A DNA stretch of 64,000 bases, taken from an uncultured delta proteobacterium. Its GTDB lineage: Bacteria; Desulfobacterota; Desulfomonilia; Desulfomonilales; Desulfomonilaceae. Location: the NCBI GenBank assembly GCA_963789265.1, contig CAWBKB010000001.1, positions 1,024,001 through 1,088,000 of the forward strand, given 5' to 3'. A program made the translations under genes and the position numbers. The first letter of the stretch is position 1. Each line of letters starts with the position of its first letter. Shown here piece by piece: positions 1 to 64,000 of this stretch. The notes beneath the pieces are model-generated. The model ran no database searches and was not told where the DNA came from. It saw only the letters and a program-made list of their open reading frames with translations.

Positions 1-594
1 GAACATCTTCCCAATATTTTTGATCCCTACTTCACCACAAAGCAAAAAGGGAGCGGTCTGGGCCTGGCAACTTCGCACTCCATAATCAAGAAACATGACG
101 GGCTTATTACCGTAAGCTCCACCTCGGGGCTCGGTACAACTTTCGAGATCTATCTTCCCAGGTGTCAGGACGAAGTATCGACGACCCAGGAGTTGAAAAC
201 TCGGCTGATCACCGGCCGGGCAAGGCTATTGTTGATGGACGACGAACCGACAATAGCGCAGTTGGCCAAGGAAATGCTCTCCATGCTGGGTTATGACGTG
301 GACGTGGCCCACGAGGGATCGGAAGCCGTGGAACTTTACCAGCAGGCCTGGAAGGCATCGGAACCCTATGACCTTCTCATTGTAGATTTAACTGTGCCGG
401 GCGGCATGGGCGGAAAAGAAGCAGTTGAGATTCTTGGTAAATCCTACCCAAACATCAAGGCCCTTGTATCGAGTGGTTATTCCAACGATCCGATCATGGC
501 CAATTACAGGAAATATGGCTTTGCCGGTGTTGTCTCCAAGCCTTACACTGTTCAGGAACTCGCCGGCGCCGTGACCGGAGCGCTTATGCAATAA
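1..594 (+). CDS. Hybrid sensor histidine kinase/response regulator, C-terminal part (5' end outside the window)
   Basis: Frame is open from base 1: [22 protein letters not shown] (HATPase F/G2 boxes), then a receiver domain (LLMDDE...[12 protein letters not shown]...SSGYS...KPY). Paralogous to the C-terminus of 41176..43260. Confidence 0.9.
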
Positions 595-623
595 GCATTG
601 CCCCCTGGACCGATCAGAGGCGG

Positions 624-800
624 TTAGTATTCAGCTTCCTCCTCTTCCAGGAGTTTTTGGAGCTGTTCATCGCTCAGGACTTTCCACGCTTTCATCTCTT
701 CCCACAATAATTGCCGGCACTTTACGGGAGACAAGCCTCTTGACTGCCAATGCTCCAGTTTTTGATCGGACAGCCGCCGTAATAGTTCATATCTGCCCAT
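624..800 (-). CDS. Small hypothetical protein (58 aa, MGRYELLRRLSDQKLEHW...EEEEAEY)
   Basis: ATG at 800 with a GGGGGA SD-like sequence upstream; helical composition with an acidic tail. The longer ORF-track extension looks spurious. Confidence 0.5.
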   Translation of the reverse strand: MGRYELLRRLSDQKLEHWQSRGLSPVKCRQLLWEEMKAWKVLSDEQLQKLLEEEEAEY

Positions 801-995
801 AGGTCGTCCCCCATTCCCACGCGTGCCGACAGTCGGTGTAAACTCCATATACTGCCTGGATCTCATCCAAAACGCTGAAATAATCAAATCATATCGTGAG
901 TCATTTGCACCGATTTTGAGTGGTTGATAAGTGGAAATTACCAACAGCCGGGCACGGCGACGCGGCGCAGGCGGCCGACTCACTTGACCGCAGAA

Positions 996-1679
996 TCATG
1001 ACGGAATGACAACGTCTCCTTCCAACAGAGCCAGCGCTTCGGGGTACATACCCCTCTTGATGGCTCCAAAGGTGTGTCGGTCCTTATCGGCCAATGGCGT
1101 AACATAGGCTGTAGCCGTCACCAGCACCTTATCGGCAGGGACCGCTTCATCTACAATGCCCAAATGTTTCGCTTCGATGCCTCCTATCTTGGCTCCTGTG
1201 AGCATCGAGTTCCGAAACACATTGGGTGTCAACCGGCTCTTGATCAGGGCCGTCATACCGGGAACGAACGGAATGTTGATATCCACTTCGGGCAAGCAGA
1301 AGTACCCGCGATCTACCCGCATGACTCGGAAGTCGTGTGCCAGGGCAAGCATTGCTCCGGCAGCAAAGGCGTGCCCGTTAATGGCGGCTGCGGTGGGCAC
1401 TGGAAATGCCATTACGCGTCCGAGAAGTTTCAAAACGGTCTTGATGAATTCGGGTGCCTCTTTCTGGCCGTCGCCGCTGAGCCAGGCCAAGTCCAGTCCA
1501 TTGGAGTAGAACTTCTCCTCTCCGCCGATGGTCACGAGAGCGGCCGGTCCGTGGGACTTTTCGATTGAGTCCAGCGCTTCGTTCATGGCATGGACGAAGG
1601 TTCGATTGAACCGATTTTCTCCACTCTCCATAGTAAGAATGAAAACGTCCCCTTCCTTTTTCAGATCGACGATACTCAT
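996..1679 (-). CDS. Enoyl-CoA hydratase/isomerase (crotonase) family protein
   Basis: KFYSNGLDL, AAAINGHAFAAGAMLALAHDFRVM and FCLPEVDI motifs; GGGAG RBS. Confidence 0.9.
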   Translation of the reverse strand: MSIVDLKKEGDVFILTMESGENRFNRTFVHAMNEALDSIEKSHGPAALVTIGGEEKFYSNGLDLAWLSGDGQKEAPEFIKTVLKLLGRVMAFPVPTAAAINGHAFAAGAMLALAHDFRVMRVDRGYFCLPEVDINIPFVPGMTALIKSRLTPNVFRNSMLTGAKIGGIEAKHLGIVDEAVPADKVLVTATAYVTPLADKDRHTFGAIKRGMYPEALALLEGDVVIPS

Positions 1680-1756
1680 AAATTGAACTCCCTCTATTCG
1701 TTTATTCTTTGAAAGGACATTCTTGTGTTCAAAAGATTGCCAGTCCCCGAGGCTCT

Positions 1757-1838
1757 GCCTCGACTATGATAGTGAAATAAAGACAGTTTGCGGGCAGAGC
1801 CCGCGAGATATGGATTCCAGGCGGAGCCTGGGAACCAG
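1757..1838. repeat. REP-like palindromic repeat (GCGGGCAGAGCCCGC...CCAGGCGGAGCCTGGGAACCAG)
   Basis: Internal hairpins; a homologous copy lies at ~35051..35133. Confidence 0.75.
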
Positions 1839-1991
1839 GACTCTGAAAAGATTGAACCGCAATTAGTGAGTGTTGTGCAAGCCTTTTTTCTTCTCTGCTG
1901 TCTCGGCACATCCTGCGTCTCGCGCATAGGCGTTAGCTTAAGGCAATTTCCTCCCTTTTCAAGAGGCGAATGCAGACCGAGGGCGATCAAA

Positions 1992-2077
1992 GTCCCCCTT
2001 TTCTAAAGGGGGATTTAGGGGGATTTTCAATGAGTTATCCCAAAATCCCCCCTGACCCCCCATTTACGAAAGGGGGG
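1992..2077. repeat. CCCCCTTT..AAAGGGGGATTTAGGGGGAT-type inverted repeat pair; may also act as a terminator downstream of comM
   Basis: Two inverted units with C/G-run hairpins visible in the sequence. Confidence 0.6.
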
Positions 2078-2132
2078 AATAAATCGTTAACTTAACGCCT
2101 GTGCGCCTCTCGCGGGACAGCGACCGATCACG

Positions 2133-3662
2133 TCAATCGTATCTCCTGTCCAGCGATCTATATTGAATGGCTTCGGCCACGTGGGGCGGTTGAATGTCCT
2201 GAACCCCTTCCAGGTCCGCAATGGTTCTGGCAATTTTGAGTATGCGATGATACGCGCGAGCCGATAAGCCCAACTTTTCGACAGCTTTTTCGAGGAATTT
2301 CATCGAATCGCCATCCAGGCCGCAGTGCTTCCTGAGAAGCGCGGAGCGCATTTGCGCGTTAGAGAAGAGACCACTCTTGCCCAGGCGGGCTAGTTGGATC
2401 CGGCGGGCGCTGTTTACTCGCTGCCTGATAGTTTCGGACGATTCTCCGTCCGTCACCGCGGTCAAGTCACGCCATTCAATGGAGGGAACCTCGATGTGGA
2501 TGTCGATTCTGTCCAGCAGCGGCCCTGAGATCTTGCTCCAATATCGCTGAACGGACTGCTTGGAACAGGTACATTGGTGCTTGGGATCCCCGCGGTATCC
2601 GCATGGGCACGGGTTCATTGCAGCCACCAGCATAAATCTGGCGGGAAACGTCAGGGCCAGTTGTGCCCTTGATATAGTCACTTCACCGTCTTCAAGCGGC
2701 TGACGCAAGACCTCCAAAACATTCTTGCGGAACTCGGGAAGTTCATCCAGAAAAAGAACTCCGTTGTGAGCCAGCGACACTTCTCCCGGCCGCGGGATCA
2801 TTCCTCCGCCGATTAGCCCGGCATCAGATACGGTGTGGTGGGGAGAGCGGAACGGTCGCACAGTCATGACCGAACTGTTGCGCCCCAACAGGCCCACGGC
2901 TGAGTATATTCTGGTGGTCTGCAACGCCTCCTCGAACACCGGCTCGGGCAGGATCGTCGGAATGCGCTGGGAAAGCATGGTTTTCCCGGAGCCCGGCGGG
3001 CCGATCATCAGAACATTATGCCCACCTGCGGCAGCCACTTCCACGGCCCGTTTTGCGTACTCCTGTCCCCGAACCTCTCCGAAATCCACGTGGTAAGCGC
3101 CGTAACGATCGGGTGTAGCGCCACTGCGCGGCTTGGTGGGTTCGACAACTACACGGTCCATCAAGAATCCGGTGGCCGTGAGGAGGTTAGGCACGCCAAG
3201 CACGTCTATACCTTCCACTACTGCCGCCTCGCGCGCATTCACATCCGGCAGGATCAGACCTTTGAATCCGAGGTCTCTCGCAGCAAGCCCCAGCGACAGC
3301 GCGCCCCGCACGGCTTTTATGCGGCCGTCGAGGGCTAGTTCTCCCACCACAACGTAATCGTCGAGCCTATCGGAAGGGAGCAAATTTAATGCAGCTAGTA
3401 TGCCCAGAGCAATGGGGAGGTCGAAGCCCGAACCCTCCTTCTTCAAATCCGCTGGAGCGAGGTTTACCGTGATGCGACGGGCAGGGAAGGGGTACCCGCT
3501 ATTGACTATGGCAGACTTGACTCGTGCAGCGCTTTCTTTGACGGCACTGTCAGGCAGACCGACTACGGCAACCGATGGCAGGCCCTGGTAGACGTCGACT
3601 TCCACTTCTGCCGGATGCGCGTCAATCCCGATGAGAGTCGCGGAATGAACCCGTGCGAGCAC
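2133..3662 (-). CDS. comM: YifB/ComM Mg-chelatase-like AAA+ ATPase (full length)
   Basis: [28 protein letters not shown], Walker [52 protein letters not shown] start at 3662 inferred from the second copy (ORF track starts at 3725). Confidence 0.93.
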
Positions 3663-3801
3663 AGTGAGCCTCGGTTGTCGCTTATCTTTGGACATGGCCC
3701 GCGAAAGAGCCGGCCCTGAAAACATGGGTCATCATAGCATAGAGGAGGTGATGTCTAAAATGCTAAAGATGGCAGGCTGGATACAGGCCGGGCAATAGTG
3801 G

Positions 3802-4137
3802 CTACAGTGCATATCCAGGGGATTGTGCGTCTTCCACAGGCACGAGACGCACCTCTACCCTCCTATGGAGAGCATTGGCTATTCTTGAAGCCATTCCGAG
3901 GAAATCCCCTTCATAATCTGCCTCCTCGACGTCGTCAATGACTGTGGCGCTAATTCCCACGAGATCGGCCAGTTGCTCCTGCGTCAGGCCTGCCTGATTA
4001 CGGAGGTTGTAAAGCTGTCTGGCGATGTCGGCTTTGACACCCAACTCTTCGAAGTACTTTTCCATCTCCGGATCGCCTTTGATGTATCGGTCATAAGCCC
4101 ATTGGTAAGCGTCGGAACTGAGTTTTTTCTCTTCCAT
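3802..4137 (-). CDS. Xre/HTH_3 antitoxin (HigA-like)
   Basis: IARQLYNLRNQAGLTQEQLADLVGIS HTH; ATG at 4137 directly follows the toxin stop. Confidence 0.85.
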   Translation of the reverse strand: MEEKKLSSDAYQWAYDRYIKGDPEMEKYFEELGVKADIARQLYNLRNQAGLTQEQLADLVGISATVIDDVEEADYEGDFLGMASRIANALHRRVEVRLVPVEDAQSPGYAL

Positions 4138-4138
4138 G

Positions 4139-4510
4139 TCAAGGCTCCCATCGAAATGTATGGGTCTTTGGATCAGCTTCAAAACTTTTCTTTAGAGCTA
4201 CGGCCTTGTCTATCTCTTTTGGAGGAACCTCTTTCTCCTTCTTCAATCCGTGAGTAAGCACTACGACTTGGTTCCCGTGAAAGAAATATAATATACGGTA
4301 GTTGAGACTTTGAATTCTGACCCGAAGTTCATGAATACCATCCTTGAGATAATCAGATTCAGGTCGTCGAAGATTACTTCCGAAGGCCCTCAGTATGCCT
4401 ATCCATTTCAAACATTTGGCTCTGTGCTTCAGTTGAAGCCCATCGAGCCAGTCGGACATAGGGACCGACCCGTCATCCTCCTTGTAGAATACGACCTGGA
4501 CTGGCAGCAT
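4139..4510 (-). CDS. RelE/ParE-superfamily toxin (HigB/Gp49-like)
   Basis: VVFYKEDDGSVP..WLDGL, LRRPESDYLKDGIHELRV, YRILYFF, VVVLTHG.KK; toxin-first order. Confidence 0.88.
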   Translation of the reverse strand: MLPVQVVFYKEDDGSVPMSDWLDGLQLKHRAKCLKWIGILRAFGSNLRRPESDYLKDGIHELRVRIQSLNYRILYFFHGNQVVVLTHGLKKEKEVPPKEIDKAVALKKSFEADPKTHTFRWEP

Positions 4511-4738
4511 TCGTTCCTCTTACGCGAGTTGTTATCGATGAATCTGCGGCAAAGGTCAAGCCATGATCAGTTCAGGCAGGAGCGGTGAGCGAGGCGAACC
4601 GCATCGAGTGCGCGAAAAGAGGCGGGCAAACCGAAGGATGCGGTTCCAGTTGGTCGCCTCATCCCACGCGGCGTCGCCGGCCCGAGATGAGCCAAGAGCA
4701 GACTTGACCCCACTTCCTCTCACAAGTGAATCCTGAAT

Positions 4739-5542
4739 TTAATCCAGGTCCCTGATAATCTCCTTATCTCGTTCATCAAGAGTTTCATATTCGTCCTCGA
4801 GTACATGGACTAACTCCTTGTCTCCGATGCCACGTATCGTGGCCTGCTTAACGACGAACTTCTTACTATATGACTCGTCCATGTCCAGTTGAAAGTCGAA
4901 CCCCCTCCGTGCCACGCAAAAGGATAGCCCGCCTAGTTTCTGAAGCCTGGCTGCAATGTTGATGCATGCCCCGAAGAAGTCGCTGCCGTTCCCTACGGTA
5001 TAAATGTCGCCTGTTGCAATGCCGCACCTCAATTTCGTTGGGCAGTACGCAACCTCCTTCCTGATACGACTGTAGAATTCATCGCTATACTTCTGACACA
5101 AACAATAACAAGTTGTTACAACATTACATTTGTCCTCATTAGGCATCTCACCAGTATCCCACAAGAGCATGATGCCGTCTCCCATGAATTTTGAGTAGAA
5201 AGGCGGCTCGCAATATATCAAGTAACCCTCCTTGATTTTCTTCTTAATAATTTCCTGCCTAATTGCGGTATAGAACCAATCCAGAAACTTGGACAAGAAC
5301 TCAGGCACCACAAGCCTTGGGTCTACCTGTTTGCAGAAATCAGTAAAGCCTTGGAGATCAAAGACTGCGCATATAGCCTCTATCCGCGTTGCCTTAGCGC
5401 TAATATCGCCAAGGCCCAATACCGTCGAGTCAAAGGGGTCGAACTTATCTGCCTTGACGTAAAGGTCATGATCCTGGTCCTCGTCTCCTTCTTCGTCCTT
5501 GACTACCGTCTTGTCAGTTGGTTCTATACGGAATATACCCAT
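4739..5542 (-). CDS. Stand-alone class III adenylate/guanylate cyclase domain protein
   Basis: FDLQGFT (metal Asp1), KFMGDG (Lys + Asp2), RCGIATGD, DFFGACINIAARLQ (Asp, Asn, Arg). No sensor or TM domain. Confidence 0.8.
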   Translation of the reverse strand: MGIFRIEPTDKTVVKDEEGDEDQDHDLYVKADKFDPFDSTVLGLGDISAKATRIEAICAVFDLQGFTDFCKQVDPRLVVPEFLSKFLDWFYTAIRQEIIKKKIKEGYLIYCEPPFYSKFMGDGIMLLWDTGEMPNEDKCNVVTTCYCLCQKYSDEFYSRIRKEVAYCPTKLRCGIATGDIYTVGNGSDFFGACINIAARLQKLGGLSFCVARRGFDFQLDMDESYSKKFVVKQATIRGIGDKELVHVLEDEYETLDERDKEIIRDLD

Positions 5543-5839
5543 GGCTTACCCCCGATTGGAAATGCGGACTGGCAAACACCTTGACCAATAACAAATGCTC
5601 GATCAGTCATCTTATTACACTCGGACAAGAATTATTTGCCGAATGTCTGAAAAAGTCATCAGATGCTGCTGCATTTGATGGCTTGTGTTGAATTCTGGCC
5701 CCAAGAAAAGCCGTTCTGCTGAACAATCCGGATCCACTTGGGCTTTGCCTAGTGAATCCCGAGCGATTTTTTCGTCAAGCACGGAATGGTATGCTTGTTT
5801 CCAGCAAATGGGCCACTGCATCAACTAAGGACATAACGC

Positions 5840-6493
5840 CAGAACATTATGCCCGTCGGCGGCAGCTACCTCCACGGCCCTTTTTGCTTACTCCTGTCCC
5901 CGAACCTCTCCGAAATCCACGTGGTAAGCGCCGTAACGATCGGGTGCAGCGCCACTGCGCGGCTTGGTGGGTTCGACAACCATGCGATCCATCAAGAATC
6001 CTGTGGCCGTGAGGAGGTTCGGCACACCGAGCACTTCTATACCTTCCACTACTGCCGCCTCGCGCGCGTTCACATCCGGCAGGATCAGACCTTTGAATCC
6101 GAGGTCTCTCGCAGCAAGCCCCAGCGACAGCGCGCCCCGCACGGCCTTTATGCGGCCATCGAGGGCTAGTTCTCCAACTACGATGTAATCATCGAGTTTT
6201 TCCGAGGGGAGCAAATTTAATGCAGCTAGTATGCCCAGAGCAATGGGGAGGTCGAAGCCCGAACCCTCTTTCTTCAAGTCCGCTGGAGCGAGGTTTACCG
6301 TGATGCGACGGGCAGGGAAGGGGTACCCGCTGTTGACTATGGCAGATTTGACTCGTGCTGCGCTTTCTTTGACGGCACTGTCAGGCAGACCGACTACGGC
6401 AACCGATGGCAGGCCCTGGTAGACGTCGACTTCCACTTCTGCCGGATGCGCGTCAATCCCGATGAGAGTCGCGGAATGGACCCGTGCCAGCAC
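5840..6493 (-). pseudogene. comM: 5' fragment of comM (first ~218 codons) with a TAC->TAA nonsense change, ending just before Walker A
   Basis: Ungapped match to 3009..3662 at a constant offset of 2831. Six amino-acid differences over 201 aa. Stop at 5888..5890 replaces Tyr. Strong GAGGAGG RBS. Confidence 0.9.
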
Positions 6494-6792
6494 AGTGACA
6501 CCTCCTCACTTCGCTTTACTGCTTGGATCGTATCAGAACGGCAAGGCAAAGTCTCGCTGTATATCATGCCGGGAGAACCTTTTAGTAAGTAATGATGCTC
6601 CGCAGCAAGAAGCAAAGGGTCAGGTCTTGAAATGCAACTTAATTTGAGTCGGCTTATTCGAGCAGACCTGTTGTTCCTTAAGATGTGCCGAGCCCTGGTA
6701 ATATGCTATCGCAGTGTCCTCGCAATATCCGATCGTAGGGGGCGACGATTCTGCTTGAAAAACACGGTGTTCCCAGGCACCGAAATAATCAT

Positions 6793-6989
6793 TTATCAAC
6801 AGGTGTTTATAACTGATTTGGCTCCAGGAACAATTTTGTACCAAACTTAAGAGAATAGGGAACTTTGGTGTATCTCCACGAAATGACAGATCATTTTTTA
6901 GTGTCCCGACTTAACGCAGTTTGCTTTCGAGGCAGTATTTTCCAAGTCATAGGTGAGTTATCCACCGGGTTACAAGCAAGTTATCCACA
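6793..6989. promoter_or_regulatory. Cluster of DnaA-box-like 9-mers in a long intergenic region
   Basis: TTATCCACA at 6981 (perfect), TTATCCACC at 6958, TTATCAACA at 6793, TGTTTATAA at 6804 (reverse). Confidence 0.35.
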
Positions 6990-7223
6990 GGATCTGTGAG
7001 ATTTCGGTTAAGGCATCGTGAGGGGCGCTAATGCTGCCATTACCCCTAGCCATCCCATAATAGACTGACCCAATCTTACCGGGAATCAGCCGATATGGCA
7101 TTGTTCAAGAGGGAATGAATATCGTTAAGATTCTTTTGAGCCGTTTGACGGGTATTTCAAGAAATTCCGCCTGATCGTCAACCGGCAAGACATCGAAAGA
7201 AGTCGCGGTCTCAATCTCCTGCC

Positions 7224-8327
7224 TCAGGCGTTCATCTCCCATTTTCCTTCTGAGGTTCCGCTGATTCCTCGTACGAACAGGGCAAAGTCGTCAGGATTTG
7301 TTGCCGCCCCTAGTGCAGTTTCATAAGTGACCAATTTGTTTTTGTATAATTGCATTAGCGATTGATCGAATGTCTGCATGCCGTAGCTGATGTGTCCTTC
7401 AGCTATCGCGTCTCTGATCTCCCGAGATCTGCGTTCATCTGCTATGCACTCGCGCATGCGGGAAGTGGAAATTAGCACTTCCACAGCAGGGACTCTCCCC
7501 TTTCCATCTGCTCTTGGAAGCAATCTCTGAGAGATGATTCCCTTGATCATTCCTGCTAGCTGTATTCGGACTGAAGTCTGGTGCTGAATAGGAAATGCCG
7601 CAATGACACGGTTGATAGTCTCGGTCGCATCCAGCGTATGGGTGGTGCTGAAGACCAAGTGCCCGGTCTCCGCGGCCAGCATGGCGATCTCGATTGTTTC
7701 GAGATCTCGCATTTCCCCCACCAGAATTACATCGGGATCTTCGCGAAGCGCGGATCGCAATGCGTTCTGAAACGTAAGAGTGTCCTGCCCCACCTCACGT
7801 TGATTTATTATGCTCTTGCGGTCTCTGTGCAAGTATTCGATGGGATCTTCAATAGTGATCAGGTGGCAGTTTCTGAGCGAGTTGATGTGATTGATCATTG
7901 CTGCCAAAGTCGTGGTCTTCCCTGAACCCGTGACGCCCGTAACCAATACCAGGCCCCGTTGCTCCATCGTTATCTTTTCGATTACAGGAGGAAGATTGAG
8001 GTCCTTCAGTGAGGGTGGCTCCGACGGGATGGCTCGAAAGACCATAGCGATAGAATCTCGCTGAGAAAAAACGTTGACGCGAAATCTCGCCAGGCGGGAG
8101 ACTCCGTAAGCCATATCCAGTTCCTTGGTCTTGGTAAACATTTCCCGCTGGCGCTCGTTCATGACCGAGAGGGCCACTCGTCGAATTTCATCAGGCGTCA
8201 GGCGCTCTTCACCCTTCATGGGCGCCAGCACACCATTAACACGCGTGACCGGAGGAAGCGGTACCTTCAAATGGATATCCGAAGCTCCCATCTCAACGGC
8301 TTTTCTCAAGACATTATCCAGATCCAT
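7224..8327 (-). CDS. pilT: Type IV pilus retraction ATPase PilT/PilU family
   Basis: ASDIHL, GVTGSGKTTT, TIEDPIE, QREVG.DT, ALREDPDVILVGEMRD, AETGHLVFST, GMQTFDQSL. Confidence 0.93.
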   Translation of the reverse strand: MDLDNVLRKAVEMGASDIHLKVPLPPVTRVNGVLAPMKGEERLTPDEIRRVALSVMNERQREMFTKTKELDMAYGVSRLARFRVNVFSQRDSIAMVFRAIPSEPPSLKDLNLPPVIEKITMEQRGLVLVTGVTGSGKTTTLAAMINHINSLRNCHLITIEDPIEYLHRDRKSIINQREVGQDTLTFQNALRSALREDPDVILVGEMRDLETIEIAMLAAETGHLVFSTTHTLDATETINRVIAAFPIQHQTSVRIQLAGMIKGIISQRLLPRADGKGRVPAVEVLISTSRMRECIADERRSREIRDAIAEGHISYGMQTFDQSLMQLYKNKLVTYETALGAATNPDDFALFVRGISGTSEGKWEMNA

Positions 8328-8340
8328 ATTAATGCCTCGT

Positions 8341-9420
8341 CTAACTTATCTCCGCGTCGTGATCTTCATCTGATTTGGATGTCAGCAATATCCCTTTTTG
8401 TTCCAGCAGCTTTATGCGGATTGCATTCATGATTTCGGGGTTCTGTTTCAGAAAAAGTTTCGCGTTTTCTCTACCTTGGCCGATGCGTTCGTCTCCATAA
8501 GAGTACCAGGCCCCGGATTTATCGATAATCCCGGAGTCGACCCCCATGTCCACGACTTCTCCGGCTATGGATATGCCCTCATTGTACATGATGTCGAACT
8601 CGACTTGCTGGAAAGGCGGGGACAGCTTGTTCTTGACGACCTTCACCCTGGTTCGGGAGCCGACAACACTTTCCCCGTCTTTGATCTGCCCGATTCGGCG
8701 GATATCCAACCTGAGCGAGGCGTAGAATTTTAGAGCATTGCCACCAGTCGTGGTTTCAGGATTTCCAAACATGATACCTATTTTTTGTCTGATCTGGTTG
8801 GTAAAAACCACCGATGCATTGGAACGCGTGATAGCGGCGGTGAGTTTTCTGAGCGCCTGGGACATCAGGCGTGCCTGCAGTCCCATGTGTGAGTCCCCCA
8901 TCTCACCTTCAATCTCGGCCCTGGGCACCAATGCCGCGACCGAGTCGATTACCACGACTTCCATGGCACCGGATCGGACCAATATCTCAGTGATTTCGAG
9001 AGCCTGTTCGCCCGTATCGGGCTGAGAAATCAACAGCTCATCCGTGTTGACCCCGAGCTTTTTCGCATAGTGGATGTCCAACGCATGCTCTGCATCCACA
9101 AAGGCAGCATAGCCCCCTCTCTTTTGCGCCTCAGCAATGATATGGAGACAGAGGGTCGTCTTTCCGGAGGATTCCGGGCCGAAGATCTCAACCACCCGGC
9201 CTTGCGGGACACCGCCCACACCGATAGCGATATCGAGACCCAGAGATCCCGTGGGAATGGTTTTCACATTCGGGATGACACCGGTGCTCCCAAGTTTCAT
9301 TATTGCGCCCTTACCGAATTGCCTTTCGATTTGGCTGACTGCCATATCCACGGCCCTTGTCTTTTCAGAGTCGGATGGGTTTCCCTCGTTTGGTTCCCGC
9401 CCTCTTTTGGGTTTGGCCAT
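8341..9420 (-). CDS. recA: Recombinase RecA
   Basis: [57 protein letters not shown]. Confidence 0.99.
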
Positions 9421-9819
9421 TAGAGTTCCTTTCTTATCAGGCTCGGCATAGGTACTGCAGCCGCCAAGCCGATTGGCTGTCCCTCGGCCGGGGACAAGGC
9501 CGCAACCGGTTCAGTTTTCAATGCAGAGATTATATCACGAATGTCGTAAAATCCCTGAAAGATTACCTCGATGAATCCACTCACGCCCGTACGCGTCATG
9601 AAATGTTATAGGGGCCAATCCTGAGCAGTCAAAATCCCAATGCACTCCGGGGTAAGTTGCCCCAAAATTGTCTGACGTTGGTATAGCGTGACCAGAAACG
9701 CTTCGACGCGGGTAGGTCACCCTCTGGACAAAGATTCTGCTCTAATGGTAGACCGATTTCAAGCCTTTTGATCCGGGGACCCGTTCTCCGGCTGCGCTGT
9801 GGTATTCATGGAGGGATTC

Positions 9820-10731
9820 ATGCACGTGATTTCAGCAAGTAGACGCACCGATATTCCGGCCTTTCATGCTGAATGGTTTATGCGGAGAATACGCGCGGAG
9901 AGCGTCCGTGTACTTTCACCGTTTGGAGGTGGAGTAAATGAAGTATCCCTTGCTCAGGAGGACGTAATTGCCATTGTTTTCTGGACCAAGAACGCCGCGC
10001 CCCTGTGGCCTTATCTGGATGAATTGACAGATAGGGGACATTGCTTCACGTTTCTCTATACTATAAACAATTATCCTGCTTTCCTGGAACCAAGAGTTCC
10101 GGACAGAGGTCACACTTTGAAAGTAGTGGAACTGCTGATTCGGCGATTTTCAGCATCAGTTTTCAGATGGAGGTACGATACGATAGTCCTTACGAATGTG
10201 CTGAACCGCGGATGGCATCTCCAAAACTTCCGCAAGCTGTGTCGCCTGCTTTCGCCTTTCACGACTGAATGCATTTTCAGCTTTTGCGACTATTACAAGA
10301 AAACCGCGAGAAATATGGAGCGCAGAGTGATCAATGAGCACAGGCCATGCGAAGTGGAATGCATTGAAATTGCCACAGAAATGGCTGACGTGGCGCGAGA
10401 GTGGGGGATTTCTCTCGCATCGTGTGCTCACGATTTTCTCGTCTCGGATAAGATATCCAAAGCACGGTGCATTGACCCGATGGCCCTTGCTCGGGTAGTA
10501 AATTCTCCTGAAAGAAAGCTTGCCTTGACTACCCTCAAAACATCTCCGACAAGAAAAGACTGCGGCTGCGCGGCCTCGAGAGACATAGGCGCATACGACA
10601 CGTGCGTTCATGGATGCGTCTACTGTTATGCCAACAGTAACCCCGAACTCTCGGAGAAGAATCGCTCCCTAATCATGCCGGATTGCCCTTGCCTGGACCC
10701 CAGAGCCGGCAAATATCGGGCCCTAGCATGA
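9820..10731 (+). CDS. DUF1848 family protein (radical-SAM-like, C-terminal Cys cluster)
   Basis: ISASRRTDIPAF, IVFWTKN, RWRYD, CGCAASRDIGAYDTCVHGCVYCYAN; GGAGGG RBS before ATG 9820. Confidence 0.88.
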   Translation: MHVISASRRTDIPAFHAEWFMRRIRAESVRVLSPFGGGVNEVSLAQEDVIAIVFWTKNAAPLWPYLDELTDRGHCFTFLYTINNYPAFLEPRVPDRGHTLKVVELLIRRFSASVFRWRYDTIVLTNVLNRGWHLQNFRKLCRLLSPFTTECIFSFCDYYKKTARNMERRVINEHRPCEVECIEIATEMADVAREWGISLASCAHDFLVSDKISKARCIDPMALARVVNSPERKLALTTLKTSPTRKDCGCAASRDIGAYDTCVHGCVYCYANSNPELSEKNRSLIMPDCPCLDPRAGKYRALA

Positions 10732-11132
10732 CAACGAAAACCATTTGTGTATTGTTCGCGAGCCTCGTTCTCGCGATGCTTTTCCATTCGCCTGTCTTTT
10801 CCAATAATCGGGACGGAGGTAGTATCAAAGGGCTATGGCAGCTCGCAAGTGTAATGCCCGCAGGGGTCCCGACCGAAGAAAGGCCGGAAGTTCTGAGCGG
10901 TAGCCTCTTTTATTGGTTCACGCCTGACGGCCGCGTCACCCTGTTAGACGATACAGATGGTGGGATAAAGCGGCAGCGGGGCGTGTGGCGACAACGCGGG
11001 GATCAGATAGTGATAGTCTGGGAATCCGGACTACGTCTTTCGATAAAGGTTGTCAAATCGGAAAAAGGCTCTATCATATTGTCAGGCTTTGATGTACGCC
11101 CCCTTTGGTTTCGGTTTATCCGATACTTTTGA
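10728..11132 (+). CDS. Hypothetical exported beta-rich protein (lipocalin-like)
   Basis: ATGA overlap with the upstream stop; N-terminal signal peptide; IKGLWQL and GVW motifs. Confidence 0.6.
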   Translation: MTTKTICVLFASLVLAMLFHSPVFSNNRDGGSIKGLWQLASVMPAGVPTEERPEVLSGSLFYWFTPDGRVTLLDDTDGGIKRQRGVWRQRGDQIVIVWESGLRLSIKVVKSEKGSIILSGFDVRPLWFRFIRYF

Positions 11133-11162
11133 GAAGGGAAGGCTAACGAGGGCGAGAGAATT

Positions 11163-12209
11163 TTGCACGAGCCGGAACTAGCTAATAACATTGTCGAAAT
11201 TGCGTATGAGAGTTACAACGATTGTGAAGAGTCTTTTGATGACCCGTTCGCCGATGCTAATGTTGAGCCTGAGGAACCGGAATCCGTTCTCGCGGTCCAC
11301 AAAGACACCATCCTAAAATACTGCATCATCGCATCCTGCGTGCTACACATTGTGCTGTTCATCGCCATTCCACGTATGGCAAAGTTGACGCCGGCAAAAT
11401 CGCTTCTCAGAGCCGGTGAAAAAGTGACCCCGGTAAGGCTGGTGGAATCCCCTCCCGAGCCCAAGAAACGGGAGCCCCCCCCGCTTAAAGCTTCTGCGAT
11501 TTCCGACAGAAATCATACCGCTCTCCGCCAAAGGCTTCCCAAGATGCTCCCCGCCCCTACGCCACCTCTAGGGAAGATGGAACCTCTGCAGCAAAAGTTG
11601 GCGGCATTGCCGCCTCCTGCAGTCCCGGAGGACCTTGTCAAGCCTAAGGAGGAGAAGCGCCCCAAAGAAGAAAATCTCAAGCACCCCGCTCCGGCGAAGC
11701 ACACTTACCAGAACCGCCTGAAACGCACCGATTCGATAGATCAGCACAATCTACCCAAACCCCATAGAAGGGTGAACGTTGACCTTAGACCGACGCCGGA
11801 AGATATACGCAGAGGACTTTCCCCGTCGGGAGGGTCGCCGGATTTCTTTCCCAAGGGAGACGCCGACGAAGCTGTTGTTGACATAAATACCCGTGACGAC
11901 AAGTTTTTTTCTTATCTGCTTCAATTGAAGCGGAAGATACAAGCGGTTTGGACTTATCCGTCCGCGGCCGCTCGCGCCGGAATAGGAGGGAGCTTGACCC
12001 TGGAGTTCTCCATTGCGAAAACGGGACAACTACTGGGAGTGAATCTCCTGGATTCTTCGGGCCACACCATACTCGACGAATCCGCGATGAGTGCGATCAA
12101 GAACGCAGCTCCATATTACCCGTTTCCTCCACGATTGCATGCAAAGAGATTACGTGTCAGAGCTAATTTTATTTATGTTACCGGCAATTTTGTTAGAAGC
12201 ATAATGTAG
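11163..12209 (+). CDS. TonB-family energy transducer protein
   Basis: TM with SxxxH (ASCVLH), Pro-rich linker, TonB C-domain (WTYPSAAARAGIGG...SSGHTILDESAMSAI..AAPY.PFP). Confidence 0.85.
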   Translation: MHEPELANNIVEIAYESYNDCEESFDDPFADANVEPEEPESVLAVHKDTILKYCIIASCVLHIVLFIAIPRMAKLTPAKSLLRAGEKVTPVRLVESPPEPKKREPPPLKASAISDRNHTALRQRLPKMLPAPTPPLGKMEPLQQKLAALPPPAVPEDLVKPKEEKRPKEENLKHPAPAKHTYQNRLKRTDSIDQHNLPKPHRRVNVDLRPTPEDIRRGLSPSGGSPDFFPKGDADEAVVDINTRDDKFFSYLLQLKRKIQAVWTYPSAAARAGIGGSLTLEFSIAKTGQLLGVNLLDSSGHTILDESAMSAIKNAAPYYPFPPRLHAKRLRVRANFIYVTGNFVRSIM

Positions 12210-12255
12210 AATTTTAACGACGGCGCTCGTATTAGGTCGGCCCGGTCCGGAACTC

Positions 12256-12648
12256 CTACTCTTTCTCCCGGCTCTTCACTAACTTGTCGTAAGTTTTATG
12301 GTTCATTAACTCCTCAATTTCGTCCGGGTCGGAAGGTTCCACAATAATCAGCCATCCATCTCCATAAGGGTCGTCCGTAAGGGTTTCCGGAGATTCGCTC
12401 AGCAAGTTATTGCACTCCAGGACTATTCCTGAAATAGGGGCCAGGAGATCTGTCACGGCTTTGCTCGTCTCGACAATTCCGAACGGTCTGTTTTTGCTCA
12501 AGGCATCGTCGACTTGGGGCAATTCGATGTAATCCACTTCCCCCAATTCTTCCCTGGCATAATCGCTGATACCGATCAGTGCCTGGTCTTTTTCCAATTT
12601 GACCCAAAGATGATCCTCAGAGTAAAGCCGATCCGCCGGGAATTCCAT
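12256..12648 (-). CDS. gcvH: Glycine cleavage H protein / lipoyl-carrier protein
   Basis: YSEDHLWV, IGISDYA.EELG, VETSKAVTDL (lipoyl-Lys), DPYGDGWL; AAGGAG RBS before ATG 12648. Confidence 0.9.
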   Translation of the reverse strand: MEFPADRLYSEDHLWVKLEKDQALIGISDYAREELGEVDYIELPQVDDALSKNRPFGIVETSKAVTDLLAPISGIVLECNNLLSESPETLTDDPYGDGWLIIVEPSDPDEIEELMNHKTYDKLVKSREKE

Positions 12649-12975
12649 GACACGCTCCTTAAATTGTGGAACAGCGGCGCCATATTGCCCAAAACACTGA
12701 ATCTTGTCAAATGATATCCCTGTCAATTGGAAGGGGCTTCCCATGCCGACAACCTTGCGTGCATACGCATAACATCTGGAAATATCGGGTGTTACTTCAA
12801 ACATCAGGCCAAAAACTCCATCTGATGCCTTCTCTGTTCCTGTCGAAAGGTTGAAGGATCGCACTCAATGGATTATCATAGTCCGGAGGGTTTGGAACTC
12901 GACATTTATCTCGGGGAATGCATCGAGCCCGAGCGTTCGCATCGAGATTTCATTTTCGTTCTATGGGAGGAGAAG

Positions 12976-13242
12976 ATGAAGGACGGTTGTTTAACGATCC
13001 TGTTGATCTTCTTGTTGTTCTGCGCAAATCAGCCCTGCCGTGCCGAAGAGTTCGCCGGAAAGCTCGAGCGCGTCGATATTGACACTGTCACTATCTTGGG
13101 TTGCGGCAATCGTAGGCTGGTAATTAGGGTTGACAGGGGAAGCCGCCTGGCAGCGGCTCCGTTTCTGGGCAAATGGGTGACCGTGGACCTCACCACCGCC
13201 GGCGGGGAATACCAAGCCGTCCGGTTCCGGTCTTGTCGGTAG
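12976..13242 (+). CDS. Small secreted hypothetical protein (OB-fold-like)
   Basis: GGAGGAG RBS; signal peptide; FAGKLERVD...LGKWVTVD. Confidence 0.6.
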   Translation: MKDGCLTILLIFLLFCANQPCRAEEFAGKLERVDIDTVTILGCGNRRLVIRVDRGSRLAAAPFLGKWVTVDLTTAGGEYQAVRFRSCR

Positions 13243-13246
13243 ACCT

Positions 13247-13465
13247 TATACCATTTCGCAATTCAACAAGTAACTTGCAGATACGGAAAGCTCATCATTG
13301 ACCTGACCTTAGTCGGATTGGTGTGAAGATCTCGTAGTCCTTTGCACGGAGCCTGTTCAACGCCCTCCAGTGACGTGAACGCTTTGTTTGGGAGGTGATT
13401 TTCCCTCAAATCCTCCCACAAATGCTCTACCGGATTGAGTTCCGGGCTGTGTGACGGCTGCCGGA
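13247..13465 (-). mobile_element. IS630-family transposase C-terminal remnant with probable right end
   Basis: PSHSPELNPVEHLWEDLR...AFTSLE is the IS630 DDE C-terminal signature; TA-TACCAT terminus just past the stop. Confidence 0.75.
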
Positions 13466-13506
13466 TGGACCTGTGCCATGGCGATGCAGCCGGCCGAGGG
13501 GATGAT

Positions 13507-14655
13507 TCACTTCGAACTGTCCTTGATGGGCCGTACCACACATCCGGGTTCGAGGTCCTCTCCGACGTTGAGTGCCACTAGATCTCCGGCGTGGACCCCC
13601 TTGCACAGTTTTGCGACTTTGCCATCGTTATCGTAGATCGTAACCGGGCACAGAGTGAGTTTGTTGTCAGACCCAACCACTGCCACAAACTGCATCTTGC
13701 CGCGAGTCACCAAGGCTCCAACAGGAACGTCGGCCGTCGCCGCATTCTGCACCGACAAAGAAACCCGGACGAAACTGCCGGGCACTATTTGCATGCCATG
13801 ATTATCGACATCAATCTCAACCCTGAGTGTTTGCGTCTTCAGGTCAAGCGCTCCGCTGGTACGAGTGACACTGCCGGGGATCTTTTTGTCCGGTCGCGCC
13901 GGCTCCCAAATTTCGGCTTGATCTCCGACTTGTACTAGTGAAGCAGTCTTTGCGTGGGGATACACGTATACTCGCAGTCGATCTGTTTGCGCAAGCGTAA
14001 CAACGGGCAAATCCGGGCTCTCCTCTTGCACGGCTTGTTGAATCAGTGCACCCGGGTCCGCGAAGCGGGCGGTGACAATTCCCGAAAACGGCGCACGTAT
14101 CTCCTGGTAGTCTTTCTCAGTCTTCAAAGCGGCAGCCTCGGACTCCGCGACCTCGGCCGCAGACTCCTCCTTATCAAATTGTTCCTCCGAAATGGATCCG
14201 CTCTTAATGAGAAACTGTCCACGACCCGCGTCAAGCCGTTTGTCCTTGGCATTGGCGATAGCAGCGTCGTACTGCTGATCGAGCTCCGGGGACTCAACAA
14301 CAGCCAAAAGGTCACCGGCCGATACCTTATCGCCCTTATCCACGTTAATTTTCTTCAGGTACCCGCTGATTTTCGAGTACAGGGTTACGCTCAAGTACGG
14401 ATCTGCCTCCCCGGTCAGGGTGACAGATTCGGTTGCCGGACTGGGCGTTGCTGAAACGACCCGAACTTCCGAAATGGCCGTCAACTCGTGAACCACCGAT
14501 TTGGTGACGTGAGTCTTCACTGAATGCCGATGTCGTACATTCAGGCCGGTATAAATGCTGACAACCACGGCAGCGGGGAGGACGAATGCGTAAATGAGTG
14601 TGGAGCTAGACAGCTCAATTTTCTTGGAAAGGAATGCGGGAATTCTAAGACTCAT
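13507..14655 (-). CDS. RND efflux periplasmic adaptor (MFP) 2
   Basis: N-terminal TM, SKISGYLKKINVDKGDKV, IRAPFSGIVTARFADPG, TQTLRVEIDVDN. Confidence 0.92.
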   Translation of the reverse strand: MSLRIPAFLSKKIELSSSTLIYAFVLPAAVVVSIYTGLNVRHRHSVKTHVTKSVVHELTAISEVRVVSATPSPATESVTLTGEADPYLSVTLYSKISGYLKKINVDKGDKVSAGDLLAVVESPELDQQYDAAIANAKDKRLDAGRGQFLIKSGSISEEQFDKEESAAEVAESEAAALKTEKDYQEIRAPFSGIVTARFADPGALIQQAVQEESPDLPVVTLAQTDRLRVYVYPHAKTASLVQVGDQAEIWEPARPDKKIPGSVTRTSGALDLKTQTLRVEIDVDNHGMQIVPGSFVRVSLSVQNAATADVPVGALVTRGKMQFVAVVGSDNKLTLCPVTIYDNDGKVAKLCKGVHAGDLVALNVGEDLEPGCVVRPIKDSSK

Positions 14656-14955
14656 GATGGGATTTACCTCTCTGATTCAATCTGACTCGCGCCCGTAAGC
14701 ACCTCTCGGGCAGCGATTCGTGGGCCAAACTTTTATGCCGACGGCAGCGTTTCAACAGTACCCGAGACACCCCCTATGGTCCCTCCATCATGACCTGTGG
14801 CAGTTTTGCCACCTCCGTTATACGTGTCCACATCATTGAATGCACGTCCAAAGTCATTGTTGGTTTGGTGTTCATGCCTAGACTCTCCGTCCTGGCCATG
14901 TTTACTTTCCTTATTAATGTAGCGGCATGTATCGTAGTGGACAGCTATCGGCGGC

Positions 14956-16093
14956 TCACCCGGAGGCTCTCACCGGTACCGGTTGCACCACGTGTCCATC
15001 TTCGACGCTATCTCCAACATGCAGCCCGACGCGCTCTCCAGCTTTCAAGCCTGAACTCAGTCTAACCATTATGCCGTTGGTGTAATAAATAGTTACGGGA
15101 CGAATTGTGACCCTGTTGTCATTGTCGATCACCGGCACGAAATATTTGTTTCCGCGTATGATCAGGGCCTCGACCGGGACTTCCACCGTGGCCGGTGACG
15201 TACACCGAAAGAGAAACTTGAACGAAAGTACCAGGGGCTACTTGCATGCCGGGATTGTCCAAATCGATCTCTACCAGCATCGTCCGGGTCTTGGGATCGA
15301 TTTCTCCACTAATGCGGTCCACCTTGCCGTTGATCTTAAAGCCCGGATGCGCCGAGTCCCAGATCTCTGCATGATCTCCTAGCTTGACCAGGCCGGAGAT
15401 ATTTTGATCACAATAGATGTACACTCGCAGTCGGTCGTCTTCAGCCAATCTTATAATAGGCATTGTTCGCGTCTCTCGCTGGACCGATCCTTGCAAGAGT
15501 GCGCCGGGGTCTACATAGCGGGCGGTAACAATTCCCGTAAACGGGGCGCGAATATACTGATAGTCCCTTTCCGTCTTCAGCGCTGCAGCTTTGGACTCTG
15601 CGACTTTGGCAGCGGATACCTTGTGTTCAAGATCCTGGTCCGAAATCGATCCGCTCTTGATAAGGGCCTGTGCGTCGTCGGCGTCCATACGTTTATTCTT
15701 TGCATCTGCGACGGCGGCCTCGTATTTCTGGTCAAGCTCAGGGGATTCAATTTCGGCGATAAGCTGCCCGGCTGAGATCTTATCGCCTTTGTCCACTTTG
15801 ATATCCTTTAAATACCCACTGACCTTGGAGTAGATAGTCACATCCAGGTAGGGCCACGCCTCTCCGGTGAGCCTAACAGATTCGGTTGCAGCGCCGGGAG
15901 TCGCGGAAACGACTTGAACGCGAGGGCCGGCCTTCAGGCTCGCCACTCTAGATTGCTCCGAATGCTCGTGCCATGATTGCTGGTCAGCCCATAGGCTGGC
16001 GACCACCACAACCGGAAGGGCCAACCCCAGACCGCACAGCCCAAGAGATCGCATGACCGTTTTGTAATTCCAATTGGTTCGTTTACGAATCAT
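14956..16093 (-). CDS. RND efflux periplasmic adaptor (MFP) 1, with a +1 frameshift near 15192
   Basis: ORFs 15119..16093 and 14956..15186 join to SLSVYVTATVEVPV, collinear with the paralogue's SLSVQNAATADVPV, if one base is removed. Confidence 0.85.
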
Positions 16094-16146
16094 CTCTCTC
16101 TCACTCCACTAACTCGTCTCTGGTACCTGCCTGGAATCGCCTAGTC

Positions 16147-16395
16147 TTTCGCTATGTTGATCGTTCTGGTGAACCACCAGTGTCTCAGTGGCAAAGCTGC
16201 CGACTCATCTGAAGGGCCACTTCCGGGATATGCCTAGTGCAACCGGTGAAAAACCAAGGGTCCCAAGCTCCATAACCTGAACCGTTTCTACCCGAACATA
16301 AGCACAAATGAGGGGGTTACAGGGCTCCCTCTGTTGGGTATTCGTCCTTGACTCTTACGAGAGGTAGTCTGGCAGTGGGTACTTTCACTGTCAAG
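16147..16395 (-). promoter_or_regulatory. Conserved leader module copy A: TTGACA -35 element, 22-codon uORF (16205..16273) and downstream conserved block
   Basis: Homologous to 20104..20347: shared CTTGACAGTGAAAG, a 20-bp identical block at the uORF start, and 65/81 ungapped identity downstream. Confidence 0.7.
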
Positions 16396-16561
16396 TTTCG
16401 AAACCGTTAAGCATGTTATCATTCCGTTAGGTAATTGGACCGCATGGGGCAAACTTCCCGTGGCGGATCGTGTGACACCCGTAAGGATTGACTTCGCGTT
16501 TCGCGAACCCTCGGGCGGGGCACCGGTGAATACATGGTGAATCTCGTAATAGCGAGTCATT

Positions 16562-19500
16562 TTAGCTCACTATCTCACCGCAGGCACCCGCCTTGAAACG
16601 TTCTTCCAAAAGGTGTTTGCCGGGAAGTTTGGTCCGCAACATTGAATAGATTACAGGTACCAAAAACAGAGTTGCCACTGTGGCAAAAATCAGGCCTCCC
16701 ACGACTGCTCGACCCAACGGAGCGTTCTGCTCGCCGCCTTCACCCATGCCCAATGCCATCGGAAGCATGCCGATAATCATGGCCAAAGCAGTCATCAGTA
16801 CCGGTCTGAGGCGGGTTCTGCCGGCTTCCAGTGCGGCCGCTAAAGAGGAACCCCCTTTCTCCACTCGGATGTCATTTGCAAAACTGACCACCAGTATCGA
16901 GTTCGCGGTCGCAATGCCAACTGCCATTATGGAGCCCATAAGCGACTCCACGTTTATAGTGGTCCCAGTGAGGGCCAGCATCCATAAAATTCCGGCAAGG
17001 GCTGCAGGAATTGCCATCATAATGATGAACGGATCAAGGGCTGACTGGAAAAGCACCATCATCAAAAGGAACACAAGCAGAATTGCGAGGACCAGTCCGA
17101 TGCCTAGACTGCGAAACGAATATTTCATAATCTGACTTTGTCCCCGGACATTGATTTTTGTTCCCGCAGGCAGAGTCCCCAATTCCGCTATCTTCCGTTG
17201 GATGTCCGCTGCGACGGAACCCAAGTCCCGTCCTTCCACGTTGGCATCCACGTTCAGCACCCTCTGTATTGTGTGGTGATCGACGTCCTCGGGGCCTGCT
17301 AAGTTGGTAATCTCTGCGACGTTTCTCAGCACCTGGGTGGGTATATGCGGAAGATCCCTTGACGGTGGTAAGGACCCCTGAGGCCGCGGGTTTTCACTCC
17401 CTGGGACCGCGGAACCCTGCGGTTTAAACAATGTGCCCCGCGCCGAAGGAGTTAAAGGAATGTTTGCTAGGCTCTGGACGGAATTCACTTGATCCAACGG
17501 AATCTGAACCGCGACCGGGTAGTTGACGCTGTTTTTCGGGTTCAGGTAAAAGGAGGGCGAAATTATGAGGCTTGACGACAATCCCACGAGAACGCTGTCC
17601 GCAACGTCGTGCTGCGTCATCCCGAGTTCTCCCGCCTTTGTTCTGTCTACCTCTACGTGCAGTGTGGGGTAATTAAGGACTTGTTTTATGTGTACGTCTG
17701 CTGCGCCGGGAATCTTGAAGATTGCGTCCCTTACTCGCTTGGCGTACTCGTATGCTCGATCGAATTTCACATCCTCGATTTGCACGTCGATGGTGGAACT
17801 GAGACCAAAGTTCAGCACCTGTGTAATAATGTCTGCCGCTTGAAAATAGAAGGTAGAGCCGGGAAAGTCATGCGCAAGGACTTTCCGGAGTTTCCGCTTG
17901 TAGAGCGATGTGGGGTGATGGTCCTTTTTCAGGGCAATGAGGATGTCGGCATCCATTTCACCAATATTGTCGGTCTGGACGAATGCCAGGCTGGTAAAAC
18001 CTGGCACCCCGATCATCGAATTAATTGTAGAGATCTCTCGGGCAGGGATCACGCTTCTAATTCGATGTTCCACCTTTGCAACCAGACGCTCGGTTTCCTC
18101 AATACGCGTCCCCGCCGGGGCTCGAAAGTGCAGCTTCATTAATCCCGCGTCAACGGATGGGAAGAAATCGGTCCCGATGACAAGAACTAAGCCGAAGCTG
18201 GCGATCATGAAACAGGTTGACACAACTAGCACTGTGCCACGATTACGAAGAGCCTTTTCCAGCAACGCGGAGTATGAAGCCTGGAATCGCTCGAAAGCTC
18301 GCTCCCGCCGCGAATTGAGCTTTCCGGCAAATGACCTCAGGAATCCCTTCGGAGCAATCTCGGCCGATGACCTGTCGGCCGCGAAATGATCCTGTTTCGC
18401 CATCAATTCGTAGGCCAATGCGGGTACGAGTGAGCGAGACAGCACGTACGACACGATCATGGCGATCACTACTGCCAATGCCAGAGGTATGAAAAGGAAC
18501 TTCGCCGCGCCGTACAGCAAAACCACGGGAAAAAAAACCACACAGATAGCCATTGTAGCCACGATTGTGGGTTCGGCGACCTCACGGGCGCCATCCAAAA
18601 TCGCAATGGTTAGCGGTTTGCCCAGCTCCTTATTGCGATGGATGTTCTCCACCATAACCGTGGCGTTATCAACGAGTATGCCAATTGATAGAGCGAGCCC
18701 GCCAAGGCTCATAAGGTTGATGCTGTGCCCCAACAGGTTCAACCCTATGATGGAAGCGAAGATTGCCAGCGGTATAGATACGATGACTGTTACCATGGCG
18801 CGCCAGTCACCCAAAAAGATTAGCACCATCAGCGATACCAGGATCGAGGCGAGAATCACCTCCCGTACCACCCCCTCGATGGCGGCTCGCACGAAAACGG
18901 ATTGATCGAAATCCAGTTTGAGTTCCAGGCCCTTGGGAGCTACGGCCTTGATCTCGGGCAAAAGGGCTCGAGTCGCATCAACCACGGCTAGAGTCGAGGC
19001 GTCCGCATGTTTCAAGATCGCAAGGTAGGTGGCGCGTTTCCCGTTCACCCGCACGATGTTGGTCTGTTCCGCGAAAGAGTCCGAGACCCGCGCCACATCG
19101 CCCAGGCAGACCACCGCATCGCCAACGAGTTTCACGGGAATCTGCTTGAACTCATCGACCAGACGAGGACTCGAATTGATGTCTACGTTGTACGTGCTCC
19201 GGCCAATGCGGGCAGTGCCGGCCGGTATGATAACGTTAGAAGCTTGGAGGGCACGGACGACGTCGGCCGGCGATAGACCCCTGGAAGCCAATGCTTGCGG
19301 ATCTATGTTGATCATTACCTGGCGAGTTTTTCCACCGAACGGGGCAGGAACGGACGTGCCGGGTATGCTGAACAGTGACACCCTAATAAAGTTCAAAGCG
19401 TAGTCGTATACTTGTTGTTCGGGAAGGGTTTTGCTCGATGCAGTTAGTTGCGCTACCGGAACGTTCGACGCGTTGAACTGAATGATCGTAGGGGGTTGCA

Positions 19501-19870
19501 TTCCCGGGGGTAGGACTCGGAGCACGGTACTAGATACCGCAGAAATCTGTGCGATTGCTCCCCCAATCTCGGTACCGGGGTGAAAGTATATCTTGACGAG
19601 ACCGACACCTGGAATCGACTGAGACTCTATCTTTTCAATGCCGTTGACCGTTGTAGAATACGAGCGCTCGCTGACAAAGACTACCCTGCTTTCCATGTCT
19701 TGGGGAGAAAGACCCGGATAATTCCACACGACCACGACTACAGGTAGATCTACTGAGGGAAAAATGTCGACGACCATTCTGGTCAGGGAAAGGATACCCA
19801 TGACCACGATTACCACTGCCATTGCCACCACTGTGTAAGGTCGGCGGAGGCCAAGTCGAACTAACCACAT
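16562..19870 (-). CDS. RND efflux permease (AcrB/CzcA/NolG-like)
   Basis: DIFPSVDLPVV, SIPLAI, SLGGLALSIGILVDNATVMVENI, RLRPVLMTALAMIIGMLPMALG, PLGRAVVGGL. Confidence 0.95.
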   Translation of the reverse strand: MWLVRLGLRRPYTVVAMAVVIVVMGILSLTRMVVDIFPSVDLPVVVVVWNYPGLSPQDMESRVVFVSERSYSTTVNGIEKIESQSIPGVGLVKIYFHPGTEIGGAIAQISAVSSTVLRVLPPGMQPPTIIQFNASNVPVAQLTASSKTLPEQQVYDYALNFIRVSLFSIPGTSVPAPFGGKTRQVMINIDPQALASRGLSPADVVRALQASNVIIPAGTARIGRSTYNVDINSSPRLVDEFKQIPVKLVGDAVVCLGDVARVSDSFAEQTNIVRVNGKRATYLAILKHADASTLAVVDATRALLPEIKAVAPKGLELKLDFDQSVFVRAAIEGVVREVILASILVSLMVLIFLGDWRAMVTVIVSIPLAIFASIIGLNLLGHSINLMSLGGLALSIGILVDNATVMVENIHRNKELGKPLTIAILDGAREVAEPTIVATMAICVVFFPVVLLYGAAKFLFIPLALAVVIAMIVSYVLSRSLVPALAYELMAKQDHFAADRSSAEIAPKGFLRSFAGKLNSRRERAFERFQASYSALLEKALRNRGTVLVVSTCFMIASFGLVLVIGTDFFPSVDAGLMKLHFRAPAGTRIEETERLVAKVEHRIRSVIPAREISTINSMIGVPGFTSLAFVQTDNIGEMDADILIALKKDHHPTSLYKRKLRKVLAHDFPGSTFYFQAADIITQVLNFGLSSTIDVQIEDVKFDRAYEYAKRVRDAIFKIPGAADVHIKQVLNYPTLHVEVDRTKAGELGMTQHDVADSVLVGLSSSLIISPSFYLNPKNSVNYPVAVQIPLDQVNSVQSLANIPLTPSARGTLFKPQGSAVPGSENPRPQGSLPPSRDLPHIPTQVLRNVAEITNLAGPEDVDHHTIQRVLNVDANVEGRDLGSVAADIQRKIAELGTLPAGTKINVRGQSQIMKYSFRSLGIGLVLAILLVFLLMMVLFQSALDPFIIMMAIPAALAGILWMLALTGTTINVESLMGSIMAVGIATANSILVVSFANDIRVEKGGSSLAAALEAGRTRLRPVLMTALAMIIGMLPMALGMGEGGEQNAPLGRAVVGGLIFATVATLFLVPVIYSMLRTKLPGKHLLEERFKAGACGEIVS

Positions 19871-20103
19871 TAGGTGCTCATCCTCTCACCCATCCGGGGT
19901 GTGGAATTGGTACGCTAAGGGCCACTACTCCTCCGTTGCGGGAGAAGGGTTGCCGGAACTCGTACACCGGGTGATATTGCTCGTCCTCATCAGGAGTTCG
20001 ATAGAACAATCTCACCCAAAACAATCGGTGGTCCTACAAAATGCAAGTTTCAACAACCAGCATTGCAGGCACTGTGGCTTACCGGAATTCGACCATGCTG
20101 TGG

Positions 20104-20347
20104 TTTCGCTATCTTGATCATTCCGTTGAACAGGCCGTGTCTCAGCGGCAATGCTGTCAAGTTACCTGAAGCGCCACTTCCGGGCCATGTCCCGCAGAGC
20201 AGGCACAAAGCCCAAGGGTCCCAAGCTCCATGGCCTAAACCACTTCCGCCAAACCGCAAACGAAAAGCGAACGTCGCTCCGCCCTTCGATATCCATCCGC
20301 CCCTTTGTGAAAAGTAGTGTCTGACGCTGAGTGCTTTCACTGTCAAG
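20104..20347 (-). promoter_or_regulatory. Conserved leader module copy B (uORF 20162..20231, one extra G relative to copy A)
   Basis: See copy A; lies upstream of the RND permease. Confidence 0.7.
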
Positions 20348-20604
20348 GTTTGAGCTTACCCGGGATCTACCACTTCATCTTCCCGAGCGTAGTTTGACGG
20401 GCCGTAGGACACTATCCGGCCCTATACAAGCCTCGTCTGGTACCCTCAAATGGAGTACTCCTGAACAATGCCATGTGCTCCCATTGTTCTCGAACCTTGG
20501 CTGCCTCACTGAGGATAATGCAGGGTCCGCTCGGGACTCTTCCAGACATCCTCTTCGGTCAACCGAGTGGACCCCGCATTTCTTACTCGCTTAGGGAAAG
20601 GAGG

Positions 20605-20907
20605 TCAAGGCATCTCCTTGAAGGGGCCCTGATACCGTCCTTTGGCGCTTACTTGAGGATAAGTGAAATATCGCTCGGAGTTGTAGTGCCAGTCGCACCC
20701 CATTCCCTGGCCTGTGGCACGTTCCGCTGCGTCACAGGTCGCATAAGGCCCTGATTCCACTAGCCAGCCGTAATGAGGGGTGCCGTTCGTCACTGCCATT
20801 TCGCCCGCTCGATCTCGAATGACATAGTATTGGCCCGCATAGACTGTTGAAGAGATGACCACAAACGCCACAATAATCGCCGCGACTGAGATCACTAGGT
20901 TTTTCAT
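20605..20907 (-). CDS. Small secreted hypothetical protein
   Basis: AAGGAG RBS; signal peptide ending VYA; 100 aa. Confidence 0.7.
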   Translation of the reverse strand: MKNLVISVAAIIVAFVVISSTVYAGQYYVIRDRAGEMAVTNGTPHYGWLVESGPYATCDAAERATGQGMGCDWHYNSERYFTYPQVSAKGRYQGPFKEMP

Positions 20908-21799
20908 ACTTCAAAAATCTCCTTTTTAAACAGTTCTTTATGTTTGGATCATACATGCTTGCGCGAGGTACACTTCCTTCCGACATAAAAAACCGCTTTA
21001 CGGTGACAAGGTTGTTACTCCTTTCTGTTGGTGGAATGTGAACATGAACCGTACCGAGGCCATCCCTTGGAGACATGGGCTCCGCGAAAAAATTCTATAC
21101 CCAGGGATTAATGGGGTCAGTCGTGGAACCGAAAACACGCCCCGGACTCTGTACGGCCTCTCTTAGACCGTTGTTTCTCTCTAAAACGCACTTCCTCTCT
21201 CTCGACCAAGCGCCATAGCGCTCGATGAGGGTATTGTTAAGGGCCCTGCCTCTCGGGTGCATGCTGACCGTGATAGGCTGAGCCTATACGCCGCCGGCAC
21301 ACCTGGTGGAGGTGGACTCGGAACCTTGACTCAGGTTGGATATTTCATACTTGGAGGGCCTAAAATCATGCTGAACGCCTTAAGACGAATTTACACCTAT
21401 ACCTATTCGGATTAATGACACCTGCTAAGTCCGGATGTTCCGAGTGAACCAGTACGGTATCGCCATGATCTAGAAAATGCCATTCTTGATTGGGAATATC
21501 GGTTAATGTCACTCGACCATCTCTGTCACGGTAGATCAAAGGTCAGTCCCTTGAGCAAGTACGGATACCTTTGGTGTCGTGTCTCATTGAAGAGTAATTA
21601 ATACGGAATCCGTGTGAAAATGGCGTGTCCCGGCTTATAAATTAGTTTTGGCCCAAAGTTGGGGGAGTAGATTAGGCAAACCGAGAGTTCCTTATGATGC
21701 ACACAATATACGGAGTTACCGTGTGGAACCAGGTAATGTTTCACGGTCCGATAGACAAGACGGAGGGAGCGGGCGATAAGCACCGGAGGATCGTCCAGG

Positions 21800-22020
21800 A
21801 CAAGGCTTCGCCGCATGCACTATGTTACGGGCGCTATGTCACGAGCGGGCAGGTGCCTGGTGTCGTTACGCCGATCAGTCGGCGTGGTGAGGTGCATGTC
21901 GACGGGATCGGCATGAAGACCACGGGAGGCTGCGAACCGAGGCGGCGTGAAACGATCTTCCACATCGCCTAGATGACTAAACCGGAATCACTGCTGTGGG
22001 AGCAATGATCCCGGTCAGTT
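21800..22020 (+). pseudogene. N-terminal relic of a beta-lactamase-family serine hydrolase
   Basis: GQVPGVVTPISRRGEVHVDGIG...RRETIFHIA*MTKP: the SxxK catalytic Ser codon is TAG, followed by a frameshifted TAVGAM. Confidence 0.7.
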
Positions 22021-22256
22021 CGCTGAAAGCATCCCAGTCCGGCACTCTGATGGTCATTTTAAAGGCATATCAGCAAATGGGCTGGTAGGGATAAGGCTTT
22101 AGAGATGTATGGCATTTTCCACAGTTGTGGAGGGGCAAATTGGCGCCATCATTATTTCCTCAATAAAGCTCTCAGTCGCTTGAACGCGGTCAGACCGGAC
22201 TAGCGCACAGGTGCAATCCTTAATAATCCAAGCAACGCTGGAACGCATTCTCAGCA

Positions 22257-23684
22257 CTATTTCAAGATGCCCATTCTTCTCTCGAGTATGGCTTGGTTGA
22301 TTCTGTGGCCGATAAGGGATGTGTAGTAGTTCCCCTCAGCCAACGACAACTGCCTCTGGGCGTCCAGTACTTCTATGTACGTGGCCGCCCGGTGTTGATA
22401 CCTTTCCTGGTTGATACGAAAATTTTCCCGGTTGTAGTCCACGGAAGAGCGGTAGTTTGCAACGTCGCTTTCCGCGCGTTTCATGTCCACGTAGGCTGAC
22501 TTGACTTCTTCCATTACTTGTTCAACTAGTTGCTCCCTGGCAACGAAGGCTCGTGCTTCGGTTGCCCGGCGTTCCTTGACGGTTTCCCGCGAACGGAACA
22601 TGTCGAAAGCCCAGGTGAACAGTCCTTGCACTTGCCAGTCATTTACACCTTCCGGGTCGAAAGGGTTCCAGTCGTCATTAATCCGAGTCCCCTGAACCTG
22701 GAGTGAGATTGAAGGCAGCAGGCCGGCTTTGGCGGACTTTATCAATGCAAGTGCCTGGTCCACAGAGATGTTCGTCTGGCGAATTTCAAGCCTGTTTGCC
22801 GCAGCCGTGGCGTAAATCTCGGGGATACGGTACGGGTTCGGACGATAGGCGATATCTTGGACGACTTTGATTGGCGCCTCTTGAGGGTAGCGGAGGAGGA
22901 AACATAGGGTAGCCTTGGCTTGCTCAATATCCGCCAGCGCCTGAGTCTTCTGAACGCGGGCTTGAGCCAACTGTCCTTCTGTGGAGAGGACGTCCACTTT
23001 GGCCACGGTGCCGGCTTTAGAGAATTCGATGGACTGGTTTCGCACGGCTTCCAGAGCACGAATTGCCGAGTCCGCTACTTCGAGTTCCTTTTGACCTTGT
23101 ATTAGCTGGTAATATGCTTCAGTAACGTCAAGAATCAGGTCCTGGCGGTCAACGTCGTACTGAATCGCCTGAAAATCGACACCTAGCTGAGCGTATTTGT
23201 AATCGTTCAACAATTTCCCGCCGGTGAACAGAGCCTGGGTCACAGTCGCGGTGAGCGTGAAGTTTCGGTGCGAGTCTATCCTGTAGGGATGGTGCGGCCA
23301 CAGCCCCTCTCCAGGGATCAGCGGATCTCCTCTTATCGTCCATCGACTGTTTTGCTGCCGCGTCAACTCCTCTACGAATCCCGAGTTCCCATACCTGTCC
23401 GCTGTTGCGTAGTATTGAAGGTCAATGGTAGGAAGGAAGTCTGAGAAAGCCTCACGACGCTGATACTCCCTTTCTCGAACCGCGAGTCGGGAGTCGGCTA
23501 TACGCAGGTTTCTGGCAACAGCTATTGAGATAGCCTCAGGCAAGGTTAACCGCGTGTCTCGATTTCGCGAAGAGTGGCTTGCGCCGGCAGCCTTGGTCAC
23601 GTTCGCCAGTGGAGGTGCCAACACAACGGCCATCCCAATGACCACGGCAAAGAACGCAATCATCGAGGGCTTATACAGATCCAT
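22257..23684 (-). CDS. TolC-family outer membrane efflux protein
   Basis: LTLPEAISIAVARN, DFLPTIDL, VTEAYYQL, ERY..AATYIEVLDAQ. Confidence 0.92.
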   Translation of the reverse strand: MDLYKPSMIAFFAVVIGMAVVLAPPLANVTKAAGASHSSRNRDTRLTLPEAISIAVARNLRIADSRLAVREREYQRREAFSDFLPTIDLQYYATADRYGNSGFVEELTRQQNSRWTIRGDPLIPGEGLWPHHPYRIDSHRNFTLTATVTQALFTGGKLLNDYKYAQLGVDFQAIQYDVDRQDLILDVTEAYYQLIQGQKELEVADSAIRALEAVRNQSIEFSKAGTVAKVDVLSTEGQLAQARVQKTQALADIEQAKATLCFLLRYPQEAPIKVVQDIAYRPNPYRIPEIYATAAANRLEIRQTNISVDQALALIKSAKAGLLPSISLQVQGTRINDDWNPFDPEGVNDWQVQGLFTWAFDMFRSRETVKERRATEARAFVAREQLVEQVMEEVKSAYVDMKRAESDVANYRSSVDYNRENFRINQERYQHRAATYIEVLDAQRQLSLAEGNYYTSLIGHRINQAILERRMGILK

Positions 23685-23761
23685 ACCCCCTTATCCTCTA
23701 AAGCTAAAACTTCAGCCCCACAACAAGCCGGGGAGATACAATAACAAATGACGGCCCGAGA

Positions 23762-23947
23762 TCAGACCATCATCTTAACGAGTACCCTGGCGTCACCCAC
23801 CAAATTCTCGATGGAAACCTTTTCGCTGGGGGCGTGCGCCAAGTGCAAGAGCTTCCCCATACGGCAGCGGGGAGTCCCTCCTGAGAAGGCAGTTTGCAAC
23901 CGTCTGGCCGTCGCGCAAGTCACGATTAGGCCCACATCGGTACCCAT
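23762..23947 (-). pseudogene. C-terminal relic of an M20 (ArgE/DapE-like) metallopeptidase
   Basis: Frameshifted GTPAAVWG...LAHAPSEKVSIENLV resembles the M20 C-terminal His motif (G.P...GPG....AH..E.V.I..L). Confidence 0.5.
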
Positions 23948-24188
23948 CGCGCTGTTCCGGATTGGTCCAGCCCGCCTTAATCCTTATTCATCCGTCGGAA
24001 GTTCTTCATTCCGGCTTTAAGTTGAATCCTACCATATCCCGTGCTCCCACGTCATCCCACCTAACATAATAATAACCTTGAGAGGGAGTGGCTCGTATTG
24101 TTGAGATGAGACCTAAAATGGACGAGAAATCTATGTACGGTGAAAAATCAATACAGCCCGTCCCGCGGCAAACATTAAGGATAGATGG

Positions 24189-24220
24189 GTCGCCCTCCTC
24201 GCGGGGGCGTGGATTGAAAC
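24189..24220 (+). CRISPR. Solitary 32-bp type I-C-like CRISPR repeat (GTCGCCCTCCTCGCGGGGGCGTGGATTGAAAC); no array, no cas genes in window
   Basis: GTCGC start, internal hairpin, GGCGTGGATTGAAAC end and 32-bp length all match the I-C repeat family. Followed by 33 unique bp and GT. Confidence 0.7.
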
Positions 24221-24252
24221 ATTGATAGCTGTTCGCTACACCATGCCACAAA

Positions 24253-24345
24253 GGTGAAGAGGGCTTGCAGTCTATCTCTCGCCATCCGTTTCTGTGGAGC
24301 ATCCGATAGACGGTGGAGTGATGGTATACGATCCTGTCGCGATTC
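24253..24345 (-). mobile_element. IS630-family transposase remnant, winged-HTH segment
   Basis: Minus strand reads HHSTVYRMLHRNGWREI..KPS, matching the IS630 motif STVYRLL.R.GWRK..PRP.HP. Confidence 0.55.
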
Positions 24346-24348
24346 TCG

Positions 24349-25357
24349 TCAGAGGCCCCCGTCCAGCGGCAGGATCTCGTAGCTGGTCCTCACTTCTTGC
24401 CTCGCAGCCATCTCGTACTTCTTCAGCCGCTGCTCCATCTCTTTCGTGCACGAACCTCCCGGGCATTCTTGCGACCCCAGTTGAATTGCCTTTTTCTCGT
24501 GATCGATGGCTTTCAATGGATCCCCCTGCCTGAAATATGCTTCCGCCAGCGTCTCATGAACGAGCCCGTCTTTGCCCCCGGTTAGCTTCAGGGCCTTGAT
24601 TGCCAACTCCATAGCTTTGGAACTGTCTTGAAGCCTCTCATCGGGGCAGGTGAGAAGGAACCATGCCCTATCTTGCATGGACCAAGCGTTATTGGGGCTC
24701 AACTTCTCGACCGTCTTGAAGTCTGCCGAGGCGTCTTTGCACCTTCCCATACGGCTGAAGATCCAGGCCCTCAAGCGGTAGCCCTCTACGAAGTCATGCT
24801 TTGCGGCCAATGCCTGGTTTACGTCCTGAAGTGCTTTGTCCTGATCCTTTAGTCTCGAATAGATGTCAGCCCTTTGAGCGTACGCCCAGGAATAGCTCGG
24901 ATCGAGCTTGATCGCCCGGGAAAAAGCTTGCAGCGCTTGTTCGTTCTTCTTTTGCAGTTTGTTTATGATTCCTTTCTGGCCGAAAGCCTGGGCACTAGGT
25001 TTCTTTTTCAGAGCTGCATCGGCGTCTTCACTCGCTTTATCCAGATTTCCCAGGTGTAGATATGCCCTGGATCGGCCGAGGTACGCTGCGGAATTAGCAG
25101 GATTGGATTTCAATGATTTGCCGAAAAGCGGAAACCGCCTGCTCCCAGTGGTGCCCGGCTAAGGCTTTTTTGCCCGCCACAAAGTCAGGGTCGGCGATTC
25201 CCCTGAACAATTCTCCCCACGGGACGACATAGATTGTTGCAATAATTACTACCGCTATAATCGAGAAGCCCATAAGGCTGTACAAGGTCCAGCCTCGTTC
25301 GTTCCGGAAACTGTTTGCGGCGTTCGAAACGGCCCTGCAACTCTTCATCTGGATCAC
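24349..25357 (-). CDS. Membrane-anchored TPR protein, +1 frameshift at ~25124..25127
   Basis: N-terminal TM in 25094..25357 joins the TPR repeats (AVSAFGKSLKSNPANSAAYLGR) if one T is removed; C-terminal AWFLLTCPD..L.D..KA motif. Confidence 0.8.
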
Positions 25358-25520
25358 CTCTTAACGCATTGGGAATGCCTCATTTGGAGACTTTGCATTG
25401 TACCACCACGGAAGCGGCTGTTGACTCCATGAGTCGAATGGCCGATTATACTTTTCCGCTGACAGAAATCAACGAAGTCGTGTAGGGGACAGTAATCATT
25501 CACTTACGAGCGGTAAAGGA

Positions 25521-25655
25521 TTGTCATTGCGAGCGAAGCGAAGCAATCTCTTCCTTTAAACGCCACTTAGATTGCCAGTGGGACGGGCATCCTGCCCGTC
25601 GTCCATAATAGACAGGCAGGATGCCTGTCCCACTATTTGCTCCTCGCAATGACAA
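25521..25655. repeat. Composite REP/MITE-like element: GTCATTGCGAG..GCAATC unit with a nested GTGGGACGGGCATCCTGCCCGTC hairpin pair
   Basis: Near-identical copy at 39202..39330; outer inverted repeat CATTCACTTA/TAAGTGAATG at ~25497 and ~25676. Confidence 0.85.
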
Positions 25656-25737
25656 GGTGCAGAAGATCCCCCGCATAAGTGAATGGTTTCAGGGGACATC
25701 GAGTCCCGTCATCTTGAGAAAGGGAGGGCTCTGATCT

Positions 25738-26367
25738 GTGGCCGGCCCGACCGTGCCTCCGGTAAAAGTCATTTTGTTTGACTTCGGAGGAGTAATCGCT
25801 GAAGAAGGATTCCGAGAGGGTTTGATGGCGATTGCCCTATTAAATGGCTTATCGCCGGAGACTTTCTTCAAAATTGCCTCGTCGACTGTATATGATTCGG
25901 GCTATGTCGTGGGAAAAGCGGATGAGAGTTCATACTGGAGTTTGATAAGGGAGCGTACCGGAATTACGCAATCGGACACTGAGTTGCGGAGGGAAATCCT
26001 GAGGCGATTTCAGTTGCGCCCCTGGATGTTGGAAATAGTTCGAGAGCTCCGGAAGAAAGGTCATGTTGTCGGGATCCTCAGCGACCAGACACAGTGGCTT
26101 GACGAACTCGACTGCCGCGACCGGTTTTTCTCCGAGTTTGACGTGGTCTTCAACTCCTATCACCTTGGTATGGGGAAGAAAGATCCGGTCGTATTTGTCA
26201 AGGTGGCGGAAAAGCTCGGAGTCCAGCCATCAGAGATCCTCTTCATCGACGACAATAATGGGAATATCGAGAGGGCGCGATCTGTCGGCCTCAGCACAAT
26301 ACTATATCGTGACAGAGTCTCGTTCGTGAATGAAATTGAACAATCAGGCATCCTGAATGGACGATAA
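25738..26367 (+). CDS. HAD-IA family phosphatase (YihX-like)
   Basis: ILFDFGGVI, GILSD, K.DP, ILFIDD...NIERARSVGL. Confidence 0.88.
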   Translation: MAGPTVPPVKVILFDFGGVIAEEGFREGLMAIALLNGLSPETFFKIASSTVYDSGYVVGKADESSYWSLIRERTGITQSDTELRREILRRFQLRPWMLEIVRELRKKGHVVGILSDQTQWLDELDCRDRFFSEFDVVFNSYHLGMGKKDPVVFVKVAEKLGVQPSEILFIDDNNGNIERARSVGLSTILYRDRVSFVNEIEQSGILNGR

Positions 26368-26475
26368 AGCAGGCTTGTAAATTTCAATTACGTAAGCATA
26401 ACCCCAGCGCCGAGAACCGAGTAGCAGCCCGTTTATTACAGGTTTTCATAAATACGGTCGCGGATTTTCACCGTG

Positions 26476-26549
26476 GAGATTGCTTCGTCGTTTCACTCCT
26501 CGCAATGACATTCCCACTCCCTGTCATTGCGAGCGCAGCGAAGCAATCT
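26476..26549. repeat. GATTGCTTCG..CTCCTCGCAATGACA / TGTCATTGCGAGC..GAAGCAATC inverted repeat
   Basis: Same family as the outer unit at 25521; lies between convergent genes. Confidence 0.8.
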
Positions 26550-26596
26550 TCTTCCGTACCGGTGCTTAACGTTACCGTATTTGCGAAAAAGAGCAA

Positions 26597-27592
26597 TTAG
26601 CTCATCTCATAACCGGCCTGTCTCAACATCCTGAGATCATCCTCTGCCGCGCGGCCGCCGGTGGTCAGATATCCCCCAATTATCATGCCATTGGCCCCCG
26701 ATCTCAGTGCCATAGCCTGGAAATCGCACAAGTTGCCTTCACGTCCTCCGGCTATTTTGATTGTCGCTGCCGGGAGTATCAACCGGAATATCGCGACGGT
26801 CTTCAGGATCTCCAGGGGTTCGAGAGGCTCTGCGTCCTGAAGCGGCGTGCCGGGTCTGGGGATAAGGATGTTGATGGGAACGCAATCCACGCCAAGCTCC
26901 GCAAGTGTGAATGCCAGATCCAGTCTCTGAGCGGGTATCTCGCCCATCCCGATGATACCGCCGCTGCATGCGGACAAGCCCTTGCCGAGAACCGTTCGTA
27001 TCGTCGCCACTCTTTGGTCGAACGTGTGTGTGGTGCAAATTGTAGGATAATAGTCGCTCGAAGTTTCAAGATTGTGATTGTAGCGGGTTACTCCCGCGGC
27101 TTCCAGTCGAGAAGCCCTTTTGTCATCGAGGAAGCCCAATGAGGCGTCAAGGGCAATATCCACCTTGGATTTCACCCGGTCGAGACTTTCGAGAAGCGCG
27201 TCAAATTCCATGTCAGATAATGCCCCGCCACTCGTCACCGTGCAGAAACGTGCCGCGCCCATCTCCCGAGCGGCACGAGCGGCTGAGAGGATTTCGTCTG
27301 TAGAGCGGAGCCCGTAGGTTTCGCATTCGGTAGCGTGATGCGCCGATTGAGCGCAGAATGAGCAGTCTTCTCCGCATCGTCCGGAGCGGGCGTTGATAAG
27401 CGAGCACGAGTCGAACTTCCGCCCGCGAAAATTGATCCTGATCCGGTCCGCAACTGCCAACAGCCGCAACAAATACTCATCAGGCGTAGTGAGGAGGAAT
27501 TCTGCTTCCGATCGCAAGATATTTTGTCCTGCCAGGATCCTTTCCTCCACCGAATTGATAAGATTTGAATAAGAGATGTTTTGCAAATTCAT
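26597..27592 (-). CDS. bioB: Biotin synthase
   Basis: NARSGRCGEDCSFCAQSAH (CxxxCxxC), YNHNLETS, CSGGIIGMGE, VPINIL.P.PGTP, GGYLTT.GR. Confidence 0.96.
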   Translation of the reverse strand: MNLQNISYSNLINSVEERILAGQNILRSEAEFLLTTPDEYLLRLLAVADRIRINFRGRKFDSCSLINARSGRCGEDCSFCAQSAHHATECETYGLRSTDEILSAARAAREMGAARFCTVTSGGALSDMEFDALLESLDRVKSKVDIALDASLGFLDDKRASRLEAAGVTRYNHNLETSSDYYPTICTTHTFDQRVATIRTVLGKGLSACSGGIIGMGEIPAQRLDLAFTLAELGVDCVPINILIPRPGTPLQDAEPLEPLEILKTVAIFRLILPAATIKIAGGREGNLCDFQAMALRSGANGMIIGGYLTTGGRAAEDDLRMLRQAGYEMS

Positions 27593-27771
27593 AGGGGACC
27601 TCCGCCGAAAACTTCTTATACACTTGCAAAGGCGCGAAATCTAGTGGCATTGATGTTCTTGCGCCTAAATCCAGCCCGGCCGGGGCACTTGTAGTCAATG
27701 GGTGTGCGACCATCAGACTTCAGCGATCTCCGGCTCTCCCTTTTAAATTTGGGAACAAATTTTCAAGTCGG

Positions 27772-27800
27772 TTGACAATAATCCGATGAGTGGTTATCTA
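27772..27800 (+). promoter_or_regulatory. Putative sigma70 promoter for rpoH
   Basis: TTGACA-17 bp-TATCTA. Confidence 0.45.
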
Positions 27801-27878
27801 AAACCTAAGGCATCGCAGAAGGAGAAGTGCGCGAATCAGACCAGGTTAAATTCTGGAACGATTCTGGAGAATAAGGCA

Positions 27879-28733
27879 ATGAACTATCCGGTTGTATCAA
27901 ACCAACTTGACCATTTTCTGACCCAAGTCAGATCAATCAAGCCTTTGACCGCGGAACGCGAACACGAGCTTGCGGTAAAATACCAAGAAACAGGCGACGT
28001 AGAGGCCGCGCACGAGTTGGTCGTTTCACACCTGCCATTTGTCGTCAAAGTTGCATTTCAATACCGACACTATGCGATTCCCGTGCCGGATCTAATCCAG
28101 GAAGGCACCATCGGGCTTATGAAAGCGGTCAAGAGATTCGACCCTCAAAGGGGATTCCGGCTGGTCTCTTTTGCCGTCTGGTGGATAAAGGCGTACATCA
28201 AGAACTACATCCTGAAGTCGTGGAACTTAGTGAAGCTGGGGACCACGCAGGCCCAAAGAAAGCTCTTTTTCCGCATGGGTGAAATTGGGGAACACCTTGA
28301 CGACGAATCCCGAATGGAACGCATTGACAAACTTGCCCGCGATCTAAGGGTAAAGACTGATGATGTGATTGAGATGGAAGCTCGCGTCAGGGCTCGTGAA
28401 TGGTCTTTGAACGAGACGGTCGGGGAAGACAAAAACCTATCGGCCATGGAAATGCTGGAAGACGGCTCGGCAGATCAGGAAACACAGATGATCGAACGGG
28501 AAACGGAACAACAGCTTTCCCGAGTGACAAAAAAGGCCCTGAAGAAGCTCGACGCGCGCGAGCGCTTTATTATCATAAAGAGATTTATGGACGACTCGCC
28601 GTGGACCCTCCAAAAGCTGGGCGACCACTTTGGAACGAGTCGTGAACGGATCCGCCAACTGGAGAAACGGGCCCTCACCAAGTTGAAGAACGAATTTTCA
28701 CCGCAAATGGAGGCTCTGTCGGCTCCCGCCTAG
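27879..28733 (+). CDS. rpoH: RNA polymerase sigma-32 (RpoH) family factor
   Basis: DLIQEG.IGLMKAVKRFDP.RGFRLVSFAVWWIKA, RpoH box TTQAQRKLFF, region 4 SRERIRQLE. Confidence 0.9.
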   Translation: MNYPVVSNQLDHFLTQVRSIKPLTAEREHELAVKYQETGDVEAAHELVVSHLPFVVKVAFQYRHYAIPVPDLIQEGTIGLMKAVKRFDPQRGFRLVSFAVWWIKAYIKNYILKSWNLVKLGTTQAQRKLFFRMGEIGEHLDDESRMERIDKLARDLRVKTDDVIEMEARVRAREWSLNETVGEDKNLSAMEMLEDGSADQETQMIERETEQQLSRVTKKALKKLDARERFIIIKRFMDDSPWTLQKLGDHFGTSRERIRQLEKRALTKLKNEFSPQMEALSAPA

Positions 28734-29103
28734 AAGCCTTCTCGTTCTCCTGTGGCTGAATCGCCGAGTGTTTCAAATGGCGCCACAGTTCCTAGTGTAA
28801 TCTGTTCTCTCAGTGGGCGCCGACACGGCATGTGAGTCCCGAAGTTTTGGGGTTGCGTGGCATTCCGATGCCTGAATTCGGTCTCGTGCCTTGCACGTCA
28901 TTCCGAGGCGTGCGGGAATCAGGTGGGGCGGGCCATGACCGCCGCTTTGCGTCGGGCATGGCCCGCCCTTGCGGATCGTAGTCGGAATGACATCGTTGGA
29001 TAGGACTGCAAGCGCACACAACGCTGCCCCAAAGCAAGACAGCGTTTGAGGAAATCGACTATTTAGCCAAGTTCCTTTACACTAGGAGTTGAGAGGAGGA
29101 TTC

Positions 29104-29487
29104 ATGTCAACCATTCTTCACGTGGAAGATGAAAGTTCGGTCCGTTTTCTTTACAAGGAAGTGTTCGAAGAACTCGGATACGAAGTCCTTCAAGCTTCCA
29201 CGGGAGAAGATGCCTTGCGTATGCTTCGGGGAAAGCGCCCCGACATTATCATCCTCGATCTCAAAATGCCCGGCATGGGCGGCCGAGGATTTCTAGAGAA
29301 ATTCCATCGGCTCAAGCTGCAGATTCCGGTCGTGATCAGCACTGCCTATCCGTACTTTCGCAGCGATTCGGCCGATCTTAAGGCCGACGCCTACGTTGTC
29401 AAATCGGGTGACATGGGCGACCTGGTCGATAAGGTCCAAGGGCTTGTCGCGAAGTCCGGACGCGTGCCTGCAATGCGCAATCAATGA
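29104..29487 (+). CDS. Single-domain response regulator (receiver)
   Basis: ILHVEDE, ILDLKMPGMGG, ISTAY, YVVKS; GAGGAGG RBS. Confidence 0.9.
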   Translation: MSTILHVEDESSVRFLYKEVFEELGYEVLQASTGEDALRMLRGKRPDIIILDLKMPGMGGRGFLEKFHRLKLQIPVVISTAYPYFRSDSADLKADAYVVKSGDMGDLVDKVQGLVAKSGRVPAMRNQ

Positions 29488-29586
29488 TCTCTGTACGATC
29501 GGTCTAAAGTCGTTGCGAAGACTAATGTCCACTCGGCAAAACCAGCCGGAGAACCCGGGAAGGTCCTGGTGTCGGGGCTAGTGGCT

Positions 29587-29684
29587 CGTCATTCCGGCCA
29601 ACCCCGGACGCCCGTCCGGGGCAGGAGCCGGAATCCAGTTCCGTGGCTTCGCGGGATGGACCCCGGATCGAGTCCGGGGTGACG
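29587..29684. repeat. CGTCATTCCGGC..GCCGGAATCC..GGACCCCGGATCGAGTCCGGGGTGACG palindromic repeat
   Basis: Nested hairpins between convergent genes. Confidence 0.7.
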
Positions 29685-29785
29685 GTCTCATTACTGCGAT
29701 TCAGGTAAATATTTGTGCAATGAGTATAAGAAACAATAACTCCTTGCTCCCCTCTCTTCCTGACAATTATACCTTAACTTATCAG

Positions 29786-30307
29786 CTACCTCGGAAGACA
29801 ATTAGTTTGTCTCAACGCTTCATAAACGATGATCCCCGCAGCAGTTGACAAATTGAGGCTGCGAACCTTGTCCAAATAAATGGGTATCTTGGCCGCGCGG
29901 TTCGGGAAACGTTGAAAAAGCTCCAGAGGAAGCCCCGTTGTTTCCGGACCGAATAGGATGTGATCGCCGAGTTCAAATTTGAGGTCGTGATACAATTTCC
30001 CGCGCTTGCTGCTGGTCAGAACAATCTTTTCCGCCGGAACTGAAGAGATATACTGTTCCAGATCCTCCCATACTACTAGATCGACTTTTTCCCAGTAATC
30101 CAGCCCCGCACGTTTGAGCGATCGGTCATCCAGCAAGAATCCCAGAGGCTTGACCAAATGTAACGTCGCTCCGACGGCGCAACACAGCCGTCCGATGTTG
30201 CCGGTATTCGGGGGGATCTCCGGATGTACAAGAACAACGTTCAATATCTTGCCCGGAGAGTAAGGGAAGGGCTTCCTTGTCAAAGGTCTACTCTCCCTAT
30301 TCGTCAC
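29786..30307 (-). CDS. trmL: tRNA (cytidine/uridine 34)-2'-O-methyltransferase, SPOUT
   Basis: PEIPPNTGNIGRLC, LKRAGLDYW, FGPETTGLP, RSLNLSTAAGI..YEALRQ. Confidence 0.93.
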   Translation of the reverse strand: MTNRESRPLTRKPFPYSPGKILNVVLVHPEIPPNTGNIGRLCCAVGATLHLVKPLGFLLDDRSLKRAGLDYWEKVDLVVWEDLEQYISSVPAEKIVLTSSKRGKLYHDLKFELGDHILFGPETTGLPLELFQRFPNRAAKIPIYLDKVRSLNLSTAAGIIVYEALRQTNCLPR

Positions 30308-31635
30308 AAGGTGACCCGTCCTAACGCGGCAGTCACCAGACCTGCCACATCCGTGATTTTCGGGCGAGGAAGCGCTTCCGACAGGGAAGGGGAGTTGACG
30401 ATCAGAAAGGCATCATCATGCGTGTGCATCCCGGTGAAAATGTCTTTCTTCGTGAATGCGGCCACATTGATCGTAGCTTTCAAATCGTAGCCCGGTCGGG
30501 GCATTATCACTAGGTCAGGTGCAAAGTGCGAGCAGTCGCCGTGGTAAACCTCTTCCTTTGTCTTTACCTCTGCGAAGAGTGCCTCGTCTGGGTTGGGGCC
30601 GGTTTCTTCGATTTGCTCGATTCCCACATCGGCAAGTCGCAGGTTCTCCAGCGCGGCCTTTAATCTGGCACGAACCTCATCTGCTTCGCTCATTCCCAGT
30701 CGTCCTTTGTGGAATCGTTCTTTACTGTTGAGGTATATGCGGTTCGGATCCATCGCGAATGCTAAAGACGAGCTGTCGATATCTTCGGGGGATTGTGGGG
30801 CCGGCCTGCTGAAAGAAAGGTAGCCCAAGCTTTTCAGTATACTATTCAAGTAGACCTGAGTCTTAACACGCGTGAATCCATGATCGGAAAGCACGATAAG
30901 CCGCGAGACCTTCCCAAGCGCGTCGAGCAAGCGGCCGATACAGATATCCACTCGCCTGTAATAATCCAGAAAATCTCGGTGATGGGGATGTGCCTCGTCT
31001 GCATAAGCATCGAAAAAGAAATGATGGAGCCGATCTGTCCCTGTAACCACGCCAATGAATAGATCCCACGGCTGAGTTTTCAGCAAAGTGATCATAATCT
31101 CTTCATGGAGGTTCAGGGTGTCGAAAAGATCACTTATCAGAAAGGACCGGTCCTCTCGGCCTCTCACTGCATCGACGTCCGTACGGTATCTCTTGGATTT
31201 GAGCCACGGAATCAATGACTCAGGATAGACCGACCGCTCCAGGATCGGCGCAACAAATCCGGAAATAAGCATGCCTTTCAAAGGACGGGCCGGATAGGTG
31301 AACGGCAGGTTCACCACTATCGAGGTCTGTGATGCGTCAGTCTGCCAGATCGCAGGGCATCGGATATCATCATAAGAGGGAAGGCGAAGGGAGATTTCAT
31401 TCGGCTTCAAGTCCGTGAATCCGAATATCCCATGCTCACCCGGATTACACCCGGTCATGAAGGAAGCCCAGGCAACCGAAGAGACCGCGGGGAGCACGCT
31501 TTCCATCTGTAAGAAAGAACCGGCTGCCGCGACTTCAGCCAGACGGGGCATCAAGTCGGCTTCAAAGAGGTCATTCAACAGAGAGAACGGCACTCCATCC
31601 AGGCCGATGACAGCTACCTTGCCAGCGTGGCTCAT
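30304..31635 (-). CDS. Alkaline phosphatase superfamily / type I phosphodiesterase-nucleotide pyrophosphatase
   Basis: VIGLDGVP, SSVAWASFMTG.NPGEHGIFGF, TDRLHH, LSDHGF, TGMH. Confidence 0.88.
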   Translation of the reverse strand: MSHAGKVAVIGLDGVPFSLLNDLFEADLMPRLAEVAAAGSFLQMESVLPAVSSVAWASFMTGCNPGEHGIFGFTDLKPNEISLRLPSYDDIRCPAIWQTDASQTSIVVNLPFTYPARPLKGMLISGFVAPILERSVYPESLIPWLKSKRYRTDVDAVRGREDRSFLISDLFDTLNLHEEIMITLLKTQPWDLFIGVVTGTDRLHHFFFDAYADEAHPHHRDFLDYYRRVDICIGRLLDALGKVSRLIVLSDHGFTRVKTQVYLNSILKSLGYLSFSRPAPQSPEDIDSSSLAFAMDPNRIYLNSKERFHKGRLGMSEADEVRARLKAALENLRLADVGIEQIEETGPNPDEALFAEVKTKEEVYHGDCSHFAPDLVIMPRPGYDLKATINVAAFTKKDIFTGMHTHDDAFLIVNSPSLSEALPRPKITDVAGLVTAALGRVTL

Positions 31636-32585
31636 CTTCTGCCAGCCTTGACGTCATCGACGGCCAAAGTCTCGCACGAACCGGCCGAGACGCTCTCGCC
31701 GGGATCAACTGCCGAAAATCCTGACGTCGGTTGCTTCATCCTGGTCTTCACCTCGTGCAAGATCGAATAAGGCAGCGGCCCGCGGCCCGGAAACACTCCC
31801 AATTCGATTTCAGGCTTACTTGCTCCGTGAAAGTCAGACCCACCGGTGACAACAATATTGAACTCCGCTGCAATCTCTTCAAAAGCTTTTGTTTGTTCAG
31901 GGGTATGTTTCGGATAATAGGCCTCGATGCCGTCCAATCCCTGCTTCACGAAGCCTCGGATGATCTCCCGGATGCGGCCCGCGTCTTGCTCGTCGAGCGA
32001 GTAAGGATGCGCGAGGACTGAGAGCCCTCCAGCCGCTTTAATCACCTGCAAAGCATCACCGGGTGGAATTTTCGTTTTCTCCACGTATGCAGGCGCACCT
32101 TTTTTCAGGTACAAGTCAAACGCTTCCTGAGCTTCACTCACAATACCCTTGCGGACCATGATAGTGGCCAGGTGTGGCCTACCTGGAACTCCGCCTACAG
32201 CCTCTCGAGCCATCTCATCAGTCGTAATGTGAACGCCGCAATCCTTCAGCTTTGACAGGATCTTGGGCACACGGGCTTGCCGTCCCTCTCTCAAGTATTT
32301 CAATACGCTCAAAAGCTCCGGGTTGTCGGGATCGACAAATAAACCCAGGATGTGAAGTATGCCCGCATCCCATTGGGCGCTGATCTCCACCCCTGTGATA
32401 ACTTCCACCCCGATCCTGGAACCTTCAGCCTGAGCTTCGGCAATGCCGGCTAACGTGTCGTGGTCTGTGATCGCGATAGCCTTGAGGCTTCTTTGCGCGG
32501 CCAGCCTCACAACTTCAGCGGGAGAGAAACTCCCGTCAGACATGTTCGTATGCACGTGTAAGTCGATCATATAACCTGCCTGCAC
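31632..32585 (-). CDS. PHP-domain protein (YciV/TrpH-like)
   Basis: IDLHVHT..SDG, AITDHDT, GVEIS, GRPHLA, VLAHP, TGGSDFHG. Confidence 0.92.
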   Translation of the reverse strand: MQAGYMIDLHVHTNMSDGSFSPAEVVRLAAQRSLKAIAITDHDTLAGIAEAQAEGSRIGVEVITGVEISAQWDAGILHILGLFVDPDNPELLSVLKYLREGRQARVPKILSKLKDCGVHITTDEMAREAVGGVPGRPHLATIMVRKGIVSEAQEAFDLYLKKGAPAYVEKTKIPPGDALQVIKAAGGLSVLAHPYSLDEQDAGRIREIIRGFVKQGLDGIEAYYPKHTPEQTKAFEEIAAEFNIVVTGGSDFHGASKPEIELGVFPGRGPLPYSILHEVKTRMKQPTSGFSAVDPGESVSAGSCETLAVDDVKAGRR

Positions 32586-32755
32586 GCCTCCATGCGACTT
32601 CTGCAGCGAGCGATAAGGTGTGAGTAAGCTCGAGAATCCTTAAATACTGGGTCAAGTATTGAATCAAAATATGAGAGGAGAGATAATTCGTCAAGGCAAT
32701 GGGAATGGGGGCAGGCTTCTATAACGATTCTCGAAAGTAATCACGGATTGACTTG

Positions 32756-32827
<72 letters not shown>

Positions 32828-33100
32828 AAGACACGATCTTCACATGTTGGATTCCAACTGCAAACCGCGAGGACTTTTGAGAACAGCTCTAGCATGTAGA
32901 GCGCGTAGGATGCGGTCATTCCCGCGGAACGTGCGGGAACCGCATCATTCGAGCCTCACCACGCCTTTGGCGTGGTTCATTCCGCAAGATGCGAAATTCA
33001 CCGGATCCTACACGAGCTGAACCAAGTTAGGAATTTCCCACTTTCCGACTTGACCATTTCGGCCTCATGGTCTACACAATTTAAAGAAAGGAAGCTTGCC

Positions 33101-33367
33101 ATGATCAAAACCGTGGATTCAAAAGGTAGAGTCAGCCTCGGCCAACGATTCGCAAACAAGCCTGTAATCATTGAAGATCTCAGTGACACCGAAATAAAGA
33201 TCTCTCTTGCCAGGGTGATTCCGGAGCGTGAGATGTGGCTGTGGCAAAACCCCGAGGCCAGAGACACGGTCTTGTCTGCTCTCGAACGACTCAAGCGCGG
33301 AGAGTTTGCTGAAGATCCCCCAGATCTAGAAGCTGATGAAGAACTTGTTTCTCAGCTTGAGGACTGA
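33101..33367 (+). CDS. Putative antitoxin with an AbrB/MraZ-like N-terminus
   Basis: KTVDSKGRVSLG then IPEREMWLWQNPEA; AAGGAAG RBS; 2 bp upstream of the toxin. Confidence 0.7.
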   Translation: MIKTVDSKGRVSLGQRFANKPVIIEDLSDTEIKISLARVIPEREMWLWQNPEARDTVLSALERLKRGEFAEDPPDLEADEELVSQLED

Positions 33368-33369
33368 GC

Positions 33370-33723
33370 ATGAAGTTCACTCTCGCCTGGGATCGAAAGG
33401 CCAAAGAGGCCTATAATGCGCTTAAGCTCAAGGCTGAAGCCTCGCTCAAGTCCAGAGAGACGTCCTCCAAACACAGGAAAGCTACTAGGGATGAGGGCCT
33501 ATTCAAGCAGGTTCGCAAATGCATACGAGTGTTGCAGCAGAACCCCAGACATCCAGGCTTGCAGACCCACGAGTTCGAGTTCATGGCCAACCCTTTTGAT
33601 AAACATCAAAAAGTTTTCGTAGCCTATGCCCAGCAGCACACCCCCGGCGTGTATCGTGTTTTCTGGTGCTACGGTCCGCGAAAGGGAGAAATAACCATAA
33701 TCGCAATCACTCCGCATCCTTGA
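33370..33723 (+). CDS. Putative RelE-superfamily toxin
   Basis: LQQNPRHPGLQTHE, YRVFWCYGP, ITIIAITPHP C-terminus. Confidence 0.7.
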   Translation: MKFTLAWDRKAKEAYNALKLKAEASLKSRETSSKHRKATRDEGLFKQVRKCIRVLQQNPRHPGLQTHEFEFMANPFDKHQKVFVAYAQQHTPGVYRVFWCYGPRKGEITIIAITPHP

Positions 33724-33941
33724 GGCCGGAACCCGCATCCGATGGGGCCAAGTCCTGTTTCTTGACTTCCTCTTTTCGCTCTTTACGGTTTTCCCCCTGT
33801 CGGGCAACGGAGCCCAACCTGTTCCGCCATCTCCCTTGCCGTAAAAATCCGAACCTGGCTCCAGGTCTTATGTAAAAAGGAGTGGGCTTGTCAAGCCCTG
33901 CTAAGGTTTAGGGTCGGAGGGATCGAAGAATGATGCGAGGT

Positions 33942-34886
33942 TCACGCTGAAAGAGATCGCTGAGTTACCTGAGAGAGGCGCTCCCTGCAGATTGCCACGT
34001 AAGCGGGATCTATTTCATACCCGACGAAGTGGCGCCCGGCCTGGAGCGAAGCAATCGCGGTAGATCCGCTCCCCATAAAGGGATCGAGAACGGTTTCGCC
34101 TTCGAAAGTATATAGATGAATGAGCCGCTCAACAAGAGCCACAGGAAAAGGAGCCGGATGGCCGACCCTTCTGGCCGACTCGGGAGGGATATTCCAGACA
34201 CTGGTGGTCGCGGCCATGAATTCATCCCGAGTGATCGTGGATCGACCCTTCGACGGCCGGTCAAAGCGCTGCTTGGAAAAGATGAGCACGTATTCGTGAA
34301 GATCCCTCAGAGTCGGATTCCCCGCAGACATCCAGGAGCCCCAGGCGCAGGAGCCGCCGGCCCCTTTGCCCTTCACCCATATTATCTCGCCTCTCATGAG
34401 AAGGCCAAGATCCGATGCCATATTGGAAATATGGGCATTGAGAGGAATGTATGGCTTTCTCCCCAGATTCGCGACATTAAATGCGATGCGACCGCCGGGG
34501 ACAAGCACTCTGTGGGTTTCGGACAGGACACGCTCTAAAAAAGCCAGATACTCCTCGAGAGTGAGATCCAGATCGTAGTCTTTCCCCACATTGTACGGCG
34601 GCGAGGTAACCATAAGAGCCACCGAATTGTCGGGGAGTTCCGTCATTTGCTCGGATGAATGGGGGAATATACGATCAACATAGTGAGGAGAAATTTCGTT
34701 GATCTGTTGGCAACCGGTTTCGCAAGCGCCGGCCGCACAGAGCTTTCTCCCGTAGAATGCGGATGAGTCGTGCCCTTCTCGCTTTCCGGTGCCGAACGAT
34801 CTTGTGGAGGTGCCTTTTCTCAAATCCATCCCATGCGCCGCGGCCGGTATTAGGGGTCGGCCGGGAACAGGGAGATGGGTTAGCAT
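33942..34886 (-). CDS. Site-specific DNA amino-methyltransferase (N4C/N6A, beta class), orphan
   Basis: VTSPPYN before HPAPFP and VLDPFMGSGST (beta order); no endonuclease adjacent. The start may be 34829. Confidence 0.9.
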   Translation of the reverse strand: MLTHLPVPGRPLIPAAAHGMDLRKGTSTRSFGTGKREGHDSSAFYGRKLCAAGACETGCQQINEISPHYVDRIFPHSSEQMTELPDNSVALMVTSPPYNVGKDYDLDLTLEEYLAFLERVLSETHRVLVPGGRIAFNVANLGRKPYIPLNAHISNMASDLGLLMRGEIIWVKGKGAGGSCAWGSWMSAGNPTLRDLHEYVLIFSKQRFDRPSKGRSTITRDEFMAATTSVWNIPPESARRVGHPAPFPVALVERLIHLYTFEGETVLDPFMGSGSTAIASLQAGRHFVGYEIDPAYVAICRERLSQVTQRSLSA

Positions 34887-34969
34887 TTCTCAACTATAAT
34901 GTCAATAAAATACCATTAAATTAATAAGTAATAGAAAAATATTAATGTAATACATTAATGAAATAGTTG

Positions 34970-35253
34970 ACCGCTGAGAACGCAGAGCACGCGGAGAATT
35001 TTATGCTCGTTTCTCAGGCCCGCCTGAAAATGCGCGGACTTGGAGACCCAGCCTCCATCATGATGTGGAAACAAGGGCAACGTGCGGGCAGAGCCCGCGA
35101 GATATGGATTCCCAGGCGGAGCTTGGGAACCAGAACGCGACGGAGCAGTCCCATCTTCGGTGGGATGGGCATCTTGCCCGTCACTAAACGACAGGCAGGA
35201 TGCCTGTCCCACCAGGGATACATTTTCTCTGCGTTCTCTCCGCTCTCCGCGGT
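34970..35253. repeat. Nested repeat stack: ACCGC.GAGAACGCAGAG...CTCTGCG..CCGCGGT shell enclosing two other REP families
   Basis: Inner units at ~35051..35133 (as 1757) and ~35160..35212 (GTGGGATGGGCATCTTGCCCGTC..GACAGGCAGGATGCCTGTCCCAC). Confidence 0.8.
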
Positions 35254-35521
35254 GCATCCGGATTGCTTGCTTTACTGGTTATGCAAGATGCGGCCGCACA
35301 CTTCTTGCCAGGAACTCAAGTAACGTGGTAATATCTGCTGCTCTTTCGGTCGTGGCGCGTCTGTGGCTTGTGGCCGCCCCGGGAATCGTATGCGGTCCCG
35401 GTTTGGCAGGCTGGTCACAAATCTCAACAAAGATCCAACAACTGGCGACGTTCAAAGTTTCAGCGCCGATAGCTCTGCAACCGGAGGAAGCGATGCTTAT
35501 CTTTATCGTAGGTTCGAATAG

Positions 35522-38198
<2,677 letters not shown>

Positions 38199-38298
38199 CT
38201 GAAGCTGGGGCAAACCTTGCCGGGGAGCATCGGTCCGAGCGGTGAGGCGAGGGATATAGCGGCTAGCCTATGAAGGGGCACGGACGGCGAGGCTAAAG

Positions 38299-38472
38299 AT
38301 GACGAACATCAACGAGAGCAACGAGGTTTACGGCAGGATCGCGCGTGTGATCAACGAATTGAAAATGGCGAGGCAGTCGGTAACCATTTTCAAGGTGGTT
38401 GAATTGACGGGTATCGATCAGTTCGTAGTGTTCCGGTATTTCTACGAAAAGGGATTGCTTAGGGGAAAATGA
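38299..38472 (+). CDS. 57-aa putative HTH protein (below the ORF-track cutoff)
   Basis: MTNINESNEVYGRIARVINELKMARQSVTIFKVVELTGIDQFVVFRYFYEKGLLRGK; GAGG RBS. Confidence 0.55.
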   Translation: MTNINESNEVYGRIARVINELKMARQSVTIFKVVELTGIDQFVVFRYFYEKGLLRGK

Positions 38473-38520
38473 GGAACTATAGGCCCGAATCGTCTTACCA
38501 AGTCAACCAACTGGTGCCGC

Positions 38521-38694
38521 TCACCAGAACCAGAACCCCCAAGGCGGGTCGTGAGGCCCGACCATGCTTGCAGGGTACGTGTAGTTTTCCGGCCAGACGG
38601 AATACCACTGGTTGTACCAACCGGGATAGGCCATCCACCCTATAAATGTGAGCACGAGCAGACCGTATGCCAGGGATCGACGTAGACCGAACAT
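38521..38694 (-). CDS. 57-aa Trp/Tyr/Pro-rich small membrane or secreted protein
   Basis: AGAGGA RBS; one hydrophobic segment followed by AYPGWYNQWYSVWPENYTYP..PPWGFWFW. Confidence 0.55.
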   Translation of the reverse strand: MFGLRRSLAYGLLVLTFIGWMAYPGWYNQWYSVWPENYTYPASMVGPHDPPWGFWFW

Positions 38695-38835
38695 GTGGAA
38701 ATCCTCTTTAACTTGATTTAAATACCTCACATTAATTCATTGCATTTTACGGTACTTGTTTACACAAGTCAATGCTGAAGTTTATATATGGATAATCTAT
38801 TACTTGAGCGATAACCGTTCAGCGGGCAATCAGGA

Positions 38836-39012
38836 TTCACCGCAGAGTGCGCCGAGAACGCAGAGAGAAAAAATGGCTTCCGCAAGCCCACATAAGTAGC
38901 GGGGCTACTCAGTCAGGCCGGTAGCACCTTCAGTGCCAGAGACCGGAATGCCTTGCGCCTCACCTGGGAGAATGGCACAGAAAACAGAACTCTTCGCGAT
39001 CTCCGCGGTGAA
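38836..39012. repeat. TTCACCGCAGAG..GAGAACGCAGAG / CTCCGCGGTGAA inverted-end element
   Basis: Same shell family as 34970..35253. Confidence 0.65.
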
Positions 39013-39115
39013 CGATTACATTGAGTGTGGACATCCTGCCCCCCTTTCACCGCCATAGTGAACACCATCAAAAACTGCGCTTATTACAGGTTTTCGTAAA
39101 TACGATGGCGTATTG

Positions 39116-39330
39116 GGGTGCCACTGCTGGCTTGTCCAGCAGTGCCTGCTCGAAAAACACTGCTGGACAAGCCAGCAGTGGCACCCGGCGGCGAAACATT
39201 CTCATTGCGAGCGAAGCGAAGCAATCTCTTCCTCTAAGGACTTAGATTGCCAGTGGGACGGGCATCCTGCCCGTCGTCCATAATAGACAGGCAGGATGCC
39301 TGTCCCACTATTTGTTCCTCGCAATGACAA
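39116..39330. repeat. Tandem of the CCACTGCTGG inverted pair (39116..39186) and the composite element (39202..39330)
   Basis: Match 32757..32827 and 25524..25655 respectively. Confidence 0.85.
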
Positions 39331-39557
39331 TCTTTTGCCGCTCGTAACCGGGGGATCACTTGACGCGGCTCGAAATGTCTTGAATTCGATGCCGCTTCTG
39401 ACCTAATTATTTATACGAATTGGGGGGCGGACAATCGCGCTGTAAATTCCGGTTAGTTGTTTTGTCCCGCAACGGATGCAGTCTGTTCGGCATTTCCGTG
39501 TCAGCCAGCTCTGTCCAACTTTGGATCACCTCCAGGATAGCGGGTTCGAAGGAAATC

Positions 39558-40631
39558 ATGAAACGAAACAATTCAGACGATAATGGTGGAGGCACTGAGA
39601 ATTCTGCGAAGCGTCTTGAAATAGATGACTTGGCCACTCAGACCATTGATCTCGCTGACCTGCTCACAAAACATGTGACCTCTTCGGGCAGCTTCGATAT
39701 TCGAGGCGGAATCTGGGCCACGACCTTTGGCAAACTGCTCCAGGCTTTGCCGATTCCCGCTGTACTTGTCGACCGAGCCTTTGAAGTGGCGGCTGCGAAT
39801 GAGGCGTGGAAAAAGCTCGGTCCGGGATATACGGAAGCGCTGTGCGGTCGTTTTTCAGAACTTTTTGGGACTCCGTCCGCTGCAAGAAAAATCCAGTCCG
39901 CAATAGAAGAGGTCTTCCGTACTAGAAGAGCCAAGTTTGTCGAAGCACAGATCAGGGTGAGAGAAACCCCGGCAATATGGGCGCGAATCACTTTCCGCGC
40001 AATTAGGATAGTGCAAGAGAGGTTCTTGCTCGCTTTGGTCGAAGACTTGACCGCGGAAATGAAACAACTTGCGCTAAGCAAGAAACATCGGGAACAACTT
40101 GAAGCCACTCAACAGCAGCTCGAACAAAAGGTGGCTGAACGAACCGCGCAACTGACCCTAACAAATGAAAGCCTGCGGAAGGAAATTGAAGAGCGACTGA
40201 AAGCTGAAGAGGCGCTGAAAACCGTGGTGGCCAAGATCGAGGAGCAACTCAGGGAAGTGCGTGAAGACCTGGTGCTCAAGATGCGGATCTCCCTGAAGCC
40301 TTTGATCGATCAACTTAAAGCCCAGGAATCTTCTGCCAACTGTCAGCTTCTTATTGAGGCCATGGACTATCACCTCGAGAATACCTTTTCATCCCTCGGG
40401 ACCCGGATGTCCTCAAAGCTTGCGACGTTGTCGCCACGTGAAATTCAGGTATGTAACCTCATCGCGTCGGGACTTTCCTCTAAGCAAATAGCAGATGTTG
40501 TCGGGGTAACAGCGGAAGCGATCAGCCACCAGAGGCTCAATATCAGGAAAAAACTCGGCCTTGACTTGTCTAGTGCGAGCATGGCCACGTGGCTTCGTCA
40601 ATTCTACGGTTTTCAGGTCGATGAACCTTGA
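39558..40631 (+). CDS. PAS-like domain + coiled coil + LuxR-type HTH transcriptional regulator
   Basis: LSPREIQVCNLIASGLSSKQIA....HQRLNIRKKLGL; LEQKVAERTAQL signalling helix; AAGGA RBS before ATG 39558. Confidence 0.88.
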   Translation: MKRNNSDDNGGGTENSAKRLEIDDLATQTIDLADLLTKHVTSSGSFDIRGGIWATTFGKLLQALPIPAVLVDRAFEVAAANEAWKKLGPGYTEALCGRFSELFGTPSAARKIQSAIEEVFRTRRAKFVEAQIRVRETPAIWARITFRAIRIVQERFLLALVEDLTAEMKQLALSKKHREQLEATQQQLEQKVAERTAQLTLTNESLRKEIEERLKAEEALKTVVAKIEEQLREVREDLVLKMRISLKPLIDQLKAQESSANCQLLIEAMDYHLENTFSSLGTRMSSKLATLSPREIQVCNLIASGLSSKQIADVVGVTAEAISHQRLNIRKKLGLDLSSASMATWLRQFYGFQVDEP

Positions 40632-41175
40632 GGTCGGACCTGGACTCACCGCGTATTACCTGACTGACCCCAATCCCTACAGATATTTTTAAGGAGCGGA
40701 ACCGTTCAGCTTGCGATCGGTCCAGCAATCCGCGCGGAATTGCCGGAAGGGGCGTCGAGAACGCAGAAAAATGGACGCATAATTTTGGACGCCAATCCAG
40801 GGTCGGTAGCGCCGATCTCGCGGGACTCAGGACCGCCCCGGGCATAAGGCATTCGCGCGTACAAACCGGCAATTGGCCGAATGACGATTGGTTTTCTCCA
40901 CGTGCCCGGCGTTCTCCGTTGTGAAATATTAACAGAGAGCCGATGTTACTTATGGCTCGCGGCTCTTTATAAGTGGCTAGCCTTCGGAGCAGCACATTTT
41001 ACCGATTGGGTATATTTGATACCTAATTACCTACTGTTTTTTTCGTATTGACCGAGTCTTCGCAAGCGCCCAGAATCACAATTAAATATTGGTGGATGTC
41101 CCTGAAGTGCTCTTCAGGAGAATTCTTGGCTCTGGTCGGTCCGCATTGATGATTTGACGGATGTGAAACAGGGGA

Positions 41176-43260
41176 ATGGACATGGATCCAAAGGACCCAC
41201 GCGGCCCCCATTTTTACCGGAAGCGGAATCCCGCGGCCCATCTTTCCGCTGATGAGGCGGGACCTACGGAAACTATTGACCTGAATGCGCTGTTTTCTTT
41301 TGAGGCAAGCGAATCCGGCTCCTTCGATCTCTCAAAGGTGAGCCATTCGACCTTTGCGAAACTACTTCAGGCGTTGTCAGTGCCTACACTGCTGATAGCA
41401 CGCTCTCATGCCATAAAATTTGCAAATTCGGCTTTTGTGAAGACCACTCGTGACAGTTTCGATTTGACAGGCGCAACATTCTCGGCGCTCTTTCCGAATC
41501 CGAGAGAGGCGCGCCAGGCTCAGCTACTTCTGGAGAAAGTGTTCACAGAAAGAAAGGCTGAGGTCCGGGAAAAAGTCCTGAAGATTCGGAAGATCAAACT
41601 GTGGGCCAGGATTCACCTACGGACTATACGGTTGGGCGCCGAACAGCTCGCGTTGGTCCAGATCGAGAACCTGACGGCTCAAAAACAACTTCTGAGCGTG
41701 CAAAAGTACAAGAAATTGGTGAAAATATTTCCCATTGGTATTGCAGAATTTGCTTTGCCGCGTCAACTCGACCTTTCCCTGTCCCCCGATAAACTACTTT
41801 CCAACGTTCTCGATGCCGGGGTTGTCGACGGCAACGAAAAGTTCGCAAACATCTATCAGCGCCGGAGCATTTCAGACTTGGCAGGCACAAGATTGGGGAC
41901 ACTCCTGCCGTGCAAGGGGCGAGGGGAAATCCTCTACAAACAGTGGGCACATGCGGGTTTTCCGATTCGCTCCTTCGAGACCCGGGAGGCGGACGCTTCA
42001 GGAAAGGCCCATTTCTTTGAAAACACCCTTATCGGCAATGTAAGCGATCAGCGCTTGCTGGGATTCTGGTGGCTCAAGCTCGACGTGACCGAAAAGAAAA
42101 AGGCCGAAGAAGAATTCGCAAAATCTCAAAGGATTGAATCCCTTGGAATACTTGCCGGAGGCATAGCGCACGATTTCAACAACCTACTCACTGCGATGTT
42201 GGGGAACATTTCCCTGGCTCAGACTTACCTAACCCCGGACCAGAAAGCCTACGATTGGCTCGAAGCGGCGGCCGCAGCCTCTAAACGAGCGCAAGCGCTG
42301 ACCCACCAACTCCTGACTTTCTCCAAAGGGGGAGCACCGATTAAAAAGACTGCCTCTGTCGCAGAGTTGCTTAAGGATACGGTGGAGTTTGCCCTGCGAG
42401 GGTCAAATGTCCACCATGAGCTTTCCATTGCTGATAGCTTGTTCCCTGTGGAAATGGACCAGGGACAGATCAGCCAAGTGGTCTACAACCTAGTTATCAA
42501 CGCTCTTCAGGCAATGCCCGACGGAGGCACAATCATGGTTCAGGCCGAAAACTGTGTTGTTCGTCCGGAATACTTGCTTCCCCTGAGTCCTGGCAATTAC
42601 GTGAGAATCCGGATTCAGGATGCAGGGGTGGGTATACCGCCGGGTATCTTGCAGAAGATTTTCGATCCGTATTTCAGTACCAAGGAAGGCGGAAGCGGCC
42701 TCGGACTTTCAACGGCGTACTCAATAATCAAGAAACACGACGGGCTGATCACCGTAAATTCTGAGGTGGGGCTGGGAAGCACGTTCTACATCTATCTGCC
42801 GGCTTCGCAGAGATTTTCCGCCGCAATGGACTCTCAAGCTACTGAAGAAGAAACTCCCTGCTATAAAGGCAAGATCCTTGTCATGGACGATGAAGAATGT
42901 ATACGAGACTTGATGAGGGATTTGCTCGCACACATCGGGTATGCAGTTTGTTTGGTAAAGGACGGGTACGAGGCGGTGGCTGAATATCAGCGGGCAAAGG
43001 ATGCCGGAAAGCCCTTTGACGCAGTAATCATGGATCTAACCGTACCAGGTGGGATGGGCGGCCGGGAGGCGATCCAGCGCCTGCTGAAGATTGATCCGGA
43101 TGTTCTGGCCATTGTATCCAGCGGTTATTCCGACGATCCGGTATTGGCGGATTTCAAAAGCTATGGCTTTGCAGGTGTGCTATCCAAGCCATATACATCG
43201 GACGCTGTGATGGACCTGCTGGAATCGGTCATGAAAAGATCCTCGGATCCGACCCTCTAG
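41176..43260 (+). CDS. Cytoplasmic hybrid histidine kinase (PAS-like x2, HisKA, HATPase, REC)
   Basis: [61 protein letters not shown]. Confidence 0.93.
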   Translation: MDMDPKDPRGPHFYRKRNPAAHLSADEAGPTETIDLNALFSFEASESGSFDLSKVSHSTFAKLLQALSVPTLLIARSHAIKFANSAFVKTTRDSFDLTGATFSALFPNPREARQAQLLLEKVFTERKAEVREKVLKIRKIKLWARIHLRTIRLGAEQLALVQIENLTAQKQLLSVQKYKKLVKIFPIGIAEFALPRQLDLSLSPDKLLSNVLDAGVVDGNEKFANIYQRRSISDLAGTRLGTLLPCKGRGEILYKQWAHAGFPIRSFETREADASGKAHFFENTLIGNVSDQRLLGFWWLKLDVTEKKKAEEEFAKSQRIESLGILAGGIAHDFNNLLTAMLGNISLAQTYLTPDQKAYDWLEAAAAASKRAQALTHQLLTFSKGGAPIKKTASVAELLKDTVEFALRGSNVHHELSIADSLFPVEMDQGQISQVVYNLVINALQAMPDGGTIMVQAENCVVRPEYLLPLSPGNYVRIRIQDAGVGIPPGILQKIFDPYFSTKEGGSGLGLSTAYSIIKKHDGLITVNSEVGLGSTFYIYLPASQRFSAAMDSQATEEETPCYKGKILVMDDEECIRDLMRDLLAHIGYAVCLVKDGYEAVAEYQRAKDAGKPFDAVIMDLTVPGGMGGREAIQRLLKIDPDVLAIVSSGYSDDPVLADFKSYGFAGVLSKPYTSDAVMDLLESVMKRSSDPTL

Positions 43261-43372
43261 TATTGCCGTCGGAAGGATATGGCCCAGCAGCCTTGCCAGG
43301 CAAAGATCGGGCCACACTTCGTGGCCTGGATCTAATCTTCTGCGGAAACTCTATTCAGGCAGCGCATGCCTC

Positions 43373-44690
43373 TTGAAGTCTGTACGAAGCTCGGAGGATG
43401 GCTTGCCCCCAGCCGACAGGAATGCTCTCGCAAAGAAGCGTCGGATTAGTGCCATTAGCCTGGTTAAAGACGTCCGAGCGGGGTACTCTGATGAGCAGCT
43501 TCGAGTGAAATACCGGGTTACACGCGACGGTCTGCAATACTTGCTGACGAGATTGGTCGATTCCGGTTTGATCACGCACTTGGAACTATACAGTCGGCAG
43601 TCTCTCTCTGAGAGTGATCTCATGAGAGCTTTCTCGGAGGATGCCGCCCCCGTGTTAAAGTGCATACGTTGCGGCAATGTCCTGCCGGAGGGCGTTGGTT
43701 CATGCCCGCACTGTGACACTTTAGCAGTAGAATTGCAGGAATCGCTCGTCATCGAGCCCGAGGTATCGCTTGGACCAAGCAATCCCCTGCCTGATTTGAC
43801 TCGCACTCCGGGAGATCAATTCATACCAACCGACCCCTTCGGGTCCCCCGGAAACGCCCTGGAGATACTGGAGGTCAAGCCGAACATCCGAGACGTGGCT
43901 CAACAGGGCGACGGTTTAAAGGGGCAGGCTTTGCTGAAAGCGGCAAGTCGAGGGATCTATGAACAGGTTGAGGCCCTAATGAATTCCGGGGTGAATGCAG
44001 ATTCACGCAGCAAGTACGGAAATACTCCGTTAATACGGGCCGCGTTCAAAGGCCATCCCGAGGTGGCGAAGCTGCTCCTGGACAGGGGCGCGGATGTGAA
44101 TGCAGAGAATGTCCAAGGGAATACCGCCCTAATTTTCGCCGTCAGTGCCGGTCATGCGGAAGTGGTGGAGCTTCTCCTGAATCATGGGGCAAATGCCGGT
44201 ACGAAGGCTCCGGACGGCAACACCGCGCTGAACGATTGCATGTCGGGGGGAAAATGCTTTCATTGTCGAATCGCTTATAGACCATGGCGCAGATGTCAAT
44301 GAGGCGAACAACAACGGCGATACTCCGTTAATGATTGCTTCCGACAAAGGCCAAACGAAGATCGTAGAGATTGTCATTAAGGCTGGAGCTCAAATAGACG
44401 CCGGCAACAAGCATTGGAACACCGCGCTCATGAAGGCTGCATTCAGAGGCCATGAGTCCGTAGTAAGGCTGTTGCTGGCAAGTGGCGCCCGCGTAGACTC
44501 CAGAAACACGTACGGCAATACAGCTCTTATGAAAGCCTGTCATCCGGGTCACCTTCAGATTGCCAGGCTGCTTCTGGAAGCTGGGGCCGACGTCAATGCG
44601 AAAGACCTCGACGGCGTAACGCCCATGATGAGGGCTGTTAGAACGCAAAGAAATGACCTCATGCATCTTCTAGCCCAATATGGGGGGTAA
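43373..44690 (+). CDS. Unnamed HTH-like module + CxxC..CxxC zinc ribbon + ankyrin repeats; +1 frameshift at ~44231
   Basis: KRRISAISLVKDVRAGYSDEQL..KY; CIRCG..CPHC; multiple GNTPL/TAL ankyrin repeats continue across ORFs 43373 and 44331 if one A is removed. The start may be TTG 43403 (GGAGG). Confidence 0.8.
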
Positions 44691-44692
44691 GA

Positions 44693-45223
44693 TTGGAAGC
44701 ACGGAAAAAGATTAGAGCTAAAGAGGTTGTGCAAGACCTTCGGTCCGGCACGCCGACCGCTGACCTCCTGAGAAAATATGAACTGTCCCGGAATGGGCTG
44801 GCCATTGTGCTACAAAAGCTTGTTGATGCCAAAGTTTTGAGTCGGTCCGACCTCGAAGATTGGCGATCTCTCAATCATGATGTAACAGTAATTAGGGGCG
44901 TTCGAGAAGACGAGCGAGTAAAGATAGATTTTCCCTTGGTGGTTCAAGACTCCGACTTCCCTTATGCGAAAGGTTTTGTGCGCGACTTATCTGAAAAAGG
45001 ACTCGGGACGTATGGGATTACCGCCCGCGTTGGCGAGACAAAAGGATTGGTGCTACACCTGGAGCGGCCGAACCGGCATGCGCACATAAAATTTCACGCG
45101 CAATGCCGATGGGTGGAACGCTCGGCAGGGGATAGTCCAAGATGCACGGCGGGATTTGAAATAACACATATTGAAGACGCAGCATTAGCCGGGTTACGAA
45201 ACCTCCTTGAAAAAAAGAAATAA
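44693..45223 (+). CDS. Unnamed HTH-like module + PilZ domain
   Basis: KKIRAKEVVQDLRSG...; REDER and DLSEKG c-di-GMP motifs; CRW..AGFEI. Confidence 0.8.
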   Translation: MEARKKIRAKEVVQDLRSGTPTADLLRKYELSRNGLAIVLQKLVDAKVLSRSDLEDWRSLNHDVTVIRGVREDERVKIDFPLVVQDSDFPYAKGFVRDLSEKGLGTYGITARVGETKGLVLHLERPNRHAHIKFHAQCRWVERSAGDSPRCTAGFEITHIEDAALAGLRNLLEKKK

Positions 45224-45244
45224 CCGTCTGCTTATGGGATAACC

Positions 45245-45556
45245 ATGGCGAAGAAGAAGATAAAGGCAAGGGAGTTGCTAACCGATGTTAGAGCCGGATT
45301 GGATGATGAGGCACTGATGCAGAAGTACAGTCTTTCAGCTCGTGGAGTGCTTCAGGCCCTGAACAAGCTCATCGCGCACGGGCTCATGTCTCCGGAAGAG
45401 CTCATCGAACGCAGATCCTTGGCTAAAACCGTTTATATGCCTGTCTTCACGTGCTCTGCCTGTGGGAACACACAGTTCTCGAAAGTGGAGAAGTGTCCGC
45501 GATGTGGTGCCAGGTTGAGAGCTTCCGGCGAGGGGAAGTCGGATTTCAGCTATTAG
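45245..45556 (+). CDS. Unnamed HTH-like module + zinc ribbon
   Basis: KKIKARELLTDVRAGLDDEALMQKYSLS; CSACG..CPRCG. Confidence 0.8.
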   Translation: MAKKKIKARELLTDVRAGLDDEALMQKYSLSARGVLQALNKLIAHGLMSPEELIERRSLAKTVYMPVFTCSACGNTQFSKVEKCPRCGARLRASGEGKSDFSY

Positions 45557-45578
45557 ATTGGAGGTTTCAGGGGGGATA

Positions 45579-46163
45579 ATGGAGAAGAAGCGGCAAATCA
45601 ACGGCAAAAATATCCTCAGTGATCTGAGATCAGGAATGGCTGACCGCCAATTGCAAGTGAAATATAAGCTGTCGAGCAAGAGCCTGGAATCCATTTTGAG
45701 CAAGCTGGTGAAGTGCGGCGCTGTCAGCCATGCCGAACTATACGAAAAGTCCTCATCATACAGAGAGAGCGTTAACCATGTTCAAGCACGAAAGCATCCC
45801 AGGGCGGAGTTGGATGTTTACGTGCCGGTCTATGACATCGCCGACTCGGCCGTGGGGGTGCTAAGGGACATATCGGAGAACGGGTTAAGGCTGGCCGGGA
45901 TCAAGGTCCAGGTTGGACAGGCGAAGACATTTCAGATTCCGGTGGATATGTTCATGGAGGCCCAGCCTCTGTTGATTATCGCTGAGTGCAAGTGGGTTCA
46001 AATAAAGAAGAAGAGCCGACATTACGCAGTGGCGGGATTCGAGCTAATAGATCTTCCGGACGCAGATCGTGAGACTCTCAGAGATTTCATCAACCTGTTG
46101 CTGCTTAAGAGCCCGGAAAACGGCAGCCCTCGGACTGAGAAGGAGCTACCTCCCGCAAGATAA
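45579..46163 (+). CDS. Unnamed HTH-like module + PilZ domain
   Basis: KRQINGKNILSDLRSGMADRQL..KYKLS; RKHPR and DISENG. Confidence 0.82.
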   Translation: MEKKRQINGKNILSDLRSGMADRQLQVKYKLSSKSLESILSKLVKCGAVSHAELYEKSSSYRESVNHVQARKHPRAELDVYVPVYDIADSAVGVLRDISENGLRLAGIKVQVGQAKTFQIPVDMFMEAQPLLIIAECKWVQIKKKSRHYAVAGFELIDLPDADRETLRDFINLLLLKSPENGSPRTEKELPPAR

Positions 46164-46345
46164 ATGGAAGATTCGGCATGGATCGAAAAAGAACAAGGGC
46201 CGATTGACCGATCGGAGGGCAGGTGAGGATGCCGCACTGTGCAAGGTTCTCAAGCCCAACCAATTCACGGTAAAGTGTCAGGTTTGCCCGCACGTGCAAT
46301 CTTTTGTAACGACTTATCGTCATGACTCTTATGAAGGGGGGATCT

Positions 46346-47188
46346 GTGGTCAAAAGAGCAATCAACGCAAAGCAAGCCGTGGCAGACATCCGTTCAGGCA
46401 TGGATGATGCTGCTCTCATGAGCAAGCACCATCTCTCTTCTCAAGGACTTCAAAGTCTCCTTGACAAGCTAGTGAAGGGCGGGTTCATAGATTTGTCCGA
46501 GATAGCAGGCCGTTTGCCGGGTTTCTTGGGGGTGGTCCGTGTATCTGAAGCTGCTCCATCGGCGCACGGAAGCAAAGAGACGAATGGCTCCCAAGCGCTT
46601 CAGACCAAGTCGCCGCCGCTGATCAATGCACAGGAGGCGGCCAGAGACATCAGATGGGGTGTAGCCGATACGGCCCTTATGTCCAAGTATCGCCTTTCAC
46701 CGGCGGGACTCAGCAGCCTTTTCGACAAGCTACTTTCGTCAGGACTGATAACGCAGTCTGACCTTGAACGGAGAGATCTTCTGGCTGACCGTACTGTCAA
46801 CCTGAAAGAAGAAATGCTCAGCTTCGCTGACGCACTGGACCGGCTCGGGCTTAATGTTCCAATTTCAGCACCCGGAGAACGAAGGGCTAAGCCCAAACAA
46901 GTGAAAGTCGGTCATCCTGCTGACAAAAGGACCAAAGCGGCAGAGACTATCTCGACCGGCAAGGGCAACAAAACTTCGCTGGAAGCAAGAGTAAGCCCCG
47001 AGCCGCATGTGACTCCATGGTACGACAGACCTACGATTGTAATGCTCCTATTGATCGGCCTCTTTCCTCTGGGGCTGTACGCTCTTTACCGAAAATCTAC
47101 GTTTTCTATTCGTACTAAATTGTCGATGATGGCAGCTTGGGTCCTGCTGGCTACCATCTGTATAATTTTGGTCATGCGGGGGATATAG
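46346..47188 (+). CDS. Two unnamed HTH-like modules + C-terminal two-TM anchor
   Basis: INAKQAVADIRSGMDD and INAQEAARDIRWGVAD; PWYDRP..LLIGLFPLGLYALY TM motif. GTG start after GGGGG. Confidence 0.8.
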   Translation: MVKRAINAKQAVADIRSGMDDAALMSKHHLSSQGLQSLLDKLVKGGFIDLSEIAGRLPGFLGVVRVSEAAPSAHGSKETNGSQALQTKSPPLINAQEAARDIRWGVADTALMSKYRLSPAGLSSLFDKLLSSGLITQSDLERRDLLADRTVNLKEEMLSFADALDRLGLNVPISAPGERRAKPKQVKVGHPADKRTKAAETISTGKGNKTSLEARVSPEPHVTPWYDRPTIVMLLLIGLFPLGLYALYRKSTFSIRTKLSMMAAWVLLATICIILVMRGI

Positions 47189-47190
47189 GT

Positions 47191-47742
47191 GTGCTGAGAA
47201 TCAAGGCCAGGGATTTGGCGGCTGATATTCGAGCGCGGCTATCGGACTTTGAGCTGATGTCCCAATACGGATTGTCTTTGAACCAACTGGAATATGTCAT
47301 AGGGCAGCTTGTAGAGTCCGGAACGATAAGGAAGGACGAAATCGAAGAAAGGGGCCCTTTCTTTGATGATCCGGCCAACCGATTAAAGACACGGCGGTTT
47401 CCTAGAACGTATCTAAGGGTCCCCCTCGAGATTGAAGATGTGAATAACTCTGCAAACAAGTGCCTCCTTGTTGATCTGTCCGAAGAAGGGTTCCGGGTGC
47501 GCGGAATTACTTCAGGGGTTGTGGGTAAAGAAAAGACCTTTCTGGTTTATCCAAATGGGGTTCGCGGGAGGACGGTTAGACTTAGCGCTACATGCGTGTG
47601 GGCCAAGCTGGATTTAGATGCCGGGTTCTCAGGAGAGGCAGGATTCAAAATAATCAGCATCTCGGATAATGATATGCTTGCACTGAAAAAGGCCGCAAAA
47701 CTTCTAGGTCTCGGAGACCGCAATCTCTCGGCAGCAAGATGA
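47191..47742 (+). CDS. Unnamed HTH-like module + PilZ domain
   Basis: RIKARDLAADIRARLSDFELMSQYGLS; RRFPR and DLSEEG. Confidence 0.8.
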   Translation: MLRIKARDLAADIRARLSDFELMSQYGLSLNQLEYVIGQLVESGTIRKDEIEERGPFFDDPANRLKTRRFPRTYLRVPLEIEDVNNSANKCLLVDLSEEGFRVRGITSGVVGKEKTFLVYPNGVRGRTVRLSATCVWAKLDLDAGFSGEAGFKIISISDNDMLALKKAAKLLGLGDRNLSAAR

Positions 47743-47794
47743 ATCGGCTCATAAAGAGATGTCCTGGACCTGCGTGAGGTTCAACGGGAGCATA

Positions 47795-48478
47795 ATGAAA
47801 TCGAAGATAATTTGGAAGGAGATTGTAAAAGATATTTCCCGCGGAATGAGTGACGCAGAGCTCATGAACAAGCACGAATTGGCAAGAGATCAGCTTAAAT
47901 CCATATTCAAGCAGCTTGCCGGACTGCGCGAAAGAAGAATTCAAATGCTGGTCCGCGATCTCAGATCCGGGATGGCCCCTCTGGAGCTAAAGAGAAAATA
48001 TCATCTCTCGGCCAAAGGCTTCGAAAGTGCCCTCAAGTTGCTTCTTGAGGTAAATGCTATCACTTCGACTGAATTCAAGATCTTCAAATTTGCTGGTGAC
48101 GACAAGTTAGCTCGGCAGGACTCGCGTCGTACACCACGGAGTAACCCCATCCCAGTCGTCACGGTCTACGAAAACGGCAAGCCGGAAACAAGGTATGTAG
48201 TCCGGGATATTTCTGAGAAAGGCATAGGTGTCATTGGGATCAGGGCACAAATCGGCGAGACTAAATCTCTTGCCGTTGTCGGTGATGAATTCGGACAGAT
48301 AGCCCCGTTTGAATTCGAGGTCCAATGCCGCTGGACAAAACATCTGAATCTCAACGGGCAGATATGCTCGGGTTTTAGTGTCACGAATATAAGCGAACAA
48401 GACCTATTTCGGCTCAGGGAATTCATCCAGGGGTTCACGTTCGGGACCGACGAAGCCGGAGACTCCATAGTCAATTAA
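47795..48478 (+). CDS. Two unnamed HTH-like modules + PilZ domain
   Basis: KEIVKDISRGMSDAELMNKHEL and LVRDLRSGMAPLELKRKYHLS; RRTPR and DISEKG. Confidence 0.82.
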   Translation: MKSKIIWKEIVKDISRGMSDAELMNKHELARDQLKSIFKQLAGLRERRIQMLVRDLRSGMAPLELKRKYHLSAKGFESALKLLLEVNAITSTEFKIFKFAGDDKLARQDSRRTPRSNPIPVVTVYENGKPETRYVVRDISEKGIGVIGIRAQIGETKSLAVVGDEFGQIAPFEFEVQCRWTKHLNLNGQICSGFSVTNISEQDLFRLREFIQGFTFGTDEAGDSIVN

Positions 48479-48516
48479 CAGCAAGAGTGGTGGCGATACA
48501 ATGAGCCGGCAACGAT

Positions 48517-50790
48517 TCATCGGTGCCGTTTGAGGCCCAATCTCTCCAGCAGTCCCTTCTTAGTTCTCGTACCCGGGGTGCTCAGTTCGTCCTGCAATTT
48601 TCTTAGCGCTGCATGCAGCTCCTGGGTGTCGGCAAACCTGTCGTCGGGATTCTTTGCCGTCATTTTCTGAAGCAGTTTAAACATCGAGTCCGGGACAGGC
48701 GGTTGAAAATCCTTGAACGGAGGCAACGGCTCATGGACATGCTTCTGGAAAATGACGTAAGCCGACTCGCCATGGAAAGGTGGGGAACCGCTCAGCAGAT
48801 GGTACAGGGTTATCCCCAGCGAATAGATGTCTGAACGTATATCCAAAGTGCGGGAGCCTTTTGCCTGCTCAGGTGAGAAATACAGCGGAGTGCCGCACGA
48901 GATCCCGGTCTGCGTTATGCCGGAATCCTGGGAGTCCAGATAATTTTTGGCCAAACCGAGGTCGGCAAGTCTTGCTTCGCCCTTGTTGGTGAAGAGAATG
49001 TTGGCCGGCTTGATATCTCGATGCAGGATGTTGTTTTCTTCGGCAACACTCAAGGCGCGGGCAATGTCATTTGCTATTTGTAAGACTTTTTCCACAGGGA
49101 ATCGTCCCATCCTGGCCAGCATGGACGCTGCGTTGCCTCCGTCTACGTAAGGCATCACAAGAAAATGATGCCCGTCTTCCAGCCCCACGTTCATCACGCC
49201 GACTATGTTCGGATGTTGTAATTTCGCCGCGGACCTTGCCTCGCGTATGAAGCGTTTGACAAAGATCGGGTCTTTCTCGGCGAGATGCGCGTGAAGGACT
49301 TTGACCGCGACGGGGATATCCAGAGCTATGTGGTGCCCTTTGAACACTCCGCCCATGCCGCCCCCACCTATTTTGTAGAAAAGCCGACATCCTCCAATCG
49401 TTTGACCGATTAACTGCTCGCCGAGGCTATCCGGCCTCGTGTCCGCGAAGGGCACAGTCATGATACGTCCGCAGCTTATACACTTGCCTTTGCGGCCCAA
49501 GTAGCGCGTCGGAACGACGTGAACATGGCCGCATTCGCAGGCGAATCGGATTCTCGGATCGGTCTGCCGCCGAGCCCTTGAAAGCCCCGCTCCCTCCTCA
49601 ACCTTTTCGCTGGAAAAAAGTTCCGTCTCCTTCGTGGGATCGGGCAGCATATCCGTCTGCATCGCACGAATTGCATCCATCTCCAATTCTGTGAACATAC
49701 TGGTGGAAAAAGCCGCAGTCTCCTCGAAAACGGACGGGTCTTGCAGCGCCCGGTCGATGAACGTCTTCAGTTTAGTCTCACCACCGGGGAGAAAGGAAAC
49801 GAACTGCGCTTTCACCCGGTTTGTGTCGTCATTCTCTTCCCTGGGGTCCGATTCGGATACTCTTGCTATGACCCAGACAGGTTCGCCTCCTTCCGGGAGT
49901 GGCAGATGAATCTTCAGTGCAGCGGTGACTCCCGGATCCGGCGTGTCAGGCAAGTCCAGCAGTGCCCAGCCGTAGGAAAGTCGGTCCGATGTCCCTTCTT
50001 TCCAAGTCTTGTTGTCCAGCGAATAGCTGACAGGAGCCACCAAAGGAATTCCAGGAGAGGGGTCCACCGCGAATGAACCGGTTAACTCACGACCTTCCTC
50101 ATTAGTCTCCGCTTCAGGAGATCCCGATGTGACAGGCGCATGGGCCACCTTTCCAGCCTCCACATCCTCTACGAGGACCTCGAAATCGTGCCGCGCTGCG
50201 CCGGCGGACGAAAGGGCATCCAGGATCTGGTCATAGTCTGGAATAAAACGCTTTTGTTCATCGGTCACTTTGCCAAGCAGATCATTGGCCAGAGTAAGGA
50301 GACCTTGCTCAATGCAAACGGTAATAAGATCGGAAATTAAGTCGCCCCTTTCCGCCGGCGTGAGGGTCTCGTCACTCAGAATTTGGTCCCGGAGCCGCAG
50401 GGCTTCATCAACATTTTCCAATCTGATGAGACAAGTGGCCGAATAACGGAAGAGATCGGTACGGAATGCGGGCGACGATGCCAACGCCTTCTTGAATTCT
50501 TCCAGCGCCTCCTCGTACAAGTCCATGCCCATGTAGGCCACGCCCAAATCGAAAGCCAAGCGAGGCGAAAAGTCCTCAGACGGCGGGCGCCGAGACTCAG
50601 TAGTTTCTTCCATCTTTTTGACGAACTGAAGGTGAACTATCTTGGCGCGGGCCTTGCGATTATCGGGCTCAACGGTGAGGACGTTCCGGTAGATGAGAAT
50701 GGCATGATCGTACAACCCTTGAGCCTCATAATGCTCCGCTTCCTGCCACATACGAGCCAAGCCTTCGTTGTCAATGTGGGAACTATTCAT
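48517..50790 (-). CDS. Soluble Hanks-type Ser/Thr kinase with N-terminal TPRs, a degenerate PilZ-like domain and a zinc ribbon
   Basis: IGGGGMGGV, VAVK, HRDIKPAN, DLGLAK, GTPLYFSPE, SDIYSLG; FACECG..GKCISCG; no TM. Confidence 0.9.
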   Translation of the reverse strand: MNSSHIDNEGLARMWQEAEHYEAQGLYDHAILIYRNVLTVEPDNRKARAKIVHLQFVKKMEETTESRRPPSEDFSPRLAFDLGVAYMGMDLYEEALEEFKKALASSPAFRTDLFRYSATCLIRLENVDEALRLRDQILSDETLTPAERGDLISDLITVCIEQGLLTLANDLLGKVTDEQKRFIPDYDQILDALSSAGAARHDFEVLVEDVEAGKVAHAPVTSGSPEAETNEEGRELTGSFAVDPSPGIPLVAPVSYSLDNKTWKEGTSDRLSYGWALLDLPDTPDPGVTAALKIHLPLPEGGEPVWVIARVSESDPREENDDTNRVKAQFVSFLPGGETKLKTFIDRALQDPSVFEETAAFSTSMFTELEMDAIRAMQTDMLPDPTKETELFSSEKVEEGAGLSRARRQTDPRIRFACECGHVHVVPTRYLGRKGKCISCGRIMTVPFADTRPDSLGEQLIGQTIGGCRLFYKIGGGGMGGVFKGHHIALDIPVAVKVLHAHLAEKDPIFVKRFIREARSAAKLQHPNIVGVMNVGLEDGHHFLVMPYVDGGNAASMLARMGRFPVEKVLQIANDIARALSVAEENNILHRDIKPANILFTNKGEARLADLGLAKNYLDSQDSGITQTGISCGTPLYFSPEQAKGSRTLDIRSDIYSLGITLYHLLSGSPPFHGESAYVIFQKHVHEPLPPFKDFQPPVPDSMFKLLQKMTAKNPDDRFADTQELHAALRKLQDELSTPGTRTKKGLLERLGLKRHR

Positions 50791-50912
50791 GCTTGCCCTG
50801 TTTCAGGTTGCTGCAGCTCCTCGACCGACCACTCGTCAATAAGTTGTGGACACCACAAGAATGTCCCTCAACAAGAAGGAATCATAACAAATTAATGACA
50901 CATTGTCAGCGG

Positions 50913-52607
50913 TCATTTGGGAATGAAACCAGGCGGCAATTCTTCCGGTTGAGCGTGTCGCGGCTCCGGATGGCGTTCCTGCCGGACCGATGGACTCTGC
51001 GCATCAAACGTCTCGGGGGCTAGGCGATCCTGCGCCGCCTTTTTGCTTTTGAAGCTCAAGCCGTACTCACGTGCCTTTTCTATGTAAGAGCCCGAGGCCA
51101 GCCTAATTTCTCCAATAATATTCACACGAATGGCTGCGGCGCCCTGCACGGGGCACTTGTTTTCGCATAAACCGCAACCGCTGCACTTGTTTTCAATGAC
51201 CACAGGAGCCGCATTCTTCAGTCCTGTGGCGGGCTGAAAGGATATGGCGTTGTATGGACAGACTTCATCGCAGACAAGACACTTCCTGTCCTGTTCCCAA
51301 ACCAGGCAGTTTTGTCGGACGATCCAAGCTGTTCCTACTTTTGCATGTTTTTTTTCTATAAGGGGAAGGTCACGTATGGCGCCGGTCGGGCATACCTGGC
51401 CGCACAAATTGCAATTCGGCGAGCATGCGGCAAGGCGAGGGACCATGATCGGAGTGAAAAGGCCTTCCAATCCCGCTTTGAGCCATGTCGGCTGAAGCGT
51501 GTTGGTGGCACATGCCTTCATGCATTCACCACAGCGGACACATCGGGTGAGAAAGTCAGGTTCCGGGAGTGAACCTGGAGGTCGTATCAAGTCAGCGTCG
51601 AATAATCCTCTTTCCTTGCCCCGCGGCCTGGGTTGCTTGATGCCCGTGTGCAGCAGACCGGCTGATATTAACCCAGACCCTAGAGCAAGCACCACGCCAC
51701 GCCTCGTGGGATCGGCGGCCGATCCCGAGGACTTCGCGTTGCGAGCGGCTGAAAAAGAGACGGCTGATTCCGGACAGATCTTTACGCATTCGAGACAGAC
51801 TATGCATTCCGAATATGCGGTCTTCCGCGGATCTTCGAATATTGCTCCGGTCGGGCATTTCCTGATGCATCGGCCGCAATGGGAACATGAGTCATTGACT
51901 TTGCGTCGGAGTATGGGCGATCGGGAAAAGAGTCCCATCAAAGCGCCGGCGGGGCACAAATTTCGGCACCAAAAACGCGGCTGGGAATAGGCCAGCGCCA
52001 CGATGCCTACAAAGAGCACTCCAACGAAAACGTTAGTGGCAAATTCTCTTCCGCTAATCTGAATGTAGGCCAACCCGGGAAAGATCCAACGGAAGGGCGC
52101 GGAAGAGGCTAGATCAAGACCGGAATCAGCCAGCAACAGAACGAGTGGATGTACTACCAACCCGTAAAACCGGGTGACGATGGAGAGGGGGGAGCCGATG
52201 AACAGGAGTGAAACCCCTCCCAATGCGGCCCCAAGGACGAAGACAAGGATCAAGTACTTCCACGCGCGGAATCGCGCCGTAGCTTCATAAGTATTCTTTT
52301 TTACTGACGGCTTCCGTCGCGGACCCAGAGGCCCCTGCAGCAGGTCCAACGTGGTCCCCATGGGGCAAATATGCCCGCAAAAGAATCTGCCCGCTAACAT
52401 AGCCGCAGCCAACACAAGGAGGCCGGGCAGAAGACTGATCTCGAAAGACCTCGTAGTTAGAATGGTGCCCAGGCCGATAAGGGGATCGAGTCGGAGGAAA
52501 AAATCCACGGCCAGCCCGTCGTCGTGGTACGGATAGGCGGCCAACAGTAGCAATCCAAGGAAAAGAAAGAGGGTGGCTGTTTGGGTGGCCTTTTGGAAAG
52601 TTATCAC
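50913..52607 (-). CDS. Membrane polyferredoxin (NapH/MauN-like 4Fe-4S binding protein)
   Basis: GRFFCGHICPMG, RFWCRNLCPAG, multiple CxxCxxCxxxCP motifs, IRPPG. Confidence 0.9.
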   Translation of the reverse strand: MITFQKATQTATLFLFLGLLLLAAYPYHDDGLAVDFFLRLDPLIGLGTILTTRSFEISLLPGLLVLAAAMLAGRFFCGHICPMGTTLDLLQGPLGPRRKPSVKKNTYEATARFRAWKYLILVFVLGAALGGVSLLFIGSPLSIVTRFYGLVVHPLVLLLADSGLDLASSAPFRWIFPGLAYIQISGREFATNVFVGVLFVGIVALAYSQPRFWCRNLCPAGALMGLFSRSPILRRKVNDSCSHCGRCIRKCPTGAIFEDPRKTAYSECIVCLECVKICPESAVSFSAARNAKSSGSAADPTRRGVVLALGSGLISAGLLHTGIKQPRPRGKERGLFDADLIRPPGSLPEPDFLTRCVRCGECMKACATNTLQPTWLKAGLEGLFTPIMVPRLAACSPNCNLCGQVCPTGAIRDLPLIEKKHAKVGTAWIVRQNCLVWEQDRKCLVCDEVCPYNAISFQPATGLKNAAPVVIENKCSGCGLCENKCPVQGAAAIRVNIIGEIRLASGSYIEKAREYGLSFKSKKAAQDRLAPETFDAQSPSVRQERHPEPRHAQPEELPPGFIPK

Positions 52608-53542
52608 GATTTGATGTTCTTCACCTTCAGTTTGTCAATATCTATGCGGCCTAGACCGCGTTCGGCGGCGATGCGGATATGGCGCACTTGATCGGGCGCG
52701 AACGATTTCCCCCACCACGTGCCCAGCGCCACCATCTGGGAATCTGCTGCGACCATGTCCGTCGACGCGATCACAAGGTTCATGGGGATTACTTTACCTG
52801 GGCCGCTCGGTCCGCCGGTGCTCAGGATGCGGGTCGCGTCAATTACGACGAGCTGAGGCTTCAATACGGTAACCATGTCTACTATAGCTTCGTGCAGATT
52901 GTACCTGGAATGGAACGCTCTGCGATCCCGAATGAGACCCATCATCCCCTTCATGGAAAGACTCACACCCGAAGCAGCATGAGACTTGCCAACCGGCACA
53001 GCGATCAGAACATCCCCATCCAAAACATCAGAGAAGACTTCCATCGTCTTCACTTTATGAGCCTGAGGGGCCTTGACTTCTCGATACAACCTGCGTGCTT
53101 CCAGAGTGCTGACTGTCGTATTTGGAATGTCCCGGCAGGCCTCGGGTATTTTCGAAAGCCTCAGACATGCCCGCGGTTCGTTCAATACATGATCGACAAC
53201 CGAGATCTTCGAAGCGCCTGCCTCCGCGCACATTCGAGCTACTTCGCCGACGACCGCCGGGTGGGTATTGGACGCCCTTTGCGGCCCGCTGGCAAAGCTC
53301 ATATTGGGCTTGATTACGACCTTGTTACCCGGTTTCACAAAACGCTTTATCCCGCCCAACGCCTCAACCGCAGCCCGGGTGATCGCGGCGGGATCAATGC
53401 CATGTGATATGACCAGGTCCGGGATTTCTTCGGCAAAGGATTCTCTGGGGCCGAGCAGCCCGCCTAATGTCCCGGTGGCGAGCGCGGCGGTGGTGACCAA
53501 ACCGCTTTTCAAGAATTCGCGGCGGTCGAGCCTTTCTGTCAT
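52604..53542 (-). CDS. DUF362 family protein with a Tat signal
   Basis: DRREFLK; ALGGIKRFVKPG.KVVIKPN, NTHP, KSH, DMVAAD. Confidence 0.88.
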   Translation of the reverse strand: MTERLDRREFLKSGLVTTAALATGTLGGLLGPRESFAEEIPDLVISHGIDPAAITRAAVEALGGIKRFVKPGNKVVIKPNMSFASGPQRASNTHPAVVGEVARMCAEAGASKISVVDHVLNEPRACLRLSKIPEACRDIPNTTVSTLEARRLYREVKAPQAHKVKTMEVFSDVLDGDVLIAVPVGKSHAASGVSLSMKGMMGLIRDRRAFHSRYNLHEAIVDMVTVLKPQLVVIDATRILSTGGPSGPGKVIPMNLVIASTDMVAADSQMVALGTWWGKSFAPDQVRHIRIAAERGLGRIDIDKLKVKNIKS

Positions 53543-53602
53543 TACGGTCTCTCCTCTCGCGGAAGGATTCAGAATCCATCAACCATTATTAAAACTGCTG
53601 GT

Positions 53603-53616
53603 TTGACAAAAGTCAA
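53603..53616. promoter_or_regulatory. Perfect TTGAC-N4-GTCAA palindrome (Crp/Fnr-type geometry) overlapping a putative -35 of the DUF362 operon
   Basis: TTGACAAAAGTCAA; minus strand TTGACT-17 bp-TTTAAT. Confidence 0.45.
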
Positions 53617-53822
53617 CAGGCTGATTAAAACGCATCATAAGGCCGAAAGACCCGCGTCCGACCCGCCGGAGGCGAAAAGCTTCATTGAATCGGCCCGTTT
53701 TGCCGAATTCTAGTCGTCCGATGCCAAGTTTCAGTCATGTACTTGTCATGGCCGAGCTAAATCCTGGCTGTCTTCATCGTGATTGGCAGTCTACAACGAG
53801 TAACACATATCCGGGATTGTAA

Positions 53823-54390
53823 ATGGCTCTATCGCGAGTTGTGGAATTAGGCTTCTCTTTCCTGGTGGTATTCGTGCTCATTGTGTTGGTTTCTTTTCTC
53901 ACACTGCGTCCATCGCTCCGGGAGATAAGAACCGAGGCACGCGTCGAATGGGAAGGATTTCTCCAGGCCGTCAACGACCGTAACGACGTGCTGCCCGGAC
54001 TCGTGGAGGCGGTGAGGGGTTATGAACCGGCGTACGCGAAGCCGGCGGAGCGGCTCCTCGAAGCACGTTCAATTTCCGTGCGTTCGAAAGACTCGGGGAC
54101 TATTGTAGCTTCAGTCGATGACATGGAGGTTCAACTGAGGCGGATAGAGAATCTTGCAGAGTCAAAGCCGGGGCTCGCTCAATATCCTCCTTTCGCGGCG
54201 AACTGGAAGAAAGTGGTGAAGATTTCCCGGCGGATAATCTTCCTTCGGCAGAGCTATAACAGCACTGCCGGATTGGTACAATCGTCTACTCACGCCTTTT
54301 CCCCAGAATCTGTTGACCACGGTTTTTGGCTTTGTTCCTCTGACCGAATATCCGCAGAGCGGATCCTTCGGCGAACCGGAGTCGAAGTGA
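53823..54390 (+). CDS. LemA family protein, +1 frameshift at ~54274
   Basis: N-terminal TM, RND.LPGLVEAVRGY; deleting one G restores RQSYNSTAGLYNRLLTPFPQNLLTTVFGF with a stop at 54388. Confidence 0.82.
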
Positions 54391-54468
54391 AGAACTGGGA
54401 GCCGCGTCGTATGCGGGCAGTTTGAAACGAACAGAACCTTATGCTCTGTGCTTCCAGTTCACCAACTT

Positions 54469-55581
54469 CTAGTGAATCTTGGCAGTATTGGGTATCTCTT
54501 CCTCACTGACCTTCCGAACATGGCCTCTGAATATGACGAAGTTGGTGAGGACGAGTTTGTCCTTCTTCGACGGATGAAGGGAACGTATACTAAAGCCCGG
54601 CTTTCCCTCGAAGTGGAAATTGGTTACAGGTAGCACTCCGCTGATGGGTAATTGCCAGTTTATCGCACGCCGTTTGAGCTTTGTCGACCATGTCATGAAA
54701 TAGAGTTTCGTATAGTCGCAGCCAGGGTCTTTTCCTATGGGCGCGTAAGCCACGATATAATTGTTCTTGGCGCCTTGATCCGGATCGTCTATGCTGCTCA
54801 CGGTTCTCCAGCCCATCATGCGCATGAAGGGAACAGCTCTAGCTATGTCTTCCGGAGGGGTGAGCCGCATGTTGTGTGTGTAGATATATCCAATCCTCCC
54901 ATCTTCGATCTTCACCTTGTACCACACATCCTTTTTCAACTGGTCGTCCGACACGTCGTCCAGCGCTGACGCATCATCTTCCAAGGATAAACTCTGGCTC
55001 CCCGGCATGCCTCTCGGCGCCATCTTCTTTGCCGGAGAGTTGGGCCGCCTCAAAGAAACTACTCGCTCATAAAGTTCGAATTTCTTACCCGGGGGTAAAA
55101 CCTCGATGACCTTGTATTGGCGGCCGGGTTCCAATCTAAAATTCGCTTTGGTGTGGATAACACCCTCAGCCTGGGGTGGCACTCCCTCGATAGAGCGTCT
55201 CAGTTCTTGTGTCTTCTCAATGATTTCTTGTCCACCTACGATCTTCCGATTAAGGAAACCCTCCCTGCCCTCTCGCGTACGGGCACGATAGTATTCTCCC
55301 ACTCTGTCCAAGAGATGAACGGAGGTGTCGGCAGGCAACTTGATGATCACCGGCGAATTCTCATTCGCGGTCTCATATAGTGTGGCGGTTCGTATGGTGA
55401 TCCCGTCTCGCGGGGTGAATGGTCTCTTCTTCTTGAGTATCCTGCTCTGGGCCAACTTCCAGAGTTCTCTCTTGAGAGTGTCAACCTCCTGGCACCCCGA
55501 AGCCGACAGCCAGCAAGCGCCCAAGAGGACGATCAGGACGTAGAATCCGACGGTGCGCGTTTTCTTGTGTGCAAAATCCAT
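54469..55581 (-). CDS. SH3b-domain putative lipoprotein
   Basis: Lipobox-like ASGC; two SH3_3-like segments (YYRARTREGREGFL; WYKVKIEDGRIGYIY). Confidence 0.7.
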   Translation of the reverse strand: MDFAHKKTRTVGFYVLIVLLGACWLSASGCQEVDTLKRELWKLAQSRILKKKRPFTPRDGITIRTATLYETANENSPVIIKLPADTSVHLLDRVGEYYRARTREGREGFLNRKIVGGQEIIEKTQELRRSIEGVPPQAEGVIHTKANFRLEPGRQYKVIEVLPPGKKFELYERVVSLRRPNSPAKKMAPRGMPGSQSLSLEDDASALDDVSDDQLKKDVWYKVKIEDGRIGYIYTHNMRLTPPEDIARAVPFMRMMGWRTVSSIDDPDQGAKNNYIVAYAPIGKDPGCDYTKLYFMTWSTKLKRRAINWQLPISGVLPVTNFHFEGKPGFSIRSLHPSKKDKLVLTNFVIFRGHVRKVSEEEIPNTAKIH

Positions 55582-55724
55582 ACGTATGGCCTCCGCAGCC
55601 CTTCCGAGACGCCTGAGTTTATATCATCTGCCTACACGGTAAATCAACATGCTGCTCGCCCTCGTCTCTGAAGGACAGGTTGTCCGACCCCATAGACCCT
55701 TTCCTAATTCGTGCATAGAGTGTT

Positions 55725-55739
55725 TGGCGCGCGATTGCA
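55725..55739 (+). promoter_or_regulatory. Putative sigma54 (-24/-12) promoter of the PP2C-FHA operon
   Basis: TGGCGCGCGATTGCA fits TGGCACRNNNTTGCW with exact GG/GC spacing. Confidence 0.45.
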
Positions 55740-55958
55740 ACGTTTTCAACGGGCTTTTCTCCTCTTTGGTACCGTCTGCTCGGCAGCGTTTCGCAACACG
55801 AACCTGGAAGTCTCATGATAGTTCTTGATTTTCTTGCTGAAATCAGTTAGATCTTCAGCTAGTCAAGCAACTGTAGTGAGTCAGGATGCAGGAGGCCAAA
55901 AGACAGGAAATGGGGTTCAGGTTCATGCCGACATCGTTCGCTGGTAGCGGGAGGCCTT

Positions 55959-56855
55959 GTGATCATTGAAGTCTGGGCCAAGACCGATGTCGGAAAACAG
56001 CGAAGCACCAATGAGGATTCTCACTGCGTTGATCGTGACCGCGATCTTATCCTCGTCCTCGACGGCATGGGTGGCCATCGAGCGGGGGAAGTCGCTTCGA
56101 GCTTGGCAGCAGATGCTATTTCCTCGTTTTACAAGAAGTATTGCGACGGTCCCGTCAACAGTCCCGACATTTTCGACAACTATGATCATCGTTTCACCTA
56201 TCACACGAACCTGCTCAGACAGGCCGCGTTCATAGCCAATCGGGTGATTTTGGAAAGATCTCTTGAAAATCCGGAGCTTGTCGGCATGGGCAGTACGCTC
56301 GCGGGGATGAGTATACACGATTTCACTATTTCTCTGGTCAACGTTGGTGACACTAGGATGTACCTTGTCAGGAACGGCGTAATGGAGCAGATCTCCAAGG
56401 ATCATACGCTTGCAGAGGATCAGGTGGAACGCGGAATAATGACCCGTGATGAGGTCCAGGATTCACAATTGAGACATATTCTGTCGTCCGTGATCGGGGT
56501 GGATCCCCGGATAAGAGTCCACATGGATGAATTAACGGTATTCCCCGGCGACATGTTTCTTCTCTGCACTGACGGCCTTACCTCGGTTATGAATGACCCG
56601 GAAATTCTACAGGAAATTCTCGCGGACAAGCCGGGCCCCGAGACTCTGGATCGTCTGATTAACGAAGTGAATCGAAGGGGTGGTCCTGATAACACTACAG
56701 TTGCGCTGGCTGCCTTCTCGGAGGAACCTCCGCGGGCGCAAAAGTCCAAGCTGCCGTCCCTTATTGCAAGGGCCTGGGAAATGTTCAAGGGTCGCAAACA
56801 TGACGTTTCAAAAGCAAGACCCCTTGGAGGATACCCATGTTCAAGCTCGTCCTGA
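55959..56855 (+). CDS. PP2C/PPM Ser/Thr phosphatase (Stp1-like)
   Basis: TDVGKQRSTNEDS, DGMGGHRAGEVAS, GMGSTL, NVGDTR.Y, LLCTDGL, GGPDNTT. Confidence 0.93.
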   Translation: MIIEVWAKTDVGKQRSTNEDSHCVDRDRDLILVLDGMGGHRAGEVASSLAADAISSFYKKYCDGPVNSPDIFDNYDHRFTYHTNLLRQAAFIANRVILERSLENPELVGMGSTLAGMSIHDFTISLVNVGDTRMYLVRNGVMEQISKDHTLAEDQVERGIMTRDEVQDSQLRHILSSVIGVDPRIRVHMDELTVFPGDMFLLCTDGLTSVMNDPEILQEILADKPGPETLDRLINEVNRRGGPDNTTVALAAFSEEPPRAQKSKLPSLIARAWEMFKGRKHDVSKARPLGGYPCSSSS

Positions 56856-57607
56856 AGTTTCAGGATAATGTTCTCCAGGAGTACACATTCGACACGACTC
56901 CTGTCACCATCGGCAGACGCGAAGATAACGATGTCACTATCGACAACATGGCTGTGTCGGGCCATCACGCGCAAATCGAAGAAGAAGAGCCGAACTATTA
57001 TGTTCTTGTAGATCTCGAATCTCTAAACGGTACTTTCTTAAATGAGAAGAAAGTCATGCGCGAAAGGATCTTTGATGGTGACTCTATCATCATAGGTAAA
57101 CATTTTCTCGATTTTGTTGACCTTCGTCCGGAGGATGAGCAGCCGTCCAGAGCAGGATCGTCGGAAGACCGGGGCTTTGCGGGCCGCTCGTTTCGCGACA
57201 CTGTCATTCTCGATACCCAAGCCCAGCAGGAGTTACTCGCCAAACAAGCGGCAGATAAAGGGTTTTCGCAGGATCGACCACCGGAAAAACCCAAGAAAGT
57301 TGAACTGTATGGGTCTGTGACAATCATATCCGGCGGCACCCCGCAGATCATTGATCTCAACAAACGTCTCACTACATGCGGCAAATCAAGCAATTCGGAT
57401 GTCAGGTGTTCCGGACTCCTCGTGGGAAAGACCGCAGCCTTAATCAACAAGAGACCTAACGGTTTCTTCTTAGCCTATGCAGAAGGGCTGAAGAAGCCGG
57501 AAGTCAACGGTAGAGTGGTCACCACGCAGGTGCAACTCCAGGATGGAGATGAAATTATCATTGGAAGCACCCGTATGACATTCAACCTTCGAGAAGAAAT
57601 ATCCTGA
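56837..57607 (+). CDS. Dual FHA-domain protein
   Basis: TIGRREDNDV..AVSGHHA..DLESLNGTFLN (intact FHA); second degenerate FHA (VNG..LQDGDEIIIG). Confidence 0.9.
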   Translation: MFKLVLKFQDNVLQEYTFDTTPVTIGRREDNDVTIDNMAVSGHHAQIEEEEPNYYVLVDLESLNGTFLNEKKVMRERIFDGDSIIIGKHFLDFVDLRPEDEQPSRAGSSEDRGFAGRSFRDTVILDTQAQQELLAKQAADKGFSQDRPPEKPKKVELYGSVTIISGGTPQIIDLNKRLTTCGKSSNSDVRCSGLLVGKTAALINKRPNGFFLAYAEGLKKPEVNGRVVTTQVQLQDGDEIIIGSTRMTFNLREEIS

Positions 57608-57832
57608 ATCCTGTTCCAAAGGCCGCCGGTCTGTTCTTCCCTAGATCACCTTCGACGCCTCCCCACAGGGTGAGCCATATAAGTTGTCAAAAATAAAGAC
57701 CTATATCGCACGGGCCTTAGTGGAGCCCCAGCCGGAACGCCGAGTTCCTCATCCGTAAGTCGGCGGAGATCTTCGAAAACCGCGATATTCGATGTGCAAG
57801 ACGCGTCGTTGGATCAGGACCCGGGAATCGCG

Positions 57833-59206
57833 CTAAAGTTTTGTGTTAATAATTCGTGAATTTCTCCTCCTCATGGACTTCCTGAGTGAACGCGTCCTGA
57901 GTGTAAGGCTGAACATCAGTAACAGGCCCACTGCTACCATAGCCAAACCCAGGAGCTGCCAGAAAGCCAGGCCGGCCTTTCTTCCCATCTGACCCCCCGA
58001 CTGTGATGCCCGGACGGCGTCATTCTTTTGTTCTTTGCCCAGCCTGACGTTCGAGGAGGTTGATACTATCTTGGCGAGTTTGGCCGGGGATGCACCGGGG
58101 TTCGACTCTGCCGATTCTGCTGAGGGGTTGTCGTAGAACAGCTTGTACTCAAGGCCGCGGTGATACTCAAAGATTGCCATACGCATAGTACCGGCTGCCT
58201 CAAGCCTCTCGACCTGCACCGGGGTCCGGCTGCCCCCGTAAAGTTCCATCGAAATGTACCTGAAAGGTTCCGCATTGGTTCGCACTTGCAGGACTTCGTT
58301 AACGGCATCTTCCTTGCGGAGTCGGAATACGGTTCCTTCATAGATTTTCTTCCATGCCTTCGGTGTGAGCTTGGATGCGCCCTGCAACCGAATTCTTTTC
58401 ACGAACTCCTTGGCAGGGGTGAAAAAACCCACCTGCGTGATAGAAAGCCGCTTTTCTCCCAGGTCCGCAATTATCCTTGTTGAACCCAACTCCGTCTGAG
58501 TGCGGTTCTCCAGAATCCGGACATCGAGGGGCTTTGTCAAAGGCGTGTGCGGGTCCGGCGGACAGCATTGGATAGAGTCTAACTTCAAAGGCGGTTGATC
58601 TCCGTCCAAAATTCGGAGATAGATGTACTGGAAATTATTGAGAGGATGCGTCAATTTGAGGCTAGTTAACGGAATTGGTCCTGCCAGGTTCGCAATCAGC
58701 CCGTCCATACGGATTACGTACGCATCTCGGACGTTGTCGGAACCTCTTATTTCAACCTTCCGCACGAAATTCTTCGAGTGAGTCCCGATAATAATGCCAC
58801 TGGTCAAAATCTTGCCAGTCTTGTCGATTGCAATGTCGGTCCATTTGCCTGCCGTCCTGGCCACACGGAATATCTGAGCCGGAAACGGCTTGGCTACATT
58901 AACCGACGCGGGATCCGTAATCGTGACGAGGGCCGACATACCATTCGAAGACACCACACGCAGGTCACCCAGATCCGGTCGAGATTTATCTATGACGCTC
59001 GGCTCCAGAACCACCCCTGCCGGCCCATCGGGCAGATCCGGTGTAACGCGGACTTCTCTGAACCTTTTCCAATGACTTGAGTCAAAATCGGCGTGGACCG
59101 TCATCCATGAGGACAAGACGGCCAAGATGATGACGATGACGGTAAAGCCTTTACAGTGCCGCCCGCCTCGCCGACAGCTTCTCAGAACCTGGTGCACCCT
59201 CGACAT
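57833..59206 (-). CDS. Hypothetical exported protein with a C-terminal TM (DUF3999-like)
   Basis: Signal peptide, SRPDLGDLRVV, VEIRGSDN, C-terminal TM and basic tail. Confidence 0.6.
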   Translation of the reverse strand: MSRVHQVLRSCRRGGRHCKGFTVIVIILAVLSSWMTVHADFDSSHWKRFREVRVTPDLPDGPAGVVLEPSVIDKSRPDLGDLRVVSSNGMSALVTITDPASVNVAKPFPAQIFRVARTAGKWTDIAIDKTGKILTSGIIIGTHSKNFVRKVEIRGSDNVRDAYVIRMDGLIANLAGPIPLTSLKLTHPLNNFQYIYLRILDGDQPPLKLDSIQCCPPDPHTPLTKPLDVRILENRTQTELGSTRIIADLGEKRLSITQVGFFTPAKEFVKRIRLQGASKLTPKAWKKIYEGTVFRLRKEDAVNEVLQVRTNAEPFRYISMELYGGSRTPVQVERLEAAGTMRMAIFEYHRGLEYKLFYDNPSAESAESNPGASPAKLAKIVSTSSNVRLGKEQKNDAVRASQSGGQMGRKAGLAFWQLLGLAMVAVGLLLMFSLTLRTRSLRKSMRRRNSRIINTKL

Positions 59207-59357
59207 GGGGACGGATTATATTATCCCGCGGCCTTGATATCAAGATATGATTACGGTTTTTGCATTTCATTCGGCCAATTTAATCAATGTGAAAAGATCG
59301 GCATGCTTTTGTTGACGTCGAACCTCATTGCCTGTTAACTGACTCTAAAACATCGAG

Positions 59358-62012
59358 ATGGAAATTATCACCACACACCTCAATGCCGACTTTGACGCTT
59401 TCGCGTCGATGGTTGCAGCCAAGAAGCTCTATCCGGGTGCCCTTGTGGCTTTTCCGGGCTCACAGGAAAAAAACCTCCGCGACTTTTTTATAGATTCCAC
59501 ATTGTACATTCTCTCGATAGAACGTGCCAAGGACATCGATCTGGAACAGGTGGATCGCCTCATTCTGGTTGACACTCGGCAAAGGAGCAGGATCGGGAGA
59601 TTCGCCGCGTTGGCCGATTCAGATGAGGTAGAGATTCACATCTACGACCATCATCCCGATTCCGAGGACGACGTAAAGGGGCAAGTGGAAATCGTTCGCG
59701 AGGTTGGAGCCACCGCAACGTTGATGATTCGCGAACTCCGGAATCGAGGGATTGAGCTTAATGCCGAGGAGGCCACGGTCCTGGCGTTGGGGATTTACGA
59801 AGATACCGGCTCCTTCACTTTTTCATCCACTACCAAAGATGACTTGGAAGCGGCGGCATGGCTGATGGCAAAAGGTGCAAACCTGAATATCATTTCGAAC
59901 ATGATGACCAGCGAGTGGAGTAAGGACCAAATCGAACTGCTCTACCAGCTCATTGAAGAGTCGGAAGTGGTCAATCTCGGAGGCATCGAGGTACTTGTGG
60001 CGACCGCGACTCAAGAAGGCTACGTCGGAGATCTTGCAATTCTCGTGCACAAGTACAAGGAAATGGAAAGTTTTGATGCCATATTTGCCATCGTTAGGAT
60101 GGATGACCGGATTCATCTGATCGCTCGGAGCAGCCTGGAAGAAGTCAATGCCGGAGAAATTGCAGCGGAGTTCGGCGGCGGCGGTCATCCCACCGCGGCG
60201 AGTGCCACGATAAGAGATCTGTCTCTTTATGAAGCGCGCGAAAAGCTCGTTGAATTCCTCCACGATAAGGTGCATCCAAAGCGAAAAGCGGGCGAAATCA
60301 TGAGCCGACCGGTCATTACCATCGGTCCCAGCCGGACGATCCGTGATGCGGCCAAATTTTTGAGCCGTTATCAGATCAGTTCTCTGCCGGTTGTGCGAGA
60401 CGGTTCCATATTGGGCATACTGCATCGAAATGCAGTGGATAAGGCCCTCCATCACGGCCTGGAGCTGGAACGCGTCTACGAATATATGAATCCGGGAGTG
60501 GTATTTGTTACTCCCGACGAGTCCATCGAGAAGGTCCTCCGCGTGACGTTGGAAGGCCGACATCGGCTTGTTCCTGTAATCGATGAGGGGAGGGTGGTCG
60601 GCGTAATCAGTCGCAGCGACCTGTTAGAGCATCTGAAGCTTCCTCGCCAGAGCGATTCCACGGGCCCGGAAGAATTTCCAGTCGGCCGGATGCGAGCCAA
60701 GAGTGTGCGCAGGTTGATGGAGGAACGATTTCCCGAGCGCGTAGCGGGCATTTTGCGCCAGGCCGGAGATGTCGCGGCAAAGCGAGGGGAAACTGCGTAC
60801 CTCGTAGGCGGTGCGGTGAGGGATCTTCTCCTGAGAAACTACAACTTGGACATTGATCTGGTGATAGAAGGGGAAGGCATTCCCTTCGCGCGGGAGTTGG
60901 CAAGAGAATTTCCAGGCTGCCGCGTGCAGGGCCATGACAAGTTCGGAACAGCCGTTCTCCTGTTTGCCGATGGATTCAAGATCGACGTTGCCACGGCTCG
61001 GCACGAGTATTACGCGAGACCGGGAGCCTTGCCCACGGTGGAGACGAGTTCTATAAAAAGAGACTTGTACCGTCGAGACTTTACCATGAACACCCTGGCA
61101 GTGGCGCTAAATCCACGCACGTTCGGCCAGGTGATCGACTTTTTCGGGGGAGCTCGGGACATCAAGGAGAAAGTCATTCGCGTGCTTCACAATCTCGCCT
61201 TTGTTGAAGATCCCACGAGGATTCTTCGTGCGATCCGCTTCAGCGGCCGCTTTGGGTTCGCGATCGCCAAACACAGCCTCGGGCTGATGAGGGCAGCGCT
61301 CAGAATGCAGGTCTTCGACCGCGTGGAAGGCAAACGGCTCCTGAACGAACTGATCCATATACTCAACGAAAAGAACCGGGTCCCTTCCCTTGCTCTCATG
61401 ACTACATACGGAATCCCGCAAGCGCTGCACCCGTCACTGGACTTCAGTCTTAAGACTACAGAACTTGTCGAAGCCGTTGCAGGAGTTCTTTCGTGGTGGA
61501 AGTACCTCTTTCTGAAGGACAAACTGGAGTCATGGGTCGTCTACTTTCTTGCCCTCACAGATTCGTTGTCTGACGAAGAGTTCTTCGAAGTGATGAAACG
61601 GTTTTCGCTCGAGAGGTCAAGTGCAAAAGATCTGCTCGGCAAGCGCATCGAATTGAGGCAGGTTCTTGCCCTCTTCGCAAGAGGGCAGGTGGAACGGCCA
61701 AGCCAAATAGTGACATGCCTCCGGAAGTTGCCGATGGAAGGTTTACTATTCATGATGGCCAAAACCACCCGAGACGAGACAAGAAAGGCCATATCAGAGT
61801 ACATCACCGCCTTGAGAACCGTCACCCCTCTGCTTAGCGGTGCAGATCTGATTCAGATGGGATATTCCCCGGGGCCTGTTTTCACTTCCATACTGAGATC
61901 TTTGCGCGACGCCAAGCTGGATGGAATCATCTCTACAGAGAAAGAGGCACGGGAATTGGTTGCCAGACTGTTTCCTTGGCCCGTTTCCGACGAGGCCTCT
62001 CCCGGACGGTAA
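59358..62012 (+). CDS. DHH/DHHA1-CBS-class II tRNA nucleotidyltransferase (A-adding type)
   Basis: THLNADFDA, IYDHH, GGGGHPTAASA, two CBS domains, VGGAVRDLLL..DIDLV, DLYRRDFTMN, EDPTRILRA.RF. Confidence 0.92.
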   Translation: MEIITTHLNADFDAFASMVAAKKLYPGALVAFPGSQEKNLRDFFIDSTLYILSIERAKDIDLEQVDRLILVDTRQRSRIGRFAALADSDEVEIHIYDHHPDSEDDVKGQVEIVREVGATATLMIRELRNRGIELNAEEATVLALGIYEDTGSFTFSSTTKDDLEAAAWLMAKGANLNIISNMMTSEWSKDQIELLYQLIEESEVVNLGGIEVLVATATQEGYVGDLAILVHKYKEMESFDAIFAIVRMDDRIHLIARSSLEEVNAGEIAAEFGGGGHPTAASATIRDLSLYEAREKLVEFLHDKVHPKRKAGEIMSRPVITIGPSRTIRDAAKFLSRYQISSLPVVRDGSILGILHRNAVDKALHHGLELERVYEYMNPGVVFVTPDESIEKVLRVTLEGRHRLVPVIDEGRVVGVISRSDLLEHLKLPRQSDSTGPEEFPVGRMRAKSVRRLMEERFPERVAGILRQAGDVAAKRGETAYLVGGAVRDLLLRNYNLDIDLVIEGEGIPFARELAREFPGCRVQGHDKFGTAVLLFADGFKIDVATARHEYYARPGALPTVETSSIKRDLYRRDFTMNTLAVALNPRTFGQVIDFFGGARDIKEKVIRVLHNLAFVEDPTRILRAIRFSGRFGFAIAKHSLGLMRAALRMQVFDRVEGKRLLNELIHILNEKNRVPSLALMTTYGIPQALHPSLDFSLKTTELVEAVAGVLSWWKYLFLKDKLESWVVYFLALTDSLSDEEFFEVMKRFSLERSSAKDLLGKRIELRQVLALFARGQVERPSQIVTCLRKLPMEGLLFMMAKTTRDETRKAISEYITALRTVTPLLSGADLIQMGYSPGPVFTSILRSLRDAKLDGIISTEKEARELVARLFPWPVSDEASPGR

Positions 62013-62359
62013 TCATGCTGTCTGCTAAGGTTTGATTCGCCACGATGCAACGCTCACTCAGGTATTCACTATCGAGAAAATCGCGAAACTGCCGGGAAGA
62101 GGAAATCCTGATATGCCGACACGTGTTCAATTATGATATATGTGTTTATGCGCTGATGCGGCATCAGCGGGGAGAAACGGCAAAATTCACGATGCTGTCA
62201 ACAAGCAACCAGGAATCCCGGGGTTCGCGCGAGTCTTCGAATAAGTCGGGAAGACGCGAATTGCACGCGGATTCCTTCAAATGCCTTGAAAGGTTCCCGC
62301 AGCCACTTCTAAGCACTGCGACTTTCCGCGGACAACCCAAAAAAAGGCTGGAGGTTTGA

Positions 62360-63694
62360 ATGAAATCCGAGGGCGCGAAGCAAGTAAAGATGTTCGACAT
62401 CACCCTACGAGACGGCTCCCAAAGCAAAGTGGCCACTCGAGTAAAACTCGATGATTTGCTCAAAGTGGCCACCAAGCTTGCGGAAACTGGAATTTACGGA
62501 GCGGAAACCTGGGGGGGGGCTACTTTTGACGTATGCATTCGCTACCTGCGGGAAGATCCGTGGGAAAGGGCGCGCAGGCTTAAAGAGGCCCTTCCCAATG
62601 TCAAGAACATGATGCTCATTCGTGGGCAGAACCTGGTCGCGTATACCAATTTTTCCGATGATGTCGTCAACAAGTTCGTGCATGCCGCGGCCCGAAACGG
62701 AATAGATGTCTTCAGGATTTTTGACGCACTGGATGATATGAGGAACCATGAGGCTGTAATCGAAGCGGTCAAGGAAACGGGAAAAATCGCTGAGGGAGCA
62801 GTCTGTTTTACCATCAGCCCTGTTCATACAATAGAGAAATTCGTATCCAAGGCAAGACAACTGGAAGACAAGGGAGTGGATCAAATCTGTATTAAGGACA
62901 TGGCAGGTCTAATCGATCCACATACGACCTTTGAGCTTGTCACGAGCCTAAAGAAGGCAGTAAGCGTTCCAATTCACCTTCATACGCACGACAGTTGCGG
63001 TTTGGGTATGATGTCGGCTTTAAAAGCGGTAGAAGCCGGATGCGACATGCTCGACTCCGTTCTGAGTCCATTCTCGGGCGGCACCGGCCATCCGTGCACA
63101 GAATCGCTGGTCTACGCTCTCGGCCTTTTCGGGTACGAGACGGGCTGCGACCTGGCAAAGCTCACCGAGGCCGCAGAAGAAGCCAAAGGAGTCCGCGCGC
63201 TCTACAGCGAATTCGAGGCGCCTTACAATGGGGTGGACTGCCGGATGCTCGTAACTCAGATTCCCGGTGGAGTCATGTCTAATCTTACCAGCCAACTCAA
63301 ACTCCAAAACGCGCTCCCCAGGTTGGATGAGATCATTGAAGAGATACCGCGAGTCAGAGCAGATCTTGGATACATACCGCTGGTCACTCCCACTTCTCAG
63401 ATAGTGGTATCCCAGGCTACCTTCAACGTTCTCCTGGGCCGATACAAGATCATTGCGAACCATACTGCGAACCTCCTGAAAGGCATGTACGGGGAGACCC
63501 CGGCTCCGGTAAGCAAAGAGTTGCAGGAGAGAGTGCTGAAGGGAGAAAAGCCCATAACCGTGCGGCCCGCTGAACTCATTCCTCCGATGTGGCCGGACCT
63601 GGAAGCGAAATTTCCGAGCCTGACGGACGAGGAAATCCTCATACACGCAATCTTCCCTCATGAAGCGCCGGGATATTTCGCCGAAAAAAAGTAA
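62360..63694 (+). CDS. Pyruvate/oxaloacetate carboxyltransferase subunit lacking a biotinyl domain
   Basis: TLRDGSQS, WGGATFD..RYLREDPWER, IKDMAG, LHTH, QIPGG..SNL, LGYIPLVTPTSQIV; no AMKM domain. Confidence 0.9.
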   Translation: MKSEGAKQVKMFDITLRDGSQSKVATRVKLDDLLKVATKLAETGIYGAETWGGATFDVCIRYLREDPWERARRLKEALPNVKNMMLIRGQNLVAYTNFSDDVVNKFVHAAARNGIDVFRIFDALDDMRNHEAVIEAVKETGKIAEGAVCFTISPVHTIEKFVSKARQLEDKGVDQICIKDMAGLIDPHTTFELVTSLKKAVSVPIHLHTHDSCGLGMMSALKAVEAGCDMLDSVLSPFSGGTGHPCTESLVYALGLFGYETGCDLAKLTEAAEEAKGVRALYSEFEAPYNGVDCRMLVTQIPGGVMSNLTSQLKLQNALPRLDEIIEEIPRVRADLGYIPLVTPTSQIVVSQATFNVLLGRYKIIANHTANLLKGMYGETPAPVSKELQERVLKGEKPITVRPAELIPPMWPDLEAKFPSLTDEEILIHAIFPHEAPGYFAEKK

Positions 63695-63720
63695 CGTTGT
63701 CCGCCGGCAGGTGAAAGATT

Positions 63721-64000
63721 ATGAGTGAGATTAAACCTTTGCAGGATCGCCTCCATCCGGAGGCGCCAATACGCCATTGTTACGGATGCGGCGCGGATAA
63801 CGCAAACGGGCTCAAAATCAAAAGTTTCCTCGACGGGGACGAGGTTGTAACCACGTGGCGGGCTCAAGATCACCATTGCTCGTACCCGGGCTACCTCAAC
63901 GGCGGGGTTGCATGCACGCTAATTGATTGTCACTCTGCGTGGACTGTTTTCGCCCTGGAATGTCGCGACCAGGGGTTGGACATGGAACAGGAATCCGATC
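63721..64000 (+). CDS. PaaI/hotdog thioesterase family protein (3' end outside the window)
   Basis: MSEIKPLQD..HCYGCGADNANGLKIKS..HCSYPGYLNGGVACTLIDCH. Confidence 0.82.
   Translation, partial: MSEIKPLQDRLHPEAPIRHCYGCGADNANGLKIKSFLDGDEVVTTWRAQDHHCSYPGYLNGGVACTLIDCHSAWTVFALECRDQGLDMEQESD

Follow-up and report, generated by a model that had tools for sequence, protein, structure and literature searches.

The seven co-oriented genes g1-g7, located at positions 43373-48478 of the window (the whole stretch of 64,000 nucleotides analysed), contain nine copies of a module of about 51 residues. The module is best explained as a lineage-restricted family of the helix-turn-helix (HTH) fold that has no name; it comprises four helices, follows a short basic tail, and lies nearly always at the extreme N-terminus of its protein. 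It is tentatively read here, at just under an even chance, as an output domain that binds DNA, with determinants specific to each paralogue on helix 3. It is fused to almost every c-di-GMP sensor protein of its bacterial family, Desulfomonilaceae, and these fusions may represent a new class of regulators under second-messenger control. The array and its flanks are organised as follows:

41176-43260, + strand: upstream flank, hybrid histidine kinase (HisKA, HATPase_c, REC), syntenic in L055, a close relative
43373-44690, + strand: g1, module, CxxC-x10-CxxC zinc ribbon and ankyrin repeats, 438 aa (ORF and relatives)
43445-43597, + strand: module copy 1, g1 (profile search)
43661-43714, + strand: g1 zinc ribbon, CIRC ... 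CPHC (motif)
43904-44690, + strand: g1 ankyrin repeat region (Ank_2, 79.2 and 111.6 bits in the two ORF halves)
44693-45223, + strand: g2, module and PilZ, 176 aa, TTG start (ORF and Pfam)
44711-44863, + strand: module copy 2, g2 (profile search)
44903-45211, + strand: g2 PilZ domain, REDER / DLSEKG (Pfam and motif)
45245-45556, + strand: g3, module and zinc ribbon, 103 aa (ORF and motif)
45260-45412, + strand: module copy 3, g3, the copy used for folding (profile search and AF2)
45452-45505, + strand: g3 CxxC-x10-CxxC ribbon (motif)
45579-46163, + strand: g4, module and PilZ, 194 aa from ATG (ORF, relatives and structure)
45597-45749, + strand: module copy 4, g4 (profile search)
45783-46091, + strand: g4 PilZ domain, RKHPR / DISENG (Pfam, structure matches and motif)
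46322-47188, + strand: g5, two modules, low-complexity linker and C-terminal two-helix hydrophobic hairpin, 288 aa (ORF and hydrophobicity)
46361-46513, + strand: module copy 5, first of g5 (profile search)
46622-46774, + strand: module copy 6, second of g5 (profile search)
47030-47170, + strand: g5 predicted membrane hairpin, two hydrophobic helices (Kyte-Doolittle windows only; topology unsettled)
47191-47742, + strand: g6, module and PilZ, 183 aa from GTG (Pfam and motif)
47200-47352, + strand: module copy 7, g6 (profile search)
47389-47685, + strand: g6 PilZ domain, RRFPR / DLSEEG (Pfam and motif)
47795-48478, + strand: g7, two abutting modules and PilZ, 227 aa from ATG 47795, ORF open from 47759 (ORF and Pfam)
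47807-47926, + strand: module copy 8, first of g7, without helix 4 (profile search)
47933-48085, + strand: module copy 9, second of g7 (profile search)
48122-48430, + strand: g7 PilZ domain, RRTPR / DISEKG (Pfam and motif)
48517-50790, - strand: downstream convergent flank, TPR and Ser/Thr protein kinase, adjoining the array in all three genomes compared

This inventory bears out an initial annotation of the same DNA, which had described nine module copies in seven co-oriented genes, four PilZ genes with intact motifs, two CxxC ribbons (g3 and, with ankyrins, g1), and one gene, g5, with two modules and a two-transmembrane anchor, the predicted hairpin. One copy occurs in each of g1, g2, g3, g4, and g6, and two occur in each of g5 and g7, the first g7 copy being truncated and directly abutting the second. 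The ORF at 43373-44302 and the ankyrin ORF at 44331-44690 are a single gene, g1, split by a one-base assembly indel, because the base at 44230 is missing from an independent short-read contig, the frame without it runs for 438 aa to 44690, and L055 has an intact 433-aa ORF at this position. The Pfam model Zn_Ribbon_1 matches the g1 ribbon with an E value of 0.044, under its cut-off, and the orthologues of g3 are 103-118 aa long. The likelier starts of g4, g6, and g7 are 45579 (ATG), 47191 (GTG), and 47795 (ATG), and with these revised starts the intergenic spacings from g1 to g7 are 2, 21, 22, 158, 2, and 52 bases.

A profile (A1) built from the nine array copies, which are 27-40% identical to the first copy, recovered all of them from the six-frame translated genome with E values of 9.1e-25 to 7.4e-18, far beyond chance. 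When all the ORFs of the 6.06-Mb genome were searched with HMMs in repeated rounds, the result converged at 62 modules in 54 ORFs, without drift into other HTH families, and the module family is real and stable. The array is its largest local cluster (7/54 module genes), and further pairs and one trio occur elsewhere in the genome. Mean module identity is 34.5% inside the array and 32.4% across the genome, and only the g5 pair are mutual best matches among the array copies; judged by this divergence the copies are old, in agreement with the earlier view that no recent amplification had taken place. It was also correctly noted that the module belongs to no named family, as single copies stay below the cut-off of every Pfam and NCBIfam model. 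The first module copy starts at or before residue 15 in 138 of 150 representative proteins. Stand-alone modules (92 aa or less) account for 12 of the 54 ORFs, hydrophobic segments are present in 10, and tandem modules reach 2-7 copies in one protein. The partners of the module comprise PilZ, zinc ribbons, ankyrin, TPR, pentapeptide, PQQ-type beta-propeller, protein kinase, and membrane proteins.

With regard to the fold, AF2 modelling of the g3 copy, based on a 61-copy alignment, gave a pLDDT of 94.0 and placed helices at residues 3-11, 16-23, 27-39, and 45-50, i.e., a three-helix HTH core and a fourth helix. The nearest structural neighbours are DNA-binding HTH domains of the Lrp/AsnC, DosR/NarL, and SorC/DeoR types (Z 5.4-6.3 over 44-49 residues), with an rmsd of 2.0-2.5 Å for the best superpositions and a TM score of 0.72 for the DosR C-terminal domain. 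The classic HTH pattern also fits, with hydrophobic L19/M20, Y23, L25, L30, and L33/F34 and a helix cap at S26, and helix caps and core positions make up most of the residues that every copy shares. Thus, the HTH part of the winged-HTH assignment made initially stands, whereas the wing does not, since a short helix replaces the beta-hairpin position. The top sequence-profile matches in the PDB are an MCM winged helix (E 0.044) and FeoC (E 0.065).

The PilZ domains (PF07238) of g2, g4, g6, and g7 score 32.9, 34.7, 29.4, and 27.3 bits, respectively, against a Pfam cut-off of 22.5; they are canonical, and RxxxR precedes DxSxxG by 22-27 residues in all four. The g4 domain has 26 matches with E values of 1e-3 or less among solved c-di-GMP-bound PilZ structures, the best being 2rde (5e-6). 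The full-length g4 model consists of two confident domains and a low-confidence linker that holds RxxxR (linker pLDDT 61-68, pTM 0.55). In this genome, the module is fused to 11 of the 14 PilZ ORFs, and one further PilZ ORF adjoins a two-module ORF.

A check of taxonomic restriction, which the initial annotation had proposed, found the module in 7 of 301 genomes, six of them in one family; among the genomes searched it is almost confined to Desulfomonilaceae. The host itself is a relative of sulfate-reducers and comes from soil. Most genera of the family have 28 to more than 56 copies, and in low-copy genera (1-4 copies) nearly every module protein is a module-PilZ fusion of about 176-184 aa. 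In one such putatively ancestral context (G327), the module-PilZ gene follows REC-PAS-HD-GYP and REC-GGDEF genes, and in another genome (G343) it is separated by about 1 kb from a REC-PAS-HD-GYP gene; in the proteins of these contexts the module is the sole domain besides the PilZ sensor. The array itself has six genes in L055, at about 85% identity, where g6 is missing, and three in a relative at about 70% identity; its most conserved member is g4. Array members are not mutual nearest paralogues, that of g6 being G000:C1:198764. The initial proposal of a self-contained seven-gene system, only a fraction of the module genes of the genome, was not upheld, and the overall interpretation made at that stage is supported in part, for the HTH-like, unnamed module and the canonical PilZ domains.

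The tentative reading as a DNA-binding output domain draws on the HTH fold and its structural neighbours, on the surface of helix 3, on a basic N-terminal arm, and on the PilZ-linked context of the module in this genome and in the low-copy ones. Among the 14 positions most variable between paralogues, five (27, 28, 31, 32, and 35) lie on the exposed helix-3 face, and within orthogroups the relative entropy of these five is 1.01 vs. 1.86 for the other nine (one-sided Mann-Whitney p 0.006), in a test of five small, shallow groups, hand-chosen from search lists, in which the units are positions. In the g3 group, all five helix-3 face positions are invariant, vs. one of the nine others. The g4 orthogroup contradicts this pattern, as positions 27, 31, and 32 rank with its most variable ones (2.06, 2.14, and 1.84 bits). 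Conservation in that group is highest in the N-terminal KRQING tail, in the loop DLRSGM between helices 1 and 2, and in AISHxELY of helix 4, and not in helix 3. The eight residues ahead of N-terminal copies form a basic arm (mean charge +1.9). The mean net charge of the module, +0.66 vs. +0.72 for the genome's own genuine TetR_N HTH domains (p 0.86), is uninformative on DNA binding. Several observations count against this reading: structural matches are middling, with no Foldseek match at E of 1e-3 or less and no Z of 8 or more; around the array there was no conspicuous promoter, terminator, operator-like repeat, or riboswitch; and many partner domains (ankyrin, TPR, pentapeptide, and PQQ-type beta-propeller) are typical protein-protein scaffolds and not ligand sensors.

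If the module is a DNA-binding output domain, the module-PilZ proteins would be c-di-GMP-responsive regulators. The module itself probably arose in Desulfomonilaceae, joined to the N-terminus of a PilZ receptor for c-di-GMP, and the ancestral gene probably lay beside those of an HD-GYP phosphodiesterase and a diguanylate cyclase. Later, this bacterial family probably multiplied it to dozens per genome and placed it ahead of zinc ribbons, a protein kinase, membrane proteins, and scaffolds of the ankyrin, TPR, pentapeptide, and beta-propeller types. Helix 3 would serve as the recognition helix, with a specificity differing per paralogue, and c-di-GMP bound at the RxxxR linker and PilZ barrel may alter target engagement by the flexibly tethered module. 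The array would then encode four c-di-GMP-responsive DNA-binding proteins (g2, g4, g6, and g7), two HTH-zinc-ribbon proteins (g1 and g3), and a membrane-tethered double-HTH protein (g5), probably co-transcribed in one or two units; a single complex would not be required.

HTHs of the LuxR/GerE type (DosR, NarL) and the N-terminal HTH of Lrp/AsnC share the fold class and size of the module and give the best superpositions, but they have no significant sequence match to it (GerE misses single copies), and they sit in response or feast/famine regulators, whereas the module is N-terminal on PilZ, ankyrin, and propeller proteins. In RodZ and ToxR/CadC, which act in protein binding or membrane-tethered regulation, the chain begins with a cytoplasmic HTH, crosses the membrane in one segment, and ends in an outer domain that varies. 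The 10 module ORFs with hydrophobic segments resemble this layout, although RodZ and ToxR/CadC belong to other HTH families (Xre-type and OmpR-type winged helix) and no homology between them and the module was found. Solved structures of PilZ receptors with an N-terminal domain, namely YcgR, PlzD/VCA0042, MotI, MrkH, and PlzA, are the best fold matches of g4. According to the available text of 10.1101/814665, their N-terminal domain is a PilZ-like beta-barrel (PilZN, PilZNR, and PilZN1-7), in contrast to the all-helical HTH-type module; that portion of the paper does not mention "HTH", "helix-turn-helix", or "DNA-binding". MrkH, a c-di-GMP-dependent DNA binder in the available part of 10.1101/2020.02.11.943704, is a precedent for DNA-binding PilZ proteins. 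The same part lists "cluster 15", 97 PilZ proteins with a predicted C-terminal HTH, which are, like the module-PilZ proteins, small, uncharacterised, two-domain PilZ and HTH-type proteins with a proposed role in gene expression. Compared by description only, the cluster 15 HTH is C-terminal and of a recognised DNA-binding family, whereas the module is N-terminal, has no named family, and also occurs on many non-PilZ proteins.

A protein-docking adaptor is a real possibility, if not a probable one; here the module would bind itself (homo- or heterotypically) or paralogue-specific protein partners and bring c-di-GMP sensors, a kinase, membrane proteins, and scaffolds to their proper sites. The partners, mostly protein-protein scaffolds (zinc ribbons included) or membrane anchors, the N-terminal position, and the clustering of module genes are consistent with this, and the tandem copies fit a multivalent adaptor and a multi-site DNA binder equally, as does the helix-3 pattern for partner-specific protein binding and DNA reading. 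The structural neighbours also include HTH or winged-helix domains that bind protein or RNA and not DNA, namely CdvB (2xvc), CheF (7od9), ESCRT-II (3cuq), and SelB (1wsu), which counts against DNA binding; FeoC, CdvB, CheF, and ESCRT-II are protein-binding winged helices. However, module-module contacts cannot be the original role, given the genomes with only 1-4 module proteins; no variable-surface patch is conserved across paralogues, and the paralogue-specific helix-3 face fits poorly with a homotypic network. Since array content varies between close relatives, the network assembled from the seven genes, an idea of the initial annotation, is also without support.

It is unlikely that the module is a regulatory or structural cap without a target of its own, such as an intramolecular lid on PilZ or other C-terminal domains, or a binder of RNA or small ligands. 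The conserved tail, loop, and helix 4 segments of the g4 group could mark an intramolecular contact surface, and the RNA-binding winged helix of SelB is among the structural neighbours (Z 5.9). On the other hand, the module does not pack onto PilZ in any fixed way in the model of full-length g4, the stand-alone modules have nothing to cap, and a lid would not be expected to suit so many unrelated domains.

That the module is simply DUF433, the domain predicted to act as antitoxin to PIN-type toxins, and the genes degenerate remnants of toxin-antitoxin pairs, is very improbable: although some family members are named "DUF433 family" by JGI, summed scores exceed the cut-off of 23.6 in multi-copy proteins (P0146, 77.4 bits; P0061, 41.7 bits), and hhalign against 25 genuine DUF433 domains gives a probability of 66.7% (E 5.3e-5, 32 columns), single copies stay under the cut-off (best 21.6 bits; window copies E 0.016-0.076), the alignment is limited to DUF433 positions 19-51, no PIN-like gene lies inside or adjoining the array, all 10 genuine DUF433 genes of this genome are at other loci, and 62 of the phylum's 151 genomes carry genuine DUF433, against 7 of 301 for the module. 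In the available parts of PMC2701414 and PMC5499597, DUF433 forms a protein of its own, about 75-110 aa long, with a PIN toxin as its partner. It is widespread and has a Gly/Arg-rich N-terminal block, with invariant G10, G16, and R18, that the module does not have, whereas the module is N-terminally fused, often repeated, and found in one family. Both are small HTH-clan domains, and the likeness to DUF433/COG2442 (PF04255, e.g., VapB45) is remote, covering helices 1-2 and the start of helix 3 with the pattern ...D.L..G.s..El...Y..L; by sequence comparison, the module is at most a remote relative of DUF433.

The array at 43373-48478 (+) comprises seven co-oriented genes (g1 to g7), each carrying at least one copy of the module, a domain of about 51 residues, and nine copies in total. 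The initial annotation had described this unnamed HTH-like module as joined to PilZ and other domains in the seven genes, and the observation is confirmed: a nine-copy profile retrieved all nine when the entire genome (6.06 Mb) was searched in six-frame translation (E 9.1e-25 to 7.4e-18), values that exclude chance as their source. The family is far larger than could be seen from the window. Profile searches iterated over all ORFs in the genome converged on a set of 62 modules, carried by 54 ORFs (seven genes of the window and 47 others), without drifting into other families.

In these 54 ORFs, the module is combined with PilZ (11 ORFs), hydrophobic segments (10), ankyrin repeats (2), or pentapeptide repeats (1); 12 ORFs encode stand-alone proteins no longer than 92 residues. 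A CxxC-x10-CxxC ribbon directly follows the module in 18 ORFs and is itself followed by a PQQ-type beta-propeller, a Ser/Thr kinase, membrane segments, or no further domain; three module-propeller ORFs were found in the genome, two of them with the ribbon. One of the membrane proteins, a thioredoxin, matches the module profile at its N-terminus, followed by a ribbon and one hydrophobic segment. Module and ribbon, spaced 15-25 residues apart, form a recurring fixed composite (18/54 ORFs) that is placed in front of beta-propellers, kinase, membrane segments, and ankyrin repeats. The two putative ribbons of the array are as follows:

43661-43714, + strand, CxxC-x10-CxxC motif in g1
45452-45505, + strand, CxxC-x10-CxxC motif in g3

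Every zinc-ribbon model of Pfam and NCBIfam scored under its cut-off on g1 and g3. The ankyrin repeats of g1 were recovered by Ank_2 with 79.2 and 111.6 bits in the two halves of the gene (cut-off 27.3). These halves, annotated as g1 (43373-44302) and an ankyrin ORF (44331-44690), are a single gene. The contig of an independent public run has one base fewer at position 44230, and without that base the g1 frame continues uninterrupted for 438 codons and ends at 44690; the closest relative found has an unbroken gene of 433 aa at this locus. The alaS gene at 35522-38198 (+) is also read as two overlapping frames (35522-36340 and 36243-38198), with a break near 36243-36340. Because the essential alaS is frameshifted as well, and the g1 base is absent from the independent contig, the assembly is taken to contain erroneous indels, one of which may account for the break in g1 without any biological cause.

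The copies had been described as too diverged for a recent amplification, and this view is upheld by the mean module identity, which is 34.5% within the array vs 32.4% genome-wide; for g4 and g6, closer paralogues lie outside the array (63% and 69%, respectively). The proposal of a single seven-gene assembly was not sustained, since the gene content of the array differs between relatives. At about 85% identity, the order is hybrid histidine kinase-g1-g2-g3-g4-g5-g7-kinase, with g6 missing, and at about 70% only a g4 paralogue, g3, and g4 are present, followed by the same kinase. Thus, array content is fluid between relatives, and the conserved core is the g3-g4 pair next to the Ser/Thr kinase. 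The region 3′ of the array (48517-57607) is rich in Ser/Thr phosphosignalling genes:

48517-50790, - strand, TPR-kinase
50913-52607, - strand, 4Fe-4S protein, behind the TPR-kinase
55959-56855, + strand, PP2C phosphatase
56837-57607, + strand, FHA protein

In each of the three genomes compared, the TPR-kinase and the 4Fe-4S protein are neighbours of the array.

Base composition at the array is unremarkable, and sigma-70 promoters and intrinsic terminators around it were no commoner than in shuffled sequences. No match to a sigma-54 consensus was seen on the + strand upstream of g1. In the two longer intergenic gaps, the only repeat found was a weak inverted one at 43296-43329. Across the whole window, no Rfam family reached its gathering threshold, and hence no c-di-GMP riboswitch was found there.

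The four PilZ genes stood up to scrutiny, with their motifs intact. Against PF07238 (cut-off 22.5 bits), g2, g4, g6, and g7 score 32.9, 34.7, 29.4, and 27.3 bits, and each carries an RxxxR motif followed, at a correct spacing of 22-27 residues, by DxSxxG (REDER/DLSEKG, RKHPR/DISENG, RRFPR/DLSEEG, and RRTPR/DISEKG). The PilZ domain is C-terminal in all four. In the AlphaFold2 model of g4, strands across 83-158 and a helix at 161-176 make up the six-stranded barrel and C-terminal helix of this fold. Foldseek matched g4 to 26 PilZ chains of solved structure (E <= 1e-3), and its PilZ half resembles solved PilZ proteins with c-di-GMP bound. The proteins of g2, g4, g6, and g7 are predicted c-di-GMP receptors. 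The full-length g4 model contains two confident domains, with RxxxR lying in an ill-defined linker (pTM 0.55), and no solved structure was found that joins such a helical domain to PilZ. Among the 14 PilZ ORFs found in the genome, 11 are fused to the module, one is immediately preceded by a two-module ORF, and two are alone. Outside the window, at G000:C1:1573590-1574319 (-), a two-module ORF of 148 aa overlaps a PilZ ORF of 139 aa by about 20 bases, and the two are probably one g7-type gene split by a frameshift.

The module itself was modelled by AlphaFold2 from a genome-wide alignment of 61 copies (pLDDT 94.0, pTM 0.73), with helices at 3-11, 16-23, 27-39, and 45-50 and no strands. Of the winged HTH suggested earlier, the three-helix HTH core (3-11, 16-23, and 27-39) is present in this model and is shared by its structural neighbours, while the beta-hairpin wing is replaced by a predicted loop and the fourth helix (45-50) after helix 3. 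Foldseek gave no match to the module model at E <= 1e-3; its top rows were the C-terminal domains of DosR (TM 0.72) and CheF, AraR, and CdvB. A search independent of Foldseek returned HTH domains of the Lrp/AsnC, DosR/NarL, and SorC/DeoR types (Z 5.4-6.3) and also listed the winged helices of SelB, CdvB, ESCRT-II, and eIF3. The module is thus predicted to adopt a generic HTH fold, with structural scores that are middling by the tool's own scale. Sequence-profile searches of the PDB gave nothing better than the MCM winged helix (E 0.044) and FeoC (E 0.065). Look-alikes of g3 in the ESM Atlas were small HTH-plus-zinc-ribbon proteins, mostly phage-derived, with a best score of 0.82, which is under the level that counts.

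When 1.84 billion representative proteins were scanned, 2,993 clusters matched the module at E <= 1e-3, of which 1,711 reached E <= 1e-10. Among the best 150 of the 2,993, a list skewed towards multi-copy proteins, the copy number is 2-7 throughout, and in 138 the first copy begins at or before residue 15. Pfam annotation of 78 of these 150 gave the same partner domains as in the present genome, plus TPR, DUF2007, and SHOCT. Wherever a database member bears an organism name, it is Desulfomonilaceae, 'Deltaproteobacteria', or Thermodesulfobacteriota. In a sample of the phylum, the module occurs in 7 of 301 genomes, namely the present genome, five of the six other family members, and one weak match elsewhere. 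In a sample of the class, it was found in 46 of 68 further Desulfomonilaceae genomes and in none of 52 genomes of the sister family. Two genera within the family lack it in all searched genomes (0/14 and 0/8), two others have one to four copies, a genome that is 73% complete has 15 matches, and the remaining ones have 28 to at least 56; first-look candidates reached 159 per genome. A divergent subtype (…LLPxYRxG…EEFNxF) occurs once in the present genome (G000:C5:152253-152756) and also at locus L100 (G223:C133:1751-2311), which in the phylum sample is the sole match beyond the family; a wider superfamily may therefore reach slightly past Desulfomonilaceae.

In the low-copy genera, nearly all copies are module-PilZ proteins of about 176-184 residues. 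In the low-copy genome G327, genes for REC-PAS-HD-GYP and REC-GGDEF proteins precede the module-PilZ gene on the same strand, and in G343, another such genome, a REC-PAS-HD-GYP gene lies about 1 kb from it. The simplest history would be that a module-PilZ effector was born within a c-di-GMP turnover operon and that the module was afterwards amplified and shuffled among domains. In G343, G309, and G327 (loci L071, L072, and L073), the module-PilZ gene also adjoins a conserved xanthine-dehydrogenase-like cluster, in which genes for an FAD-binding subunit, a molybdopterin subunit, an amidohydrolase, and a ferredoxin-domain protein follow in identical order.

With regard to function, the module may bind DNA as an output domain, a tentative reading whose chances we place a little short of even. 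It has a classic HTH residue pattern with a basic N-terminal arm in front, and in the ancestral two-domain protein it is the only possible output domain. Among the 14 positions that vary most between paralogues, the relative entropy within five orthogroups is 1.01 for the five exposed positions of helix 3 vs 1.86 for the other nine (one-sided p 0.006). The helix-3 surface is kept within orthogroups and divergent between paralogues in four of the five groups, with the g4 group disagreeing. Such a pattern on the helix that canonically serves for recognition would be expected of a regulator family with differing operators. The idea that helix 3 is unconstrained came from the entropy of the g4 group alone and was not relied on, since that group contains at least one paralogue and the four others show the opposite. 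Net charge was likewise dropped as a case against DNA binding, because genuine TetR HTH domains (TetR_N) of the same genome show the same distribution, which makes it non-discriminating.

It is also possible, if somewhat doubtful, that the module is a protein-docking adaptor. The partner domains are largely protein-protein scaffolds or membrane anchors, the module sits N-terminally and is repeated in many proteins, and several of its structural neighbours are protein binders; partner-specific docking fits the helix-3 pattern equally well. A network resting purely on homotypic contacts is less easily reconciled with the genomes that have only one to four module proteins. A more specific proposal, which we regard as rather unlikely, is that the module acts as an 'address' domain akin to the adaptor domains of eukaryotes, a family-specific docking unit that would wire receptors into a network or onto a lineage-specific structure. 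The helix-3 face would then encode partner specificity, and nearly all c-di-GMP receptors would be joined with scaffolds, a kinase, a thioredoxin, and membrane proteins in a combinatorial protein network. Desulfomonile cells have an unusual 'collar'. Other roles of the module are improbable.

Consistent with the absence of a named family in the initial annotation, no Pfam or NCBIfam model passed its cut-off on single module copies, and the sub-threshold matches all belong to the HTH clan (DUF433, HTH_45, MarR, FeoC, TFIIE_alpha, and MCM_WH). DUF433 (PF04255, curated cut-off 23.6 bits) reaches 21.5-21.6 bits on the best single-copy module proteins and E 0.016-0.076 on the window copies. In multi-copy proteins the summed score passes the cut-off and no single stretch does, which explains why some entries are automatically named 'DUF433 family'. 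In hhalign, the profile of the 61 copies and that of 25 genuine DUF433 domains aligned with a probability of 66.7% (E 5.3e-5) over 32 columns, confined to module positions 1-32 and DUF433 positions 19-51. The N-terminal DUF433 block (Gly/Arg block), with G10, G16, and R18 invariant in the alignment of those 25 members, is missing, and the module instead has a short basic tail in front of it. DUF433 is described, in the available portions of two articles, as a small predicted antitoxin next to PIN toxins (PMC2701414, PMC5499597). Such a gene usually stands alone beside a PIN-type toxin; a profile search found no PIN-like domain in the array or its flanks. Genuine DUF433 occurs in 62 of 151 genomes of the phylum, and the ten in the present genome each lie at a locus other than those of the module genes. 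Membership of DUF433 is accordingly rejected as very improbable: single copies fall under the cut-off, and the Gly/Arg block and PIN context are absent. Since the N-terminal block and the toxin context are both lacking, the module appears from its sequence to be at most a remote DUF433 offshoot.

The module also differs from LuxR/GerE-type HTH domains (PF00196), which gave no profile match on any single-copy module protein; the only GerE match was to a protein with ten stretches (P0146), through its summed score, and the seven genuine GerE domains of the genome lie elsewhere. The module constitutes a new family inside a known fold; both its lineage-specific expansion and its hold on the c-di-GMP receptors of one group of organisms are unusual.

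Literature searches on PilZ with Desulfomonile gave no description of the module, and neither did those on PilZ with HTH and Desulfobacterota, which covered main texts and few subscription journals, so that domain tables accompanying the two PilZ surveys could list the architecture. In the available text of the PilZ survey by Galperin and Chou (10.1101/814665), the N-terminal partners are limited to a beta-barrel, and the terms HTH and DNA-binding do not occur. The accessible part of a preprint on PilZ similarity networks (10.1101/2020.02.11.943704) includes DNA-binding domains among di-domain PilZ proteins and an uncharacterised cluster of 97 PilZ proteins with a C-terminal HTH, an arrangement different from that of the array proteins, in which the module is N-terminal.

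Members of Desulfomonilaceae are anaerobic, dehalogenating, and aromatic-degrading bacteria of soil and sediment. In this family, one unnamed HTH-type domain stands ahead of almost all PilZ receptors, with 28 to more than 56 copies per genome. c-di-GMP signalling is known mainly through a handful of effector types, and to our knowledge the onward signalling route is obscure for most PilZ receptors. If the module binds DNA, the module-PilZ proteins would amount to a new and large class of regulators that respond to c-di-GMP and whose specificity helix can be read; if it acts by docking onto proteins, it would be a rare prokaryotic combinatorial adaptor domain. Under either reading, a proper definition as a family would become available for about 3,000 sequence clusters that presently go under 'hypothetical', 'PilZ domain protein', or, incorrectly, 'DUF433 family'. 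The cultured Desulfomonile tiedjei offers a route to testing module function.

Two genes before the array, at 39420-40631 (+), lies a gene whose product of 403 aa ends in a LuxR/GerE HTH and begins with an unassigned stretch of 330 residues. Immediately upstream of the window and 45 kb ahead of the array (G000:C1:1013894-1021976), three more module genes are found within 8 kb, encoding a module-ribbon-propeller protein, a module protein with five TM segments, and the module-PilZ protein that is the nearest paralogue of g4, with a LuxR-type gene located among them.
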